A stretch of 64,000 nt of DNA from Flavobacteriales bacterium. Lineage in GTDB: Bacteria > Bacteroidota > Bacteroidia > Flavobacteriales_F > PHOS-HE28. Below are positions 1 through 64,000 of the stretch, piece by piece. The notes beneath the pieces were generated by a model, which saw nothing but the letters and a program-made list of their open reading frames with translations, was not told where the DNA came from and ran no database searches. Position numbers and translations under genes: made by a program. Where the stretch lies: contig JAHBUK010000005.1 in the NCBI GenBank assembly GCA_019638115.1, forward strand, positions 91,111-155,110, in the 5' to 3' direction. Within the stretch, counting starts at the first letter, position 1. Each line of letters opens with the position of its first letter.

Positions 1-420
1 GAAGTAGACGATGGCCCAGATCAGCAGCAGCAGGGTCCAATTGATCACGCGGCTCACCAGGTCCAGCGCCGGTCTTGTGAGCAGGGGAGTGGTATCCCTC
101 AGCAGCAGGTCGTGCGCTGCTCCTTCCACCAGAAAGGCGAAGGTGCCCAGTACGAGGGCCGCCAGTGAAAGCCGGGGCAGCACATGGCCCAGGTGCTGTT
201 GCAACAGCTGTTTGCGGAGGATGAAACTGCGCAGCAAGTGGCTGATGCCGATGCCGGTGAGGTACACCAGGCCGAGTGGCCGCATCTGTGCCGCGCCTTG
301 GTCGTCCAGGTAGTTCCAGAGGATGCCCAGGCTCACATAAAGCCCCCAGCCACACAGTTGGGTGGCCCAGTAGACCACACGGCGGGGCAAATTGCGTTTG
401 GGGGCAGGTGCACTGGCCAT
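1..420 (-). CDS. 5' part of a LytS/YehU-type membrane sensor histidine kinase (runs off the window start)
   Basis: Not in the ORF track; translated by hand from ATG at 420: MASAPAPKRNLPRRVVYWATQLCGWGLYVSLG...INWTLLLLIWAIVYF. Open to base 1, multi-TM, with the YWxxQxxGW motif typical of Bacteroidota LytS-like kinases. The kinase domain lies outside the window. Confidence 0.55.
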   Translation of the reverse strand, partial: MASAPAPKRNLPRRVVYWATQLCGWGLYVSLGILWNYLDDQGAAQMRPLGLVYLTGIGISHLLRSFILRKQLLQQHLGHVLPRLSLAALVLGTFAFLVEGAAHDLLLRDTTPLLTRPALDLVSRVINWTLLLLIWAIVYF

Positions 421-524
421 CGCGGCCAAGATATCCGCTGCGTGGGCTGCATGCACAAGCGGATACACGAGCGGCCCGCGCAACGGCCCAACGGTACACG
501 TGCGGTTATCTTCACCCCCCCGCA

Positions 525-1100
525 ATGAACTTCCTTGGGCACCTCTACCTATCGGGCAGCGATCCGCTGGTCACCGTAGGCAATTTCATGGCGGATGCCG
601 TGAAGGGAAGTGACCTTTCGCGGTTTCCCGCCGGTGTTCAAGCGGGCATCCGCCTGCATCGGGCCATTGATAGCTATACCGACGAACATCCGCTTTTCCG
701 AACCGGTCGCGCTCGCGTGCGTACACATGCTGGCCGCTATGCAGGTGTGGTGATGGACCTCTTCTACGATCACCTGCTGGCATCCCACTGGCAGCACTGG
801 CATCCCGAGCCCCTGCCGCAGTTCGCACAACGCATGTACAGCCTGCTCCATAGCCACGCACATCTGCTTCCGGAGCGCATGGCCTTCGTACTGAAGCACA
901 TGCACCAAGGTGATTGGCTGAGCAGCTATGCGGAGATGAGCGGCCTGCGCGGCGCCCTGCAGGGCATGGCCCGGCGTGCACCACAAGGGGGCTCCATGGC
1001 AGGAGCGGAGGTGGTGCTCGTGCAGCACCTCGAAGCCTACCGGGCTGAGTTCACGGATTTCCTTCCACAGATCGGTCAACACCTGCGGTCCCTTTCATGA
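525..1100 (+). CDS. acpH: Acyl carrier protein phosphodiesterase (DUF479)
   Basis: MNFLGHL, GNFMADAVKG, HRAIDSYTDEHP and DLFYDHLLA motifs; ATG at 525 within ORF 276..1100. Confidence 0.85.
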   Translation: MNFLGHLYLSGSDPLVTVGNFMADAVKGSDLSRFPAGVQAGIRLHRAIDSYTDEHPLFRTGRARVRTHAGRYAGVVMDLFYDHLLASHWQHWHPEPLPQFAQRMYSLLHSHAHLLPERMAFVLKHMHQGDWLSSYAEMSGLRGALQGMARRAPQGGSMAGAEVVLVQHLEAYRAEFTDFLPQIGQHLRSLS

Positions 1101-2602
1101 AACGTTCGCGCATGATCGCCATCGGGGCCTTTGCTGCCCTGCTGCTGCTTGCAGCGGCCGGGCTCATGCTGCGCCCGGGTGGTCCGGTGCAACGGGCCGC
1201 ACCCTTGCCGTGGCAAGAGCCTTTGGTGGAGCGCGACCTGGATCGGATACTTGCCGATTCGTTGCGTGTTCTGGTGTTGCGCGATCCGCTCACGTGGGAG
1301 GAGCGCCCCAAAGCGGAAAGCGGGTTGGAGTACGAGTTGTTGCAGCGTTTCGCAAAGCGCCTTGGCGTACCCCTTGCGATCATTCCCCTGGACCATCCGG
1401 ACAGCATGCTGATGGCGCTGCAGCGGGGCACGGGCGATATCATCGCAGCACAGCTCACCGCACGCAAGGACCGTCGTCGGTTCATGGCGTTCAGCGCGCC
1501 CTACCGCAGTGTGCGGCCACGTTTGGCGGTGCTGCGTGCCGATCCGCAACACGGTCTTCCGGAAAGCTCAGCGGCCATGTTGGGGCCCCGTGTGGATAGC
1601 GTGGAACTCAGCGCCTGGTCGCCTTTCGCGGACCCGGCCTACCGATTCGGCCACCAGAACGAGCGCGGCCCCAAGATCCACATAGATCCGCTCATTACGC
1701 CGGAAGATCTGCTGATGGAAGTGGTGATGGGACGGCACGCGGCCACCATCATCACCGATGCGCGTGGGCTGCACGAGGCAGGCAGGTTCCCGGTGATCGA
1801 GGTGGGCGATGAATTGGGACCTCCGCAGGAACTGCGGTTCGGTATGCGCAAGAATTCCCCCGAGTTGCTCGCTCGCATGAACGCATGGCTGAAGGAACCC
1901 GCCGAACAGGAAGCGCGCGAGTTGTTCTTCAAGGCATACGCCACAGCGGTCCCCAAACCCGGCCCGTTGAAAGTGCGCAAGCGCATACCGGTGGAAGGCG
2001 ACAGCATTTCACCCTTCGATGAACACTTCAAGGCCCACTCGGCACACATGCGTTTCGATTGGGAACTGCTCGCCGCCATGGCCTACCGCGAATCGCGCTT
2101 CGACAGTACGGTCACCTCCGTGAAGGGCGCCCAAGGCATCATGCAGATCATGCCACGCACCGGTGCGCGTTTCGGACTGGACAGCAGCAGCGCCATGGAA
2201 GACCACATACTGGCCGCCGTGCGCTACATCAACCGCCTCGATACGTTGTGGATGCGCGCCATACCCGATAAGGAGCAGCGCCTGCGTTTCGTGCTGGGCA
2301 GCTACAACAGCGGGCCGGGCCACATCATTGATGCGCAGCGCCTGGCCAGGATGCTGGGCCTGGACCCCGATGTGTGGGAACACAATGTGGAGCGTGCCGT
2401 GCTGTTGCTGGCCAAGCCACGCTATTACATGCTGCCGGAAATGAAGAACGGCTACTGCAAGGGCAGCCAGGTCTTTGTTTATGTGCGCGATGTGCTGGGA
2501 ATCTACCGCCAGTTGAAGGCGCGACCGCGTAGTGCGGTCGGTTCACCCAAGGCGGTGACCACGGACGCTGCACCAGCGCTCGGGGTCCTGGTCGATCCGT
2601 GA
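1097..2602 (+). CDS. mltF: MltF-type lytic transglycosylase (substrate-binding domain + SLT domain)
   Basis: N-terminal TM, family-3 SBP-like region (GLEYELLQRFAKRLGV), SLT motifs AYRES, GAQGIMQIMP and SYNSGPGH; ATGA overlap with acpH. Confidence 0.8.
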   Translation: MKRSRMIAIGAFAALLLLAAAGLMLRPGGPVQRAAPLPWQEPLVERDLDRILADSLRVLVLRDPLTWEERPKAESGLEYELLQRFAKRLGVPLAIIPLDHPDSMLMALQRGTGDIIAAQLTARKDRRRFMAFSAPYRSVRPRLAVLRADPQHGLPESSAAMLGPRVDSVELSAWSPFADPAYRFGHQNERGPKIHIDPLITPEDLLMEVVMGRHAATIITDARGLHEAGRFPVIEVGDELGPPQELRFGMRKNSPELLARMNAWLKEPAEQEARELFFKAYATAVPKPGPLKVRKRIPVEGDSISPFDEHFKAHSAHMRFDWELLAAMAYRESRFDSTVTSVKGAQGIMQIMPRTGARFGLDSSSAMEDHILAAVRYINRLDTLWMRAIPDKEQRLRFVLGSYNSGPGHIIDAQRLARMLGLDPDVWEHNVERAVLLLAKPRYYMLPEMKNGYCKGSQVFVYVRDVLGIYRQLKARPRSAVGSPKAVTTDAAPALGVLVDP

Positions 2603-2616
2603 TCGCGGACCAAGCT

Positions 2617-5034
2617 TCACGGCTGCTTCACCAAGCTGGCGCGCGCAGCGCTTCCATCCTCGAAACGCAGCAGCAATTGATATGTGCTGCTGGCAAGGCC
2701 GCTGAGGTCCAACACGGTCGGCACCGGATGTTGCCAACTGCGCACCATGGTGCCATGCATGGAGAATAGTTCCACGCTTTGCGGTGCACGGGCCACCAGT
2801 AAGTGCACCTCGTTCCGTGCCGGGTTGGGAGCGAGATGCAGGGGTGATAGCGCCAGTTGCCGGATGCCGGTCGCATCGCTCACCACCACCTCCACCTCCA
2901 CGGAACAACCCTTCTTGTCCAGCACGGTAACCAGGTAGGTGCCGGCGACCAGGTCGTTCATGGTGGTGCCGGCCGGTATCCCATCGAGCAGCACGTTGTA
3001 GGGTGGTGTGCCGCCGAAGATGAACAGCATGATGGTGCCATCGTTCCCAAGCATCTCAGCGGTGCTCTCCGCCAGGCAGACCAGTTCCGGTGGTGGCACC
3101 ATGAGCACGTTGCCACTGGCGGAGCAGCCGTTGGCATCGGTATACACATACCCATACTCCCCCGGCCCTACGCCACTGAGCAGGTCGCCGCTGTAGCCTG
3201 TGCTCCAGATCACTTCGGTGGCGGGCAGGCCACTGGCATCGTTCAGTGCGATCTGGCCGTCGGCACTTTCCGCGCAGGATATCGGAAGCACTTCCACCAG
3301 CACTTCCGGCAAGGGGTTCACCACTACCAGCACCGTGTCGCTGTAAGCCGTTATGCCATATGGCCCCAGTACTTGCACATGGTAAGCGCCGCTGCCGTAC
3401 ACCTGCAGGTAGCGGCCTGTGTGGCCCGTGTTCCAGATGTAGCCCGGATGCTCGCCGGCATCCAATAGCACACTGTCGCCCGCGCAGATCTGCACCGGCC
3501 CATTGGCGTGCAGCATTACCTGGTAGGTCTCACCCTCTTCCAATTGGTGGTGCTCATCCACCGCCAGCCCGTGGTACACGTCCTGATGGCCGCTGGGGTA
3601 GACTACCACCACGGAATCCACTGCATCGAAGTCGCCCAGCCCGAAGAGGAGGTGTTGCGAATCCTGACCCATGAGGTTGGCCCCGCAGGTGGTGTAGCGG
3701 CTGAAGATGCGGCCCTGAGCATGAACGCGCACCCAGGTGCCGATCGCGTTCCGGTTGGATACGGTGCCCTGCGGCGTGATCTTGATCCAGTGGTTGTTGG
3801 TGGGCTGCTGCACCCACAGCTCGGGTGTTGCACCGCCATCCAGGCTAACGGCCACATCGGCATGGCCATCGTTGTTCAGGTCTCCGCTGCTAACGCACCA
3901 GCCTTGGTGGTTCTCGGCTCCTTGCAACACACCACCGGGGTTCTGGAAAAGCCCAGCCTCGTTGGAGCGGTGCACTTGTGTGGGGGATGAGAAGTTGGAG
4001 GCCACGATCAGGTCCATGCGCCGATCATTGCCCATGTCCAGCCAGGTGGCGCCCCAGCCGTAATAGTTGCATTGCAGGCCAAGTTCAGCAGCGCGATCGC
4101 TGAAGGTGCCATCGCCATTGTTCACCAGCAGGATGCAGGGGCGCGGCGGGTTGTTGGTATTGCCGCTGTTGCTCATGAAGATGTCCAGGTCGCCATCGTG
4201 GTCGAAGTCGCCGATGGTGGCGCTCATGGGTTCCTCGCCAGGGAATCCCACACCACTGCTGGCCGTAACATCCGTGAAAGTGCCGTCACCATTGTTGCGG
4301 TACAGGGTGTTCTCCGGAGTTCTGTCGTTTATCACGAAGAGGTCCGGCCAACCATCCAGGTCATAGTCCATCCACACACCTTGAAAGGAGAAGCGGATGC
4401 CATTGCCCACGCCCGCTGCAAGCGTAACATCGGTAAAGGTGCCGTCCCCGTTGTTCCGGTAGAGGTGGTTCAGCAGCGGGTAGCTCTCGGTAACGCCGAA
4501 CACATAGGTGCATATGTAGAGGTCCAGGAAACCATCGCGGTCGTAGTCGGCGAACGAAGCGGCGAAGTGGGGAGCGTTCCACAAGGGGAGGCCGGCCGCA
4601 TTGGTGATGTCGCTGAAGCCCGCCGCACCGTTGTTCCGCAGCAGGCGGCAACTGCCTTCATAGGTGGTGAGGAAGAGGTCGTCGTCACCGTCATTGTCCA
4701 CATCCACCCATAGCAGGTGCTTGGTTTGCCCGAAGGTGGCCACGGGCGATGGGAGGCGCTGGAGCGTGCCTTCCACGTTGCGGTAGATGCGCACACTGTC
4801 CTGGTTCACGGCGAAGCTCAGGTCGTCCCAGCCATCGTGGTCGAAGTCGTGGAAACTGACCGACGAGCCCCAGGTGCTTTGGGCAGCTGGTGCCAGACCC
4901 TGCACGCCGGAAACGTTCATGAACGATTGTGCCTGAGCGGAGCGAACGAGCGGAGCAGCCAGCAGGGCAAGCACTGCGCACGGCCGGAGCAGCAGGTAAG
5001 GAACGGCCAACATGCGGGAGAGGAACATGGGCAT
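2617..5034 (-). CDS. T9SS-secreted FG-GAP/VCBS repeat + ASPIC/UnbV (CRTAC1-like) protein with SprB-like repeats
   Basis: Repeated DxDxDGxxDL and LYRNNGDGTFTDVT motifs, ASPIC-like NRNAIGT...LLFGLG segment, YTDANGC repeat, C-terminal LAPNPA...GTYxL sorting domain. Start chosen at ATG 5034; 5028 and 5013 are alternatives. Confidence 0.8.
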   Translation of the reverse strand: MPMFLSRMLAVPYLLLRPCAVLALLAAPLVRSAQAQSFMNVSGVQGLAPAAQSTWGSSVSFHDFDHDGWDDLSFAVNQDSVRIYRNVEGTLQRLPSPVATFGQTKHLLWVDVDNDGDDDLFLTTYEGSCRLLRNNGAAGFSDITNAAGLPLWNAPHFAASFADYDRDGFLDLYICTYVFGVTESYPLLNHLYRNNGDGTFTDVTLAAGVGNGIRFSFQGVWMDYDLDGWPDLFVINDRTPENTLYRNNGDGTFTDVTASSGVGFPGEEPMSATIGDFDHDGDLDIFMSNSGNTNNPPRPCILLVNNGDGTFSDRAAELGLQCNYYGWGATWLDMGNDRRMDLIVASNFSSPTQVHRSNEAGLFQNPGGVLQGAENHQGWCVSSGDLNNDGHADVAVSLDGGATPELWVQQPTNNHWIKITPQGTVSNRNAIGTWVRVHAQGRIFSRYTTCGANLMGQDSQHLLFGLGDFDAVDSVVVVYPSGHQDVYHGLAVDEHHQLEEGETYQVMLHANGPVQICAGDSVLLDAGEHPGYIWNTGHTGRYLQVYGSGAYHVQVLGPYGITAYSDTVLVVVNPLPEVLVEVLPISCAESADGQIALNDASGLPATEVIWSTGYSGDLLSGVGPGEYGYVYTDANGCSASGNVLMVPPPELVCLAESTAEMLGNDGTIMLFIFGGTPPYNVLLDGIPAGTTMNDLVAGTYLVTVLDKKGCSVEVEVVVSDATGIRQLALSPLHLAPNPARNEVHLLVARAPQSVELFSMHGTMVRSWQHPVPTVLDLSGLASSTYQLLLRFEDGSAARASLVKQP

Positions 5035-5205
5035 ACTGGGTTTGGGGCTGCGTGAATGTACATGCGCAAGAGGGCGTTTTGCAAGCAGGCTGTACCACGA
5101 GAACCGGTATTCAAGAAGCCGTTCCGAAGGGCGCCGATCGCAAGGCATGCGAACAAGAAGCACTTGTGCTGCGTATAGAGGCCCCCTTCCAGATCACGCT
5201 TGAAC

Positions 5206-6186
5206 ATGACCGGACCACTACGGAGACTCTCTGCCCACCTGCTGATCGCGTTCCTTTCCATTCCATCGTTGGTCGTTGCGCAGTGTACCATCACATCAAC
5301 CACGGGCTACACGGTGGTTGCTGAGATCTACCCGATCGCCATTGTTCCGTCCACCAACAATTGTCCGTGGGGGTACAATTACAATGTCCGCTTGGCGTAC
5401 AACATCACGTTCTCCGGAGCCGGAGCACCAGCCTCCATGTACACCTTGCAGGGCCGGGTCGTTTGTGGCGACCAGTCACACTTCTTCAACTTGCCCAATT
5501 CGGGTGGCAGCGGCGAGGTCACTTCGCAGGAGAACCAGTGGCGCGGCGTGTCCGATTGCAATACGGCCGATGTGATATCACTGAACTGTTTCACCGTGCG
5601 CATCGAGATCGAAGGACTGGGGATATCGAGCCGCACCGTGGATTGCGCATTTTCTCCGCTACCGGTCGAACTGGTGGATTTCACCGGCGAACAGGTGGAT
5701 GGCGAGGTGGCCTTGCGCTGGACCACGGCATCTGAACGCAACAGCGCACATTTTGCCTTGGAGCGCTCCCGCGACGGACTTCAATTCGAGCACCTGTTCA
5801 ATGTTCCGGCGGCTGGTTTCAGCAGCACTCCCAACTTCTACCATGTGCGCGATCCACAGCCCTTGGAAGGCATCGGATACTACCGTCTGCGCGAAGTGGA
5901 CACCGATGGAAGCTACGAGCACGGGCCGCTGATCGCTGTGGATGTAATGAACGGAGCAACACGGAGCGTGGTCCATCCGAATCCGAACACTGGCCGAACG
6001 GTTCGACTGGCAAGCGCATACCTGGGTGGCACCATGCAACTATTCGATGCCGCCGGTCGCCTTCGTTTCACCGAACAGGTAGCCAACGAAGAGATGGTGC
6101 TACCAGAGCTCCCTCCCGGTGTTTACATCGGCAGCATGTTGCGAGAAGGTGCACACGTGGCCCACTTCCGCTACGTGCAGCAGTAG
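5206..6186 (+). CDS. T9SS-secreted protein of unknown function
   Basis: Signal peptide, PLPVELVDF Ig-like module (YYRLREVDTDG), HPNPN...LPPGVY CTD. Confidence 0.75.
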   Translation: MTGPLRRLSAHLLIAFLSIPSLVVAQCTITSTTGYTVVAEIYPIAIVPSTNNCPWGYNYNVRLAYNITFSGAGAPASMYTLQGRVVCGDQSHFFNLPNSGGSGEVTSQENQWRGVSDCNTADVISLNCFTVRIEIEGLGISSRTVDCAFSPLPVELVDFTGEQVDGEVALRWTTASERNSAHFALERSRDGLQFEHLFNVPAAGFSSTPNFYHVRDPQPLEGIGYYRLREVDTDGSYEHGPLIAVDVMNGATRSVVHPNPNTGRTVRLASAYLGGTMQLFDAAGRLRFTEQVANEEMVLPELPPGVYIGSMLREGAHVAHFRYVQQ

Positions 6187-6278
6187 TACCAGCGACTTCA
6201 GCTTCCCCAGCGAAGCAAAGGTTCCGGTCGGTGGCCTGTACCCTGATCGGTTAGCTTGCGATCATCTTGCAAGCAACC

Positions 6279-8072
6279 ATGATCTCTCTCAGCACTCGTT
6301 CCCTTGTTCTTCCTGCCCTGTTGATCGCTGCGCTGCCCCTTGCCGCGCAGGAGGTGGAGGGTCTTCCGCACACCCTGGCCCCGCACGAGCAGGAGCTGAT
6401 CCCCGCCTACCGCGAGAGCCGCGCCGGAGCGGGTCGCGGCATATCCACCCCACCGGATTTCCCCGTTCGCACCATGGCCGAATGGGAGGAGGTGCAGAGC
6501 CTGGTGATCACCTGGACCAGCTACACCGGCATCCTGAAACAGATCGTCCGCGAAGCCAAGGAGGAATGCGAGGTGATCATCGTGTGCACCAATCCCAGCA
6601 CGGTTACCAGCTACCTGCAGAACAACCAGTTCGGTGGCCCCATCACCGACCTCAATAACATCACCTTTCTGGTGGCACCCTTCAACAGCATCTGGGTGCG
6701 CGATTTCGGCCCCGAGGTGATCTACAAGAACGAGGTGGATTCGCTCTTCCTGCTGGATTGGATCTATAACCGCCCACGCCCGCAGGACGACGCCCTCAGC
6801 GATGCGCTCGGTACCTTCAAGGACATTGCGGTGTACAGCACCACCCAGGCCCCTTATGACCTGGTGCACACCGGGGGTAACTTCATGGCGGATGGTTTCG
6901 GAACAGCCTTCTCCTCCAAGCTCGTTGACTTCGAGAACGGTCCGCAGGGGCAATTCAACCAGACCAACAAAACGCCAGCCCAGGTGGACGCCTTGATGGA
7001 GCAGTTCATGGGCATACAGCCCGGCCGTTACATCAAGATGGACGAGCTGCCATTCGACAACATCAGCCACATCGACATGCACATGAAGCTGTTGGACGAG
7101 GAGCACCTGCTGGTGGGCGAGTTTCCCGTGGGTGTGAGCGATGGCCCCACCTTGGAGAACAACATGGCCATGATCGCGGCCAACTACAACTCGGTGTTCG
7201 GTACACCTTACGAACTGGTGCGCATACCCATGGTGCCCAGCACCGGCGGCAACTATCCGCCCAGCGCCAGCTACCGCACTTTCGCGAACGCCATCTTCAT
7301 CAACAAGCTGGTGCTCTTGCCCACCTACCGCACCGAGTACGATACCACCGGGCTGCGCATCTGGCGCGAGTCCATGCCGGGTTATCGCGTGGTGGGCATC
7401 GATTGCGACAACAGCGACCAGAACATCATCAGTGCCAGCGGCGCCATCCACTGCATCACCAAAACGATCGGTGTGGCCGATCCCCTGTTGATCCGCCACC
7501 AACGCTTGCAGGACACCTACGAGACCGCTATCCCTTACACCGTGGAGGCCTACATCCGCCACCGCAGTGGCATCGCACAAGCCAACGTGTTCTGGACCAC
7601 CGATACCACCCAAGGCTACAGCGCATTGCCCATGAGCGATGCGGGCGGCAACAACTGGAGTGCTGCCATTCCCGCGCAGCCGGTGGGCTCCGTGGTGTAC
7701 TACTACATTGAGGCCACCAGCAACAGTGGCAAAGTGCAGGTGCGCCCCATCGTGGCCCCCGCGGGTTGGTGGCGCTTCCGCGTGCTGGGTGCGCCCACTG
7801 GCATTGCCGATCTGAACGGTCCGTCCATCGTGGAGGTGTTCCCCAATCCCACCTCATCGCTCGCCATGATCACCCTTGCCGGCACCGGCATGGAGCAGGT
7901 GAACGTGCGTCTTACGGATGTGATGGGGCGCGAGGTGATGCGCATACACGAGGGCAAGGTCCCTGCCGATGGCCGACTCTTCGTGGACCTGAGCTACCTG
8001 CCGGAAGCGGCTTACCTGCTGGTGGTGGAAAGCAAGCAGGGGCGGAGCACGCACCGTGTGCTGAAGCGCTAA
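6279..8072 (+). CDS. T9SS-secreted agmatine deiminase / peptidylarginine deiminase family enzyme
   Basis: WVRDFG, GGNF, HIDM, TFAN and GAIHCIT catalytic motifs; signal peptide; Ig-like domain; FPNPT CTD. Confidence 0.85.
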   Translation: MISLSTRSLVLPALLIAALPLAAQEVEGLPHTLAPHEQELIPAYRESRAGAGRGISTPPDFPVRTMAEWEEVQSLVITWTSYTGILKQIVREAKEECEVIIVCTNPSTVTSYLQNNQFGGPITDLNNITFLVAPFNSIWVRDFGPEVIYKNEVDSLFLLDWIYNRPRPQDDALSDALGTFKDIAVYSTTQAPYDLVHTGGNFMADGFGTAFSSKLVDFENGPQGQFNQTNKTPAQVDALMEQFMGIQPGRYIKMDELPFDNISHIDMHMKLLDEEHLLVGEFPVGVSDGPTLENNMAMIAANYNSVFGTPYELVRIPMVPSTGGNYPPSASYRTFANAIFINKLVLLPTYRTEYDTTGLRIWRESMPGYRVVGIDCDNSDQNIISASGAIHCITKTIGVADPLLIRHQRLQDTYETAIPYTVEAYIRHRSGIAQANVFWTTDTTQGYSALPMSDAGGNNWSAAIPAQPVGSVVYYYIEATSNSGKVQVRPIVAPAGWWRFRVLGAPTGIADLNGPSIVEVFPNPTSSLAMITLAGTGMEQVNVRLTDVMGREVMRIHEGKVPADGRLFVDLSYLPEAAYLLVVESKQGRSTHRVLKR

Positions 8073-8186
8073 GGTCCAACAAACGGCACGCCTGTTCAGG
8101 GAGCTAAAGCGCGCCTACTCCGCAGCTTGTCGTACGATCGCCAGAACATGGGCGATCGAGGGATACCGGCCGGTGCTTGTGCGACC

Positions 8187-10346
8187 CTACTCGCGAATGA
8201 AGCGTCCGAGCACCGCGCCACCATCGGCATTGCGCAGGAGGTAGGTGCCTGTTGCCAAGCTGCCCACATCAAGCGTCAGCACCCCTTGGCCGTTGATGCC
8301 GAACTGCAGAACCACGCGCCCGGTGAGGTCCAGCACTTCAACCCCGCGCAGCGCGGCGCTGGTCTCCAGGTACAGGATGCCTGCCGTGGGCACAGGCCAG
8401 AGCTGGGTGCTTGCGGTGTTTGCTTCGGAAAGCCCGGTACTCAGGTCTGCTTCCACACATAGGGTGAACTGGCCGGCATTGTTGCCTCCACCGTTCCAGA
8501 TGCGCAACAGGTAGTCGCTATAAGGGGCCAGGGTTGGAAGCAGTTGAGGTTCCGTAACGTCCATGTAGCAGGCGATGTAGGTCGGTTCATCGCAGGCGGT
8601 GTACAGGGCGAAGTTGAAGGTGGCGGCACCCAAGGTTTCCAGCAGCACGGTATGTCCCGATCCCTGCGCGGTGTTGAAGCTGTACCAAACGTCCATGATC
8701 GGTGCGAAGGGGTCGCAGGGCGGGTTGGGTGTGGCCGGGGCCAGCGCGCAGTAGTTGTTGCCGATGGAGCTTTCGCAACCTCCCGGTGCGGAGATGCTGA
8801 TGATGGTGGCATCGGCACAATCGTCGTTCTCGGCCACGGGCGAGCAACCGGCCAGGCAGATCATCTGCAGCGTGAAGCTGCCCTGCGACTGGTTGTAGCC
8901 GTGTACGAGCACCAGGTATTCGGTGCCTTGTGTTGTGGCGAAGGTCACTTGGGAGGTGTTGCCTCCGCAACCCGGCGCATCATCGTTGCCTGCCACGCAG
9001 GTAAGGCCGTTGCATCCGCCGCTGAACACGCTGATCTTGGTATCGAAGTTCGCCAGGCCGCAGGTGCTGAGGGTCACCAAGCCATCGCTGCCCGTGAACG
9101 CATACCAGAGCCCCTTGGTGGTGATGTTGGCAGCGCCGCAAGCCGGACCGGCGGTGAACACGCCTTCCGTGGTATTGCCGAGCACGCCGTTGCCGCAGGA
9201 GATGGGCAGGGCACCGCTGCAGAGAGCGTTGGGCGCGATAACGATGGAACTGGTGGTGAAGGACACGGGACCCACCACCGGGCTCGTTTCTCCCGTGCAG
9301 GTCTCGGTGAGGTACACTTGATAATCCGTGCCCAGTTCCAAACCGCCGATCGTTACGGGCGGTCCATCCACGCCGTTCTGGCCGTTGATCACGGTGCCGC
9401 TGCCGGGCGCAAAACCCGCAGGTCCGTATTCCAGCGTGAATTGGGCACCGCTGTTGGTACTGGTCCAGTTCACCGTGGCCGACACATCCAGCGGGGCCAC
9501 GCTCAGGTTTTGGGCCGGTGGGCAGTTCGTGCAATTCAAGCTCAGTGTGAAGTCGCCGATCTGGCCATCGTAGCCCTGCACCAGAATGTAGTAGGTGAGC
9601 GTAGGGTCGGCCTCCCATTGCACGGTGGAGCACAGACCCACATTGGGCGTATCATCATTGCCACCTACACACACCAAGGTGTTGCAGCTTCCGCTGAAGA
9701 CGTTGAGCTTGGTGTCGTATGCCGGATCGGGGCAGGTGGTTGCGGTGGCCGTTCCGTTGATGCCGGTAACCGTGTACCACACACCTGGAGCGCTGTAGCT
9801 GGTGCCGCAGGCCGGTGGTGCATCCGGGGTGGCACCGGCAGTGCTTCCCGCAAGGGCTTGTCCGCAGGCGATGGGCTGGGCACCTCCGCAATCATCGATC
9901 GTGAACGGGGCGCATTCCACCGTTAGGGTGAAGGACCCTACCGCGTTGTTATAGCCTTGCACCAGTACGTAGTAGGTGTCTCCTTCAATGGCGGAGAAGG
10001 TGACACGGCTTCCCAGACCGCAGCCCGGGCTGTCGTCATTGCCGCCCACGCAGAAGATGGTGCCGCACGAGCCGCGGTACACGTTCAACTTGGTGTCGTA
10101 GCTGTTCGCCGTGCAGGTGGCCACGGTCACTTGCGCATTGGAGCCCTGCAGCACGTACCACACACCCGGTGCGGTAATGCTGGTGCCACACTCGAAAGCC
10201 TCATCGGCAAATGCGTCGGCGGTGCTGCCGCTCACTTCATCACCGCATGCAATGGGGAGCGCCGTGGCGCAATCATCGTTCGGGGCGCCTTGGGCAGCGG
10301 CGAGGAAAGGGAGGGCGAATGCCAGTAGGGTGGAGGATAAGCGCAT
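8187..10346 (-). CDS. T9SS-secreted repeat protein (four Cys-rich PPC-like beta domains + FN3-like domain)
   Basis: Three close copies of NDDC...GVWY...YDTKLNV...CVGGNDD...YxxLVQGY...FTL plus a divergent fourth copy, an FN3-like segment and a WPVPT CTD. Confidence 0.75.
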   Translation of the reverse strand: MRLSSTLLAFALPFLAAAQGAPNDDCATALPIACGDEVSGSTADAFADEAFECGTSITAPGVWYVLQGSNAQVTVATCTANSYDTKLNVYRGSCGTIFCVGGNDDSPGCGLGSRVTFSAIEGDTYYVLVQGYNNAVGSFTLTVECAPFTIDDCGGAQPIACGQALAGSTAGATPDAPPACGTSYSAPGVWYTVTGINGTATATTCPDPAYDTKLNVFSGSCNTLVCVGGNDDTPNVGLCSTVQWEADPTLTYYILVQGYDGQIGDFTLSLNCTNCPPAQNLSVAPLDVSATVNWTSTNSGAQFTLEYGPAGFAPGSGTVINGQNGVDGPPVTIGGLELGTDYQVYLTETCTGETSPVVGPVSFTTSSIVIAPNALCSGALPISCGNGVLGNTTEGVFTAGPACGAANITTKGLWYAFTGSDGLVTLSTCGLANFDTKISVFSGGCNGLTCVAGNDDAPGCGGNTSQVTFATTQGTEYLVLVHGYNQSQGSFTLQMICLAGCSPVAENDDCADATIISISAPGGCESSIGNNYCALAPATPNPPCDPFAPIMDVWYSFNTAQGSGHTVLLETLGAATFNFALYTACDEPTYIACYMDVTEPQLLPTLAPYSDYLLRIWNGGGNNAGQFTLCVEADLSTGLSEANTASTQLWPVPTAGILYLETSAALRGVEVLDLTGRVVLQFGINGQGVLTLDVGSLATGTYLLRNADGGAVLGRFIRE

Positions 10347-10487
10347 GTTCCGGGTCTTGGGCCGGTGAATATAGAAGGTGGCTGGAGAGCGGTCCCGGAC
10401 CGGGCTTGGGCAAATGTGCGCCTTCTTGTGATCCTTGGTCGATCGGCCCTTTCGCCCGGCGCTTGGTCCGTGCGCTCCTGTTCGCGC

Positions 10488-11282
10488 TCAGCGCCATCTG
10501 CGGCCAAGCTCCTTGTCCTTGTCGTCGTGGAAATAATAGCGCAGGTCCACGGTCAGGTAAGTGCCATCCAGCGCGGTCCTCATGTTGTAAGGGAAGAAGT
10601 TGTTCCGCACATCGTAATAGGTGAGCTCGGCCGTGGCCATGTCGTTGAAAGGCCTGTGGTAAGTGGCGCCGAGGTAGAAAATGCCGTGCTTCTCGGTGCG
10701 GTATTCCACCCCCATGTTGCCGATCACGCCAAGCTGCATCCAGCTGTTGTAGTACATGTAGATGCGCCCGCTTTCCAGGTCTTTCTGCACATCGCTCGGA
10801 TAACTGTCGAAGCTGATGCCCAGTGCGGTGTTCATCCAGGTGCGTTCACCAAGGCGGATGTAGACCAGGCCCGTGATCGGGATCTCGTAGCCGGTGTGTC
10901 GCACACGGCTGCTTTCGCTGATGCCGCTGGTATCGTTCTGCAGGCCGAAGGTGTATTGGCGCCGGATCTGTCCGATGCCGGTCTCCAGCGAAAAGCTTTT
11001 GGAGATGCCGACCCTAACGCTCATGCCGAACGCGAATCCCCCGGTCAACTCCACGGAACCTTTCAGGAAGGGCCTTTCAACGGTGGTAAGTGGGTCGAAG
11101 AACTCGAAGGGGACCACCGGCTTCACCTGGATCCCGAAGCTGGTGAGCCCTGCCTGGCCGGATGCCAGAAGCGCAGTGCAACACGCGAAGACTGCGCTCA
11201 GAGCCCGCGATCGGATGCCGCCACCATAAGCTGCTGACCAACGCGCAGCGTGCTTTTTCGGGTTATGCCGTTCAATTCGCAC
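10488..11282 (-). CDS. Outer-membrane beta-barrel protein (PorT/OmpA-like beta-barrel family); start uncertain
   Basis: Alternating beta-strand pattern, GYEIPITG, C-terminal VDLRYYF; follows the M23 gene in the same orientation. Confidence 0.55.
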   Translation of the reverse strand: MRIERHNPKKHAARWSAAYGGGIRSRALSAVFACCTALLASGQAGLTSFGIQVKPVVPFEFFDPLTTVERPFLKGSVELTGGFAFGMSVRVGISKSFSLETGIGQIRRQYTFGLQNDTSGISESSRVRHTGYEIPITGLVYIRLGERTWMNTALGISFDSYPSDVQKDLESGRIYMYYNSWMQLGVIGNMGVEYRTEKHGIFYLGATYHRPFNDMATAELTYYDVRNNFFPYNMRTALDGTYLTVDLRYYFHDDKDKELGRRWR

Positions 11283-12364
11283 AGGGTGTTGATGCTGGTG
11301 CCGTACTGTTCTGCGATGGCGTAAAGATGCTCACCTTTTTGCACGGTGTGGAATTGGGTGCCGAGCGGATACGCCGCATAGCTCCAACGGGTCTTCTTCA
11401 AAACCAGTGTGTTGCAGGTCGTTTCACCCAGGGAAAGGTCGAGAAAGCGCGAGGGATCGATCGGAATGCCCTTGAAGCGGACTTCGAGGTGCAGGTGCGG
11501 ACCGGTGCTCCGGCCGGTGCTGCCCCCCAGCCCGATCACCTCGCCGGCATCCACTTCGGTGCCAACGCTCACCTTGGTGCGGTGCAGGTGCGCATAGTAG
11601 GTTTCCAGACCGTTCCAGTGGCGCACCACCACCAAGCGACCGTAGCTGCCATAGCTGCCGGCGAAACGCACCACGCCGGGGAACATGCTGCGCACCGGCT
11701 CGCCCACCCGAAGGTCCAGGTCGATGCCGTTGTGCTGCCGCCCGTCGCGGTGGCCGAAGCGCGAGGTAAGAACACCCGGCACCGGCATGTGGAAGCCGCA
11801 GGCTTGCTCCGCGTCCATCAGGTTCAGCAGCAGTACACTGTCGCTCTTGGAGAGTTCGGGTCCGTAGGCATTGGGGTGCTCGGTTATCCAATCACCGTAC
11901 AAGTGCCCACCGGGATATTGGCAGGAGCTGTGCCAGGCCACGTAAAGCCCTTCATCCACCGAGCGTTGCGTGGGCATCTCGTTGGCGTAGAGGTTTATCT
12001 CGTTGATGAGCGCGTAAGGCACCACCTCCAGTTCGAAGAGCGAGTCCACCAGCTGCACCAGGGCATGTTCATCCATGCTTCTGATGCGCTGGAATAGCCG
12101 CAGGTCGCGGATCAGGTCCAACGGTGGTTCAGGCAGTGTGCACAGACTGTCCAGCAGTTGGGCCAGGTATTCGTCCGTGAGCATCTCCTCGGCCTCCAGC
12201 AGCTTCTGGTCGCCGTAGAACACCATGGCGCTGAGCGTGTCGCCCGCCGTGTCGGGTGCTGGTAGCTGTGCGCTAAGGCTGAAGCTTTGGGTCAGCAACA
12301 AGCCCAGTGCACATGCCGAACGGAGCAGGTGCAGCAAGAAGGATGGGCGCAAAGAGCAGTGCAT
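11198..12364 (-). CDS. M23 family peptidase with C-terminal LysM domain
   Basis: HNGIDL, YAHL and GPHLHLE zinc motifs; HTVQKGEHLYAIAEQYG LysM; signal-peptide-like start at ATG 12364. Confidence 0.85.
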   Translation of the reverse strand: MHCSLRPSFLLHLLRSACALGLLLTQSFSLSAQLPAPDTAGDTLSAMVFYGDQKLLEAEEMLTDEYLAQLLDSLCTLPEPPLDLIRDLRLFQRIRSMDEHALVQLVDSLFELEVVPYALINEINLYANEMPTQRSVDEGLYVAWHSSCQYPGGHLYGDWITEHPNAYGPELSKSDSVLLLNLMDAEQACGFHMPVPGVLTSRFGHRDGRQHNGIDLDLRVGEPVRSMFPGVVRFAGSYGSYGRLVVVRHWNGLETYYAHLHRTKVSVGTEVDAGEVIGLGGSTGRSTGPHLHLEVRFKGIPIDPSRFLDLSLGETTCNTLVLKKTRWSYAAYPLGTQFHTVQKGEHLYAIAEQYGTSINTLCELNGITRKSTLRVGQQLMVAASDRGL

Positions 12365-12432
12365 GACGGGCGTACTACGCGAAAGCGGGGCGTGAAGATA
12401 TCCGCGCGTTCGATCCGGCGTATCCGGGGGCA

Positions 12433-12759
12433 TCAGGAGTTAAGCCAGGCACCCAGGAAGGCGGCCAGGATCGCCAGCAGCACCAGGCCGAGCAAGCCCC
12501 AGCGCACGTAGGGGCTGGAAATGAACGGTTCCCGGTGCCGGCCAAGCACCCCGTAGTTGATCCGTATCGCGGCATCGCGGTGGCGTTGCTTCACACCGAT
12601 CAGGGTCATGCCCTCGTCGCGGTCGGCCTCGTACCGAATGCCGGCCTGCTCCAAACCGTGCATGAACTCGCTGCCCATTTCCGCATCGCCGAAGCGGAAC
12701 ACCATCCACGTGGGGTCCGTCGGATGATCGTCGAAGTTGGTGAGGTTCAGAAGCGCCAT
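12433..12759 (-). CDS. Hypothetical small membrane protein
   Basis: 108 aa, host-like codon usage, C-terminal TM helix, co-oriented between the nitroreductase and M23 genes. Confidence 0.65.
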   Translation of the reverse strand: MALLNLTNFDDHPTDPTWMVFRFGDAEMGSEFMHGLEQAGIRYEADRDEGMTLIGVKQRHRDAAIRINYGVLGRHREPFISSPYVRWGLLGLVLLAILAAFLGAWLNS

Positions 12760-12816
12760 GCTTCAGTGGAGCTTTGGTTGCACCGGGTAAGGGCTTTCGG
12801 GTGGACGGCCAGGTTC

Positions 12817-13404
12817 TTACTCCTCCCGCCAGGTGATCACTTGGTCCAGCGGTTTCCGGTAGCCTTTGGGCCATTCAACGGCCGGGTAGCCCATGTAGAA
12901 CAGGCCAAGGGCCTGGTCGTTGGGGCCCAGGCCCAGGAAGTCGCGCATGGCAGCTCCGGTCATGGGGCCGCCGGTGGCCCAAAAGCCTCCAAGCCCGTAG
13001 GCGGTGCAAGTGAGGTGCATGTTCTGCACGGCACAGGCCACGGCCAGCAATTCATCGCGCTCGCTGATCTTACCATTGGGGTCGCGCACCATGCCCAATG
13101 CAATGATGACGCTGCTCTGCATAGGGCGCAGGGTAACGTTGTCGTACTTACGCTGCAGGAACTTCTCCGGCGGCGTGCTCTTCGTGTACACATCGCCGAG
13201 GAACTGGCTGAGCGTTTCGCGAGCGGCACCGGTGAATACCGTGAAGCGCCAAGGCTGGGTCATGCCGTGGGTGGGCGCCCATGTGCCATTGCCGATCACC
13301 CGCTCGATGATCTCGCGATGTACCGCTCGGTCCGTGTAATCCTTGGGGAAGATGGTGCGTCTGTGGCGCACGAGCTCGGTGATCTCGCTAACACTGAATT
13401 TCAT
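12817..13404 (-). CDS. Nitroreductase family protein
   Basis: RHRRTI, WAPTHGMTQPWRF and ACAVQNMHL motifs; ATG at 13404. Confidence 0.85.
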   Translation of the reverse strand: MKFSVSEITELVRHRRTIFPKDYTDRAVHREIIERVIGNGTWAPTHGMTQPWRFTVFTGAARETLSQFLGDVYTKSTPPEKFLQRKYDNVTLRPMQSSVIIALGMVRDPNGKISERDELLAVACAVQNMHLTCTAYGLGGFWATGGPMTGAAMRDFLGLGPNDQALGLFYMGYPAVEWPKGYRKPLDQVITWREE

Positions 13405-13652
13405 GGCGGGGGAATGCGCTTTCGGGAGCACAAAGAGAAGCGATCCGCTGCGAAACATGGATCCAAGTACCAATGGTCGCCGTGGCCAGTGGTTAGGCAT
13501 GAACAACCGAAATGCCCCGCCATTGCTGGCCGGAAGTGCAGTGGGGGAGGAGGGCTTTGCTCAGCGTGGCATTGCCCGGGCAGCGTTCCCTTCCTTGGCG
13601 CTGTCTTACCTTCAACGCCCCGAACAACGAACGAAACCAGAAGACCGGAACC

Positions 13653-14663
13653 ATGTCACTACGCAATACGCTTTTAAGCACGTTGGCCGTGGTAAGCACT
13701 GCCGCCATTGCCCAGCCCACCCTTAACGCAGGCAATAACCTGCCTTCCGCGGGTGATGTTTTTGTTACCTCCACAGGCACCTATCCAACGGAAGGAAGCG
13801 TGGGGGCTGCACAGACCTTCGGGTTCTGGATGCTGCAGCAAACTGGCAACCGCAATTTCTCATTCCTCTCGCCCAGTGTTAGCAGCACCGTGGTTACCGG
13901 AGCCAACCTGCTGAGCACCGACGGCGGAAGCGATACCCTCTTCTGGCGCGGCACCGCTACCGGTCTGGAACTGCTGGCGGACAAGAGCGGCATAGGCAAC
14001 GTGGTATACACGGACCCCATTCAGGAGCTGGTCTATCCGCTCACCTACCAGACCACGTGGAGCGATGCTCTGGTGGCTTCCTACAGCGTGAGCGGCTTCC
14101 CGGTGCAGCGCACCGGTAACCTGACCGGCGTGGCGGATAGCTACGGCCTGCTGGAGTTGCCTTCCGTGGGCATCAACAACGTGCTGCGTGTGCGTGTTCG
14201 GAAGGAGATCACCGACGTTTCAGCCTTCATCACGGTGAACCGCATCAGCGAGACCTACTACTACTTCGTGGACACCGTTCCGCACCCCGTGCTGAAGCTC
14301 CAGTTGGATACCGCGATCACCGGTGGTGGCAACCCGGCCGTTACCAAAGCCGCCGTGTGGATGTACGGAGCGGGCTTCGCCAACATCGGTGAACTGGACA
14401 TGGACGACATCCGCTTCACAGCCTACCCCAACCCGGCCAGCGGTCCGGTGAACCTCTCCATTGCCGATACCGATGTTGCCGTGCGCGGCCTTGAACTGCT
14501 GGATGCCACCGGCCGCGTTATGATGCAGCAGCCCTTGATGGCTCGCCAAGCCACGGAACTGCCGGGTGCGTTCTCCACGGCGGGTCTGGCTCCTGGCGTG
14601 TACCATGTGCGCCTGATCGGCGAGCGTTCCGTACTCGGAACCCAGCGCTTGGTGGTGCAGTAG
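13653..14663 (+). CDS. T9SS-secreted protein of unknown function
   Basis: Signal peptide MSLRNTLLSTLAVVSTAAIAQ; YPNPASG...LAPGVYHV CTD. Confidence 0.8.
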   Translation: MSLRNTLLSTLAVVSTAAIAQPTLNAGNNLPSAGDVFVTSTGTYPTEGSVGAAQTFGFWMLQQTGNRNFSFLSPSVSSTVVTGANLLSTDGGSDTLFWRGTATGLELLADKSGIGNVVYTDPIQELVYPLTYQTTWSDALVASYSVSGFPVQRTGNLTGVADSYGLLELPSVGINNVLRVRVRKEITDVSAFITVNRISETYYYFVDTVPHPVLKLQLDTAITGGGNPAVTKAAVWMYGAGFANIGELDMDDIRFTAYPNPASGPVNLSIADTDVAVRGLELLDATGRVMMQQPLMARQATELPGAFSTAGLAPGVYHVRLIGERSVLGTQRLVVQ

Positions 14664-14680
14664 TCCGCTCGTACCTGTTT

Positions 14681-14714
14681 GAACGCCCTTCCCGCTTAGG
14701 TGGGAAGGGCGTTC
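14681..14714. terminator. Strong intergenic hairpin, probable intrinsic terminator
   Basis: GAACGCCCTTCCC...GGGAAGGGCGTTC, a perfect 13-bp stem 18 nt after the stop at 14663; the U-tract is weak. Confidence 0.65.
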
Positions 14715-14769
14715 GTGCTTGGTGAACCCTTGGCCATCCGCGCTGTTACCTTCATGCCCGCTCACCACC

Positions 14770-15858
14770 ATGTCCGCCACCTGGTTCCACCGCTACCTGC
14801 CACCGCAGGATGATCGGACCCCGTTCGAGAAGCTGCTGCCGCTCTTTCTGGAGCTGCTCACCCACACCAGCGGCGATGTGGAGGAAGCCCTCGATTGGAT
14901 GAAGGAACTGGACAAGGAGCACGACCTGTTCAGCAAGGACTACAGCTTGGAGGACTTCCGCAACGACCTCCGCAAGCACGGCATCATCGGCGACAGGCCC
15001 ACCAAAGGCGGCAAGACCCCGCTTACCGGCAAGGCCGAGAAACTGATCCGCGAACGCGCGTTGGAGCAGGTGTTCGGCAAGTTGAAGCGCACCGAAGGGG
15101 GAGGACACGCACTACGCCGCAGCGGGCAGGGCGATGAGCCCACCAGCGAGCGGCGCGCCTACCGCTACGGCGACCGCCTGGAACAGGTGGCCATGAGCGA
15201 CAGCATCCGCAACGCACAGCGGCGCGGCACCGATGACCTGCAACTTTCGGAGGACGACCTGGAGGTGCAGGAGACCGAGCACCAGAGCGCCTGTGCCACT
15301 GTGCTGATGATCGACATCAGCCACAGCATGATCCTCTATGGCGAGGACCGGATCACCCCGGCGAAGAAGGTGGCCATGGCCTTGGCCGAGCTCATCAAGC
15401 GCCGCTACCCCAAGGACACGCTGGACATCGTGGTGTTCGGCAACGATGCCTGGCAGGTAAGCTTGAAGGACCTGCCCTACCTGCAAGTGGGCCCCTTCCA
15501 CACCAACACCGTTGCCGGTCTGGAGCTGGCCATGGACATCCTGCGACGCCGCAAGCTCCGCAACCGCCGCATCGTGATGATCACCGATGGCAAGCCCAGC
15601 TGCATCAAGCGCGATGGCGAGTATTACATGAACAGTTTCGGCCTGGACGAGATGATCGTGGCGCGCACGCTGGATGCTGCCGTCCGCGCACGCAAGGCCG
15701 GTATCCCCATCACCACCTTCATGATCGCACAGGACCCCTACCTGCAGCAGTTCATCGAGCGCTTTACCGAAGCCAACCAGGGGCGTGCTTTCTACACCGG
15801 ACTGCAAGGCCTGGCCGACATGGTATTCCGCGATCACGCAGCGGGAAGAAAAGCGTAA
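14770..15858 (+). CDS. VWA-domain protein
   Basis: MIDAS motifs DISHS, HTNT and ITDGKP; coiled N-terminal region. Confidence 0.8.
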   Translation: MSATWFHRYLPPQDDRTPFEKLLPLFLELLTHTSGDVEEALDWMKELDKEHDLFSKDYSLEDFRNDLRKHGIIGDRPTKGGKTPLTGKAEKLIRERALEQVFGKLKRTEGGGHALRRSGQGDEPTSERRAYRYGDRLEQVAMSDSIRNAQRRGTDDLQLSEDDLEVQETEHQSACATVLMIDISHSMILYGEDRITPAKKVAMALAELIKRRYPKDTLDIVVFGNDAWQVSLKDLPYLQVGPFHTNTVAGLELAMDILRRRKLRNRRIVMITDGKPSCIKRDGEYYMNSFGLDEMIVARTLDAAVRARKAGIPITTFMIAQDPYLQQFIERFTEANQGRAFYTGLQGLADMVFRDHAAGRKA

Positions 15859-15887
15859 TGAAGGGAATGCCTGTTCTTGCTCACCTC

Positions 15888-15979
15888 GCTCGCTTTTCAA
15901 GTCTGCTTCGCTTTGCTCGCAGAACCGGGGCCATGCTCGCTTTGCTCGCCTTTCAAGTCTGCTTCGCTTTGCTCGCAGA
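15888..15979. repeat. Two 36-bp direct repeats (1 mismatch) separated by 20 bp, built from GCTCGC/GCTTCGC sub-motifs
   Basis: GCTCGC[T/C]TTTCAAGTCTGCTTCGCTTTGCTCGCAGA at 15888-15923 and 15944-15979. Confidence 0.85.
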
Positions 15980-16070
15980 GACGTACATATCTATTGCGGG
16001 TGAGTGGCGAGTGGGTCCCGTCGGGGCCACTCGCCAATCGTTACTCGCCACGCGCTAAACCCATCCCACC

Positions 16071-17561
16071 ATGCTCCCCACCACCCTCGGCGAACTGAAG
16101 AAAAGCGGATATGTATCGCGCTCCGTGAAGACGGAATTGCGCGAGAACCTGATCGCCCGCATCCGCAGCGGGAAGGCGCTCTTCGAAGGCATCCATGGAT
16201 ATGAGGATACCGTGCTCCCGGCACTGGAACGCGCCATCCTTGCCGGGCACAGCATCAACCTGTTGGGTTTGCGCGGGCAGGCCAAGACGCGCATGGCCCG
16301 TGCGCTGGTGGAACTGCTCGATGAATGGATGCCCGTGGTGGAAGGCAGTGAGATCAACGACGATCCCCTGGCGCCGCTCTCCCGTTACGCCAAGGAGCGC
16401 ATCGCCGAGCTGGGCGACAACATGCCGGTAGCGTGGGTGCATCGCAGCGAGCGCTACACGGAGAAGCTCGCCACGCCCGATGTTACCGTGGCCGACCTCA
16501 TTGGCGATAGCGACCCCATCAAGGCCGCCAACCTGAAGCTCGATTACAGCGATGAACGGGTGATCCACTTCGGGCTCATCCCACGCAGCCACCGCGGCAT
16601 CTTCGTCATCAACGAACTGCCCGACCTGCAGCCGCGCATCCAGGTGGCGCTCTTCAACATCCTGCAGGAGGGCGATGTGCAGATCCGGGGTTTCAAACTC
16701 CGCCTGCCGCTGGATATCCAGTTCGTCTTCACCGCCAATCCCGAGGACTACACCAACCGGGGCTCCATCATCACTCCGCTGAAAGACCGCATCCAGAGTC
16801 AGATCCTCACGCACTATCCGCCGAGCATCGAACTGGGCATGCGCATCACGGCCCAGGAGGCGCGCCTGCCTGACGCTGCCGGGGAGCGCGTGCGCATACC
16901 GGAATTGCTCCGCGTGCTCATTGAGCGCCTGGCCATGGAAGCCCGAGACAGCGAGTACGTGGACCGGCGCAGTGGGGTGAGCGCACGCCTTACCATCAGT
17001 GCGTTGGAGAGCGTGTCCGCCGCTGCCGAACTGCGCTTGTTGCGCAGTGGTGCCAAGCGTACCGTGGCACGCATGAGCGACCTGCAGGCCATGGTGCCGG
17101 CGATCACCGGCAAGATCGAACTGGTGTACGAAGGCGAGCAGGAGGGACCGGAGAAAGTGGCACAACACCTGCTGGGACAGGCCGTGCGCAACGTGTTCGC
17201 CGGCCTGTTCCCCGATGCGGCCAAAGCACGCAGCAAGCGCCGCAATGAGCAGGCCGCTGCAAAGCCCGATCCCTATGCGGCCATCGTAGCCCACTTCGAG
17301 GAGCACCGGCTGCAACTGCCTTCCAACGCGAGTGACAAGGCCTACGTGGCTGCGCTGGACGGCGTGGATGGTCTGCTGGACCTGGTGCGCGGGCAACACG
17401 ACTACCTGGATGCCGAAGAAGTGCCCTTGTGGGCCGAATTCGTGCTACACGGCCTGGCCGAGCACAGCCGCTTGGGGCGCACCGTGGCGACCGATGCCAC
17501 GCACTTCGATGATCTCTTCAGCCGCATGATCGCCGGTGACGGACCGGAGCAGGATGACTGA
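16071..17561 (+). CDS. AAA+ ATPase (magnesium chelatase-like/MoxR-related family), partner of the upstream VWA protein
   Basis: Walker A variant GLRGQAKT, Walker B variant IFVINE, FTANPEDY and LKDRI motifs. Confidence 0.8.
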   Translation: MLPTTLGELKKSGYVSRSVKTELRENLIARIRSGKALFEGIHGYEDTVLPALERAILAGHSINLLGLRGQAKTRMARALVELLDEWMPVVEGSEINDDPLAPLSRYAKERIAELGDNMPVAWVHRSERYTEKLATPDVTVADLIGDSDPIKAANLKLDYSDERVIHFGLIPRSHRGIFVINELPDLQPRIQVALFNILQEGDVQIRGFKLRLPLDIQFVFTANPEDYTNRGSIITPLKDRIQSQILTHYPPSIELGMRITAQEARLPDAAGERVRIPELLRVLIERLAMEARDSEYVDRRSGVSARLTISALESVSAAAELRLLRSGAKRTVARMSDLQAMVPAITGKIELVYEGEQEGPEKVAQHLLGQAVRNVFAGLFPDAAKARSKRRNEQAAAKPDPYAAIVAHFEEHRLQLPSNASDKAYVAALDGVDGLLDLVRGQHDYLDAEEVPLWAEFVLHGLAEHSRLGRTVATDATHFDDLFSRMIAGDGPEQDD

Positions 17562-18219
17562 TAGCGGTCGGGGTTTGATGGTGCGCCAACGTCGGCAGGT
17601 AGCCTTGTTGGGTGTTGCAACAGTGCTCCTGTTCGGTGGACTTGGCGTGTGGTTCATCCATCTGCAGGAGCGTTCCCTGTTGTCTTTGTTGTTGGGGCCT
17701 TGGGATTGGTACTGGCAGTTGTTGGTAGGCGCGGGCATGGGCTTGGCCACGGGCCATGCCGCTTGGTGGATCGTGCGCCAGCCCTTCATGCGCACCGTGC
17801 TCCTGCGCTATTCGGACCGATTGGGAGGGCTGTTGGGCCGCCGTTCCGATCGCATCTTCGTGTCGCTCTGTGCCGGTGTGGGCGAGGAGCTCTTCTTCCG
17901 CGGAGCCTTGCAATACTGGCTCGGCATCCCCATCACCGCGGTGATCTTCATAGCCATCCACGGCTACCTCGATCCCCGCAATTGGCGCATCAGCGTCTAT
18001 GGTCTCGCCATGACCGGCGTGATCATCGTGTACGGTGAAATGGCCGAGCACATCGGCCTGCTCTCTGCCATGGTCGCACATGCCGTGTTGGACATGGTGC
18101 TTTTGGAAAAGCTGCACCGGAACTGGCAGCGCAGGAATGATCGATGGTTGGATGCGGAACCAGGGCAAGCCTTGCAAGGAATGGAAGTTGGTCCAGATCC
18201 GGACCGGCTTGTTGAATGA
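17554..18219 (+). CDS. CPBP (CAAX/Abi) family intramembrane glutamic endopeptidase
   Basis: GVGEELFFRG, FIAIH and AHAVLD motifs; multi-TM; start uncertain (17554 or 17578). Confidence 0.8.
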   Translation: MTDSGRGLMVRQRRQVALLGVATVLLFGGLGVWFIHLQERSLLSLLLGPWDWYWQLLVGAGMGLATGHAAWWIVRQPFMRTVLLRYSDRLGGLLGRRSDRIFVSLCAGVGEELFFRGALQYWLGIPITAVIFIAIHGYLDPRNWRISVYGLAMTGVIIVYGEMAEHIGLLSAMVAHAVLDMVLLEKLHRNWQRRNDRWLDAEPGQALQGMEVGPDPDRLVE

Positions 18220-18285
18220 TCCCGCTGAGCCGAGTAAGTGTAACGGGTACTCAGAGCTGCCGGACCGGCCCTCCCGCTGCCGGTG

Positions 18286-18699
18286 TCACTCCTGCGGGTA
18301 GCGGTGGATGTCCTTGTACTGGTCATCCAATTCGCACTTCACCAAGTAGATGCGGTGGCCTATCATGGCCAATTCACGGTGGCCATGCTGCATCAACCAG
18401 GTGATGGACTCTTGCTGGCCTTCACCGGCATTGGCCAGGTGTTGCATGATCTGCGAACCATGCCGTTCCATCCAGGCGATCGCGCCCTTGTCGCCCTCGG
18501 CAATACCGATAACGGCCATCAGATGCGGGTGTCCGTTCTCCAGCAGCCACTTGCGCGCATCTCGCTTGTTGCGCAGCGCGAAGGTGAAGATGCCCAGTTC
18601 CGGGTAACCGTTCTTGATGAGCCAATCGCGCAAGCCCGCGTGGCCGCTGATGGCCTCACCCCAGGCAAGGAGCACTTTGGCGGGGTATTCGGTGCGCAT
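18286..18699 (-). CDS. Hypothetical protein with four 25-aa helical repeats
   Basis: WLIKNGYPEL / WLLENGHPHL / WMERHGSQIM / WLMQHGHREL at exact 25-residue spacing; TAACTTCG promoter-like element upstream. Confidence 0.7.
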   Translation of the reverse strand: MRTEYPAKVLLAWGEAISGHAGLRDWLIKNGYPELGIFTFALRNKRDARKWLLENGHPHLMAVIGIAEGDKGAIAWMERHGSQIMQHLANAGEGQQESITWLMQHGHRELAMIGHRIYLVKCELDDQYKDIHRYPQE

Positions 18700-18770
18700 G
18701 GCTGAAGGGGAACGAGCGGGAGTGCGAAGTTATTCCACCCGGTATGCCCGGCGTACGCAAACGCGTGGGA

Positions 18771-18778
18771 TACCTTCG
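18771..18778 (+). promoter_or_regulatory. Bacteroidota -7 promoter element variant (TACCTTCG), 4 nt before the TPR gene ATG
   Basis: Near match to TAnnTTTG in a divergent intergenic region. Confidence 0.45.
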
Positions 18779-18782
18779 CACC

Positions 18783-19799
18783 ATGCGCTACCATTTTGCA
18801 TTTCTGGGGCTCTTGATAGCACTACTTGGGCACGGCCAGGACGCCAAGCGTTGGGCCAAGGCCCGGGCCCAACTGGATGCAGGCAAAGCTTATGGGGCCA
18901 TCCGTACCTGCGACCGTATGTTGGCCGGCAAGTCGCCCCAGTTGGAGTTCCTGGTGCTGCGGGCCGAGGGCAGGAACCGGATCGGCGAAACAGACCTGGC
19001 CCTTCGTGATACCCACCGTGCCATGGCCTCGCTGCAAGGTGAGCTGTGGAAACAGGCCGCCCTGCAGACCGGTGTGGCATGGGCCGGCAAAGGCCGCAGC
19101 GACAGCGCCCGGCATTGGTATGAACAGGCCTTGGGTGCTGCGGACGAAAGCGAAGTGCTTTACCGGCTTGGTCTGCTGGACATGATCGCTGGCCACCTGC
19201 CCACGGCCAAGGCCAATTTCGACCGGGTGTTGCAATTGCGCCCTGAGCGTGCTGCGGCCTACCGGGAACGCGGGTCCTGCAACGCACGCATGGGCGATAC
19301 CACCGCTGCCCGCGCGGACTTTGACCGTGCCTTGGAGCTTGCCCCGCGCGACCCTTCCATGTGGAACGCACGCGGCTTTGAACTTTCCGCCCGCAACGGT
19401 GCCTGGCGTGCGGCGGTCGCGGATTACGACCAAGCCATCAAGCTCGATCCCAACTTCAGTTTCGCGTTCAACAACCGGGGCTTCGCCTATTGGAAACTGA
19501 ACAACGAGGACAAGGCCATGCGCGACATCAGCCTCGCCTCGCGCAAGCGGCGCAACAACCCCTTCGTGGATCGCAACCTGGGCCTCATCGCCTTGGACAA
19601 GAAGGACACAGGGGCCGCGTGCCTTCATTTCAAACGTGCCTTGGAATTACGCTTCACGGAGTTCTATGGTGCCGAGGTGCAGGACCTTGTGAACACGCAC
19701 TGCGGCTCAAGCGCGCCTCCGCCGCAGGTGCCAGCCATACCCAAAGAGGCAGCGCCGGAGCGCCCAAGCAACGCACCTGCACGCACTAACGCACCCTGA
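18783..19799 (+). CDS. Tetratricopeptide repeat protein with signal peptide
   Basis: Multiple TPRs (AYRERG...DFDRALELAP, AFNNRG); ATG at 18783. Confidence 0.85.
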   Translation: MRYHFAFLGLLIALLGHGQDAKRWAKARAQLDAGKAYGAIRTCDRMLAGKSPQLEFLVLRAEGRNRIGETDLALRDTHRAMASLQGELWKQAALQTGVAWAGKGRSDSARHWYEQALGAADESEVLYRLGLLDMIAGHLPTAKANFDRVLQLRPERAAAYRERGSCNARMGDTTAARADFDRALELAPRDPSMWNARGFELSARNGAWRAAVADYDQAIKLDPNFSFAFNNRGFAYWKLNNEDKAMRDISLASRKRRNNPFVDRNLGLIALDKKDTGAACLHFKRALELRFTEFYGAEVQDLVNTHCGSSAPPPQVPAIPKEAAPERPSNAPARTNAP

Positions 19800-19805
19800 A
19801 CAAGC

Positions 19806-20693
19806 ATGAGCACCCGTGAACGAAAAGGCATGATGCGCGACGATGCGCTGAAGGGAATGGTCGTGATCATCACCGGTGGCGGCACCGGTCTGGGGCTTGC
19901 CATGGCGCGCTACTGCCTGCAACTCGGTGCCTCGGTATGCATCACCAGCCGTAAGCTCGATGTGCTTACCACCACTGCGGCCGAATTGGAGCAGGAGACC
20001 GGTGGCGCTGTACTTCCCTTGGCTTGTGACGTGCGCAAGTACGAGGATGTGGAGGCCATGCGCGATGCTGTGCTGGCCCGTTTCGGCAAGGTGGACGCAC
20101 TGGTGAACAATGCGGCGGGCAACTTCATCAGCCCCACCGAGCGGCTCAGCAGCAACGCCTTCAAGACCATCATCGACATCGTGCTCATGGGCACGGTGAA
20201 CTGCACCCTGGCCCTGGGCAAGCACTGGATCGCCAAGGGCGAAAGCGACAAAGCCATCCTCAACATCACCACCACCTACGCTTGGACCGGCAGCGGATAC
20301 GTGGTGCCCAGCGCGTGTGCCAAGGCGGGGGTGCTCGCGCTTACCCGTTCGCTGGCCAGTGAATGGGGCCGCAAAGGCATCCGCACCAACGCCGTGGCTC
20401 CGGGGCCTTTTCCCACCAAGGGTGCTTGGAGCCGCCTGGTGCCCGGCGAACTGATGGAACGTTTCGACATGGCCCAACGCGTGCCTCTGGGGCGCGTTGG
20501 TGAGCACCAGGAACTCGCCGATCTGGTGGCTTACCTGATCTCTCCTTACAGCGCCTACGTGAACGGGGAAGTGGTCACCATTGATGGCGGAGAATGGCTG
20601 AAGGGAGCAGGACAATTCAACATGCTGGACATGGTGGAGCCGGGCATGTGGGACGAGATCGAACGGATGGTCCGCTCCACCAAGGGAAGCTGA
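19806..20693 (+). CDS. SDR oxidoreductase, 2,4-dienoyl-CoA reductase (DECR)-like
   Basis: ITGGGTGLG, NNAAGNF, SACAKAG and IAPGPF-type motifs. Confidence 0.85.
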   Translation: MSTRERKGMMRDDALKGMVVIITGGGTGLGLAMARYCLQLGASVCITSRKLDVLTTTAAELEQETGGAVLPLACDVRKYEDVEAMRDAVLARFGKVDALVNNAAGNFISPTERLSSNAFKTIIDIVLMGTVNCTLALGKHWIAKGESDKAILNITTTYAWTGSGYVVPSACAKAGVLALTRSLASEWGRKGIRTNAVAPGPFPTKGAWSRLVPGELMERFDMAQRVPLGRVGEHQELADLVAYLISPYSAYVNGEVVTIDGGEWLKGAGQFNMLDMVEPGMWDEIERMVRSTKGS

Positions 20694-20772
20694 AGCGCTG
20701 GCAGGGGCGAGGTCCGTGCTGTTGTCTTCCTATGGAAGGGGTTAACTTGGTCTCCCCAATACGATCATCATC

Positions 20773-21318
20773 ATGAAGCAGTGGATGTTCAGTGTGGCCG
20801 GAGCAGTGCTCGCCATCGGCCTGCATGCCCAGGACCAGAAGCCGTCGAAACGCTCCGATTCCATGGAGGAGCGGCTGGCGACATACCAACGGGAATTGCA
20901 GCTGACGGATGTCCAGATGAAGGAAGTACACGTGCTGCTCGAAGGTGAGGAACCTGCTCTTCAGAAGTTGAAGGACCAGCAACAGGCCTTGAATGATGAG
21001 ATGCGCCGCATAGTGATGGCCCAAGAGGAGAAAATGTCCGGGATCCTCTCCCCCGAGCAGGCTCAGCAGTTCAAGCGCATGCGCAGCGATGGACCAGCGG
21101 TCTTCCATGCGGAAGGTTGCAATGCCGCTCTGGTGAACGGGGAACTACGCTGCTGTGCCGGCATGCACAGCAAGAAGAAGACGAACGAAGAGATCGCCAA
21201 GGAAAAAGCCAAAGCAGCGGCTGCTGCGGAGCCTCAGCGGAGTGGCTTGCGCGATGCGAACAGTGGCGATGGGAAACTGGAAGCCACTCCTCAACCCATC
21301 CGCAAAGGCGATAGGTAG
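20773..21318 (+). CDS. Exported hypothetical protein (helical Spy/CpxP-like N-part, Cys cluster)
   Basis: Signal peptide; LQLTDVQ and LSPEQAQQF repeats; GCNAALVNGELRCCAGMH segment. Confidence 0.6.
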   Translation: MKQWMFSVAGAVLAIGLHAQDQKPSKRSDSMEERLATYQRELQLTDVQMKEVHVLLEGEEPALQKLKDQQQALNDEMRRIVMAQEEKMSGILSPEQAQQFKRMRSDGPAVFHAEGCNAALVNGELRCCAGMHSKKKTNEEIAKEKAKAAAAAEPQRSGLRDANSGDGKLEATPQPIRKGDR

Positions 21319-21431
21319 TGCTTGGGGCTTGGATGGACGATGGAGTGCCGTTCAGCAACGGTGCTTTCGCCGCTTTTGAAGCGTAGCGGAACAGGCCTTG
21401 AAGCCGGTTTGGAACCCACTTGGGCCGCTTA

Positions 21432-22277
21432 TTATTCCACCACTACCACCAGGTACTTGGAAACACTCCAGAACGTGTTGTAGTCCGTGATGATGAGCTT
21501 GGCGGCACCGTCCTCGAAACGGTAGCTGCCTTCGGGGTGTGCGGTGGCCAGTTTGGCCTTTTTTCCCAGTATCGGGATCTCCTGCACTGCCAGCACGTCC
21601 ACCCGGGTGAAATAGCCCTTGGCAAGGTTGTCCATGTTCAGCTTGTTCACGCCGCCGATACCGGCCAAGCCACCTTCCTTGCTGAGCACCCCGTTCTCAC
21701 GAAGCTCCTTGGCGGTGCCTACCGCATAGTAGGCGGTGTTCAGCTCGGAGCGCTGCATATCGGCCAACTGCGTCTTGTCGCGGTACATGGCGATCAGGGT
21801 GGCCAATGAATTGTTGCTGCTGGCCAATTCCTCCTTCAGGTCGGCGATCTCGGCGTCGCGTTCGGCCATGCTTCGCTCCAGTTCGGCCAGGGTGCCTTTC
21901 AGCTCCGAGATGTTGGCTGCGGAGCTCTTCGACTGCCCACGCATGCGTTCTATCAAGGCCCTGTTCTCGGCCAAGAGCAGATCGATCTCGGCGATGTCGT
22001 CCATGATGCGGTCCTCAATGGTGCCACCTCCTTCAATACCACCCGTTGGAGCCAGCAATTGCCCCTGCTTGGTGCGTATGGTCCGCAGGTTCTCACTGAT
22101 CCGGTTGAAGGAGGCGAACAAGGTGTTCATGGCGGAATCCTTCTCGGCCACCACCTGTTCAATGCGCTGGCTGTCTTCCTGCAGTTGCTTGTACTGCGGG
22201 GTGTTCTTGGGGTCGTCCTGGCAAGCGGCCAGAAGGAGGGAGAGGATCGCTATTGGAAGGAGATTCTGCGTTCTCAT
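21432..22277 (-). CDS. Coiled-coil lipoprotein, conserved Bacteroidota family (Cbp1-like)
   Basis: Lipobox LLLAAC; long coiled coil; NTAYYAVGT...KELRENG and FWSVSKYLVVVV motifs; ATG at 22277. Confidence 0.7.
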   Translation of the reverse strand: MRTQNLLPIAILSLLLAACQDDPKNTPQYKQLQEDSQRIEQVVAEKDSAMNTLFASFNRISENLRTIRTKQGQLLAPTGGIEGGGTIEDRIMDDIAEIDLLLAENRALIERMRGQSKSSAANISELKGTLAELERSMAERDAEIADLKEELASSNNSLATLIAMYRDKTQLADMQRSELNTAYYAVGTAKELRENGVLSKEGGLAGIGGVNKLNMDNLAKGYFTRVDVLAVQEIPILGKKAKLATAHPEGSYRFEDGAAKLIITDYNTFWSVSKYLVVVVE

Positions 22278-22472
22278 GCGTTGCGCTGGCTTGCTGGATA
22301 CAACGTGTGTTGCGAGTTCCGTGGTACGTAGGCGTTGCGGCGCGGCGAAGTTAGGTGCCCGCCCACTCGCCTCATACTGCAACGAATGCATGGTCGATAA
22401 CGTAGGAACGGGCGCGCACATCGGTGCCCCAAGGCAGGATAACTTGCCCCACCATCACCAGCGCACTGCGTT

Positions 22473-23204
22473 TTGAGCCACCGCCTGTTATCCCTACTGA
22501 TCGTTGCCTTTGCGGCGTTGCCGTGCACGGGCCAGACCGAGCAGAGCCTAACGGACGAGTTCGCCAAGCTGAGCGCCAAGGAGCGGGCGCGGATAGCCAA
22601 GGAGGAGTTGGAGGAATCCGCCCGCGACACGCACTACCAAGCCCTTATGGAAGAGGCGGAGGCCTTGTTCCGCACCAAGGATTTCGAGGGCTCGTTGGAG
22701 AAGTACAAGGAGGCCCGCGAACTGAGGCCCTACAACGTGTACCCCAAGGTGAAGATCCAAGACCTTCAAGCGTTGTTGAAACGCATGGAGGAGGAGGCCA
22801 AGGCCACCCCGGAAGAACCGGAGGAACGACCGGCACCCCGAGTTGAAGCGCCTGTTGTGAAAAGCAGTCATACGGTGCGCGAGGCCATTGTGGAGCAACC
22901 CGCGGCCGAGCCCCAACGCCAGGTGATACGCCCTGCGGAAACGCCGCAGCGCCCCAGGGATCCGGAGGTAAAGGTGGCCGTTGTACCCCCCAGCACCGGG
23001 CCTAAGCCGGAAGCGGACCCGGTGGAAGCCGGTGAGCGCCTCTATCGGGAAGGCCGTGCTACGGTGCTGGAACGCCGTGTACTGGAGGATGGTAAACCGA
23101 TCGTTTGGCGCAAGGTCACCCATCCGTGGGGCGAGGTGGTCCACTTCCGTGATGGGCAAGCGATCCCGGCCCGCACCTGGACCGATCGGTTCGGAGGGCA
23201 GTAA
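22473..23204 (+). CDS. Exported hypothetical protein with TPR-like helix and Pro/Glu-rich linker
   Basis: TTG start, signal peptide, ADALFRTKDFEGSLEKYKEA-type helix, host-like codon usage. Confidence 0.6.
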   Translation: MSHRLLSLLIVAFAALPCTGQTEQSLTDEFAKLSAKERARIAKEELEESARDTHYQALMEEAEALFRTKDFEGSLEKYKEARELRPYNVYPKVKIQDLQALLKRMEEEAKATPEEPEERPAPRVEAPVVKSSHTVREAIVEQPAAEPQRQVIRPAETPQRPRDPEVKVAVVPPSTGPKPEADPVEAGERLYREGRATVLERRVLEDGKPIVWRKVTHPWGEVVHFRDGQAIPARTWTDRFGGQ

Positions 23205-23244
23205 GCGCTGCGACCGAGCGATCGGCAGAGCCGCTGCGCAACAT

Positions 23245-23622
23245 TCACTTCTTCACCAAGCGTACCGGGTACTCCAGCAGTGCCTTGAAGTCCTCCCCGA
23301 CTTCCTGCATGTCCAGGTCGTTGGCCGCATGTTGCCACTCCATGCTCACGAGTGAACGTCCCGAGGCATGCAGGTCCTCCAATAGCTTGAACAGATCGAG
23401 GAGGTACTTGGAGGTGCTGGTATTGAAGTAGGAGAGTTCGATGCGGGCCACCGTGGCGGGTGCCGGTCGCTGCATGTACAACTCCACCTGGTCCAACACC
23501 GGCCCGAAGAAACGGTCGGCGTTCTCAGGGATGGAGCAGCCTTGTATGCTGATGGTCCCCAGTGCATGACGGAGAACGATGCGGGGAGTGCGTTCCGTGG
23601 CTGCGAGGTCAAGGTCGTTCAT
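23245..23622 (-). CDS. SiaC family (DUF1987) regulatory phosphoprotein
   Basis: ATERTP, GCSIPEN, YFNTSTSK and QEVGEDF motifs; ATG at 23622. Confidence 0.8.
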   Translation of the reverse strand: MNDLDLAATERTPRIVLRHALGTISIQGCSIPENADRFFGPVLDQVELYMQRPAPATVARIELSYFNTSTSKYLLDLFKLLEDLHASGRSLVSMEWQHAANDLDMQEVGEDFKALLEYPVRLVKK

Positions 23623-23744
23623 CGGAATGGAGAGGAGGCGGAGTGTGTGGGCGAATGTAGGGCTCGCCACTTGTGTGCGAACTGTCAATGATCCTTTGCG
23701 GAAAGGCGATCGCCGATTTACTTTGGGCCATATGCCGAACCGCC

Positions 23745-24545
23745 ATGAGCCTGAAGACCATCGTAGTACCCTATGACTTCTCCGCCTGTGCCATGGATGC
23801 CTTGCAGGTAGCTGCGAAGATCGCGCGGCTGTCCGGCGCGGTGATCGACGTGGTGCATGTGTACGAGCAGATGTCGGACTTCCGGGTGGAGAACCAGAAG
23901 TTGCGGGATGAGATCGAGGCCAAGCTGGAGCAGGTGCCGCATCTGCCCTTCCTGCAAGGTCTGGAGTTGAAGAAGTTCATGTTGCGCCAGATCGGCCTCA
24001 CCGAGATGTTCAAGAACGAGCGGATCGCCGAGGCGGACCTGATCGTTATGGGCACGCACGGTGCCACGGGCCTGCGGGGTATCGTGGGTTCCAACACGCA
24101 GCGCATCGTGCGGCTGGCTCCCATGCCGGTGCTCACCATCAAGCACCACATCGAGGACCTGCAACTGCGTGATGTGGTCTTCGCATCGAACTTCAGCAAT
24201 GCGGACGTGGAGAAGTTCGATGCCTTCAAGCCCCTGCTGGACCTCTTCGATACCAAACTGCACCTGCTGAAGGTGAACACCCCCAAACTTTTCGAACGCA
24301 GCGAGGACAGCCACCGCGCCATGGACGCCTTCATTCAGCGCAACGGGCTCACCAAGTTCACCGCCACCATCTACAACGACCTGACCATCGAGGAAGGCAT
24401 CCTCAACTTTGCCCGCAGCATCGATGCCGACCTGGTGGCCATGGCAACACACGGGCGTACCGGCTTCTTCCACGTGGTGAACGGCAGCCTGACCGAGGAT
24501 ATCGTGAACCGCACGAATTTCCCGGTGCTGAGCGTGAAGCTGTGA
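23745..24545 (+). CDS. Tandem-domain universal stress protein
   Basis: IVVPYDFS, IVMGTHG...GSNT...VVRxAxxPVL-like motif, second domain AMATHGRTG. Confidence 0.9.
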   Translation: MSLKTIVVPYDFSACAMDALQVAAKIARLSGAVIDVVHVYEQMSDFRVENQKLRDEIEAKLEQVPHLPFLQGLELKKFMLRQIGLTEMFKNERIAEADLIVMGTHGATGLRGIVGSNTQRIVRLAPMPVLTIKHHIEDLQLRDVVFASNFSNADVEKFDAFKPLLDLFDTKLHLLKVNTPKLFERSEDSHRAMDAFIQRNGLTKFTATIYNDLTIEEGILNFARSIDADLVAMATHGRTGFFHVVNGSLTEDIVNRTNFPVLSVKL

Positions 24546-24589
24546 ACCACCTTGCGCTACCTATCTTTACCCAAACTCAGAGCAACAGC

Positions 24590-24988
24590 ATGAAGTTCCT
24601 GCACAAGGTTTTCGAGGCCAAGCGGAAGCAGATCATTGAAGTGGAGATCGACAAACCCACCAAGGTGAAGTTCATGACCGGTAAGGAGATGAAGGCTTAC
24701 CGCATGGGTAAGACCCACACCTTCTTCGGTGGTCTCTTCGAGGAATCACCGGTTCGTTTCGTGGTCCCCTTCGATTCCAACTGGAACGTGGTGGTGGAGA
24801 AAGGCACCCATGCCGCACCGCTCGATGTGCACGCATCCTGCGCCTTGCTGCCCCCCAATGGCCTGGTGCTTACCACCATTGCAGTGGATGCTCCGCCGGA
24901 AATGCGCCTGAATGCGCAAGACGTGGAGGCCAGTGAACTGGACCGCTTGTCCGCAGAGATGAGCATGGCGGCCCGCAACGAGGGCTGA
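24590..24988 (+). CDS. DUF1883-like domain protein
   Basis: IEVEIDKPTKVKFM...Y...FFGG...SPVRFVVP...WNVVV pattern. Confidence 0.6.
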   Translation: MKFLHKVFEAKRKQIIEVEIDKPTKVKFMTGKEMKAYRMGKTHTFFGGLFEESPVRFVVPFDSNWNVVVEKGTHAAPLDVHASCALLPPNGLVLTTIAVDAPPEMRLNAQDVEASELDRLSAEMSMAARNEG

Positions 24989-25034
24989 GAACCACGGACG
25001 CCGATCGCTTGTTCCTCTCTCACTAAGCAGAGCC

Positions 25035-25745
25035 ATGAACATGAACGCGGAAAAAGAACGTCTGGAGCAGGTACTCACCGGCCAGCACCGCCTGTTGGAC
25101 GAAGTACACCAACTGCTGGCGGAAGCGGACAAGCAGGATGAAGTGATCCGTGCGGTGGTGTTGAGTTCCAACAAGGAGCGTGCGGTCCCCATCACCGGCT
25201 TGGATCCACAGCGGGTCTTCCACCGCGATGCGATCAAAGCATTGTGCGTGAAGAACCGCTTACGCTTCCTGGATGCCGGGCTTTTCAAAGGCCCGATCCC
25301 ATCCGGCGCGGTGCATGCCATCCGCCAATTGGAGCGCCAAGCCGGCCAGCCGCTGATCAGCTACAAGGTGATGGCCCCGGCGGAACGTTTCCGCTTGTGC
25401 GATAGTGAAGTGGATCCCCTGCTTTTCATTCCGCTGGGTGCCGACCGCTATTACCTGGTGCACAAATGGGGCAATGATCTGAAATGGTATCGGAGCCTGC
25501 TGGGTTGGCCCTTCCGTGGGCCGGTGCAACTGGCGCTGGTGGTGTTGGCCGTGGCCTTGGTGCTGGCGCTGGTGATGCCCACTTGGTTGATCACGAAAGA
25601 CCCGCAGGCGGTCCATTGGGGGGCGCACCGCGTGCTCTTCTTCTTCTGGAGCGCCATGGTATGCGCCAGTTTCACGGTGTTCGCCTGGTTCGCCTTCTTC
25701 GGTCAGTTCAGTGCCCAGGCCTGGAACAGTCGCTACTTCAATTAA
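25035..25745 (+). CDS. Conserved hypothetical membrane protein
   Basis: LRFLD...F and DPLLF...YYLVHKWGND motifs; two C-terminal TM helices. Confidence 0.7.
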   Translation: MNMNAEKERLEQVLTGQHRLLDEVHQLLAEADKQDEVIRAVVLSSNKERAVPITGLDPQRVFHRDAIKALCVKNRLRFLDAGLFKGPIPSGAVHAIRQLERQAGQPLISYKVMAPAERFRLCDSEVDPLLFIPLGADRYYLVHKWGNDLKWYRSLLGWPFRGPVQLALVVLAVALVLALVMPTWLITKDPQAVHWGAHRVLFFFWSAMVCASFTVFAWFAFFGQFSAQAWNSRYFN

Positions 25746-25965
25746 TCCGACGGTCGGCCGTGCCTTTGCTGCGCACTGCTTGCAAGGCTGTAGCCTGCTG
25801 AACGCGGCAGGCGCAATTGGTCCTGAACCAGGCTTTCAGTTCTTCACGCTGTTCCGGCAGCAGGCGGTTGAAGGCCTTGCGCAATTCTTTGCGGAAAACT
25901 GCTGGATCGGCCGTGCTGATCCGCTCCAGGACATCCTGGTAATAGGCGAGCATCTTCTCGGTCAT
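25738..25965 (-). CDS. Small conserved Bacteroidota hypothetical protein
   Basis: MLAYYQDVLERIS..DPAVFRKELRKA...L..E..EL..W pattern resembles a widespread ~70-aa Bacteroidota family (from recall). Confidence 0.6.
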   Translation of the reverse strand: MTEKMLAYYQDVLERISTADPAVFRKELRKAFNRLLPEQREELKAWFRTNCACRVQQATALQAVRSKGTADRRIN

Positions 25966-26044
25966 GGGTGGTGGGGACTGCGTTCAGGTGTGTGCAACGT
26001 GGGAAATGGGCGCGTGGTTGCTCCGTAGGGGACAGGTGAAAATT

Positions 26045-26071
26045 GAAAAGGCGCCCACCGGACGCCTTTTC
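26045..26071 (-). terminator. Intrinsic terminator downstream of hsp20
   Basis: 9-bp stem GAAAAGGCG/CGCCTTTTC followed by U-rich sequence on the minus strand, 20 nt after the hsp20 stop. Confidence 0.7.
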
Positions 26072-26090
26072 GCAATGCCGTTCATCCAGT

Positions 26091-26534
26091 TCAACCGATG
26101 TTGATCTCGCGGGTGGCGGGTTTGCTGACCTGGGTCTTGGGGATGATCACGTGCAGCACGCCGTTCACCAGATCGGCTTTGATGCCTTCGGCCTGCACGC
26201 TCTCCGGCAGGCGGAAGCTGCGGCTGAAGCTGCTGGAGCTGAACTCCCGGCGGGTGTAGCGCTCCTGCTCCTGCAGGTTCTCGGTCTTCCGCTCGGCGCT
26301 GATGGTCAGCACCTCGTTCTCCAAGCGGATCTTCAGGTCCTCCTTGCTGAAACCTGGTGTCAACATGCGCAACTCGAACTCGGTGGGGCGCTCCAGAATG
26401 TTCACGCCGGGCAGGGTGCGCTTCAGGTCATCGTGACCGAGCGCCTGGCTGATGTCGCGGCCGAAGAATTCATTCACCAGTTCATTGAAAGGGCCAGCAA
26501 AGGATGTGGCGGGGCGGTACTTCGCGATGGTCAT
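26091..26534 (-). CDS. Hsp20/alpha-crystallin small heat shock protein
   Basis: PGVNILE, PGFSKEDL, RREFSSSSFSRSFRLP and NGVLHVIIPK motifs. Confidence 0.92.
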   Translation of the reverse strand: MTIAKYRPATSFAGPFNELVNEFFGRDISQALGHDDLKRTLPGVNILERPTEFELRMLTPGFSKEDLKIRLENEVLTISAERKTENLQEQERYTRREFSSSSFSRSFRLPESVQAEGIKADLVNGVLHVIIPKTQVSKPATREINIG

Positions 26535-26580
26535 TGTTATGGGGTTTCGTTGTTGGAACGTGTTCTTGTTCCAGCGCCCC

Positions 26581-26598
26581 GATCAAGTGGAATGCCGA
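26581..26598 (-). promoter_or_regulatory. Putative sigma-54-like -24/-12 promoter of hsp20
   Basis: The minus strand reads TCGGCATTCCACTTGATC, i.e. GG-N10-GA, a near match to TGGCAC-N5-TTGC with one deviation at -12. Confidence 0.4.
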
Positions 26599-26632
26599 CG
26601 ACCCGGAGGTGTCATAATGGCAATTCGCGTGT

Positions 26633-26661
26633 CCAATAAGCGCCATAATGGCGCTTATTGG
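26633..26661. repeat. Perfect 13-bp inverted repeat overlapping the stop of the TonB-like gene
   Basis: CCAATAAGCGCCA-TAA-TGGCGCTTATTGG. Confidence 0.85.
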
Positions 26662-27398
26662 GCCATATAGCGGTAATACAAGTTGCCCGATTGGCGGTCC
26701 GGGGCACTGGAGTTGGGGGCGAACCTTGCCGTTCGGGCGGATTGCAGGGCACGTTCCAGCATGCACTCGTCGCTGGTGGTGCTCATGCCGCCATCGATCC
26801 GGGCGTCCCGCACCACGCCTTCGCGGTCCACCACCACGTTCACCACCACCTGTCCGAAGCCTCTGCACACATAGGCCGGCACCTTGATGTTGCGATCCAC
26901 ACGCTTGGGCTTGTCGAGATCGTGCCAGACGGTGGTGGCACCTTCGATCTTCACCGCCTCCACGGCCTTGTCCATGTAGAGTTCCTTGTCCCACTTGCTG
27001 GGGTCCAGTTCGGGTACCTCGATCTCTTCACCACGCTCCCTGCGTTCCTCGGCCAGGCGGTCGAATTCAGCCTGTTCGAAGGCGCGGAGGTCGTTTTCCA
27101 CCCGTTCGCTGAGGCGCTCGGAATTGTAGCTGGGCTTGCCGAGCTCGGCCGTGATGTTGCTCGTCAGGTTGGTCACCGGTCCACCTGCCTCCATGGGATC
27201 CATTTCCATGCGCTGCAGCAGCTGTTCAGCCTCCTCCTCGCTGATCACCTCCATGCGCATATCGCTGATCTGGTCTTCGCGAGGCACACTTTGCAACTTC
27301 CAAATGGCCAGCACAAAAAGCACCAGCACATGCAGTACCAAGGTGCCGATGACCGCGATCTTATGTCGTTCGAACCAGTCGAGGAAGCGGATCAACAT
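26655..27398 (-). CDS. TonB-like protein (N-terminal TM anchor, C-terminal TonB_C-type domain)
   Basis: GTLVLHVLVLF TM segment; GQVVVNVVVDREGVV...A and ARTARF...G.L.Y.Y C-terminal pattern; ATG at 27398. Confidence 0.6.
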   Translation of the reverse strand: MLIRFLDWFERHKIAVIGTLVLHVLVLFVLAIWKLQSVPREDQISDMRMEVISEEEAEQLLQRMEMDPMEAGGPVTNLTSNITAELGKPSYNSERLSERVENDLRAFEQAEFDRLAEERRERGEEIEVPELDPSKWDKELYMDKAVEAVKIEGATTVWHDLDKPKRVDRNIKVPAYVCRGFGQVVVNVVVDREGVVRDARIDGGMSTTSDECMLERALQSARTARFAPNSSAPDRQSGNLYYRYMAQ

Positions 27399-27423
27399 GA
27401 GGCTGGTGCGGCCAGTAGGCGGT

Positions 27424-28875
27424 TCATGGGGCCTGTTCGTTCTGGTCCAAAGCGGTTCGTGACCAAGATACGCGCGGTGCTTTGGCTTGTTGTGCACGGA
27501 TGCGCCAAGCTTCGGGCAAGAGGTTGTTCCAACGTTTTCCCGCTCCTTTCAGCCAACCCAGGCCCAGCCCGCGGTGGGTGGCGAGTGCATATGCGTGTGC
27601 TTCATGTGCGGGTATGGCTTGGCCTTGGAGGTACTGCACGGCCTGTTCCTCATCCAGTTCCACACGGGGGAAGGAATCCTGCCGCAGGTCGCTGCTCAAG
27701 GCAAGCGCGGGGTGGGGGCGCCATGTACCGGCGTGCAGTTCGGCCACGGGGGCACCGGGCGATACGAGCTTGAGCGCTTGGTCGAGCGTGTCCAGTACTC
27801 CGCTCCAACGCGCATCCACGACGAACAACGTGTCCTGCTGGCTCCGGAAGCTGCGTTCGGTGTGTGATGCCAGCCACTGCGTTACTTCAACTGCAGCCGG
27901 GGAGCTTGGACCGGTGCGTGCAGCTTTGCGCGGTGCTGCTTCGCCCGGCTTGCGGAAAGCAGCGATGAAGAAGCCTTCGCCACGCACCCTGTGCGGGTAG
28001 CAGCGCAGGCCGATCGCCCCGTTCCATTCACTGCGCACAAGCCCCCAAGGTGCATTGGGTAGTGGGTCGATCGCAATGGCGCCGGCAGCCACCAAGGCGG
28101 CCAACTGCGCCTCGTTCTCCTGTGGCTCCCACGTGCAGGTGCTGTAGATGAGCACGCCTCCCGGGCGCAAGGCCTCCCAGGCAAGGGGCAGCATGTTCCG
28201 CTGGGTCATGGCGCAGTGTTCGGCAAGGGCCGGGGTCCATTGCGCAACGGCGAAGGGGTCTTTGCGGAACATGCCCTGTCCGGAGCAGGGCGCGTCCACC
28301 ACGATCAGGTCGAAACACGCGGGAAGCGCCTGCAGGTGTTCGGGCGGACTGTTCGCGATCACGCTGTTGGGCATGCCCCATTTCCAGAGGTTCTCCTGCA
28401 GCACCGAGCAGCGGCGGCGGTCGATCTCGTTGGATACGAGCAATGATCCCGGCCCGAGCAGGCTGAGCAGGTGGCTGCTCTTGCCGCCCGGCGCGGCACA
28501 AAGGTCCAAGGCCAGCAGTTCCCGGTCCTTCAGTCCGGCCGCGATGAACACCTGTTCCAGCAGCATGGACGAGGCTTCCTGCACGTAATAGGCGCCTGCA
28601 TGGAGGAGCGGGTCGAAGGTGAAGGAAGGTCGTTCGTCCAGGTAGAAGCCCGTGGAACACCACGGCACGGCCGCGAGATCGTGCTCAAAACGCTTGGTGG
28701 GATGCAGGCGGATGCTGACCGGTGGCGCTTCCTGCAGGGCCTTCAGCAGGGCCGGGTAGTCCTGGCCGAGCAGTGGTTGCAGGTGCCGGTCGAGACCGGG
28801 TGGTGGAAAGCCCTGCGCTTGGTTGGCCGGGCCAGCTGGTTGCCGATGCTTCGCGCGTTGCCGCTTGTCGCGCAT
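27424..28875 (-). CDS. rsmF: rRNA cytosine-C5 methyltransferase, RsmF/NOL1-NOP2 family
   Basis: YYVQEASSM, DLCAAPGGKS, DAPCSGQGMFRKD and YSTCT motifs. Confidence 0.85.
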   Translation of the reverse strand: MRDKRQRAKHRQPAGPANQAQGFPPPGLDRHLQPLLGQDYPALLKALQEAPPVSIRLHPTKRFEHDLAAVPWCSTGFYLDERPSFTFDPLLHAGAYYVQEASSMLLEQVFIAAGLKDRELLALDLCAAPGGKSSHLLSLLGPGSLLVSNEIDRRRCSVLQENLWKWGMPNSVIANSPPEHLQALPACFDLIVVDAPCSGQGMFRKDPFAVAQWTPALAEHCAMTQRNMLPLAWEALRPGGVLIYSTCTWEPQENEAQLAALVAAGAIAIDPLPNAPWGLVRSEWNGAIGLRCYPHRVRGEGFFIAAFRKPGEAAPRKAARTGPSSPAAVEVTQWLASHTERSFRSQQDTLFVVDARWSGVLDTLDQALKLVSPGAPVAELHAGTWRPHPALALSSDLRQDSFPRVELDEEQAVQYLQGQAIPAHEAHAYALATHRGLGLGWLKGAGKRWNNLLPEAWRIRAQQAKAPRVSWSRTALDQNEQAP

Positions 28876-28882
28876 GGCCGGA

Positions 28883-30157
28883 TCAGGGCACGAGTGCTGC
28901 TTCGCGATGAACGGTCTCCGCGCGATCGGGCCCCAGGGAGACCAGCTTGATGGGCACACCTACAGCGGCCTCGATGCGGGCGATGTAGTTCTGCAGGCTG
29001 TCCGGCAGCGCGTTGTTCACGTCCAGGTCACCCCAACCGGGCATGTCCTCATACACGGGCTCAAGGTTGCCGGTGATGTCGTAGGGCAGTCGTTCGGTAA
29101 CGCGGCCATCAACCTTGTAGGCGGTGCATATGCGCACGGTGCCCATGTGGTTGAGCACGTCGGATTTCATCATGGCCAGTTCGGTGATGCCATTGATCAT
29201 CACCGCGTAGTGCAGGGCGGGCAGGTCCAGCCAGCCACAGCGCCGGGGGCGGCCGGTGGTGCTGCCGAACTCGTGGCCTGCGGTGCGGATGTGTTCGCCC
29301 ACCTCGTCGTGCAGTTCGGTGGGGAAGGGGCCACTGCCCACGCGGGTGCTGTAGGCCTTGAAGATGCCCACCACACGCCCCAGGCGGTTGGGGGCCACGC
29401 CAAGCCCCGTGCAGGCCCCGGCGCTGATGGTGTTGCTGCTGGTAACGAAGGGGTAGGTGCCGAAGTCGATGTCCAGCAGGGTGCCCTGCGCGCCTTCGGC
29501 AAGCACGCGTTTGCCGGCTCGCAATGCTTCGTCCAGGTAGTGTTCGCTGTCCACCAGGCTCATGGCGCGCAGCTGTTGCGCGGCATCCAACCATTCCTGT
29601 GTGGCTTCGCGCAGATCGCTTTGGTGGTCGTGCATGGCCAGCAGGCGATCATGTTTGCGTTGCAGGGCATTGAAGCGGTCCATGAGATCGCTGCGTTCCA
29701 GGTCGCCCACGCGCAGGCCATTGCGGCCGGTCTTGTCCATGTAGGTGGGGCCGATGCCCTTCAGGGTGCTGCCGATCTTGGCCTTGCCCTTTTCCGCTTC
29801 GCTGGCGGCATCCAAGGCGCGGTGGGTGGGCAGGATCAGGTGTGCACGGCGGGAGATCAGCAGGTTGCGACGTACATCCACGCCGATCTTCTCCAGGGCC
29901 TTCACCTCCTTCAGGAAGATGATCGGGTCGATGACCACGCCGTTGCCCACCAGGTTCACCGTGCCTTCGCGGAACACGCCGCTGGGAATGGTGTGCAGCA
30001 CGTGCTTGAAGCCCTCGAAGATGAGGGTATGTCCGGCGTTGGGCCCGCCTTGGAAACGCGCGATCACATCGTACTCCGGTGCGATCACATCCACCACCTT
30101 GCCTTTGCCCTCATCACCCCACTGGGCGCCAAGGAGCACATCCACTTTAGCGCTCAT
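28883..30157 (-). CDS. purA: Adenylosuccinate synthetase
   Basis: QWGDEGKGK, GGPNAGHT, EGAQG and TTGRPRRCGW motifs. Confidence 0.98.
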   Translation of the reverse strand: MSAKVDVLLGAQWGDEGKGKVVDVIAPEYDVIARFQGGPNAGHTLIFEGFKHVLHTIPSGVFREGTVNLVGNGVVIDPIIFLKEVKALEKIGVDVRRNLLISRRAHLILPTHRALDAASEAEKGKAKIGSTLKGIGPTYMDKTGRNGLRVGDLERSDLMDRFNALQRKHDRLLAMHDHQSDLREATQEWLDAAQQLRAMSLVDSEHYLDEALRAGKRVLAEGAQGTLLDIDFGTYPFVTSSNTISAGACTGLGVAPNRLGRVVGIFKAYSTRVGSGPFPTELHDEVGEHIRTAGHEFGSTTGRPRRCGWLDLPALHYAVMINGITELAMMKSDVLNHMGTVRICTAYKVDGRVTERLPYDITGNLEPVYEDMPGWGDLDVNNALPDSLQNYIARIEAAVGVPIKLVSLGPDRAETVHREAALVP

Positions 30158-30164
30158 GACCGGT

Positions 30165-30530
30165 TCAGGCGCTGGTCTTGGCTACGGCCTCCTCCACGCT
30201 CTCGGTCATGATGAACACCGAATCGAGCTTGGTGACCACGAATAGCTGGCGCACGCTGTTGCTCACCCCGGCGATCAGCGTATCGCCACCGGCGTTGCGG
30301 GTGCGGGTGAGCACATTGATCAAGATGTTGAGCCCGGTGGAGTTCATGTACTGCAGCTCGGAAAGGTCCAGGATCACGGTCTTGTGGCCCTTGCCCAGTT
30401 CGCTGTCGAGCTCGGCCATGAGCTGGTCGGCCTGCTGCTGGTCCATCAGCCGCCCTTTGAGGTGGAGAACGAGAGTGCCTTTTTCGACACTGCTGCTGAG
30501 TTCGAAGGTCGGACGGTCTTGAGCTGTCAT
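30165..30530 (-). CDS. STAS-domain anti-sigma factor antagonist
   Basis: [15 protein letters not shown] motif; ATG at 30530 overlapping the fur stop. Confidence 0.88.
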
Positions 30531-30988
30531 GCGCGGTCTTGTTTGTCTTGGCAATCCTTGCAGATGCCGTGTATATGCAAAGCGTGATAATGGACGGAGA
30601 ATCCGAGCACCTCAGCGACCGTTTTGCGGATCTGCTGGATACGTGGGTCGCAGAATTCCTGCACCCGGCCGCAAGCGCTGCAGATCAGGTGGTCGTGCTG
30701 CTGGTAGGCATGTGCCTTCTCGAATTGAGAAGGAGCCCCATCGAAGCGGTGCCTGCGTACCAGGCGGCAATCGATCAGCAGGTCCATGGTGTTGTAGAGC
30801 GTGGCCCTGCTCACCCGGTAGTTCTTCGACTTCATGCGGCCGTAGAGGCGCTCAATGTCGAAGTGGCCGTCCTGTGCGTAGATCTCGTTGAGTATGGCGA
30901 AGCGCTCCGGGGTCTTGCGGTGTCCGTTGCGCTCCAGGTAATCGGTGAAGATGCGCTGCACGTTGTCGGGTTGTTCGACCGTGGCCAT
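30527..30988 (-). CDS. fur: Fur family transcriptional regulator
   Basis: [32 protein letters not shown] and GICKDC motifs. Confidence 0.9.
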
Positions 30989-30992
30989 GGCA

Positions 30993-31000
30993 CAAATGTA
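30993..31000 (-). promoter_or_regulatory. Bacteroidota -7 promoter (TACATTTG), 4 nt before the fur ATG
   Basis: Exact TAnnTTTG match. Confidence 0.55.
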
Positions 31001-31056
31001 AGCCTCCGCTCCGAGCGGGATCCGCGCATTGCGCAAGCCGTGCCTGACGGGCTGGT

Positions 31057-33321
31057 TCATTGGTCCACCCGCTCCACGTTCCGCACGCCGCGCACGCGTT
31101 TCAGCTTCTCTATCAGGGCGTTCAGGTGGTCCGTGTCGTGTACGTAGGCCATCACCTTCCCCTCAAAGATGCCATCGTGGCTCTCGAAGCTGATGGCGCG
31201 CATGTTCACATTGTGTTCGTGGCTGATGATGGTGGTGATCTTGTTCACCAGACCCACATCATCGATTCCGCTGAAGCGGATGCCTGCCAGGAACTCCACG
31301 GTGTCCTTGCCCTTCCAGCGCGCCTTCACGATGCGGTAGGCGAAGTTGCTCATCAACTGCACCGCATTGGGGCAGTTCACCCGGTGGATCTTGATGCCTT
31401 CGCCCTCGGTGATGAAGCCGAACACGTCATCGCCCGCAATGGGGTTGCAACACTTGGAGAGCTGGTAGTCCAGCTTCTTCAGGTCGTCGCCCAGTACCAG
31501 TGAGCCTTGGTTCTCGCCGCGGATCTCGGACACGATCTCGTCCAGGCTCCGTTCCTCGGGGTCCACCTTGCGTTTGGGCAGCACCAGGCGTCCGTTGCGC
31601 ACTTGCGCTTGGGTGAGTTTGCTCAGGTCGTACTTGCCCCGGGCCACGTGGTAGAAGAAGTCCACCGGCGTACCGGCCTGGAAGTGTTCCACCAACTGTG
31701 CAATGTTTTGGGTGGTGGTCTTCGCACCGATCTGGCGCAGGTGCTGCATGGCCGATTCGCGTCCCACCACGGCGAGCTTCTTCTTCTGGTCGCGCAGCGA
31801 TTGTTTGATGCGGTGGCGGGCCTTGGCGGTGGCCACGAAGCGCAACCATTCCTCCTTGGGCTGCTGTTTGCGGCTGGTTATGATCTCCACCTGGTCACCA
31901 CTCTTCAGGGCTTGGCTCAGGGGCACCAGCTTGTGGTTCACCTTGGCACCTATGCACTGCCTGCCGATCTGGGTGTGTATGTCGAAGGCCAGGTCCAGCG
32001 CGGTGGCGCCTGCAGGCAGGTTGCGCATTTCCCCTTGCGGGGTGAACACCGCGATCTCATCGCTGAAGAGGTTCAGCTTAAAATCGTGTACGAAGTCCAG
32101 CGCGTCGGTGCCGGGTTCCTCCAGCACTTCGCGGATGCGGTTCAGCCATGCATCCAAGGCCGAGGTTTGCTCATCGCCGGCCTTGTAGCGGTAGTGCGCG
32201 GCCAGGCCCATTTCGGCGATCTCGTCCATGCGCTTGCTGCGGATCTGCACTTCCACCCAACGGCCGCCGGGGCTCATCACGGTGGTGTGCAGGCTTTCGT
32301 AGCCGTTGGCTTTTGGCAGGCTTATCCAATCGCGCAGGCGGTCCGGGTTGGGTTGGTAATGGTCGGTCACAATGGAGTAGACCTTCCAGCAATCCGCCTT
32401 CTCCAGCTCCTGCCGCGTGTCCATGATGATGCGGATGGCGAACACGTCGTAGACCTCCTCGAAGCTCACGTGCTTGTTCATCATCTTGGAGTAGATGCTG
32501 TGCACGCTCTTGGGCCTTCCCTTGATCTCGTAGCTGAAGCCCTCTTTGTCCAGCGATGCGCGGATGGGCAGGGTGAAGCGGCTGATGAAGCGCTTGCGCA
32601 CGGCCTCCCCCTTCTTCAGCTTCTGGCTGATGTCCGCATGGATCACGGGTTCCTTGAAGCGCAGGGCATGGTCCTCCAGTTCGCTCTTGATGTTGTAGAG
32701 GCCCAGGCGGTGGGCGAGGGGCGCATAGAGGTAGGTGGTCTCACTGGCGATCTTCAGCTGCTTGTCGCGCGCCATGCTGTCCAGCGTGCGCATGTTGTGC
32801 AAGCGATCGGCCAGCTTGATCAGGATAACGCGCACATCCTCGGCCAGGGTAAGGAGCACCTTGCGGAAGTTCTCGGCCTGCACGCTGTTGGTCTGGAACT
32901 CGATGCCGCTCATCTTGGTGAGGCCATCAATGATGGTGGCCACGCGCGGCCCGAAGAGGTCGCGCACATCGTCCAGGGTAAGGTCGGTGTCCTCCACCGT
33001 ATCGTGCAGCAGTGCCGCCACCACGCTGGTGGTTCCCAGGCCGATTTCCTCGGCACAGATGCGCGCCACCGCAATGGGGTGGTAGATGTAGGGCTCGCCG
33101 GTCTTTCGCCGCTGGTCCTTGTGGGCTTCCACCGCAATGTTGAAGGCCTTGCGGATGATGCGCGTTGCCTCGGGCGTGCGCTCGCCCCGTATGCTGCGCA
33201 ACAGGCCGCGGTAGCGCCGCAGGATCTCGGCCTTCTCGGCCACCAGATCGATCACGGGCTTCACGGGCTTCGGCGTGCCGGCTTCCGGTGCGGGCTTGGC
33301 GCTATTGGGACCTTTATCCAT
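31057..33321 (-). CDS. spoT: Bifunctional (p)ppGpp synthetase/hydrolase (long RSH)
   Basis: HD motif LLHDTVED, synthetase motifs GRPK and [11 protein letters not shown] and ACT domains. Confidence 0.95.
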
Positions 33322-33329
33322 GCTGTCCG

Positions 33330-33337
33330 CAAAAGTA
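33330..33337 (-). promoter_or_regulatory. Bacteroidota -7 promoter (TACTTTTG) of relA/spoT
   Basis: Exact TAnnTTTG match 8 nt upstream of the ATG. Confidence 0.6.
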
Positions 33338-33375
33338 GCGGCGCCCGCATTCGACCGGCAGCGATCGTTGAAACA

Positions 33376-34650
33376 TCATTCCACCACAGGCAGCACTTTG
33401 GCCCGCACCTCGCCGAAACCGATGCGCACGCCGTTGCGGCTGCCGTGCCCGCGCATCACCACCGTGTCGCCGTCGTTGATGAATTTGCGCTCGCTGCCAT
33501 CGGCCAATTGCAGCGGCTTGGTGCCGCGCCAGGAGAGTTCCAGCATGCTGCCGTAGCTGTCCTGTTCCGGTCCGCTGATGGTGCCGCTGGCCATCATGTC
33601 GCCGCAGCGGATGTTGCACCCGTTCACGGTGTGGTGGGCCAGCTGCTGGGCCATGTTCCAGTACATGTGCTTGAAGTTGCTGCGGCACACGGTGGTCTCC
33701 GCACCGCCCTCGGGCGCGATGCCCACTTCCAGCTGCACATCGAAGCAGCCGTCGCGCTCCGCTACCAGGTAGGGCAGGGGGGCGGGGTCCTGCACGGGTC
33801 CTGCCACGCGCAAGGGCTCCAGGGCATCGAGGGTCACCACCCAGGGGCTTATGCTGCTGGCGAAGTTCTTGGCCAGGAAGGGCCCCAGTGGAACGTACTC
33901 CCAGGCTTGGATGTCGCGCGCGCTCCAGTCGTTGAAGAGCACCAGTCCGAAGATGTGGTCCTCTGCTTCGGCGGTGCTGATGCGCTGGCCCAGCGCTTTG
34001 CCTGCGAAGGTGATGAAGGCCACCTCCAACTCGAAGTCGAGTTGCACGCTGGGGCCGAAAACCGGCGGCTTCTCCGGATCGGGGCGGCGCTGGCCCATGG
34101 GGCGGTGGATGGGCTGGCCGCTGGGGATGATGGAGGAGGCGCGGCCGTGATAACCCACGGGCAGGTGCAGCCAGTTGGGCAGCAGGGCGTTGTTGGGGTC
34201 GCGGAACATGCAGCCCACGTTGTAGGCATGCTGGCGGCTGCTGTAGAAATCGGTGTAGTCGCCGATGGTCACGGGCAGGTGCATCACCACCTGGTCCACG
34301 GGCAGCAGGGCATCCTCGCGCAGGGTGTTGTCATCGCGCAGGGTGGCGTTGTCGTGGCGGAACAGTTCGCTGAGGCGCTCGCGCAAGGCACGCATGGTCT
34401 GCTTGCCGCCCTGCATCACCTCGTTCAGATGTGGCGCAAGGAAGGCTTCGCGCGCGATCCCGGTCCCGTCCAGCAGGCCCGCTTCCGCCAGAATGCTCAG
34501 GTCCACCACCGTATCGCCGATGCGCGTTACGGGCACGGGTGCTTCACCGTTCCAGCTGCCAATACCGAAAGGGATGTTCTGGATCGGGAAATCGCTGTCG
34601 GCAGGTACGGAGATCCAAGAGCGCAGGTCGGGGGAGTTGGCGGTGATCAT
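33376..34650 (-). CDS. fahA: Fumarylacetoacetase
   Basis: DFPIQNIPFG, DYTDFYSS, YHGRASS, LDFELE and NDWSARDIQAWEYVPLGPF motifs. Confidence 0.95.
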   Translation of the reverse strand: MITANSPDLRSWISVPADSDFPIQNIPFGIGSWNGEAPVPVTRIGDTVVDLSILAEAGLLDGTGIAREAFLAPHLNEVMQGGKQTMRALRERLSELFRHDNATLRDDNTLREDALLPVDQVVMHLPVTIGDYTDFYSSRQHAYNVGCMFRDPNNALLPNWLHLPVGYHGRASSIIPSGQPIHRPMGQRRPDPEKPPVFGPSVQLDFELEVAFITFAGKALGQRISTAEAEDHIFGLVLFNDWSARDIQAWEYVPLGPFLAKNFASSISPWVVTLDALEPLRVAGPVQDPAPLPYLVAERDGCFDVQLEVGIAPEGGAETTVCRSNFKHMYWNMAQQLAHHTVNGCNIRCGDMMASGTISGPEQDSYGSMLELSWRGTKPLQLADGSERKFINDGDTVVMRGHGSRNGVRIGFGEVRAKVLPVVE

Positions 34651-34704
34651 GCTGCAAAGGTGCGAACGTGTACCGAAGCAGCAGGTGCTATCCGCACACC
34701 GAAC

Positions 34705-35838
34705 TCATTCCCGCACCAAACGCTGGGCGCTGCTGCCATGCCGGTCGCTCACGTGCAGGATGTGCACGCCCGAGCTGGGCAGGAACAGTGGCACTTCGGT
34801 CGCGCTGCCCGACCACTCGAAATGGCAACGGCCCAAAGCGTCCAGCACGCGCAGGGTGCGCCACGCGGCCTTGTCGAAACGCACCATTACCTCGCCGCTG
34901 CTGGGGTTGGGTCCTGCGGTGAAGGTGGGGATCGCGCCGTGCTCCGGAACGCCCACCAATTGCCCCAGGCGATATTGGCTGAAGAAGCGCCAGATCTCCT
35001 TGCTGGCATTGATGTCCTGGTTGGTGACACCAATGGGGAAGATGGCACCGGGCCAGGTGTGCCCGCCTCCGAGCACTTTGTAGAGTTCCACGCTGCTGCT
35101 GCCATCGCCACCGGAGTACACGCGGTGTTCCACGGTGCAGCCGTCGTTCGGGTCGATGTCGGGCACCTGCGTGACGCTGGGGCTGGGTGAGCAGTTGTTG
35201 AAGGATGCCCAGTAGTTCACCAGCGCATCAATGCCCACGGATGTGGTGCTGCCGCCGTAGGGCACCGTGGGGTCCTCCGTGCCGTGTATCTGCATCACGG
35301 GGGTGGGGTGGGTTGCGGAGCAGGCATTGAAGCGGGGAATGATCAATGCGCCGGTCACCGATGCGATGGCGGTGATGCGCTCGCTGCGGAAACAGGCCAG
35401 CTCGTAGCTCATGTATCCGCCGTTGCTCATGCCGGTGCTGTACACGCGCTCGGGGTCTATGTTGTATTGCGCGGAGACCGTGTCGATCAAGGCCACCAGG
35501 AAGCCGAGGTCGTCCACGGTGCTGAGCCCGATCACGTTCCAGAAGCGCGTGCCCGTGGGGTCGAGCGTGCCGTTGGGATGCACCAGGATGAAGCCGGCCG
35601 TATCGGCGATCGCGCGGAAGTCGCCGTAGAGCTCCTGCTGTTGCATGTTGCTGCCCAGGCCGTGCAGGTTCAGGATCAGCGGTGCCGGGGTGCCGGGGGA
35701 ATAGCTGGCGGGCACGTACAAGCGGTACTCGCGCTGCACACCACCGAAGGGAAAGCTGCCGATCACCACGGGCTGGGCGCATAGCTCGCCGATGAACAAC
35801 AGGGTTGCGGCCAATTGAAGGATCCTTGGTGCGTGCAT
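34705..35838 (-). CDS. T9SS-secreted alpha/beta hydrolase (LpqC / PHB depolymerase-family esterase)
   Basis: HGLGS, GMSNGG nucleophile elbow, HGTED and GGGHTWPG motifs; PNPSSG CTD; ATG at 35838. Confidence 0.82.
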   Translation of the reverse strand: MHAPRILQLAATLLFIGELCAQPVVIGSFPFGGVQREYRLYVPASYSPGTPAPLILNLHGLGSNMQQQELYGDFRAIADTAGFILVHPNGTLDPTGTRFWNVIGLSTVDDLGFLVALIDTVSAQYNIDPERVYSTGMSNGGYMSYELACFRSERITAIASVTGALIIPRFNACSATHPTPVMQIHGTEDPTVPYGGSTTSVGIDALVNYWASFNNCSPSPSVTQVPDIDPNDGCTVEHRVYSGGDGSSSVELYKVLGGGHTWPGAIFPIGVTNQDINASKEIWRFFSQYRLGQLVGVPEHGAIPTFTAGPNPSSGEVMVRFDKAAWRTLRVLDALGRCHFEWSGSATEVPLFLPSSGVHILHVSDRHGSSAQRLVRE

Positions 35839-35932
35839 GGGTGCCGGGTTCTGGCAGCAAGCTACGCAGTGCCCGCGCATCCGGTGTGCGGTGTTCAAGG
35901 ATGCAAGGTTCAATGCCGACCTTCACCGCCGC

Positions 35933-36397
35933 ATGGAAGGGCCGAGCCGGCGCACACGCTTGTTGGTGATCATCGCGCTGGCGGTGCACACGCTGTTGAT
36001 CGCGTGCTACACACTGCCTTCCCGCATGGTGCCCGAGCTGCTTCGCGTGCAGGCCCAGCGCTACGTGCGCCCGGTATTCCACCAGCAGTGGCGCTTGTTC
36101 GCACCCGACCCGCCCACTTGCAGCTGCCGCTTGGAGATGCAGCAGGGCGATGGACCTTGGGAGCCGGTGGAGATACAACTGAGGCATTACTTGGCGCGGC
36201 GCATGGCACGTTCCATCTGCCATCACCTGGGGAGCAGCGATAGCGCCCTGGAAGCGCGGCTGCGCCCGGCCTTGCACCGGCTGATGGCGGTGGCGGATGA
36301 TGGCACGGTCCACTTCCGCAGGGTGGAGCGCTGTGTGCTCGATCCCCATGCACCCGATCGGCGCGAGGAACACGTTCGCACCCTCTTCTCGCCATGA
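35933..36397 (+). CDS. DUF5819 / SdpA-like membrane-anchored protein
   Basis: N-terminal TM followed by YVRPVFHQQWRLFAPDP; ATGA-coupled to an HTTM gene. Confidence 0.7.
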   Translation: MEGPSRRTRLLVIIALAVHTLLIACYTLPSRMVPELLRVQAQRYVRPVFHQQWRLFAPDPPTCSCRLEMQQGDGPWEPVEIQLRHYLARRMARSICHHLGSSDSALEARLRPALHRLMAVADDGTVHFRRVERCVLDPHAPDRREEHVRTLFSP

Positions 36398-37224
36398 ACC
36401 TGCCGGCCACCTCCCTGCTGCTTTTCCAGCGTGCCTTGCATGCGTGGGTGCTCCTGTACGTGCTCACGGCACTTCCCGTGGCGGACCTGCTTTGGTTCGA
36501 TCCCGTTACGCCCCTTCTACCCAACAAGGGCGGCATACAAGCTTTGGTGGACCCCTTCGCTGCCGGGCTTCCGCGGGGTGCTGCACCAACGGTGCTGGTA
36601 CTTACGGCACTTGCTGCGCTGTTCGGCACTTTCCGCCAAGCCACCTGGTGGAGTTCGCTGGTGCTCTGGCTGGGCTTCAACGCGCTCATGCACCTGTCTT
36701 TCCTGGCTTCCAGTGGGGGCTTGCAACTGGCCTCGAACCTGCTGTTCTGGAACATTCCCCTGGCCCTCGGCACCGCAGGTCCCAAGCGTTTTTCAGGGGC
36801 GCAGCTCCTGGGCGGCTGGGCGATCCGTTTGCAGTTGCTGGTGGCCTACGCCGCCACGGCATTGCACAAGCTTGAGGGCCTGCACTGGACCGGTGGCACG
36901 GCGCTGCGCATCGTGGCCACCGACGAAGCTTTCGGACCGGCATGGCTGGCTTCCATGCCCCAACTCGCAACCATTTCCACGTGGGCCATCCTGGCCTTTC
37001 AGCTCTCCTTCCCCTTGGCGGTCTGGTGGCGCCGCACCCGTGTTCCATGGATGCTGGTCGGCGTGTTGTTCCACGCGGCAACGGCCTTTTGGATGGGTGT
37101 GCCGGAAATGGCCGCCATCTTCCTGGTGGCCTACCTGCCTTGGATGGGGGAGCGGACATCAAGCGCCAATGCCACCCGGCTCGGGCTCAGCGGCGCAGCA
37201 AGTGGAACTGCACCCCAGCAGTGA
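36394..37224 (+). CDS. HTTM-domain (SdpB-like) membrane protein
   Basis: Multi-TM; GG.QL, LQLLVAY..TALHKL...W..G and VLFH...G motifs. Confidence 0.75.
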   Translation: MNLPATSLLLFQRALHAWVLLYVLTALPVADLLWFDPVTPLLPNKGGIQALVDPFAAGLPRGAAPTVLVLTALAALFGTFRQATWWSSLVLWLGFNALMHLSFLASSGGLQLASNLLFWNIPLALGTAGPKRFSGAQLLGGWAIRLQLLVAYAATALHKLEGLHWTGGTALRIVATDEAFGPAWLASMPQLATISTWAILAFQLSFPLAVWWRRTRVPWMLVGVLFHAATAFWMGVPEMAAIFLVAYLPWMGERTSSANATRLGLSGAASGTAPQQ

Positions 37225-38011
37225 TGGCGTGCTGCACGAACCAGAAGTGCTGGTCGGCACCCGTATCCGCCGAACCGGTGGTGAGCACCTTGGGCAGATC
37301 GATGTAGCCTGCCCGCAAGGTGTTGCGGATGAAGCCGTGCTTGAACAGGGTGATGTGCAGGCCTGTTTGAGCGCCAAGCCCATAGCCGGCCACGTTGAAA
37401 CGGTTGTTGATGCCCTCGCCAAAGACCCTCACATCGCTGCGCGGGATCACCGCACCGGCATGCGCCCCCGCGAAGAAGTCCAAGCGGAAACGGTGGTCAT
37501 TGTTGTGCCAAAGCCCCTGGTATTTGTCCAGGTCCACGCTCAGCAGGTTAAGGCCATCGGTATGCTCGTAGCGCAGCAGGTCCTCGCTCAGCACCACCTT
37601 GCCCGAACTTCCTGCTGGCCGCGCGTGGCGCGCGGAGCGCTCGGCGTCAACACGGCCTTCCAGCAGTACCTCCTGGTCTTGTTGCACCACGTATTTCATG
37701 TGGTCCATGCCCAGTGAAAGGCTCACTCCGTTCCGCAGGAACCAGCCCACCCGGTAGTTGTATTGCGGTATCCACATGCTGGCCGGTGAGCAGTAGGTGG
37801 CCAGGTCGAAAGCCGAAGGTCGATCCTTGGCGCGCACGTCGCGGAGGGTAAGGTCGTAGCCGGGGCCGTACAGGTGTATGTCGCTGGCCGTGTACCACGC
37901 ACGGTTGTAGCCCCAGTAAAGGAACATGCTACCACGACGGTCGATCTCCTGCGCCACGGCCACGGTCTGCACCAGGGCGAGCAGGAGCGGTAGGAATGCG
38001 ATGCGGAACAC
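37187..38011 (-). CDS. Conserved Bacteroidota outer-membrane beta-barrel protein
   Basis: Signal peptide; YWGYNRAWY..SDIH, IPQYNYRVG, DHMKYV and YEHTDGLN motifs; terminal aromatic strand. Confidence 0.65.
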   Translation of the reverse strand: MFRIAFLPLLLALVQTVAVAQEIDRRGSMFLYWGYNRAWYTASDIHLYGPGYDLTLRDVRAKDRPSAFDLATYCSPASMWIPQYNYRVGWFLRNGVSLSLGMDHMKYVVQQDQEVLLEGRVDAERSARHARPAGSSGKVVLSEDLLRYEHTDGLNLLSVDLDKYQGLWHNNDHRFRLDFFAGAHAGAVIPRSDVRVFGEGINNRFNVAGYGLGAQTGLHITLFKHGFIRNTLRAGYIDLPKVLTTGSADTGADQHFWFVQHAITAGVQFHLLRR

Positions 38012-38014
38012 GCG

Positions 38015-38461
38015 TCAGAGGGTCTTGAACTCGGCCGAACGGGGCAAGTGATCGAGCGCTACCAACAAGTGCTCCGGCGGCGCGCATAGCTTCCGCAGGC
38101 GGGTGTCCATCCAAGCTCCTTCCACCACCATGCGTGCGCAGTGTGTGCCATCGGCTTTCAGGAACTCATGCTCGAAGGAGAAGCGGGCATGGTCCGCGCT
38201 TACGTAGCGCAGCCGGAGTTCCAGGTACACCTCATCATCGAGTTTGATCTCCCGTCGAAAGGTGCATTCCTCCCGGAAGAGCACGGGTCCGAAGTGGTGC
38301 TCCTTCATTTGTGCCATGCCAATGCCCAGGGTCGTCAGCGCATCCATGCGTTGCTGTGCACAGAGGTCGTAGAAGACCGAATGCCGCAGGTGGAAGTTGG
38401 CGTCGATATCCGCCCAGCGCAGGTTGATGCGGCTGCGGAAAACACCTTGGTCGTTCGTCAT
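38015..38461 (-). CDS. Acyl-CoA thioesterase (hotdog fold, YbgC/FcbC-like)
   Basis: WADIDANFHLRHSVF, YRRE-type and W.D...RK motifs. Confidence 0.8.
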   Translation of the reverse strand: MTNDQGVFRSRINLRWADIDANFHLRHSVFYDLCAQQRMDALTTLGIGMAQMKEHHFGPVLFREECTFRREIKLDDEVYLELRLRYVSADHARFSFEHEFLKADGTHCARMVVEGAWMDTRLRKLCAPPEHLLVALDHLPRSAEFKTL

Positions 38462-38462
38462 A

Positions 38463-39737
38463 TTACCAGTTGAACAGGGGGCGCAAGCGCATCATGCCGT
38501 TCACCTGGAAACGGATGCGGTCCAGCTCCGCACTATCGCTGGCATGCGTGAGCGTGGCGTCGATGAGTTGTGCGATCTGCTTGCACTCGTCCTCCTTCAG
38601 GCCGCGCGTGGTGATGGCCGCAGTACCGATGCGGATGCCGCTGGTTACGAAGGGGCTCTGGGTGTCGAAGGGCACCATGTTCTTGTTCACGGTGATGTCC
38701 ACCAGGCCAAGCGCTTTTTCGGCGTCCTTGCCGGTGATGCCTTTGTTGCGCAGGTCCACCAGCATGCTGTGGTTGTCGGTGCCACCACTGATCACTTGGT
38801 AGCCCTTGTCCATCAGTGCCGCGGCAAGTGCTTGTGCGTTGGCGATCACCTGTTTTCCGTAGGCTGCGAAACTGGGGTCCAGCGCTTCGCCGAAGGCCAC
38901 GGCCTTTGCAGCGATCACGTGCTCCAGCGGGCCGCCCTGCGTTCCGGGGAACACGGCACTGTCCAGCAAGCTGCTCAGCATGCGGGTCTCGCCTTTCGGG
39001 GTCTTCAGGCCCCAGGGGTTCTCCATGTCGCGCCCCATCATGATCAAGCCGCCGCGGGGTCCGCGCAGGGTCTTGTGCGTGGTGGTGGTCACAATGTGGC
39101 AGTGAGGCAGCGGGTCGTTCAGCAGTTTGGCGGCGATCAGTCCAGCGGGGTGGCTCACATCGGCCAGCAGCAGGGCACCCACTTCATCGGCAATGGCACG
39201 GAAAGCGGCGTAGTCCCAATCGCGGTTGTAGGCGCTTGCCCCGCAGATGATGAGCTTGGGTTTCTCGTCCAGTGCCACGCGGCGCACGGCATCCATGTCC
39301 ACCCGGCCGCTCTCCTTGTCCACGCCATAGAAGGTGGCGCGGTAGAGTTTGCCGCTGAAGTTCACCGGACTGCCGTGGGTAAGGTGCCCCCCATGGCTCA
39401 GGTCGAAGCCCAGGATGGTGTCGCCGGGTTTCAGGCAGGCGAGCATAACGGCCGCATTGGCCTGCGCACCGCTGTGCGGTTGCACGTTGGCCCAAACAGC
39501 GCCGAACAAGCGCTTCACCCGGTCGATCGCCAGGTTCTCGGTACGGTCCACCTGCTCACAGCCGCCGTAGTAGCGTTTGCCGGGCAATCCCTCGGCGTAC
39601 TTGTTGGTCATCACCGAGCCCATGGCGGCCATCACCTGGTCGCTCACGAAGTTCTCACTGGCGATCAGCTCCAAGCCTTTGGTCTGCCGCCATTTCTCTG
39701 CCTCAATGATCTCGAATACCTCGTTGTCGCGCTGCAT
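38463..39737 (-). CDS. glyA: Serine hydroxymethyltransferase
   Basis: [29 protein letters not shown] and SGIRIGT motifs; ATG at 39737. Confidence 0.98.
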
Positions 39738-39761
39738 GCTGTGGTCTTGCTGTGAAGTGGC

Positions 39762-39769
39762 CAAAGGTA
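39762..39769 (-). promoter_or_regulatory. Bacteroidota -7 promoter (TACCTTTG) of glyA
   Basis: Exact TAnnTTTG match upstream of the ATG. Confidence 0.55.
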
Positions 39770-39835
39770 GCCGGTGGCGGGATCGCTGCTCGCATGCCCC
39801 GGCCGGTGCGCCGGAAGCCATTGCCGGTGCCGCGT

Positions 39836-40300
39836 TCAGCGCGTTTGCCGGGCAGCACCGCCCACCAGCCAGGCGGCCCACACCAGGAAGAGCATCACCG
39901 GATATTGCAGGGCATGGAGCAGTTTCACCGAGATGATGCCCAACTGGGGCACGAAAGAACCTGCCAGATGCAGCAGCACGGCCAACGCTCCGGCCATTGC
40001 ATAACCGATCACCAAGGGCTTCCGGTAGGCGTGCGAGCCGAACAGCAGCCGGGCAAGCAGGATGCAAAGGCCGAGCATGGCGGCACTGAGCACCACTGCA
40101 AGCCCCCATTTCAGGCGCATCAGCTCGGCCAGGTCCCAGCCCTTCACCCAGCCGCGGAAGAGCGAGTGCGCATAGGAGTAGGGTGTGCCGTAGCGCACAT
40201 GCTGGATCTGGAAGTTGAGGTTGATGAACAGGAACTCGCGCATCGCTCCCACGGCCAGGCCGGCCAACAGCAACAGCGCCACGAGCAGGTTCCGCATCAT
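39836..40300 (-). CDS. Exosortase X-associated membrane protein
   Basis: Four TM helices with REFLFINLN motif; immediately downstream of the exosortase gene. Confidence 0.65.
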
Positions 40301-40302
40301 CT

Positions 40303-40863
40303 TCAGGCCGAAGCGGTGGGAGCGGTGGCCTTTGGGCCGCGTTTCACCCACAGGTACCAGAGCAGGAACACCCAACCGTACACGATCACTTGGAAGGTGT
40401 AGTCGTGGTTGAAGCTGAGCAGCTCGTAGTCGTGTTTGGCCACCAGCACCAGGGCCACGATGCGCAGCACGTTGATGAGGTGTATGCTCAGCAGGCCCAG
40501 GGGGGCGAACCACCACAGGTGCTTGGTGGCGCCGCGATAGGCCACCAGAAAGATGAGGAACACGGCGAACACGTTGGAGCCGTTGCAGGGATCACCGATC
40601 CAGAGGGGGTAGCCTCCCTGCACACCCACCGTTCGGTAGCCCATGTCCCGGCCGGTCTCCGCCAGCAGTTCATGGCCGAGCAGTTCCAGCAGGCCACCGG
40701 AGAGCGTTACCAGCGATCCGATCAGCCAACGATCGAAGCGACCATCGGGATGGAGGACGAACTCATAGAGGAAGTACCAGGCTAGGAAGAGACCACCGGC
40801 AATGAGCACGAAGCGCACCACGGGGTCGCGCACCACCCCGGAACGGGTGGCAGGGAAGGACAT
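40303..40863 (-). CDS. xrtX: Exosortase family protein XrtX (XrtF-like)
   Basis: IGDPCNG (Cys), NVLRI (Arg) and HDYTF (His) catalytic motifs; multi-TM; next to a PID-CTERM gene. Confidence 0.8.
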
Positions 40864-41078
40864 TACTTGGAAGAGTTGGAGCGGCGGCGAAGCTCAAGCG
40901 CTTTCTTGCCACCGAGCAGCGCACCGGCCGCGATCAGGAAACCCAGGCCACCATCAACAGGGATGCAGGGTGGAGGCCAGCAAGGAGGAGGCCCGCCGAT
41001 GGGCTGGGCGGCCAGGTCCGCAGTGCAGACCAACAAGATGACGACCAGTAAGAAGGCCGAGCGTAGCGCGTAATTCAT
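40863..41078 (-). CDS. Minimal PID-CTERM protein (exosortase substrate)
   Basis: Signal peptide + QPIGGPPPCWPPPC + IPVDGG, TM helix and basic tail KK..RRR. Confidence 0.8.
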   Translation of the reverse strand: MNYALRSAFLLVVILLVCTADLAAQPIGGPPPCWPPPCIPVDGGLGFLIAAGALLGGKKALELRRRSNSSK

Positions 41079-41103
41079 GCTTCCTTGGTACTCCGAGGGT
41101 GGC

Positions 41104-41111
41104 CAAAAGTA
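41104..41111 (-). promoter_or_regulatory. Bacteroidota -7 promoter (TACTTTTG) of the PID-CTERM/xrtX operon
   Basis: Exact TAnnTTTG match. Confidence 0.6.
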
Positions 41112-41172
41112 GCAATTCCCTTAACACGAGCACAAGCTCTTTTTACACGGGTATCCACAGCCCACACCCGCC

Positions 41173-41180
41173 TATATTTG
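41173..41180 (+). promoter_or_regulatory. Bacteroidota -7 promoter (TATATTTG) of the polysaccharide locus
   Basis: Exact TAnnTTTG match, divergent from the xrtX promoter. Confidence 0.6.
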
Positions 41181-41258
41181 CCGCTCTTCAGCGGGAGGCA
41201 TGCACCTGTCAGGTGCGTGGCCCCCGCCCCGGCCGCCCGCCGGTGAAGGCAAGCACGG

Positions 41259-43679
41259 ATGGCGACCAGCAAACCCACCCACGTACGCGGTAGTATCATC
41301 GACGCCAAGGACCTGCGCGTGGTGCTCCGCGTGGTGTCCAAGAACTGGTACATCGTGGTGGTGGCGCTCATCCTTTCGGCGGTGCTCTCCTTTCTGTACA
41401 GCTATCGCCTCAGCGACGTGTACGGGGCCAGCACCCAGATCCTGCTGAAGGACCGTGAGGTGTACAACTACCAAAGCCAGGTCTACCAGAGCATCGGTTA
41501 TGTCGGGGTCTATGGCGATCTGGTGAACCAGAAGCGGGTGATGACCTCCTACGACCTCATCAACACCGCGCTCAACAAGCTCGATTTCGACATCTCCTAC
41601 TACGTGGCAGGGCGTTTCAAGACCAAGCCGGTCTACGGCAACCTGCCCTTTACCGTGAAGCTCGACCTGCTTGACGCCAAGCTCTACGACAAGCCCTTCG
41701 ACCTGCGCATCATCGACCTGAACACCTACGAACTGGCCTATGAACGGGCCGGGGAATTGGTGCGACGGCAACTGCCCTTCGGCGAGTATGTGGAGGAAAA
41801 GGACTTCAATATCGAGGTGCAACGTGCCGGATACCTCAACCCGGAGAACATCGACAACCACACGCAGACGGACTACAAGTTCATCCGCCATGCACGCAAT
41901 TCCCTCATAGCTCGCATCAAAGGCAGCATGCAGGTGACCAACTACGATTACACCACCATCCTGCAGGTGACCGTGGAGGACGAAGTGGCCATTCGTGCCA
42001 AGATGTTCCTGGACACGCTTTCCAGGGTCTACATCAATTACACCTTGAAGAGCGAGTTCGACATCAATGAGAACACGCTGAACTACATCGACAAGCAGTT
42101 GGACGAGGTGACCGCCATACTGGAGGTGCATGAGGATGAACTGGAGCGCTTCCGCCGCAACAAGGACGTGCTCAACCTGAACAAGGAAGAGAACCTCTAC
42201 TTCAACGAGATGGTCGATTACGACCACCGCCGCCGAACCCTGCTGCTGGAACGCCAATCGCTCGACGCTCTGGAAGATTACGTGCGCAACAGTACGGACG
42301 AGCATCTGCTTCCTCCTTCCGTGTTCGTGTCCGAAGACCTCTACCTGAAGCAGACCGTGAGCGAACTGTACAGCATGCAGATGCAGCGCATCGCCTTGCT
42401 GCAAACGGCCACCGAGCAGAACGAGTCGGTCCGGAAGTTCGATGAGCAGTTCAACCTGAACAGGTCCAACCTGCTCACGTACGTGAAGAATGCCCGCATT
42501 GCGCTCGATTCCAAGATCAACGATGTGCAGAAGCAGATGCGCGATTTCGAGTCCATGCTGCGCCGCATGCCCGAGAACCAGCGCGAGTTGCTGAACATCG
42601 AGCGGCGCATGCAGGTGAACGAGAAGATGTACCTCTTCCTGCTGGAGAAGCGCGCCACCACCACCATCGCCCGCGCCGGTATCGTGCCCCAGACCAAGGT
42701 CATCGAAAGTGCACGGATCATGGGCGTGGTACGGCCGGACAAGATGCAGGTACTGTACACCTTCCTGCTGGGCGGCCTGGTGGTCGCCATGATCGTGGTC
42801 TTCACACGCATCATGTTCTACGATCGCATCGAGAACGCCGAGCAGCTGAAGGAATTGACCACCCTGCCCATCTACGGGGAGATCATTGCCAGTGAAAAGG
42901 CCGAGGACAACTACGTGGTGGTGGACAGCGACCCCAAGGCGGCCATCACCGAGAGTTTCCGAAGCGTGAGGACCAACCTGGAGTACGTGCCCGGCCCGGA
43001 GGACAAGGGCAAGGTGGTGATGCTCACCAGCTACCGCCCCAACGAGGGCAAGACCTTCTGCTCGGTGAACCTCAGCACCATCCTTTCCAAGGCCGGCAAG
43101 CGCGTGCTGCTGCTGGAAATGGACCTGCACAAACCCAAGGTGGCCGAAGGCCTGGGCATGAGCAGCCCCAATGGATTGAGCAACGTGCTGGTGGGTCGCA
43201 TCGATTGGCGCCAGGCCGTGATGCCCACCCAGTTCGAGAACATGGACGTGATGCTCTCAGGTCCCACACCGCCCAACGCCTCGGAACTGGTGCTCAGCAA
43301 ACATTTGGAACGCCTCTTCGACGAAGCCAAGCTGGAGTACGACTACATCATCGTGGATACCCCGCCCGTGGGCCTCATCACCGATGCGCTCCTGATGATG
43401 CGCCTGATGGACGCGACCCTCTTCGTGATCAACACCCGCTTCGCCAACAAAGACCACGTGAACAACGCCATCGAGGTGCTCACCAGTGGTGCCGGCAAGA
43501 ACTGCGGCTTCATCCTGAACGGTGTTCGGATGAAGAAGAGCAAGTACTACTACAACACCAACTACGGCTACGGCTACCGCTATGCCTATGGCTACGGTTC
43601 CGGTTATGGCTACGGCTATGGTTACGGGCGCAAGCGTTCGGCCAAAGGGGCAGGTGGCGACAAGAAGCAGAGCAGCTGA
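41259..43679 (+). CDS. wzc: Polysaccharide co-polymerase / BY-kinase (Wzc/GumC)
   Basis: Two TM segments, coiled coil, ESFRSVRTNL, Walker A SYRPNEGKT, DTPP, C-terminal Tyr-Gly cluster. Confidence 0.92.
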   Translation: MATSKPTHVRGSIIDAKDLRVVLRVVSKNWYIVVVALILSAVLSFLYSYRLSDVYGASTQILLKDREVYNYQSQVYQSIGYVGVYGDLVNQKRVMTSYDLINTALNKLDFDISYYVAGRFKTKPVYGNLPFTVKLDLLDAKLYDKPFDLRIIDLNTYELAYERAGELVRRQLPFGEYVEEKDFNIEVQRAGYLNPENIDNHTQTDYKFIRHARNSLIARIKGSMQVTNYDYTTILQVTVEDEVAIRAKMFLDTLSRVYINYTLKSEFDINENTLNYIDKQLDEVTAILEVHEDELERFRRNKDVLNLNKEENLYFNEMVDYDHRRRTLLLERQSLDALEDYVRNSTDEHLLPPSVFVSEDLYLKQTVSELYSMQMQRIALLQTATEQNESVRKFDEQFNLNRSNLLTYVKNARIALDSKINDVQKQMRDFESMLRRMPENQRELLNIERRMQVNEKMYLFLLEKRATTTIARAGIVPQTKVIESARIMGVVRPDKMQVLYTFLLGGLVVAMIVVFTRIMFYDRIENAEQLKELTTLPIYGEIIASEKAEDNYVVVDSDPKAAITESFRSVRTNLEYVPGPEDKGKVVMLTSYRPNEGKTFCSVNLSTILSKAGKRVLLLEMDLHKPKVAEGLGMSSPNGLSNVLVGRIDWRQAVMPTQFENMDVMLSGPTPPNASELVLSKHLERLFDEAKLEYDYIIVDTPPVGLITDALLMMRLMDATLFVINTRFANKDHVNNAIEVLTSGAGKNCGFILNGVRMKKSKYYYNTNYGYGYRYAYGYGSGYGYGYGYGRKRSAKGAGGDKKQSS

Positions 43680-43694
43680 TCGGCAGTGCGGGAC

Positions 43695-44567
43695 ATGAAG
43701 ACGGCAATGGGAAGCGGCAAGGTGGAACACTGGGATGTGGTGGTCGATCCACAGCGCCCTTGGTGGCGGGTTGAGCTCGGTGAGGTGTGGCGCTACCGCG
43801 ACCTGCTCCTCTTGTTGGTGCGGCGCGACCTGTTGGCCGTGTACAAGCAGTCCATCCTGGGCCCCTTGTGGCAGGTGCTGCAGCCCTTGCTCACCTCCAT
43901 CATGTTCGCCGTCATCTTCGGTTTCATGGCGCGCATGGGCGAACCCGGCATACCCGGTCTGCTCTTCTACATGGCCGCCGTGGTGCCTTGGAGCTTCTTC
44001 GCCAACATCATCAACCGCACCGGGCAAACGCTGGTCTTCAACTCCACCTTGATGACCAAGGTGTACTACCCGCGCATCATCTCGCCCATCTCCACGGTGC
44101 TCGCCACCTCGGTCAGCTTCTTCGTGCAACTCGCCGCTTACTTCCTCTTCGCCCTCTACTACCAGCTCACCGGTGCCTTCGCCATGCGCTACGGCGCGGA
44201 CTTATTGCTGCTGCCGGTACTCGTCCTCATGCTTACCGCCTTGGCCACCGGCTTCGGGCTCATCATCACCTCGCTCACCACCAAGTTCCGCGATTTCACC
44301 TTCCTGGTCACCTTCGGCGTGCAGCTGCTCATGTTCATGAGCCCCGTGATCTTTCCGCTCTCCCGCGTGCCCGAGGGAGGCAAGCTCCGCATGGTGATCG
44401 AGTACAACCCCATGACACCCGTCATCGAAGGCTTCCGCGCCATCCTGCTGGGCATGCCCATGGATTGGAGCTCGCTGATCTTCGGCGGTGCCTGTGCCAT
44501 CGGTGCCCTGTTGGCCGGTGTGCTGCTGTTCCAACGCACAGAGCGTTCATTCGCCGATATCGTCTGA
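43695..44567 (+). CDS. wzm: ABC polysaccharide exporter permease
   Basis: WRYRDLLLLLVRRD...YKQSILG.LW, KVYYPR and NPMTPVIEGFR motifs. Confidence 0.9.
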   Translation: MKTAMGSGKVEHWDVVVDPQRPWWRVELGEVWRYRDLLLLLVRRDLLAVYKQSILGPLWQVLQPLLTSIMFAVIFGFMARMGEPGIPGLLFYMAAVVPWSFFANIINRTGQTLVFNSTLMTKVYYPRIISPISTVLATSVSFFVQLAAYFLFALYYQLTGAFAMRYGADLLLLPVLVLMLTALATGFGLIITSLTTKFRDFTFLVTFGVQLLMFMSPVIFPLSRVPEGGKLRMVIEYNPMTPVIEGFRAILLGMPMDWSSLIFGGACAIGALLAGVLLFQRTERSFADIV

Positions 44568-44569
44568 AG

Positions 44570-45829
44570 ATGAGCCAACGCGATACCGTGATCCGGGTGG
44601 AGGAGGTGAGCAAGCGCTATCGCTTGGGCGTCATCGGTCGTTCGCTCATCACCGAGGAAGTTTCCGCCGCCTTCGCACGCTTGCGTGGCAAGCCCGATCC
44701 CCGCTTCCCCGTGGGCCACGATCCAGCCTCCCAGCGTGTGGGCCAATACTTCTGGGCCTTGCAGGGCGTGAACTTCGAGGTGGCCCAGGGCGACATCCTC
44801 GGGCTGGTGGGTCGCAACGGTGCGGGCAAGAGCACCATCCTCAAACTGCTCTCGCGCATCTCCCTGCCCACCAAGGGGCGCATCAAGCTCAAGGGCCGCC
44901 TCAGCAGCCTGCTGGAGGTGGGCACCGGTTTCCACCCGGAGCTCACCGGCATGGAGAACATCTTCCTGAACGGTGCCATCCTCGGCATGCGCAAGGCCGA
45001 GATCGCCGCGCGCCTCGATGAGATCATCGCCTTCAGCGGCATCGAGCACCACATCAATACGCCCATCAAGCGCTACAGCAGCGGCATGAAGGTGCGCCTC
45101 GGGTTCGCGGTGGCCGCCCACCTGGATCCCGACATCCTCATCGTGGACGAAGTGCTGGCCGTGGGCGATGCCGAATTCCAGCGCAAGTGCCTGGGCAGCA
45201 TGCGCAAGGTGGCCGACAGTGGCCGCACCATCCTGCTCGTAAGCCACAACGTGAACGCCGTACACAACCTCTGCAACCGCGCCGTGTGGTTGGACAAAGG
45301 CACCATGCGCATGGAGGGTGGCACGCACGAGGTGATCCGCGCTTATCTGGAGAAATACTCCGTGCAGACCAGCGAGCAACAGTGGGAGCCCGAACACGCG
45401 CCCGGTTGCGACGAAGTGCGTCTGCTCTCCGTAAAGGCCATCACGGAATGCACCGATGGCAACTTTGTTACCGACGAGGCCATCCGCCTGGAGATGGAGG
45501 TGCTCAACCAGAGCATCACGGATGATGACCTTGGAATCAACTTCCGGGTAAGCACCCACAACGATGCCGTGGTCTTCGTCTCCAGCATGGAGCGCAGCAT
45601 CGGCCGCCGTGTTTGGGAGCCGGGCATCAACAAGATCTCCGTCACCATTCCCGCCAACCTGCTCAACGAAGGCGGATACCGCTTCACCCTCAGCTTCCGC
45701 CGGGCTGACAAGGTGCTCTTCCAAGCGCCCGATGTGGTGACCCTGGAAGTGCAGCGCTCCGTGGCCGATGGAGAGGCCTACCGCCGCTGGCCCGGCGTGG
45801 TACACCCGCTGTTGCAGTGGGTTCGTTGA
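44570..45829 (+). CDS. wzt: ABC polysaccharide exporter ATPase with Wzt C-terminal domain
   Basis: GRNGAGKS, YSSGM and ILIVDE motifs; C-terminal Ig-like domain; true start at ATG 44570 within ORF 43787..45829. Confidence 0.92.
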   Translation: MSQRDTVIRVEEVSKRYRLGVIGRSLITEEVSAAFARLRGKPDPRFPVGHDPASQRVGQYFWALQGVNFEVAQGDILGLVGRNGAGKSTILKLLSRISLPTKGRIKLKGRLSSLLEVGTGFHPELTGMENIFLNGAILGMRKAEIAARLDEIIAFSGIEHHINTPIKRYSSGMKVRLGFAVAAHLDPDILIVDEVLAVGDAEFQRKCLGSMRKVADSGRTILLVSHNVNAVHNLCNRAVWLDKGTMRMEGGTHEVIRAYLEKYSVQTSEQQWEPEHAPGCDEVRLLSVKAITECTDGNFVTDEAIRLEMEVLNQSITDDDLGINFRVSTHNDAVVFVSSMERSIGRRVWEPGINKISVTIPANLLNEGGYRFTLSFRRADKVLFQAPDVVTLEVQRSVADGEAYRRWPGVVHPLLQWVR

Positions 45830-45842
45830 TCCATCCCGCTCC

Positions 45843-46679
45843 ATGCGCGCCCTACTGAAGGACCTCTGCCCGCCGATCCTGCTCCGGATGCTGCGCAAGT
45901 TGCGCCCGGTACCACCGCCCTCACCTCCAGTCCAAGCGGGCAGCCAAGCCCAATGGTGTACCGTATCCGCCGGTCCCGTGCAAGGCTGCAAGCTGCTGCT
46001 CAACACCAAGGCAGCGGCTTTCGCACAGATGGCGGCCGGCAGCTACGACGACTTCCTGTGGCAAGCGCTTCAAGGCACTGCGATATCCGGTGGAACGATC
46101 ATTGACGCCGGTGCGCACATCGGCTACCACAGCCTCGGCCTGGCCCAGCTGTACCCCGACTGCCAGGTGGTGGCCTTCGAGCCCAACCCGGCCAACCAGC
46201 AGCGCATCCGCGAACACCTGCAGGCCAACGCCGATCTGGCTGCGCGCATCACCCTGCACGGCCTTGCCCTGGCCGAGCGGGAAGGGGAGGAGGAGTTGAG
46301 CATGAACACGCGGGTGGACGATGAGACCAGCTCCGGCAGCCACCTGGTACGCGCCTTCCAGGCATTGCCCGAGCAGGTGTACCGCAAAGCCGGCTACGCC
46401 ACCCAGCGCGTTCAGGTGCGCAGCCTGGACCAATTGGCCGCCGAGCAACAGTGGAGCGAGGTGCGCCTGATGAAGATCGACGTGGAAGGTGCCGAGCACC
46501 TGCTGCTGCGCGGTGCCCAAGCCCTGTTGCAGCGCGACAAGCCCCTGCTGCTGTTGGAAGTACACGGTGCCGCCTGCATGCTGGAGGTGCTCGCCGTGTT
46601 GCACCCACTGGGCTACACCACCCGCCTGCTGCACGAGGACGGGCCGGCACGCTGCTTCATCATCGCCAGCGCTCGCTGA
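45843..46679 (+). CDS. FkbM family SAM-dependent methyltransferase
   Basis: IDAGAHIGY, AFEPNP and MKIDVEGAE motifs. Confidence 0.88.
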   Translation: MRALLKDLCPPILLRMLRKLRPVPPPSPPVQAGSQAQWCTVSAGPVQGCKLLLNTKAAAFAQMAAGSYDDFLWQALQGTAISGGTIIDAGAHIGYHSLGLAQLYPDCQVVAFEPNPANQQRIREHLQANADLAARITLHGLALAEREGEEELSMNTRVDDETSSGSHLVRAFQALPEQVYRKAGYATQRVQVRSLDQLAAEQQWSEVRLMKIDVEGAEHLLLRGAQALLQRDKPLLLLEVHGAACMLEVLAVLHPLGYTTRLLHEDGPARCFIIASAR

Positions 46680-46694
46680 GCCCTTCATTTCCGC

Positions 46695-46702
46695 TACTTT
46701 TG
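46695..46702 (+). promoter_or_regulatory. Internal Bacteroidota -7 promoter (TACTTTTG) upstream of the vioA-like gene
   Basis: Exact TAnnTTTG match 9 nt before ATG 46712. Confidence 0.5.
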
Positions 46703-46711
46703 GCCAGCTCC

Positions 46712-47854
46712 ATGGCCCACGACGAGCGTCCCGCCGACGCATCCATTTTCGTTACCCGAAGTTTCCTGCCGCCACAGGCCGAATACCAGGCCTGGCTGGA
46801 CAAGGTGTACGCCAGCCACGTGCTCACCAACCTGGGGCCCGTACACCGCGAGTTGGAGAACAACCTGCGCGAACGTTTCGCCGTGCCGCACTTCCGCCTG
46901 ATGGCCAACGGCACCCTGGCCCTGCAGCTCGCCATCCGCGCGCTGGGCGTAACAGGCAAGGTGATCACCACACCCTTCAGCTACGTGGCCACCACCAGCG
47001 CCATCCTCTGGGAGGGCTGCGAACCGGTCTTTGTGGACATCGACCCGCGAACCGGTTGTATCGATGCCGCGCTCATCGAAGCCGCCATCACGCCCGATAC
47101 CACGGCCATTCTCGCCACCCACGTCTACGGCATCCCCTGCGATGTGGAGGCCATCGACACCATTGCGAAGAAGCACGGCCTGAAGGTGATCTACGATGCG
47201 GCCCACGCCTTCGACGTGAACTACAAAGGCCGCAGCATTCTGCAGTGGGGCGATGCCAGCACGCTCAGCTTCCACGCCACCAAGCTCTTCCACACCGTGG
47301 AGGGCGGCGCCGTGGTGCTGCACGATGGAGAGGCCGACAAGCGGTTGAGGCTATTGCGAAGCTTCGGGCACGTGTATGATGAGCACTTCACCTTGGGCAT
47401 GAACGCCAAGATGAGCGAATTGCACGCGGCCATGGGCATGGCGGTGCTGCCGCACATGGAGCACATCATCGCAGAGCGCGCAGCCTTGTCACAGCGCTAC
47501 GATCGGCTGCTCGAAGGGCTTGGCACGGAGCGCCCGCATGTAGCGGCGGATACTACATACAACTACGCCTATTACCCGATCTTCCTGCGTGACAGTGCCG
47601 AGCGCGAAGGCATGCTCCAGGCTTTGGCAGACCAGGGCATACATGCGCGACGCTATTTCTTCCCGTCGTTGGACACGCTTCCTTATGTAAGCGCAACTGC
47701 TTGTCCGCGCAGCCGCGATCTGGCGGACCGTGCCCTGTGCCTACCGCTCTACAACGGGCTTACACCGGCCGATCATGAACGCATTTGTGCAGGTGTGAGC
47801 GCTTTCTTGGAGCAGCACCGCAAGCGGGTTCCGAACAACGTGGTGCAGCCATGA
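46712..47854 (+). CDS. vioA: DegT/DnrJ family sugar aminotransferase, VioA-like (dTDP-4-amino-4,6-dideoxyglucose synthase)
   Basis: LTNLGP, NGTLAL, VITTPFSYVAT, HVYGIPCD, IYDAAHAF and SFHATK (PLP Lys) motifs; the N-terminus IFVTRSFLPP resembles the VioA subfamily. Confidence 0.8.
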   Translation: MAHDERPADASIFVTRSFLPPQAEYQAWLDKVYASHVLTNLGPVHRELENNLRERFAVPHFRLMANGTLALQLAIRALGVTGKVITTPFSYVATTSAILWEGCEPVFVDIDPRTGCIDAALIEAAITPDTTAILATHVYGIPCDVEAIDTIAKKHGLKVIYDAAHAFDVNYKGRSILQWGDASTLSFHATKLFHTVEGGAVVLHDGEADKRLRLLRSFGHVYDEHFTLGMNAKMSELHAAMGMAVLPHMEHIIAERAALSQRYDRLLEGLGTERPHVAADTTYNYAYYPIFLRDSAEREGMLQALADQGIHARRYFFPSLDTLPYVSATACPRSRDLADRALCLPLYNGLTPADHERICAGVSAFLEQHRKRVPNNVVQP

Positions 47855-48555
47855 CGCTCGCCGTCATGCAACCCTATTTGTTCCCCTACCTGGGGTACTT
47901 CCAGCTGATCCATGCGGTGGACCGTTTCGTGGTCTACGATGACGTGAATTACATGAAGCAGGGTTGGGTGAACCGAAACAGGGTCTTGGTGAACGGGGAG
48001 CCGCACATGTTTACCCTGCCTTTGCGCGGTGCAAGCTCATTCGCGATGATCCACGAACTAGAGATCGATCCACGCCAATTCGGTCCATGGCGTGACAAGT
48101 TCCTGCGCACACTGGGCCAGGCCTATGCCAAGGCTCCCCATGTGCAACGCGTGCAAGAGCTTGTTCGATCCCTGTTCGAAGGGTCTCACTACCGCTTGGA
48201 GGACGCGCTGCTCGCCAGCCTGCGTGGGGTCATGCACCACCTGCACATCCATACGGAAGTGGTGCCTTCCTCCCGGAAGTACGGCAATGCCCACTTGCGC
48301 GGCCAGGATCGCGTGCTCGATATCTGCAAGCAGGAAGGAGCCAAGCGCTACGTGAACGCTATCGGTGGCAAGGATCTCTATGAAAAAGCCGTGTTCGGAG
48401 GTGCTGGTATCGAGTTGCGCTTCCTGCGTTCGGCCTTGCCGCCATACCCCCAATTCGCAGGTCCTTTCGTACCAGGCCTGTCCATCATCGATGTGCTCAT
48501 GTTCAATGGGCCGGAGGAGGTGCGGGGCATGTTGGACCAGTACACCTTTGAGTAA
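47851..48555 (+). CDS. WbqC family protein (putative amino-acyl transferase to amino sugar)
   Basis: MQPYLFPYLGYF, DDVNY...GWVNRNR, AYAKAP, YVNAIGG and LSIIDVLM motifs. Confidence 0.9.
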   Translation: MTLAVMQPYLFPYLGYFQLIHAVDRFVVYDDVNYMKQGWVNRNRVLVNGEPHMFTLPLRGASSFAMIHELEIDPRQFGPWRDKFLRTLGQAYAKAPHVQRVQELVRSLFEGSHYRLEDALLASLRGVMHHLHIHTEVVPSSRKYGNAHLRGQDRVLDICKQEGAKRYVNAIGGKDLYEKAVFGGAGIELRFLRSALPPYPQFAGPFVPGLSIIDVLMFNGPEEVRGMLDQYTFE

Positions 48556-49823
48556 TGCGGAAGCGGCAGGTGAAGCGGGCGTTGGTGCTGGGTGGGGGGC
48601 AGGACCAGGTGCCCTTGTTCTCTTTGCTCGAAGCGCATGGTGTGGAGGCCATGTTGCTGGATTACTTGGAGGATCCTCCGGCACGTGCTCTGGCCGCGCG
48701 GCATTTCCAGGAAAGCACCTTGGACCGCGAGGCCGTGCTCCGAGTGGCACGGGAAGCTGAGGTGGATCTCTTGATCTCGGCGGGCAACGATCTGGTGGTG
48801 ACCACCCTGGCTTCCGTTTCCGAGGAGTTGGGCCTTTACCACAACATTTCGTTGGATACGGCCATCAAGGCGACCGACAAACACCGGATGAAAGCCTGTT
48901 TCCAGCAGGCTGGTATCCCGATGCCACAGGGTGTGGAGTTGAATACATTGGATCAGGCCAGGCAGCGGGCCATTGAATTGGGATACCCCTTGGTCGCCAA
49001 GCCTGTGAAAGGCACCAGTTCAAAGGGTGTGGTGCGTATCCCGGATGCTTTTGCACTGGATCATGCTTGGTCCCAGCTCCGCTCGGCCGTGCCGGAGGGC
49101 CCGGTCGTTCTGGAGCAGTTCATCAGCGGTGCTGAAGTTTCCGTGGACGCCTTCGTGTTGGAAGGGCAGGTGCATGTGCTCGGGATCACCCAGCTGAACC
49201 AAGTGCCGGGATTGCCCCAGGGCTTTTCGTTCCTCAGCACCCTGATGCCGGCGCCTTTGCCGGATGCGGCGCGTGATCGTGTATTGTCCATTGCGGCGGC
49301 TTTGGCCCCGGCTTTCGGCATTACCAATGGTCCCTTCTTCTTTCAGGCCATGGTACAAGGTGATGCCGTGTACGTGCTGGAGATGGGTGCGCGAACGGCT
49401 GGTGGAGCCAAGTACCGCTTCATCCAAGCGGCAACGGGCTTCGATCTCCTGGCCGCCTACGTGGATCTTTTGTTGGGATCACCTGTGGTGGTCCCGCCCA
49501 TTGAGCCGCGAGGTTTCAATGCCATGACCCACGTTTACGCCCATCCCGGTACCATGGCAGAACTGATCGGGACCGAGGAGGCCTTGGTCGCCGGCCATGT
49601 GCGCTATTTCCTGCCGCCCAAGCCGGTCGGGTCTGGAGTAGGGCAGGGACTCGCAGCACGCGATCGTGTGCTGTCGTTCATGGCGCAGGGAGAGACCATG
49701 AGCGCGTTGCAGCAGCACATCGAGGCAGCTTTGGCCACCCTGCACGTGTTGGATCCGATGGGCAGGGATCTCATCCGGCGCGATCTTTATCCCCCTGCTA
49801 CAAAGCCCGACGATCGACCGTGA
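48555..49823 (+). CDS. ATP-grasp carboxylate-amine ligase (L-amino acid ligase-like)
   Basis: LVLGGG, TDKHRMK, PLVAKP..G.SSKGV, EQFISGAEVS and VLEMGARTAGG motifs. Confidence 0.85.
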   Translation: MRKRQVKRALVLGGGQDQVPLFSLLEAHGVEAMLLDYLEDPPARALAARHFQESTLDREAVLRVAREAEVDLLISAGNDLVVTTLASVSEELGLYHNISLDTAIKATDKHRMKACFQQAGIPMPQGVELNTLDQARQRAIELGYPLVAKPVKGTSSKGVVRIPDAFALDHAWSQLRSAVPEGPVVLEQFISGAEVSVDAFVLEGQVHVLGITQLNQVPGLPQGFSFLSTLMPAPLPDAARDRVLSIAAALAPAFGITNGPFFFQAMVQGDAVYVLEMGARTAGGAKYRFIQAATGFDLLAAYVDLLLGSPVVVPPIEPRGFNAMTHVYAHPGTMAELIGTEEALVAGHVRYFLPPKPVGSGVGQGLAARDRVLSFMAQGETMSALQQHIEAALATLHVLDPMGRDLIRRDLYPPATKPDDRP

Positions 49824-51658
49824 ACCGTTTATTCCTCGCATCCACCCTTGGGAACGACCCGCACACCGAAGGACCGCATATTGCGAGCAAGGTGGCCAAG
49901 TTGGCGGATATCCCCAGCGTACTGCTGAAGCCCAGTCCCGATCATGCACTGATCCTGGAAGGGATCCATACGCACGACCCGCTGTTCCTCGGTTTCAGTT
50001 ATCGTCTTACCCCGGCCATCGGCGTGGCGGAGTTCAAGAAGGTGCTCTTCGCCTTGCGTAATGAAGGCCTCCTGGTCGGGCGGAACGGGGAGCCACGCCA
50101 GATCGCTTTCTCTGGACTGCCGGACACCATCGCCAAGCTGCGCGCCATTATCCATGAACTGCCTTGTCCGGTGCAGCTCATGGAACCCCATCCCAATGTG
50201 ATGGACCGCATCGATGGCATGCTGGACTTCTTCGCCGTGGTGAAGGACCGGGATCGCATCCGGACCACGCTGCGCAACGAGATCGAGCCGCCTGGCATCG
50301 CCATGCTGGATCAGTTGGCCGATGAGGTGGTGCGTGGCAAGGACTACCTGAACGAGCCGCCTTTGCCGGTTCCTTCGCCGGCTGCCATCAAGGACTATAC
50401 GGTGCGTATCCAGGAGTCCGGCCTGCCGGTGATCCGCAGTCACTTCGGCATCCCGCACAGCACCATCGAACCCACAGTGGAAGGAATTCGCGAGATCGCC
50501 GAAGCGCGGGTGATCGATGAGGTCTCCTTGGGCAGCAGCGACCTTTCCCAGCGTTACTTCGGCAAGCCCGAAGAGTTCGAGAAGCGCAAGGATGACGGTG
50601 GTGTGCCCTACCGAACGGAAGCCGATCTGGTGCGGCTCTTCCAAGCATCGCGCACCGGTAACCACCCCAGCCTGAAGCCATACGCCCACGTGGTGGATCT
50701 GGTGCCTTTCATCGACACCTGCATCCGCACCGGCATGTTGGTCGGTGCCCATCAGGCGATCCCGCTTTTCTGGTTCAACCAATTGGATGGACGCGGCCCA
50801 ACACCCGTACCCGAGAGCATCGCAGAGCACATCGCGGCCGTGCGTGAATTGGCACGTCGAGGCATACCGGTGGAGATGAACGACCCCAACCAGTGGAGCT
50901 CCCGCTGGGCACACGATACCATCATTGTATCCTCCTACGCCCTCATCAGTGCAGTGATGAGCACCAATGGGGTGAAGGACATGGTGCTGCAGATGCAGTT
51001 CAACAAGCCCCGCGAGACCAGCGATCATGGTGATCTGGCCAAGATGACCGCGGGGCTGGAGATCGCCGCCACCATCGCTTCGCACACCAAGCCAGCGCCG
51101 AACATCTACCGGGAAACACGCACCGGCATCGAGAGCTTGAGCCCCGACCTGGACAAGGCGCGCTGGCAGCTTGGGCGCAGCACTCTGCTGCAGATGATGG
51201 TCGATCCGCACATCCTGCATCTCGTCAGCTTCTGCGAGGCCAACTATGCGGCCCGGCCTGCGGACATCATCGAGAGCTCCAAGCTGATCCGCCGCGCGGT
51301 ACGCATTTTCCGGGAGCATGCGCCAGACCTGCTCAAGAACCTGGAGGACCCGATCGTGCTGGAACGGCGTGAGCACCTGCTGAAGGAGGCCAGCTACCTG
51401 CTGCGCGAGATCGCCAAGCTGAACGAGGACTACGGCGACCAGCCCCTGCCCGCCCTCGCACCCCTGCTGGCCGATGCGCGAACACTGGCCGCATCCATGG
51501 AGCACAGGCTCATGAGCGCCCCAGGTATCGTATTGCCCGATTACGCCAACCCCTCCTTGGTCACCAGGCCTCGGAACGGGTTCATCGATGCGGTGGACAA
51601 TGTGACCGGCACCCGTGTGCTGACCGAAGCGGAACGAACTTCAGCTGCTGGTTCCTGA
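49820..51658 (+). CDS. Cobalamin-binding protein: N-terminal B12 Rossmann domain fused to a barrel-like domain, mutase-like, function unknown
   Basis: LGNDPHTEG (DxHxxG) and GFSYRLTP in the B12 domain; PVIRSHFG, GGVP, AIPLFWFNQLDGRGP, PVEMND..QW, QMQFN.P, DLAKM, TRTG and EANYAA motifs; only three scattered Cys, so no radical-SAM motif. Confidence 0.75.
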   Translation: MNRLFLASTLGNDPHTEGPHIASKVAKLADIPSVLLKPSPDHALILEGIHTHDPLFLGFSYRLTPAIGVAEFKKVLFALRNEGLLVGRNGEPRQIAFSGLPDTIAKLRAIIHELPCPVQLMEPHPNVMDRIDGMLDFFAVVKDRDRIRTTLRNEIEPPGIAMLDQLADEVVRGKDYLNEPPLPVPSPAAIKDYTVRIQESGLPVIRSHFGIPHSTIEPTVEGIREIAEARVIDEVSLGSSDLSQRYFGKPEEFEKRKDDGGVPYRTEADLVRLFQASRTGNHPSLKPYAHVVDLVPFIDTCIRTGMLVGAHQAIPLFWFNQLDGRGPTPVPESIAEHIAAVRELARRGIPVEMNDPNQWSSRWAHDTIIVSSYALISAVMSTNGVKDMVLQMQFNKPRETSDHGDLAKMTAGLEIAATIASHTKPAPNIYRETRTGIESLSPDLDKARWQLGRSTLLQMMVDPHILHLVSFCEANYAARPADIIESSKLIRRAVRIFREHAPDLLKNLEDPIVLERREHLLKEASYLLREIAKLNEDYGDQPLPALAPLLADARTLAASMEHRLMSAPGIVLPDYANPSLVTRPRNGFIDAVDNVTGTRVLTEAERTSAAGS

Positions 51659-51700
51659 GCGGCTGCTACATTGTGCGCTGCACATCCCGATCGCGCAACG

Positions 51701-52195
51701 ATGTCAAGTGGACTTAAGTACATCCTCACCTATGCGTATGTGGGCTTGATGATGGCAGCCATCGGGGTCCGGCTGTTCTCAACGCACACCTTTCCGGACA
51801 ACGAGCCTTACCCGGCCTTTCTGTATCCGAGTTTCGCTGTGGCCAAGAACCCCGATGGGGAGTTCCGGATGCCCTTACAGTCGATCCTGCTGCTGCACAC
51901 TAACGGCGATACAACGGTCGTGGACCAAGGCCTGCTGTTCCCTCCCAAACCGTTCAACTCCTCACTGAAACCGGTCATCGACCGTATGATCGCGAATGTG
52001 AAGCAGGCCCAAGCGAACGGTGATCCGGCATTGCAAGAATTCCAGCATTGGTTGGCAAGCCGCCTGGCCGCCGAACATGACCTGGCCGATGTGGCCGAGG
52101 TGGCGCTGGTCTCGCAGTACATCCCTTTTTGGGAGAACGGGCAGGTGGTGGGTGGATTGACCATGTTCGACCAGGTGATGGTCACATTGCCATGA
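51701..52195 (+). CDS. Membrane-anchored HTTM partner protein
   Basis: N-terminal TM followed by EPYPAFLYPSF; ATGA overlap with the downstream HTTM gene. Confidence 0.6.
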   Translation: MSSGLKYILTYAYVGLMMAAIGVRLFSTHTFPDNEPYPAFLYPSFAVAKNPDGEFRMPLQSILLLHTNGDTTVVDQGLLFPPKPFNSSLKPVIDRMIANVKQAQANGDPALQEFQHWLASRLAAEHDLADVAEVALVSQYIPFWENGQVVGGLTMFDQVMVTLP

Positions 52196-53328
52196 AGTGG
52201 TTCCAAGACCCCTTGCGGATACATGCGGTGCCTACCCGCCAATTGTCGGCGTTCCGTTGGGTTTGGGCCGTACTCTTCATGTTCTATGGATTGCCGGAGT
52301 ACACCTTCCTCGGCACCTTCCCGGACCTGTTGTTCTCACCCCCTTACTACAGCCTGGCGAACCTGCTTTCCGGGTGGCCGACCGCAGGCTTCTTCCTGGG
52401 GCTTACCGTGTTGAACCTGCTGGCATTCACCTGCATCGCCTTGGGGCTCTTCACCCGGCAGGCATCGGTGCTGTTCTCGCTCACGGCCTTGATCGGGCAC
52501 AACTTCAAGTATTCCTTCGGAAAGATCGATCACAGTGAACTGTTTTTGCTCGTGGCGCCGCTCTTCCTTGCCTTCGCTGGGTGGGGAAGACACTTTTCGT
52601 TCGATGCTATTGTCGCTGTACGCCGCGGCCGCCTGAACACCACAGACCAGGATGTGGATAACGGCACGGCCATGGGCTTGCTCGCATTATCCTTCGCGGT
52701 GGCCATGCTCTCATCCGGCCTGATGAAACTGCAGGGTGGATGGGCCGCTTGGGATATCGAGGCGATCAAAGGGAACATGACACGCAACGTGATCACCACG
52801 GGGCGTGAGAACCATTGGACCGGACCCTTGCTGGCCGTGGATTCACACCTGTTCTGGAAGTTGGCGGACTATGGCGTTCTGCTCTTCGAGATCGGTTTTA
52901 TACTGGCCGTGCTGAGCCGCAGGTTGTGGATGGCCTTCCTGTTGGGTACGATCGTTTTCCACTACGCCATCTGGCAGACCTTCCAGATCGCCTTCTACCA
53001 CAATCCGGTATTCTATCTCGTCTTCATCAAGTGGCCTCCAGGATCGGTCAAATGGCCTGCTTTCCTGCAGGACGGCGTGCGTGACTGGTTGTTCGCTGCG
53101 TGGTCGATCGTCGTGGTCCTGTTCGCCGCCAATGCACTTCGGTACCTCTTACTGGGCTTGGTGCAAGGCTATCATTGGGACTACTTCAACCTGTTGTGGC
53201 GCTTCGGTATCAAAGTGCCCAAGTACGATCTGGTTTTCCTGGGCTGTGCCACGCTGTTCGTGTTGGCCATCATGCTCGGGAGCGGTGTCGGACGATCAAG
53301 GAAGGTGCGGGTGGGGTCCAAGTCCTGA
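52192..53328 (+). CDS. HTTM-like polytopic membrane protein
   Basis: Multi-TM; YSFGKIDH, SGLMKLQGGW, LFEIGF and FH...F.I.F motifs. Confidence 0.7.
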   Translation: MKWFQDPLRIHAVPTRQLSAFRWVWAVLFMFYGLPEYTFLGTFPDLLFSPPYYSLANLLSGWPTAGFFLGLTVLNLLAFTCIALGLFTRQASVLFSLTALIGHNFKYSFGKIDHSELFLLVAPLFLAFAGWGRHFSFDAIVAVRRGRLNTTDQDVDNGTAMGLLALSFAVAMLSSGLMKLQGGWAAWDIEAIKGNMTRNVITTGRENHWTGPLLAVDSHLFWKLADYGVLLFEIGFILAVLSRRLWMAFLLGTIVFHYAIWQTFQIAFYHNPVFYLVFIKWPPGSVKWPAFLQDGVRDWLFAAWSIVVVLFAANALRYLLLGLVQGYHWDYFNLLWRFGIKVPKYDLVFLGCATLFVLAIMLGSGVGRSRKVRVGSKS

Positions 53329-53442
53329 AGATCACGGGGCACCGCTGGTGGCCCGGGTCTTCAACACTGATGTAGGGCCGAACGATGTGCCGTAACATTG
53401 CGGTCCAGAGCGCGGTGTATGCCGAACGCGTAGCTCCAGTAC

Positions 53443-55014
53443 ATGTCCCAAAGCATCTTCGACCTTCCTGCCAGTGTGTTGATGGCATCCGGCGGTGACG
53501 AACGGATCACCTTGGATGAGAATAATGGATTGAACGGCTATGGTTGTGCGCCATATCCATCCTTTACGATCTCCTATTCATCCAGCACCAGCAACACAAT
53601 TTCGGCCGCGGCGTACGCGCACGTGGAGTCCTTCCTCTACAGCCTTCGCCAGCAGTGTGTAAGCGCCAAGGTGGGGCAGGTCTTCCGGGATCGGTTCGAG
53701 GTAGTGCGGCAGGCACTCCGCCAGGTGTACGGATGTTCCGAACAGGACCGGATCTTCTTCGGTGCATCCGGTACTGACCTGGAGCTGATCGTGCTGGCCC
53801 TTGCCTTGAACGGGCCTGAGCGCCGGGCGCACAACATCATTCTGGGCATGGATGAGGTCGGAAGTGGGATACAGCACGCCAGTATGGGCCGCTACATCTC
53901 TTCCGGCACACCGCTGGGTCATACCTGTCAGGTGGGGACCAGCATCGAGGGGTTCCCCGAGGACCGGATCACCATGAGCGGTGTGGCCATCCGCGATGCC
54001 AACGGGCGGGTACGTTCCATGGATGCGCTTGCCACCGACCTCGATGCGGAAGTATCGCAAGCCATCGAATGCGGGCGGAGACCCATTGTACACGTGGTGC
54101 ACCGGAGCAAGACCGGCATGGTGGTCCCGGATTGGGACCTGCTTCGCAACGCCATGGTCAAGTGGGAGGGCCGCGCCGACGTGGTGGTCGATGCCTGCCA
54201 GGGCCGCATATCCCCGCTGATGTTGCGCTCCTATCTGGCGCTGGGCTGCTCCGTGCTGTATACGGGCTCCAAGTTCATCGGTGGCCCGCCCTTCTCAGGG
54301 GCCCTGTTCGTTCCTGAGCAGTTGGCCAACAGGTTCAAACATCCCGATGCAGTGCCACAGGGTCTGTTCGGGATATTCTCTCCGGCAGAATGGCCGCAGG
54401 ACCTTGTGCCAGCATCTTCCGGGCATGACGAGGCGCTCAACCTGGGTTTGCTCCTGCGCTGGGAAGCGGCCATCTATGAACTGCGCCGCGTTACCGCCAT
54501 CGACGAGGACCGTCTGCGCTTCACCATACGCTGTTTCCAGGAGGAGGTCATGACCATGGTGGAGCGTTCCCCTTGGCTGGGCATGGTCAGTGAACTCGAG
54601 GGGGATGGTTCCATTGCCGAGGAGTGCCGCGAGCATCCTTTCGAGCGGGACATGATCATGACCATGACCATCGGTGGGACCGGGGCGGATGGCTTGGACC
54701 TGGAGGATGGCAAGTTCATCTACCGCTCGATGTTCTCCGATCTTGAATTGGCGGACGGCGTGCAGGACCCGATCGCCAATACACACATCCAATTGGGCCA
54801 GCCCGTGAAATGCCGCAAGTTGGACGATGGCCGATGGCAGGCCACCCTGCGCGTATCACTGGGCGCACCCACCATCAGCGAGGTGGCCTTCGCCAGTGAT
54901 GAGGCCATCCGCGCACGATTCGTATCGGACATGGGGCGCATCCATCGAAAGCTCGAACTGGTGTTGGAGCAGATCCGGCTGAACCGTGGGGTCAACATAA
55001 CGGCACAGCTCTAA
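53443..55014 (+). CDS. Divergent PLP-dependent fold-type-I enzyme (class V aminotransferase/decarboxylase-like)
   Basis: SGTD, VVDACQGR (PLP-binding Asp), TGSKFIGGPPFSGA (Schiff-base Lys); N-terminal SGGDERI...YGCAP motif. Confidence 0.65.
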   Translation: MSQSIFDLPASVLMASGGDERITLDENNGLNGYGCAPYPSFTISYSSSTSNTISAAAYAHVESFLYSLRQQCVSAKVGQVFRDRFEVVRQALRQVYGCSEQDRIFFGASGTDLELIVLALALNGPERRAHNIILGMDEVGSGIQHASMGRYISSGTPLGHTCQVGTSIEGFPEDRITMSGVAIRDANGRVRSMDALATDLDAEVSQAIECGRRPIVHVVHRSKTGMVVPDWDLLRNAMVKWEGRADVVVDACQGRISPLMLRSYLALGCSVLYTGSKFIGGPPFSGALFVPEQLANRFKHPDAVPQGLFGIFSPAEWPQDLVPASSGHDEALNLGLLLRWEAAIYELRRVTAIDEDRLRFTIRCFQEEVMTMVERSPWLGMVSELEGDGSIAEECREHPFERDMIMTMTIGGTGADGLDLEDGKFIYRSMFSDLELADGVQDPIANTHIQLGQPVKCRKLDDGRWQATLRVSLGAPTISEVAFASDEAIRARFVSDMGRIHRKLELVLEQIRLNRGVNITAQL

Positions 55015-55020
55015 CGCGCA

Positions 55021-56136
55021 ATGGCTACAACGAAAGAAGGTGCTAAGCCAAGGTTTTGGGCGAACAATCCGCTGATGCGGCCTATGCTGTGGTACCTGCA
55101 GCGCAAGGGCATGAACATACACTACGCCCGGCGCTACGTCAACGAGTTCATGTTCGACCTGCTCCACAACAAGGATGTGCCGTTCAAACAGAAAGTCTGG
55201 GCCTGGAAACGCGGCTTCCATCCGGAACGCATCACGCGCTACGGACTTACTGACGAGAACCACCGCGATTACATGTCGGAGTTCGAGTACTACAAGCAGT
55301 CCTCCTTCAAGAACGCAGGCTACAACTGGTGGATCGAGGACAAGCTCCTGTTCAGGTACGTCATGGAACCCTTCAAACAGTTCCTGCCGGCCTACTATTT
55401 CGCCATGTACAAGCACGTGGTGCGCGGCTTGCCCGACCTGCCTGCCGATGTGGAACAGGACCTGAACGGTGTGATGGCCCTGCTGCGCAGCAAAGGCACC
55501 CTGGCCGCAAAGGCGATCAAAGGCGCGCGCGGCAAAGGCTTCCATCGCTTGGCGTGGGAGGACGGCCGCTACCGCGTGGACCACGATGCGCTGGATGAGA
55601 AGGCGTTCAAAGCCTTCCTCCAAGGCTTGCACAACTACATCATCACCGATTATGTGGTGTGCCATCCGGATCTCCGCCGCATCTATCCACACACGCCGAA
55701 CGCGGTGCGCCTGATCACCATCCACGACCCGGATGAAGGCACGAAGATCACCGGCTCGTTCATCCGCTTCGGTACATCCCGCTCCGGCTTCGTGGACAAC
55801 GCCTCAGCTGGTGGGCTTTTCTGCGGTGTCGACCTCCGTGATGGACGCATCTTCGATCCCAAGCAATACATGGGCAAACAGATCGTGCCTGCTCCTGTGC
55901 ATCCCGAGACAGGCGTGCCGGTGGAAGGACATATTCCGCACTGGGACCTGATCCTGCAGCAGGGTGTGCGCATTGGCGATTTCCTGTCCTTCCTGCCTTA
56001 TCTGACCTATGACCTGGTAGCCACCGAGGACGGTTTCAAGATCTTGGAGATCAACTCGCACGGAGCGCTTTCACACCTTCAGCCATTCTATCCCTTCTTC
56101 AAGGACCCCTACCAGCGCAAGCTCTTTGGCCGATGA
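55021..56136 (+). CDS. Sugar-transfer-associated ATP-grasp protein (ATPgrasp_ST-like)
   Basis: EDKLLF, KAIKGARGKG, TPNAVRLIT, VDNASAGG, HPETG..IPHWD and YDLV...ILEIN motifs. Confidence 0.75.
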   Translation: MATTKEGAKPRFWANNPLMRPMLWYLQRKGMNIHYARRYVNEFMFDLLHNKDVPFKQKVWAWKRGFHPERITRYGLTDENHRDYMSEFEYYKQSSFKNAGYNWWIEDKLLFRYVMEPFKQFLPAYYFAMYKHVVRGLPDLPADVEQDLNGVMALLRSKGTLAAKAIKGARGKGFHRLAWEDGRYRVDHDALDEKAFKAFLQGLHNYIITDYVVCHPDLRRIYPHTPNAVRLITIHDPDEGTKITGSFIRFGTSRSGFVDNASAGGLFCGVDLRDGRIFDPKQYMGKQIVPAPVHPETGVPVEGHIPHWDLILQQGVRIGDFLSFLPYLTYDLVATEDGFKILEINSHGALSHLQPFYPFFKDPYQRKLFGR

Positions 56137-57407
56137 TCAACGCTGCAGGTGAACGTGGCCCGGTGGTGGGGATCCATGGCGTGAGCAGCCAGACAGGGAT
56201 GGCCCTTTTTGCCGACCTTATCGGGCGCGGCATCGAAGTATTCGGCCATGCGCGTGATACCGAGCACGGAAGGAGCGTTGTGGATGCTATCCGAGCGCGA
56301 GGCAGCATCCGTTTGGAACGTCCTCCCAACCAGAACGAGGAGGGCTCCCGGGACGTGCCGCTCGGCAAGAACTGGATCGGTCATGACATCCGCGTGCTGG
56401 TGGAACATGCCGATATCATTCTGCTCCCGATCCCATCCCACCATCATGAGGAGGCGGTGAAAGCGCTCCATGATGCCGGGGTTTCCGAGCGACGCATCCC
56501 CTTGGTGCTGATGCCGGGACGCACCTTCGCCGCTCCATACATCTGGCGCATCACAGGCGCCGATCATCCCATCGTCTGCTTCTCAACAGCACCTTATTCC
56601 AGCAAGACCCGCGCATCGGATACCGTGTTCATCAAGCGCCGCAAGCGTACCTGGCTCGCATCCTTGGAAGGTGACCTGAGCAGAAAGTCGGAAGCTGATC
56701 TGGCTTTTCTTTTCCCTCAGGCGGCGATCACCACCATACCGGCACTTACCTCGCTCAACAACATCGGTGCGGTCTTCCATCCGGCTACCTACATGCTCAA
56801 CCAAGCTGCCATTCGCGAACGGATGGCCCAGGGAGCATCCTACTCCTTCTACATGGAGGGCATCCACCAGCAACCCGAAGTGGGGGCGGTTCTTGAGGAG
56901 ATCGATCAGGTACGGCTGCGCATCGCAGACACCTTGGGCCTCGAAGTATTCGGTCTGAAGGATCATCCTCGCGAGGACATCTGGCGCAAGCTCACCAATG
57001 GACTTAGGGCCTTGGAAGAAGAGCACGAGGAGGAGATCGAGGCCCTTCGCAGCATACGCGGCCAGTTCATGCGCTTCCTGAACAATGCGGTGATCTCCGC
57101 ACAGCACTGGTTGGACATCACCTACGGGGTGCAGCGCATCCCCGGCGAACCCTTGCACGAGGCCATTGGTCGCACGCCCACCTACCAGCGCGATTCCGTT
57201 CCACAGTTGCGTTACGTGGAAGAGGATGTGCCCACGGGCTTGGTGCCCTTGGAAGCCCTGGCCCTGCGTACTGGCATCGATCCAGGACCGATCACCGACA
57301 TCATCGATCGTTGCAGTGATCTGGTGGGGTCCGATCTTCGGAAAAGCGGACGCAACCTGCGCGAATTCACTGATGACGAGGTACGCAGTTACCTGCTGGG
57401 GCGATGA
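56133..57407 (+). CDS. NAD/NADP-dependent octopine/nopaline (opine) dehydrogenase family protein
   Basis: LNNIGAVFHP, SFYMEG, IDQVRLRIADTLG and RYVEEDVPTGLVP C-terminal domain motifs; atypical N-terminal Rossmann loop. Confidence 0.75.
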   Translation: MINAAGERGPVVGIHGVSSQTGMALFADLIGRGIEVFGHARDTEHGRSVVDAIRARGSIRLERPPNQNEEGSRDVPLGKNWIGHDIRVLVEHADIILLPIPSHHHEEAVKALHDAGVSERRIPLVLMPGRTFAAPYIWRITGADHPIVCFSTAPYSSKTRASDTVFIKRRKRTWLASLEGDLSRKSEADLAFLFPQAAITTIPALTSLNNIGAVFHPATYMLNQAAIRERMAQGASYSFYMEGIHQQPEVGAVLEEIDQVRLRIADTLGLEVFGLKDHPREDIWRKLTNGLRALEEEHEEEIEALRSIRGQFMRFLNNAVISAQHWLDITYGVQRIPGEPLHEAIGRTPTYQRDSVPQLRYVEEDVPTGLVPLEALALRTGIDPGPITDIIDRCSDLVGSDLRKSGRNLREFTDDEVRSYLLGR

Positions 57408-58468
57408 CGATCGAAGCGATCAAGCAGGAGTTGGCGCGCTCGTTACCCGGGTTGGAGGCCCTGCGCGCGCTGTCCTACGAAGTGCCCAACAGGGTTCTGG
57501 AAGAGATCCCTCATCCATTGGTTTCCGTGCGGGTCATCACCTTTCGACACCTAGCCTACCTGAGGCGTTGCGTGGAAAGCATCCTCGCCCAGCGGACGAC
57601 CTTTCCATTCGAAGTGCTCATCGGTGAGGACCACAGCGATGATGGCACGCGTGAACTGGCGTTCCAACTTGCCAAGGAGCATCCAGGCCGGATCCGTTTG
57701 ATAACGGCCGACCGCAATGTGGGGGTGAAGGCCAATGGCTACCGCCTACGTATGGCCGCTCGCGGGGAGTTCACCGCCCTGTGCGAAGGAGATGACCACT
57801 GGTTGGATGAGAACAAGCTGCAGGGCCAAGTGGATACCCTGCTCTCCGATCCACAAGCTGTGGGCTGTTTCACCAATGCCTGGAACGAGCGGGATGGATC
57901 AAGGAGTGATTACATCAGTGTCTGGTTGGGCAAGGAACCCTGTCCTGAAAAGGTGTTCCTGAAGGACATCATCGGCCGCAACTTCATTCCCACGGCGTCC
58001 TTGGTGTATCGCACCGCGGCACAACGACCGCTCGATCCGGTCACCAGCAAGGCCCCTTTGGGTGATCAGAAACTGCACGTGAACCTGCTCACTTACGGAC
58101 ATTACCGCTTTCTTCCGCGCTACACAGTGGTGCGTGAGGTCCATGCCGGAGGGGTGATCTCCATGAAAAGCCATTTGGAGAAATTGGACTCCAACATCAA
58201 TTCCCTGAAGGTACTTAGTGAAGTGATCGGACAGGAGCACCAGCATGTGGTGCGCCAGCGTATGGCGGAACTGCTCGACCGGGCTGTGCGAGCCGCCCGT
58301 GTGGCGGGTGATCGCATTGCCTCCCGCAGCTATTTGGAACGTTTGTTTGCCTTGCCGGACAACGGTTTGTCCTGGAGAAGAAGGTTCCGTTTGCTCATCT
58401 TCGCCTACGCCCCCGATGCGATCGTGGAATGGGTGCGGGACAACAAGCGAAAACATGCCGACCGTTGA
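57404..58468 (+). CDS. Glycosyltransferase family 2
   Basis: VSVRVITF, IGEDHSDDGT, ALCEGDDHW...KLQ.Q motifs. Confidence 0.88.
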   Translation: MTIEAIKQELARSLPGLEALRALSYEVPNRVLEEIPHPLVSVRVITFRHLAYLRRCVESILAQRTTFPFEVLIGEDHSDDGTRELAFQLAKEHPGRIRLITADRNVGVKANGYRLRMAARGEFTALCEGDDHWLDENKLQGQVDTLLSDPQAVGCFTNAWNERDGSRSDYISVWLGKEPCPEKVFLKDIIGRNFIPTASLVYRTAAQRPLDPVTSKAPLGDQKLHVNLLTYGHYRFLPRYTVVREVHAGGVISMKSHLEKLDSNINSLKVLSEVIGQEHQHVVRQRMAELLDRAVRAARVAGDRIASRSYLERLFALPDNGLSWRRRFRLLIFAYAPDAIVEWVRDNKRKHADR

Positions 58469-59630
58469 ACAGGACCGTTCCGCGCAGGTTGGTCGCCCCC
58501 CCCGCATCGCCATCGCCACCCCCGGCCGCAGTCCGTGGAGCGAGACCTTCATTGCGGCGCACATCGAACGCTTGCGGGAGGTGGTGCTGGTGCTCACCGG
58601 TGGTGCGCCACCGCGCGTGGTGGCCGGTGGTGCTCCCTTGCTGCGCGAAGGCTGGGTAGGGCGCTTGTTGGATGGGGTGGAGGGCCGCCTGCGCGGTGGC
58701 CGCACCGTGGACCTGATCCGACACCGGATCGCCAAGCGACTGACGCAGGACAGGGTGGAGGTGATGCTTGCCGAGTACGGCACTTCCGGCGCCGAGGTGC
58801 TGGAGCCCTGCAAGGCTTTGGGCATCCCGCTGGTGGTGCATTTCCACGGCTTCGATGCGCACCGACCCAAGTACATCGATCGTTATGGTGGCTACCGCGA
58901 GCTGTTCGCTTATGCCTCCGCCCTGGTGGTGGTGAGCCGCGCCATGGAGCAGCAGTTGCTGGCCTTGGGTGCGCCGCGCGAAAAGGTGGTGTACAACGTC
59001 TACGGGATCGATGTGTCGCGCTTCACGCCCGGTAGTCCGGGTGATGCGCCGCCGCACCTGGTGGCCATCGGTCGTTTTGCAGCGAAGAAGGCGCCACAGC
59101 TCACGCTGCGCGCCTTCCGCAAGGTGCTGGATGCCTGCCCCGAGGCGCGCCTCACCATGGCCGGCAAGGGCAAGCTCTGGGATGAATGCGTGGCCCTGGT
59201 GCAGGAGCTCGGCATGGCCCACGCGGTGGAACTGCCGGGCATCGTAACGCCCGAACGCGTGGCCGAGCTGATGCGCAACAGCCGTGCGTTCGTGCAGCAC
59301 AGCGTGGTAACGCCCGATGGCGACCACGAAGGCACTCCGCTGGCGGTGCTGGAAGCCATGGCCTGCGCGCTGCCGGTGATCGCCACGGCGCACGCCGGCA
59401 TCGCTGACGTGGTGCAGCACGGCGAACGTGGACTGCTCTGCGCGGAACACGATGTGGATGCCATGGCCGCGCACATGATCGGCTGCATCCGTGATCCGCA
59501 GGCCGCTGCGCGCATGGGCCTGGCCGGTCGCGCCTACGTGGAGCGTGCGCACCGTGTGGAGGATCGCGTGGCCGGACTGCAACGCATCCTTGATCGCGCA
59601 GCGCGCGGCGAAGCACAAGTGCTGGAATGA
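58455..59630 (+). CDS. Glycosyltransferase family 4
   Basis: VHFHGFD, GRF..KK and EGTPLAVLEAMACALPV motifs; ATG at 58455. Confidence 0.9.
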   Translation: MPTVEQDRSAQVGRPPRIAIATPGRSPWSETFIAAHIERLREVVLVLTGGAPPRVVAGGAPLLREGWVGRLLDGVEGRLRGGRTVDLIRHRIAKRLTQDRVEVMLAEYGTSGAEVLEPCKALGIPLVVHFHGFDAHRPKYIDRYGGYRELFAYASALVVVSRAMEQQLLALGAPREKVVYNVYGIDVSRFTPGSPGDAPPHLVAIGRFAAKKAPQLTLRAFRKVLDACPEARLTMAGKGKLWDECVALVQELGMAHAVELPGIVTPERVAELMRNSRAFVQHSVVTPDGDHEGTPLAVLEAMACALPVIATAHAGIADVVQHGERGLLCAEHDVDAMAAHMIGCIRDPQAAARMGLAGRAYVERAHRVEDRVAGLQRILDRAARGEAQVLE

Positions 59631-60832
59631 TGCGGGTGCTGCACATCACGCACTACGGCGAGCTGTACGGGGCCAACCGCTCCCTGCTCGACCTGGTGCT
59701 GCGTGCCCGCGAAGCGCACGGTGTAGAGGCCTTCGTACTGCTGGGCCGCGATGGTGCTTTGCGCGAACGATTGGAACAGGCGGGGATCCCCTGTGCAGTG
59801 GTCCCCTTCAAGCCTTGGATGGAGCGCCGCATCTACATGGGCGGTCCGCACCACCGCCTGATGCAATGGACCCGTCACCGCCGTGCCATGGCGCAGCGCG
59901 CCCGCTTCAACCGCCAGGCCCTGCAAGACATGCTGCACCGTGTGGCTGCATGGCGTCCGGAGCTGTTGCACGTGCACAGTTCCGTGATCGGCCTGGGCCC
60001 GGAGCTGGCGCGCGGGCTGCAGCTGCCCTGGGTGTGGCACATCCGCGAGTTGCACCGCCAGCACTACGGCTACAGCGTTGACGGCGGCGAAGCGGCATTC
60101 GGCAGGGCACTGCGCAAGGCCGATGCGGTGATAGCCCTCTCGGAAGCTGTGCGGCGCGATGTGCTGGAACTCGGTGGCAAGCGCGTGCGTGTACACGTGA
60201 TCCCCAACGGCATCGCTCACGCGGAGCAACTGCTGCACTTGCGGCAACAGGCGGAGCAGCGCTGGGAGCACACGCGCCCCTTCCGATTTGCGCTGCTCGG
60301 CCTATTCCACCCCAGCAAAGGGCAGGTGGAAGCGGTGAAAGCGCTCGCCGCTGTGCGCGCATCCGGCGTTGATGCGGAGCTGGTGCTGGCAGGCAACGGA
60401 CCCGCCGAAGCGATCGAGCGCAGCATCGCGGCCACCGGCATGCAGGCCCACGTGCATCGGGTCGGATTCGTGGAGGATCCCTTCGCGCTGTACCACACGG
60501 TGCATTGCGTGCTGAACTGCTCGCGCCACGAAGCCATGGGGCGCACCACGGTGGAGGCCATGGCCAGCGGTCTGCCCGTGATCGGCCACGCGAGCGGCGC
60601 CACGGTGGAACTCATCGAGCCCGGTCAGTTCGGCGCCTTGTACCGCAGCCCGGAGGAACTGGCCGCGCATATGCGGCAACTGGCCACGCACCCCGACGAA
60701 ACACGCCGCATGGGCCGCGCCGCCATGGACGCCATGGCCCTGCTGGCCCAGGTGGAAAGCATGTGCGCCGCAACGCTCCGTGTATATTGCCAGCTGCTGC
60801 AACGGCCGCCTGCCTCCGTGCTATTGCCGTAG
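59627..60832 (+). CDS. Glycosyltransferase family 4
   Basis: YGANRSL, WHIRE, KGQ and EAMGRTTVEAMASGLPV motifs. Confidence 0.9.
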   Translation: MMRVLHITHYGELYGANRSLLDLVLRAREAHGVEAFVLLGRDGALRERLEQAGIPCAVVPFKPWMERRIYMGGPHHRLMQWTRHRRAMAQRARFNRQALQDMLHRVAAWRPELLHVHSSVIGLGPELARGLQLPWVWHIRELHRQHYGYSVDGGEAAFGRALRKADAVIALSEAVRRDVLELGGKRVRVHVIPNGIAHAEQLLHLRQQAEQRWEHTRPFRFALLGLFHPSKGQVEAVKALAAVRASGVDAELVLAGNGPAEAIERSIAATGMQAHVHRVGFVEDPFALYHTVHCVLNCSRHEAMGRTTVEAMASGLPVIGHASGATVELIEPGQFGALYRSPEELAAHMRQLATHPDETRRMGRAAMDAMALLAQVESMCAATLRVYCQLLQRPPASVLLP

Positions 60833-60841
60833 CTCGTCCCC

Positions 60842-61846
60842 ATGCCACCGCGCATCTCCCTGATCACCCCCAGTTACCAACAGGCCAACTACCTGGAGGA
60901 ATGCCTGCGCTCGGTGCACGAGCAGGGTTACGCGGACCTGGAGCACATCGTGGTGGACGGCGGCAGCAGCGATGGATCGGCGGCCCTGTTGGAGCGCTGG
61001 TCGCCCAAGCTGGCGTGGTGGTGCAGCGAGGCCGATGGCGGCCAGAGCGCGGCCATCAACAAGGGGCTGGCGCGGGCCACCGGTCAGGTGTTCGGCTGGC
61101 TGAACAGCGACGATGCCCTGCTGCCCGGTTCCCTGCAACGCATTGCGGATGCCTTTGAGCAGGATCCCACGCTGCTGGTGTATGGCGGGCAACGGGTGGT
61201 GCAAGCAACGGACGGCAGCCGGCACAGCCCGCCACTGGATGACGCAGCGGACCGCGATGGGCTCTTCATCCGTCCCCAGGTGAACCAGCAGTCCACCTTC
61301 TTCCGGCTGGATGCCGTGCGCGCCCTGGGCGGTGTGGATGAGCGACTGCGCTACGTGATGGACCTGGAGTTCTGGTGGCAGTTGCTCTTCGCGTACGGCT
61401 GCGATCACCTGCGCTTCGAGCCCATTCCCTTGGCGCTCTTCCGCCTGCATACGGACAGCAAGACCAGCCGCGAGCAGCAGTCCTTCGTGGATGAGACCGC
61501 CGCCATCCTGCACGGCATGTGTACACGCAGCGGGCTGCATGCGCTCGCCGCGGTGCTGGCCAGCGCACACGACTTGCCCACGGAGCTCCGCGGCGTGCCG
61601 GTCACCAGCGCGCATGCGGACTTGGTACGCCGCATCACCGAGCATTTCCTGCTGCGTTGGCACCACCTCGTTTTTAATGAGCGCGTGTTCCAGGCCATGC
61701 GCCGTTTTATGGCGGAGTGCCCACCGGATGCCTCCAGCCTGGATGCTGAGCAAGAGCAGTGGTTGGCCACGCTGCGCAAGGAGTTGAACGTGCCGGGCTG
61801 GTGGGCCTTCCGCCTGCGTCGCAAATGGCAGCACCTCGTGTCATGA
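60842..61846 (+). CDS. Glycosyltransferase family 2
   Basis: ISLITPSYQQ, VVDGGSSDGS, WLNSDD and MDLEFW motifs. Confidence 0.9.
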   Translation: MPPRISLITPSYQQANYLEECLRSVHEQGYADLEHIVVDGGSSDGSAALLERWSPKLAWWCSEADGGQSAAINKGLARATGQVFGWLNSDDALLPGSLQRIADAFEQDPTLLVYGGQRVVQATDGSRHSPPLDDAADRDGLFIRPQVNQQSTFFRLDAVRALGGVDERLRYVMDLEFWWQLLFAYGCDHLRFEPIPLALFRLHTDSKTSREQQSFVDETAAILHGMCTRSGLHALAAVLASAHDLPTELRGVPVTSAHADLVRRITEHFLLRWHHLVFNERVFQAMRRFMAECPPDASSLDAEQEQWLATLRKELNVPGWWAFRLRRKWQHLVS

Positions 61847-62853
61847 AGGTCACCGCGCTGCTACCCGTTTACAACAAGGCCCCCTGGTTGCAGGAGTGCC
61901 TGGACAGCATCCTGGGGCAGCGCTTCGGCGACTTCGAGCTGCTGGCCGTGGACGATGCCAGCACCGATGGCAGTGCGGAGATCCTGGCGCGCTGCAGCGA
62001 TCCGCGTTTGCGTGTGTTGCGCATGCCGAAGAACAGCGGGCCGGGGCTTGCGGCACAGCACGGCATGGGTGCGGCACAGGGCGAATACATCCTGCGCGTG
62101 GATGCCGATGATGTGCTGATGCCCGAGCGTTTCGCACGGCAGGTGGCCTTCCTCGATGCACACCCGGAGGTGGGCCTGTGCGGCTCCGCTTTGGAACTCC
62201 TGCATGCTCCGGGAGAGCGGCGTTCCAACCCTGCGGACCACGCTGCGGCCATTGCCAACCTGCCCTTCGGCGTGGCGCTCTTCCAGCCCACCATGGCCAT
62301 GCGGCGCAGCGTGCTGCAAGCGCACGACATCCGCTACCTGCCGCACTGGCCGCGCTTCGGCGAGGACTGGCTGTTCCAGGCCAGCGCGATCCGGCACACG
62401 CGCATCGCAAACCTGCCCGAAGCCTTGGTGCGCTACCGCGAAGGGCCGCAGAACACCGCCCACGGCCGCGACCGCAGCGCCGACCTGGAGCGTTTGTGCA
62501 AGGCCGTGTTCCCCCTGCTGGGCTTCCCCGTGCCCGATCCCGCGCAGTGCGCATTGAACGCCATGGCCGTTAACCATTTCCGCCGTGCGCCCGATCGCGC
62601 ACAGTTGCTCGCCTTCAAGGCCTGGCTGGCACACTTGGTACACGTGAACAATGCACAGGGCCTGCTCGATCACGCGGCCTTCAGCGTACGCACGCAAGCG
62701 GCTTGGGATGCGCTGCTCTACCAGATGCCCCGCTTTGGTTCCGCTGCCGTGTGGGCCTACCTGCGCAGTGGCGCCCGGCTTGATGCGCCACGTGCCTATT
62801 ACCTGTTCCGCAGCCTGCTCGGCGGCGGTACACGATCCGGAGCAAGCGCATGA
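61843..62853 (+). CDS. Glycosyltransferase family 2
   Basis: LLPVYN, VDDASTDGS, RVDADD and EDW motifs; ATG at 61843. Confidence 0.9.
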   Translation: MKVTALLPVYNKAPWLQECLDSILGQRFGDFELLAVDDASTDGSAEILARCSDPRLRVLRMPKNSGPGLAAQHGMGAAQGEYILRVDADDVLMPERFARQVAFLDAHPEVGLCGSALELLHAPGERRSNPADHAAAIANLPFGVALFQPTMAMRRSVLQAHDIRYLPHWPRFGEDWLFQASAIRHTRIANLPEALVRYREGPQNTAHGRDRSADLERLCKAVFPLLGFPVPDPAQCALNAMAVNHFRRAPDRAQLLAFKAWLAHLVHVNNAQGLLDHAAFSVRTQAAWDALLYQMPRFGSAAVWAYLRSGARLDAPRAYYLFRSLLGGGTRSGASA

Positions 62854-64000
62854 AGGAGCTCTGGTTGTTCACCCGGCAATTCCCCTTGGGGCGCGGCGAG
62901 GCTTTTTTGGAAAGCGCGCTGCCCGAGTTGTGCAAGCACTTCAGCAAGGTGCGCGTGATCCCCATGTACGAAGGGCCCGGTGCGGTGCCGCTGCCAAAGG
63001 GTGTGGAGGAACTGCGGCTGTGGCGCGGGCAGGAAGCTTTCGCGGGGCTCGGCACCAAGGACACGATAGTGCGCCTGCCATCCCTGTTGCGCCTGTTGGT
63101 CGCGCGGGGTGCCGGTAGTTCCGGTCACCGGGGCGGTGGGCGCGAAGCCTTCAGCCATGCTCGCCAATTGCTGCGCAAAGCGGCCGATGTGGAAGCCCGC
63201 CTGCTGCCGGACTATGATCCGGCGCGCGTGGTGCTGCTCTGCGCGTGGATGGAGGATTGGGTGAACGTGCTCGCCATCCTGAAGGAGCGCCATCCGCGGT
63301 TGCGCATCAATTGCCTCGCGCACGGTTGGGACCTGTTCGAGGCGCGGCGGGGCAGCGGCGCCATACCGTTCCGCGCCATGCAGATGTGTGCCGTGGACCG
63401 CGTTTTGTGCATCTCCGAGCACGGGCTGCGGCACTTGCAGCAGCGCTATCCGGAGCACCGGTCGAAGTTGGCCGTTGCGCGCCTCGGCACGGCAGATCAT
63501 GGAGCGGCCCCTTGGGCACCGGCGGAAGCGTTGCGTTTGGTGAGCTGTGCCTACCTGCGTCCACCCAAGCGCCTGCACCTGCTTGCCGAGGCCCTGCAGC
63601 ACGTGCAACGCCCCGTGCATTGGACCCACTTCGGCGGTGGTCCCAATGAAGCCGCGTTGAAGGCGATATGCGCAACACTTCAGAAGCACGTGCAAGTGGA
63701 ACTGAAAGGTTCCGTGCCCAATGCCGAGGTGCTCGCCTGGTACGCTGCGCAGCCGGTGGACCTGTGCGTGCTCCTGAGCGGCCATGAAGGTGTGCCGGTA
63801 TCCTTGATGGAGGCCATCAGCTTCGGGGTACCCGTGCTGGTGAACGCCGTGGGCGGCATGCCCGAGCTGGTGGATGCCCGCACCGGCGAGTGCCTGCCCG
63901 CCGAGGTGGATGCCCACACACTGGCACACTGGCTGAACGGCACTGCTCCGGACGCGTTGCTCGATCCCGACTTCCGCAGCAAGGTGCGCACAGCCTGGCA
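62850..64000 (+). CDS. Glycosyltransferase family 4 (runs off the window end)
   Basis: Not in the ORF track; translated by hand from ATG 62850: MKELWLFTRQFPLGRGEAFLE...EGVPVSLMEAISFGVPV...VGGMPELV. Confidence 0.85.
   Translation, partial: MKELWLFTRQFPLGRGEAFLESALPELCKHFSKVRVIPMYEGPGAVPLPKGVEELRLWRGQEAFAGLGTKDTIVRLPSLLRLLVARGAGSSGHRGGGREAFSHARQLLRKAADVEARLLPDYDPARVVLLCAWMEDWVNVLAILKERHPRLRINCLAHGWDLFEARRGSGAIPFRAMQMCAVDRVLCISEHGLRHLQQRYPEHRSKLAVARLGTADHGAAPWAPAEALRLVSCAYLRPPKRLHLLAEALQHVQRPVHWTHFGGGPNEAALKAICATLQKHVQVELKGSVPNAEVLAWYAAQPVDLCVLLSGHEGVPVSLMEAISFGVPVLVNAVGGMPELVDARTGECLPAEVDAHTLAHWLNGTAPDALLDPDFRSKVRTAW

Follow-up and report, generated by a model that had tools for sequence, protein, structure and literature searches.

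A predicted single-chain B12 mutase paired with an opine dehydrogenase in a surface-polysaccharide locus

Introduction

Enzymes that use adenosylcobalamin to rearrange the carbon skeletons of amino acids include the glutamate (methylaspartate) mutase GlmS/GlmE of Clostridium cochlearium (PDB 1cb7, 6h9e), in which a base-off/His-on B12 domain and a TIM barrel are carried on separate S and E parts and glutamate is converted to 3-methylaspartate in a fermentative setting. Ornithine 4,5-aminomutase and lysine 5,6-aminomutase (PDB 3kow, 1xrs) belong to the same superfamily and are PLP-dependent two-subunit enzymes of amino-acid fermentation, with the PLP anchored in the B12 domain. A different group of enzymes, the opine dehydrogenases, includes CENDH of Arthrobacter (1bg6), the octopine and nopaline synthases, and CntM, whose type makes exported metallophores. 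The amidation of bacterial glycans has its own precedent in the HS:2 capsule of Campylobacter jejuni, in which the PLP enzymes Cj1436/Cj1437 and the ATP-dependent amidoligase domain of Cj1438 are involved in forming the glucuronamide (PMC11800379; PMC11800397); that system has no B12 enzyme and no opine dehydrogenase. Two further pathways serve for comparison, namely pyrrolysine biosynthesis (PylB/PylC/PylD) and the vicenistatin starter-unit pathway, which uses a glutamate mutase, a PLP decarboxylase and ATP-dependent activation.

Here, we focus on a locus in which parts of these systems are found side by side. The window analyzed is a 64,000-nucleotide stretch from a Flavobacteriales bacterium (assembly GCA_019638115.1, contig JAHBUK010000005.1, forward-strand positions 91,111 to 155,110). 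An initial annotation made from the sequence alone had described seven co-oriented genes (g1 to g7) as an amino-acid tailoring cassette within a surface-polysaccharide locus. We found no description of this combination in the literature.

Organization of the locus

All seven open reading frames were confirmed (Table 1), and a GC3 of 0.70-0.78 marks them as the coding frames. From the junctions it is evident that the genes fall into two tightly coupled blocks, separated by the gap between g4 and g5, as the initial annotation had proposed. The flanks it had named were also confirmed, with DegT and WbqC genes upstream and six glycosyltransferases downstream, and Wzc-like, ABC and FkbM genes were found further upstream. 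The observation itself therefore holds, as do most of the family assignments that came with it.

Table 1. Features of the cassette and its immediate flanks, with positions in the window.
Gene	Coordinates	Strand	Assignment	Junction with the following gene
DegT	46451..47854	+	DegT/VioA-type sugar aminotransferase (context), inferred to make the amino-sugar acceptor; true start probably about 300 nt downstream of the ORF start	4-bp overlap (WbqC ATG at 47851)
WbqC	47851..48555	+	WbqC-family protein (context)	1-bp overlap at 48555
g1	48555..49823	+	L-amino-acid-ligase (LAL)-type ATP-grasp, presumed amide-bond former	4-bp overlap (49820-49823)
g2	49820..51658	+	Single-chain cobalamin enzyme (predicted); residues 1 to about 125, His-on (DxHxxG) B12-binding Rossmann domain; residues from about 200 to 610, glutamate-mutase-E-like TIM barrel	12-nt gap, or 42 nt if g3 starts at 51701
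g3	51671..52195	+	Small protein with one N-terminal hydrophobic segment, translationally coupled to g4; start uncertain (TTG at 51671 or ATG at 51701)	4-bp overlap if g4 starts at the ATG at 52192
g4	52192..53328	+	Polytopic membrane protein, divergent HTTM-domain family member (through homologs); the start at 52192 gives the 378-aa form on record	114-nt gap
g5	53443..55014	+	Predicted fold-type-I PLP enzyme of an unnamed family, resembling class V aminotransferases and group II decarboxylases	6-nt gap
g6	55021..56136	+	Sugar-transfer-associated ATP-grasp (ATPgrasp_ST), presumed amidoligase	4-bp overlap
g7	56133..57407	+	Opine-dehydrogenase-family NAD(P)H oxidoreductase	4-bp overlap
GT2	57404..58468	+	First of six glycosyltransferases; five more follow up to the window end	

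Several of the genes could be assigned directly. The upstream aminotransferase matches Pfam DegT_DnrJ_EryC1 at 1e-91, with the domain starting at residue 111, and is followed by a Pfam WbqC match at 1.7e-69, while the first glycosyltransferase matches Glycos_transf_2 at 3e-17. For g1, Pfam ATP-grasp_4 scores 3e-11 and LAL_C2 scores 23.8 bits, which is below its cut-off; among PDB sequences the best match is the L-amino acid ligase 3vot (5e-20), and BacD is matched at 6e-12. The g6 protein matches ATPgrasp_ST (PF14397) at 3e-27, with 95.9 bits against a cut-off of 31.4. The g7 protein matches Pfam Octopine_DH (4e-22, 79.4 bits) and CENDH (3e-20), and its FHP and RYxxEDxPTG motifs are conserved in 44 homologs, although its nucleotide loop (GIxGxSSQxG) departs from the classical GxGxxG.

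For the remaining genes the assignments were not so clear. g5 has no direct Pfam hit, and its identity rests on predicted fold and profiles. Its AF2 model (pLDDT 87.5) is a fold-type-I PLP enzyme, for which Foldseek matches GAD65/67, SufS, Trp decarboxylase and Egt2 at about 1e-11. Six of 38 homologs hit Aminotran_5, and the residues T274-G-S-K277-F and D250-x-C-Q are invariant, with Lys277 as the candidate PLP lysine. g4 has no direct HTTM hit even at E<=10, but 5 of 14 homologs, which are 21-28% identical, hit PF05090 (best E 6e-12). g3 returned no Pfam or NCBIfam hit and shows only a weak pairwise similarity (BLASTP E 0.004) to a DUF5819 protein elsewhere in the window, such that its designation as an HTTM partner in the initial annotation is unconfirmed.

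A predicted cobalamin enzyme without a family model

On its own, g2 has no Pfam, NCBIfam or PDB sequence hit, and it fails the Pfam B12-binding and Met_asp_mut_E models. As with g5, its assignment rests on predicted fold and profiles. The sequence DPHTEG is invariant in 34 homologs, and a wider profile hits the B12 domains 4jgi (4e-7) and 2yxb (1e-4). These best sequence-level matches of the B12 domain are corrinoid proteins and the methionine synthase cobalamin domain, which could suggest that g2 is a corrinoid-dependent methyltransferase or another non-radical B12 protein and that g7 is a plain dehydrogenase. We consider this very unlikely, as the predicted barrel matches adenosylcobalamin mutases and not methyltransferase barrels. 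In the AF2 model (pLDDT 90.8), the top Foldseek hits are the glutamate mutase E chains 6h9e_B and 1cb7_B (1e-11, TM 0.65 on the target), followed by the aminomutases and MCM. An hhalign comparison with GlmE covers the whole barrel at up to 82% probability and places GlmE Glu330, which contacts the adenosyl ribose, opposite the invariant Glu473. Moreover, distant relatives carry Met_asp_mut_E or are fused to the glutamate-mutase MutL component, and a PduO-type cob(I)alamin adenosyltransferase sits in the same cluster in three of the surveyed mutase loci (L004-L006).

The structural matches also leave room for an aminomutase, which would shift an amino group (for example alpha to beta, or a terminal shift) and leave g7 to act on the new amine or imine, giving a beta- or diamino-acid-derived substituent. 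Ornithine 4,5- and lysine 5,6-aminomutase are Foldseek hits 3-7 (about 2e-8 to 1e-7, with an rmsd of 3.3 A over 349 columns for 3kow_B), and a PLP enzyme gene is present in the window. However, glutamate mutase E is the top fold hit and the only family reached by Pfam in relatives, no lysine is invariant in the B12 domain of g2, and g5 was not found with g2 in the other loci surveyed, so this reading appears unlikely. At the same time, the pair is probably not a plain glutamate mutase. The substrate-binding residues R66/R100/R149/E171 of GlmE align with H208/Q244/A289/H311 and are not kept in register, which makes a glutamate to 3-methylaspartate reaction doubtful.

Conservation of the mutase and opine dehydrogenase pair

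The initial annotation treated the seven genes as one system. A survey of mutase loci in 49 species genomes showed that this is not the case and that the core is instead the pair g2-g7. The opine dehydrogenase lies within 10 kb of the mutase in 43 of 49 genomes across about ten phyla, and directly adjacent in most; because this linkage recurs in independent species genomes, the clustering is far beyond chance. Even a 31%-identical mutase paralog is preceded by an Octopine_DH gene, and that paralog is itself fused to a GSH-S/RimK ATP-grasp. The exceptions include one locus with full flanks (L013), which has the mutase and ligases but no opine dehydrogenase. In contrast, g3, g4 and g5 co-occur with the mutase in 0 of 49 species loci, and only very close relatives keep them. 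Elsewhere g5 sits in glycan loci next to an SGGxDS protein.

In 26 of 49 loci, the pair is interleaved with ligases, DegT aminotransferases and glycosyltransferases, not merely near them. A g1-type ATP-grasp lies immediately upstream of the mutase in 23 loci, ATPgrasp_ST is present in 18 with up to four copies, and the DegT family lies beside the mutase module in 16. Mur ligases and a Ddl paralog occur in locus L019, and the order WbqC, ATP-grasp, mutase is shared with the Flavobacterium loci L007 and L020. The mutase, opine dehydrogenase and ATP-grasp ligases are conserved together in capsule/O-antigen-type loci of many Bacteroidota and some Bacillota and Hydrogenedentes. In Bacteroidota the module is surrounded by Bac_transf, GT4, DegT, Polysacc_synt_2 and EpsG, and in Hydrogenedentes by GT2, LPG_synthase_TM and DegT.

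About half of the pairs, however, lie outside any glycan locus, and nine of these have at least 5 kb of sequence on both sides. Bare operons of opine dehydrogenase followed by mutase were found in unrelated neighborhoods in Amphibacillus, Halolactibacillus, Thermotogota, Chloroflexota and an archaeon, and an MFS transporter follows directly in Myxococcota and Gemmataceae loci. The pair is therefore not intrinsically a glycan enzyme, nor its product intrinsically a glycan substituent. It could instead make a free small molecule, such as an opine-type metallophore, osmolyte or signal, in which case its place in this locus would reflect co-regulation or hitch-hiking and the ATP-grasps would decorate the glycan with ordinary amino acids. 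The interleaving described above, the overlaps of g1 with both WbqC and g2 and of g7 with the next glycosyltransferase, and the paralog fused to an ATP-grasp ligase speak against this, and we regard it as an unlikely account of the present locus, although both uses could coexist.

A proposed role in glycan tailoring

Taken together, the stretch is best explained, with moderate confidence, as a glycan-tailoring cassette assembled from three modules with different histories. The gene set, its tight packing, the sequence matches and the recurring g2-g7 linkage are shown by the analysis, whereas the catalytic activities, the product and its attachment to a glycan are inferred from gene order, predicted fold and family chemistry. 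The first module is the g2-g7 unit, conserved at 45-64% identity across about ten phyla. We propose that g2, as a member of the adenosylcobalamin carbon-skeleton-mutase superfamily, rearranges a small amino or oxo dicarboxylic acid by a radical 1,2-shift, and that g7 couples this step, in either order, to a reductive condensation between an amine and a 2-oxo acid. This would pull an otherwise unfavorable equilibrium and give a branched, opine-type polycarboxylic amino acid. In the second module, the amide-forming ligases g1 and g6 would attach that acid, and possibly further amino acids, with extra ATP-grasps, Mur-type ligases and a Ddl paralog taking part elsewhere. The likely acceptors are the amino group of the DegT/VioA-made amino sugar or a uronate carboxylate, before the downstream glycosyltransferases and the Wzc/ABC machinery build and export the polymer. 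No uronate-forming dehydrogenase was seen in the annotated part of the window. The third module, g5 and g3-g4, would be a lineage-specific insertion. By analogy with its pairing elsewhere with an AsnB-like enzyme and with the Campylobacter system, g5 most likely supplies a second amine or amino-acid substituent to an amide ligase. No evidence supports a role for the HTTM protein or its neighbor g3, including the membrane step suggested in the initial annotation.

The interpretation in the initial annotation, that the cassette makes a rearranged or branched amino acid and/or opine and ligates it to an amino sugar or uronate, is thus supported only in part. A non-radical-SAM, DxHxxG cobalamin mutase-like enzyme is indeed present in a polysaccharide locus, and its association with an opine dehydrogenase and ATP-grasp ligases is conserved, but the seven genes are not one unit.

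Comparison with described systems

Of the described systems, glutamate mutase is the closest to g2, with which it shares the DxHxxG...SxL...G arrangement of the B12 domain and the barrel. In g2, however, the S and E parts are fused in one chain with the B12 domain at the N-terminus, no MutL or methylaspartase gene lies nearby, the constant partner is an opine dehydrogenase, and the setting is biosynthetic. The aminomutases have the same architecture of a B12 Rossmann domain plus a TIM barrel and are the second-best fold matches. Like other opine dehydrogenases, g7 keeps the His-Pro and RYxxED motifs, but it carries an insertion of about 45 residues (roughly 275-320) and is genetically tied to a B12 mutase, which is not known for any opine synthase.

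The similarity to the Campylobacter HS:2 capsule is one of logic, in that a PLP enzyme makes an amine and an ATP-grasp-type ligase joins it to a capsule uronate as an amide, and g5 and g6 are adjacent here. The initial annotation had drawn its analogy from the vicenistatin pathway, and a B12 mutase, a PLP enzyme and ATP-dependent ligases are all present in the window; the absence of g5 from the 49 other loci leaves the coupling of mutase and decarboxylase without comparative support. Pyrrolysine biosynthesis uses the same three-step logic, with a radical mutase making a branched amino acid, an ATP-grasp (PylC) ligating it to an amine, and a dehydrogenase finishing the product, and g1 has a weak NCBIfam match to PylC (2e-10). 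Nevertheless, PylB is a radical-SAM enzyme and not a B12 enzyme, PylD is not in the opine dehydrogenase family, and the acceptor is lysine rather than a sugar.

Gene arrangement and coding frames

The initial annotation reported seven co-oriented genes in two tightly coupled blocks within a surface-polysaccharide locus, and this observation is confirmed: all seven plus-strand ORFs (g1 to g7) lie exactly where they had been placed. A third-position GC of 0.70-0.78 identifies them as the coding frames in this 60-65% GC sequence, and the long minus-strand ORF opposite g2 is a shadow ORF. From the coordinates, the WbqC stop and the start of g1 (an ATP-grasp) overlap by 1 bp, g1 and g2 (the putative cobalamin enzyme) overlap by 4 bp, and g2 and g3 (a small protein) are 12-42 nt apart, depending on which start is used for g3. 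If g4 (a membrane protein) starts at the ATG at 52192, which gives the 378-aa form on record, it overlaps g3 by 4 bp. A gap of 114 nt separates g4 from g5 (a predicted PLP enzyme) and one of 6 nt separates g5 from g6 (a second ATP-grasp), while g6 and g7 (an opine dehydrogenase family member), as well as g7 and the next glycosyltransferase, overlap by 4 bp. Upstream lie a Wzc-like Wzz/GNVR/P-loop protein, an ABC protein, an FkbM methyltransferase, a DegT aminotransferase and WbqC, and downstream six glycosyltransferases extend up to the end of the window. An Rfam search of the window returned no match, so no cobalamin riboswitch, and promoter-like and terminator-like sites were no more frequent than in shuffled sequence.

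Coordinates of features in the window and in the loci used for comparison
Sequence	Coordinates	Strand	Feature
Window	31507-35190		1227-aa protein with no Pfam hit
Window	35837-37224	+	Second small-protein/membrane-protein pair
Window	35837-36397	+	DUF5819 protein of that pair (Pfam E 1.7e-6)
Window	36394-37224	+	276-aa polytopic membrane protein of that pair
Window	36431-37717		ORF rejected as a wrong-frame artefact
Window	38463-40109	-	Serine hydroxymethyltransferase ORF
Window	48555-57407	+	Seven ORFs, g1 to g7
Window	49829-51505	-	558-aa shadow ORF of g2
Window	56133-57407	+	g7, with an insertion at residues about 275-320
L004 (also L005, L006)	16981-17472		PduO-type cob(I)alamin adenosyltransferase (PF01923)
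L019	2909-7007		Two Mur-ligase-family proteins and a D-Ala-D-Ala-ligase paralog
L056	11568-13160		Protein following a g5 homolog
L059	11641-13194		Protein following a g5 homolog
L062 (metagenome contig)	35-4463		Octopine_DH gene, mutase paralog P0281 fused to an ATP-grasp, Peptidase_C26/GATase gene
L064	3908-7588		Distant relative of the mutase fused to MutL

Family assignments of the accompanying genes

The ligases and the dehydrogenase could be assigned from sequence. In g1, ATP-grasp_4, ATP-grasp_3 and ATP-grasp score above their Pfam cut-offs, whereas the LAL C-terminal domain LAL_C2 scores 23.8 bits, below its 29.4-bit cut-off. The best PDB matches are the L-amino acid ligase 3vot (5e-20) and BacD (6e-12), which makes g1 an ATP-grasp of the L-amino-acid-ligase type. 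The sugar-transfer-associated ATP-grasp g6 (ATPgrasp_ST, PF14397) scores 95.9 bits against a cut-off of 31.4, in keeping with its glycosyltransferase neighborhood; no solved relative of it was found. g7 matches Octopine_DH (PF02317) at 79.4 bits against a cut-off of 30 and the opine dehydrogenase CENDH (1bg6) at 3e-20 in two stretches. The catalytic His of opine dehydrogenases lies in an HP motif, and g7 AVFHP aligns with CENDH AVMHP, while the RYxxED substrate-binding motif is represented by RYVEEDVPTGLVPL in g7, aligned with RYFFEDVSTGLVPL in CENDH. Both motifs (His-Pro and RYxxEDxPTG) are at least 90% conserved in 44 homologs. The conserved nucleotide loop is G-I-x-G-x-S-S-Q-x-G, a variant spacing of the classical N-terminal GxGxxG. 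Moreover, relative to CENDH and to the opine dehydrogenase of L062, g7 and its orthologs carry a charged helical insertion of about 45 residues that is specific to the mutase-linked subfamily.

This was not so clear for the remaining genes, as direct Pfam, NCBIfam and PDB sequence searches of g2, g3, g4 and g5 gave nothing, and homolog profiles and structure prediction were needed. g4 has no hit to the HTTM domain (PF05090, vitamin-K-dependent carboxylase-like) at E<=10, although among the 14 homologs found at E 1e-29 to 1e-4, five hit HTTM, with a best E of 6e-12, and g4 may thus be a divergent HTTM relative. The usual small partner of bacterial HTTM proteins is DUF5819 (PF19136). g3 has no hit to it at E<=10 and shows only a weak BLASTP similarity (E 0.004 over 48 residues) to a DUF5819 protein elsewhere in the window. 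That protein overlaps the gene of a polytopic membrane protein by 4 bp, both downstream of the 1227-aa protein, and may form a second HTTM-type pair. Further along the window, the serine hydroxymethyltransferase ORF extends about 125 codons upstream of the Pfam SHMT domain, which is probably an ORF-calling extension and not a real N-terminal domain.

For g5, a confident AF2 model (pLDDT 87.5) gave 911 Foldseek matches at E<=0.001, the top ones all being fold-type-I PLP enzymes (glutamate and tryptophan decarboxylases, SufS and Egt2, at about 1e-11). In its family, K277 in TGSKF, the candidate Schiff-base lysine, and D250 in DACQ, the candidate for the Asp that binds the pyridine nitrogen, are invariant, and six of 38 homologs hit Aminotran_5, while g5 itself has no Pfam hit. 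Elsewhere, this family sits in other glycan loci without any mutase. In two of the three loci examined (L056 and L059), the g5 homolog is followed by a conserved 517-530-aa protein with an SGGxDS PP-loop motif; the two copies are 45% identical to each other and carry GNSGGLDSR, an asparagine-synthetase-like motif. This suggests a separate, unnamed glycan-tailoring pair of a PLP enzyme and an amide-forming enzyme.

A predicted single-chain cobalamin mutase

g2 (612 aa) has no Pfam hit even at E<=10, and no NCBIfam or PDB sequence match on its own. It nonetheless has more than 900 homologs (E<=0.001 in a word-index search), 57-64% identical across phyla, of which nearly all are unnamed and one is called "cobalamin B12-binding domain-containing protein". 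An exhaustive profile search found only about 380 representatives at 50% identity. The features of a base-off/His-on cobalamin-binding domain are present: D13-P-H15-T-E-G18 (DxHxxG) is invariant in 34 homologs, S60 and G99 are invariant at the spacing of the SxL and GG motifs, and the AF2 model (pLDDT 90.8) shows alternating beta/alpha elements over residues 5-121. However, even the distant relatives reach only 17-28 bits with Pfam B12-binding (PF02310), below the 32.1-bit cut-off. A profile of close homologs alone did not reach B12 domains significantly, whereas a profile that also included distant relatives hit the PDB entries 4jgi (4e-7), 2yxb (1e-4) and methionine synthase, with the conserved residues falling on the corresponding motifs of 4jgi and 2yxb. 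A non-radical corrinoid function is one rival to the reading of g2 as a radical mutase.

The predicted fold of the barrel matches glutamate mutase subunit E (GlmE) best, with 6h9e_B and 1cb7_B as top Foldseek hits (E about 1e-11, TM 0.64-0.65 normalized to the target). Next come ornithine 4,5-aminomutase, lysine 5,6-aminomutase and methylmalonyl-CoA mutase; an aminomutase chemistry is another rival reading. By sequence, g2 has no hit to Met_asp_mut_E (PF06368), and only the distant relative P0281 reaches 27.5 bits against a cut-off of 26.6. This protein, a 31%-identical paralog, is fused to a C-terminal glutathione-synthetase/RimK-type ATP-grasp (GSH-S/RimK, RimK/GshB-type), and its gene is again preceded by an Octopine_DH gene and followed by a Peptidase_C26/GATase gene, a compact three-gene variant of the same theme. 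Three other distant relatives (P0293, P0296 and P0299; 826-1266 aa) are fused to PF13941 MutL, the glutamate-mutase accessory component. These sit next to oligopeptide-ABC ATPases and an AAT (PF03417) protein, with no opine dehydrogenase, and look like a different branch, possibly linked to peptide metabolism.

To ask whether g2 is a glutamate mutase proper, the wider family profile was aligned by hhalign with GlmE of E. coli O157, with residue numbering checked on 6h9e_B. In default local mode only the C-terminal half aligned, at 27% probability, whereas greedy (67%) and global (82%) modes covered the whole barrel. GlmE Glu330 pairs with the invariant Glu473. However, the residues that bind the substrate in GlmE, the arginine claw Arg66/Arg100/Arg149 and Glu171, pair with H208, Q244, A289 and H311. 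Basic residues R206, R245 and K286 lie 1-3 positions away, and since the alignment is at 13% identity, shifts of one to three residues cannot be excluded. Conserved residues that may line the pocket are R196, R206, H208, R245, K286, Y288, H290, H311, R325, E352, R362, R434 and E473. Moreover, the operon partners found in E. coli O157, MutL/GlmL and methylaspartate ammonia-lyase, were seen neither in the window nor in the 49 comparison loci, whose neighbor clusters are ligases, an opine dehydrogenase, DegT and glycosyltransferases. The identity as glutamate mutase proper was therefore rejected, and g2 is regarded, from sequence and predicted fold, as a fused S+E-type member of the adenosylcobalamin mutase superfamily that is probably not a glutamate mutase in the strict sense. 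The only hints of an adenosylcobalamin requirement are indirect, namely the Glu330-Glu473 pairing and a PduO-type adenosyltransferase encoded next to the opine dehydrogenase in a Bacteroidales capsule cluster (L004, also L005 and L006). The window copy deviates from the family consensus only at eight conservative positions, so it looks intact.

Comparative context

A scan of one genome per species returned 49 loci: Bacteroidota (Alistipes, Tidjanibacter, Rikenellaceae, Muribaculaceae, Sangeribacter and Flavobacterium), Bacillota (Tissierellia, Clostridia, Amphibacillus, Halolactibacillus and Natronobacillus), Chloroflexota, Myxococcota, Planctomycetota, Hydrogenedentes, Thermotogota, Smithella, Balneolia and one archaeon. 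A tblastn search with the seven window proteins found g7 in 43 of the 49, directly adjacent to g2 in most of these. Of the six loci without it, five are cut by a contig end close to g2, and only L013 lacks it with full flanks. ATP-grasps of the g1 type occur in 23 loci, ATPgrasp_ST in 18 and DegT in 16, whereas g3, g4 and g5 occur in none; close relatives of the window (82-89% identity) keep its own order, including g3-g4 and g5. Because g3-g5 are absent from all 49 other loci, a conserved seven-gene system was rejected. A vicenistatin-type module, in which a glutamate mutase and a PLP decarboxylase act in series, an analogy drawn in the initial annotation, was rejected for the same reason.

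In Bacteroidales, the order is GT4 - Bac_transf - ATP-grasp - mutase - ATPgrasp_ST (1-2 copies) - aldo-keto reductase - PGA_cap - opine dehydrogenase - DegT, inside capsule loci. The closest match to the window is Flavobacterium, with DegT - WbqC - ATP-grasp - mutase - ATP-grasp - opine dehydrogenase, while Hydrogenedentes have mutase - ATP-grasp - opine dehydrogenase - GT2 - LPG_synthase_TM - DegT. In one Rikenellaceae locus (L019), two Mur-type ligases and a Ddl paralog lie between the mutase and the opine dehydrogenase, which hints at a stem-peptide-like side chain built on a sugar. In contrast, in 23 loci, nine of them with at least 5 kb on both sides, the opine dehydrogenase-mutase pair stands alone among unrelated genes (PTS/GH1, an AraC regulator/GH31, an ankyrin protein and a hydrolase). 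In Myxococcota, Gemmataceae and an unclassified MAG (L022, L026, L034 and L048), an MFS transporter directly follows the mutase, suggesting export or import of the product or substrate of the pair. It is here that a free-metabolite role only comes in as a third rival reading.

Interpretation

The analysis itself establishes the gene set, the family and fold assignments at the strengths described, the very strong g2-g7 linkage, and the recurrent embedding of the pair among amide-forming ligases, amino-sugar aminotransferases and glycosyltransferases. The chemistry is inferred, including adenosylcobalamin binding and substrate-triggered Co-C homolysis. In this view, g2 would perform an AdoCbl-dependent 1,2-rearrangement on a small carboxylic or amino acid, and g7 would couple this, in whichever order, to a reductive amine/2-oxo-acid condensation giving a branched opine-type acid. 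g1 and g6 would then attach it, and perhaps a g5-derived amine, by amide bonds to the DegT-made amino sugar or to a uronate. Because the pair works alone in many genomes, its substrates must, in this view, be common metabolites and not sugar-bound intermediates. The g3-g4 pair and g5 are a lineage-specific addition, and no evidence found here bears on what the HTTM protein does. The interpretation in the initial annotation, that one cassette makes a rearranged amino acid and/or opine and ligates it to the glycan, is partly supported.

A more far-reaching reading, which is possible but which we hold only tentatively, is that g2 founds a new functional class of adenosylcobalamin-dependent carbon-skeleton mutases with a substrate other than glutamate, working obligately with a dedicated opine synthase to make a new family of branched opine-type polycarboxylic amino acids. 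Bacteria and some archaea would use this two-gene unit either for a free, exported metabolite, in the operons linked to an MFS transporter, or for a building block that ATP-grasp and Mur-type ligases join into peptide-like side chains on capsules and O-antigens. With gut Alistipes, Rikenellaceae and Muribaculaceae among the carriers, this would make surface-glycan structure depend on vitamin B12.

Few reaction classes of adenosylcobalamin enzymes are known, and none is known to have an accepted role in surface-polysaccharide biosynthesis. A family conserved at 45-64% identity from Bacteroidota to Thermotogota and an archaeon, and almost always linked to an opine dehydrogenase, marks a specific, unexplored piece of metabolism. 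If the product decorates capsules of gut Bacteroidales, it would link B12 availability to surface antigen chemistry, and it would also give glycan chemists a genetic marker for unusual N-acyl or amide substituents of unknown biosynthesis. As the pair occurs in cultured strains (Amphibacillus marinus CGMCC 1.10434, Halolactibacillus alkaliphilus CGMCC 1.6843 and Natronobacillus azotifigens 24KS-1), the question is directly testable.

Comparison with known systems

Literature searches for this enzyme combination found nothing relevant, and those on WbqC and ATPgrasp_ST were uninformative. The g2 family has no Pfam or NCBIfam model and no characterized member that we could find, and the g2-g7 coupling, with its recruitment into polysaccharide loci, does not appear in the searchable literature. 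The parts, however, belong to known superfamilies. The nearest functional analogies are the Campylobacter capsule amidation system and the mutase/ATP-grasp/dehydrogenase logic of pyrrolysine synthesis.
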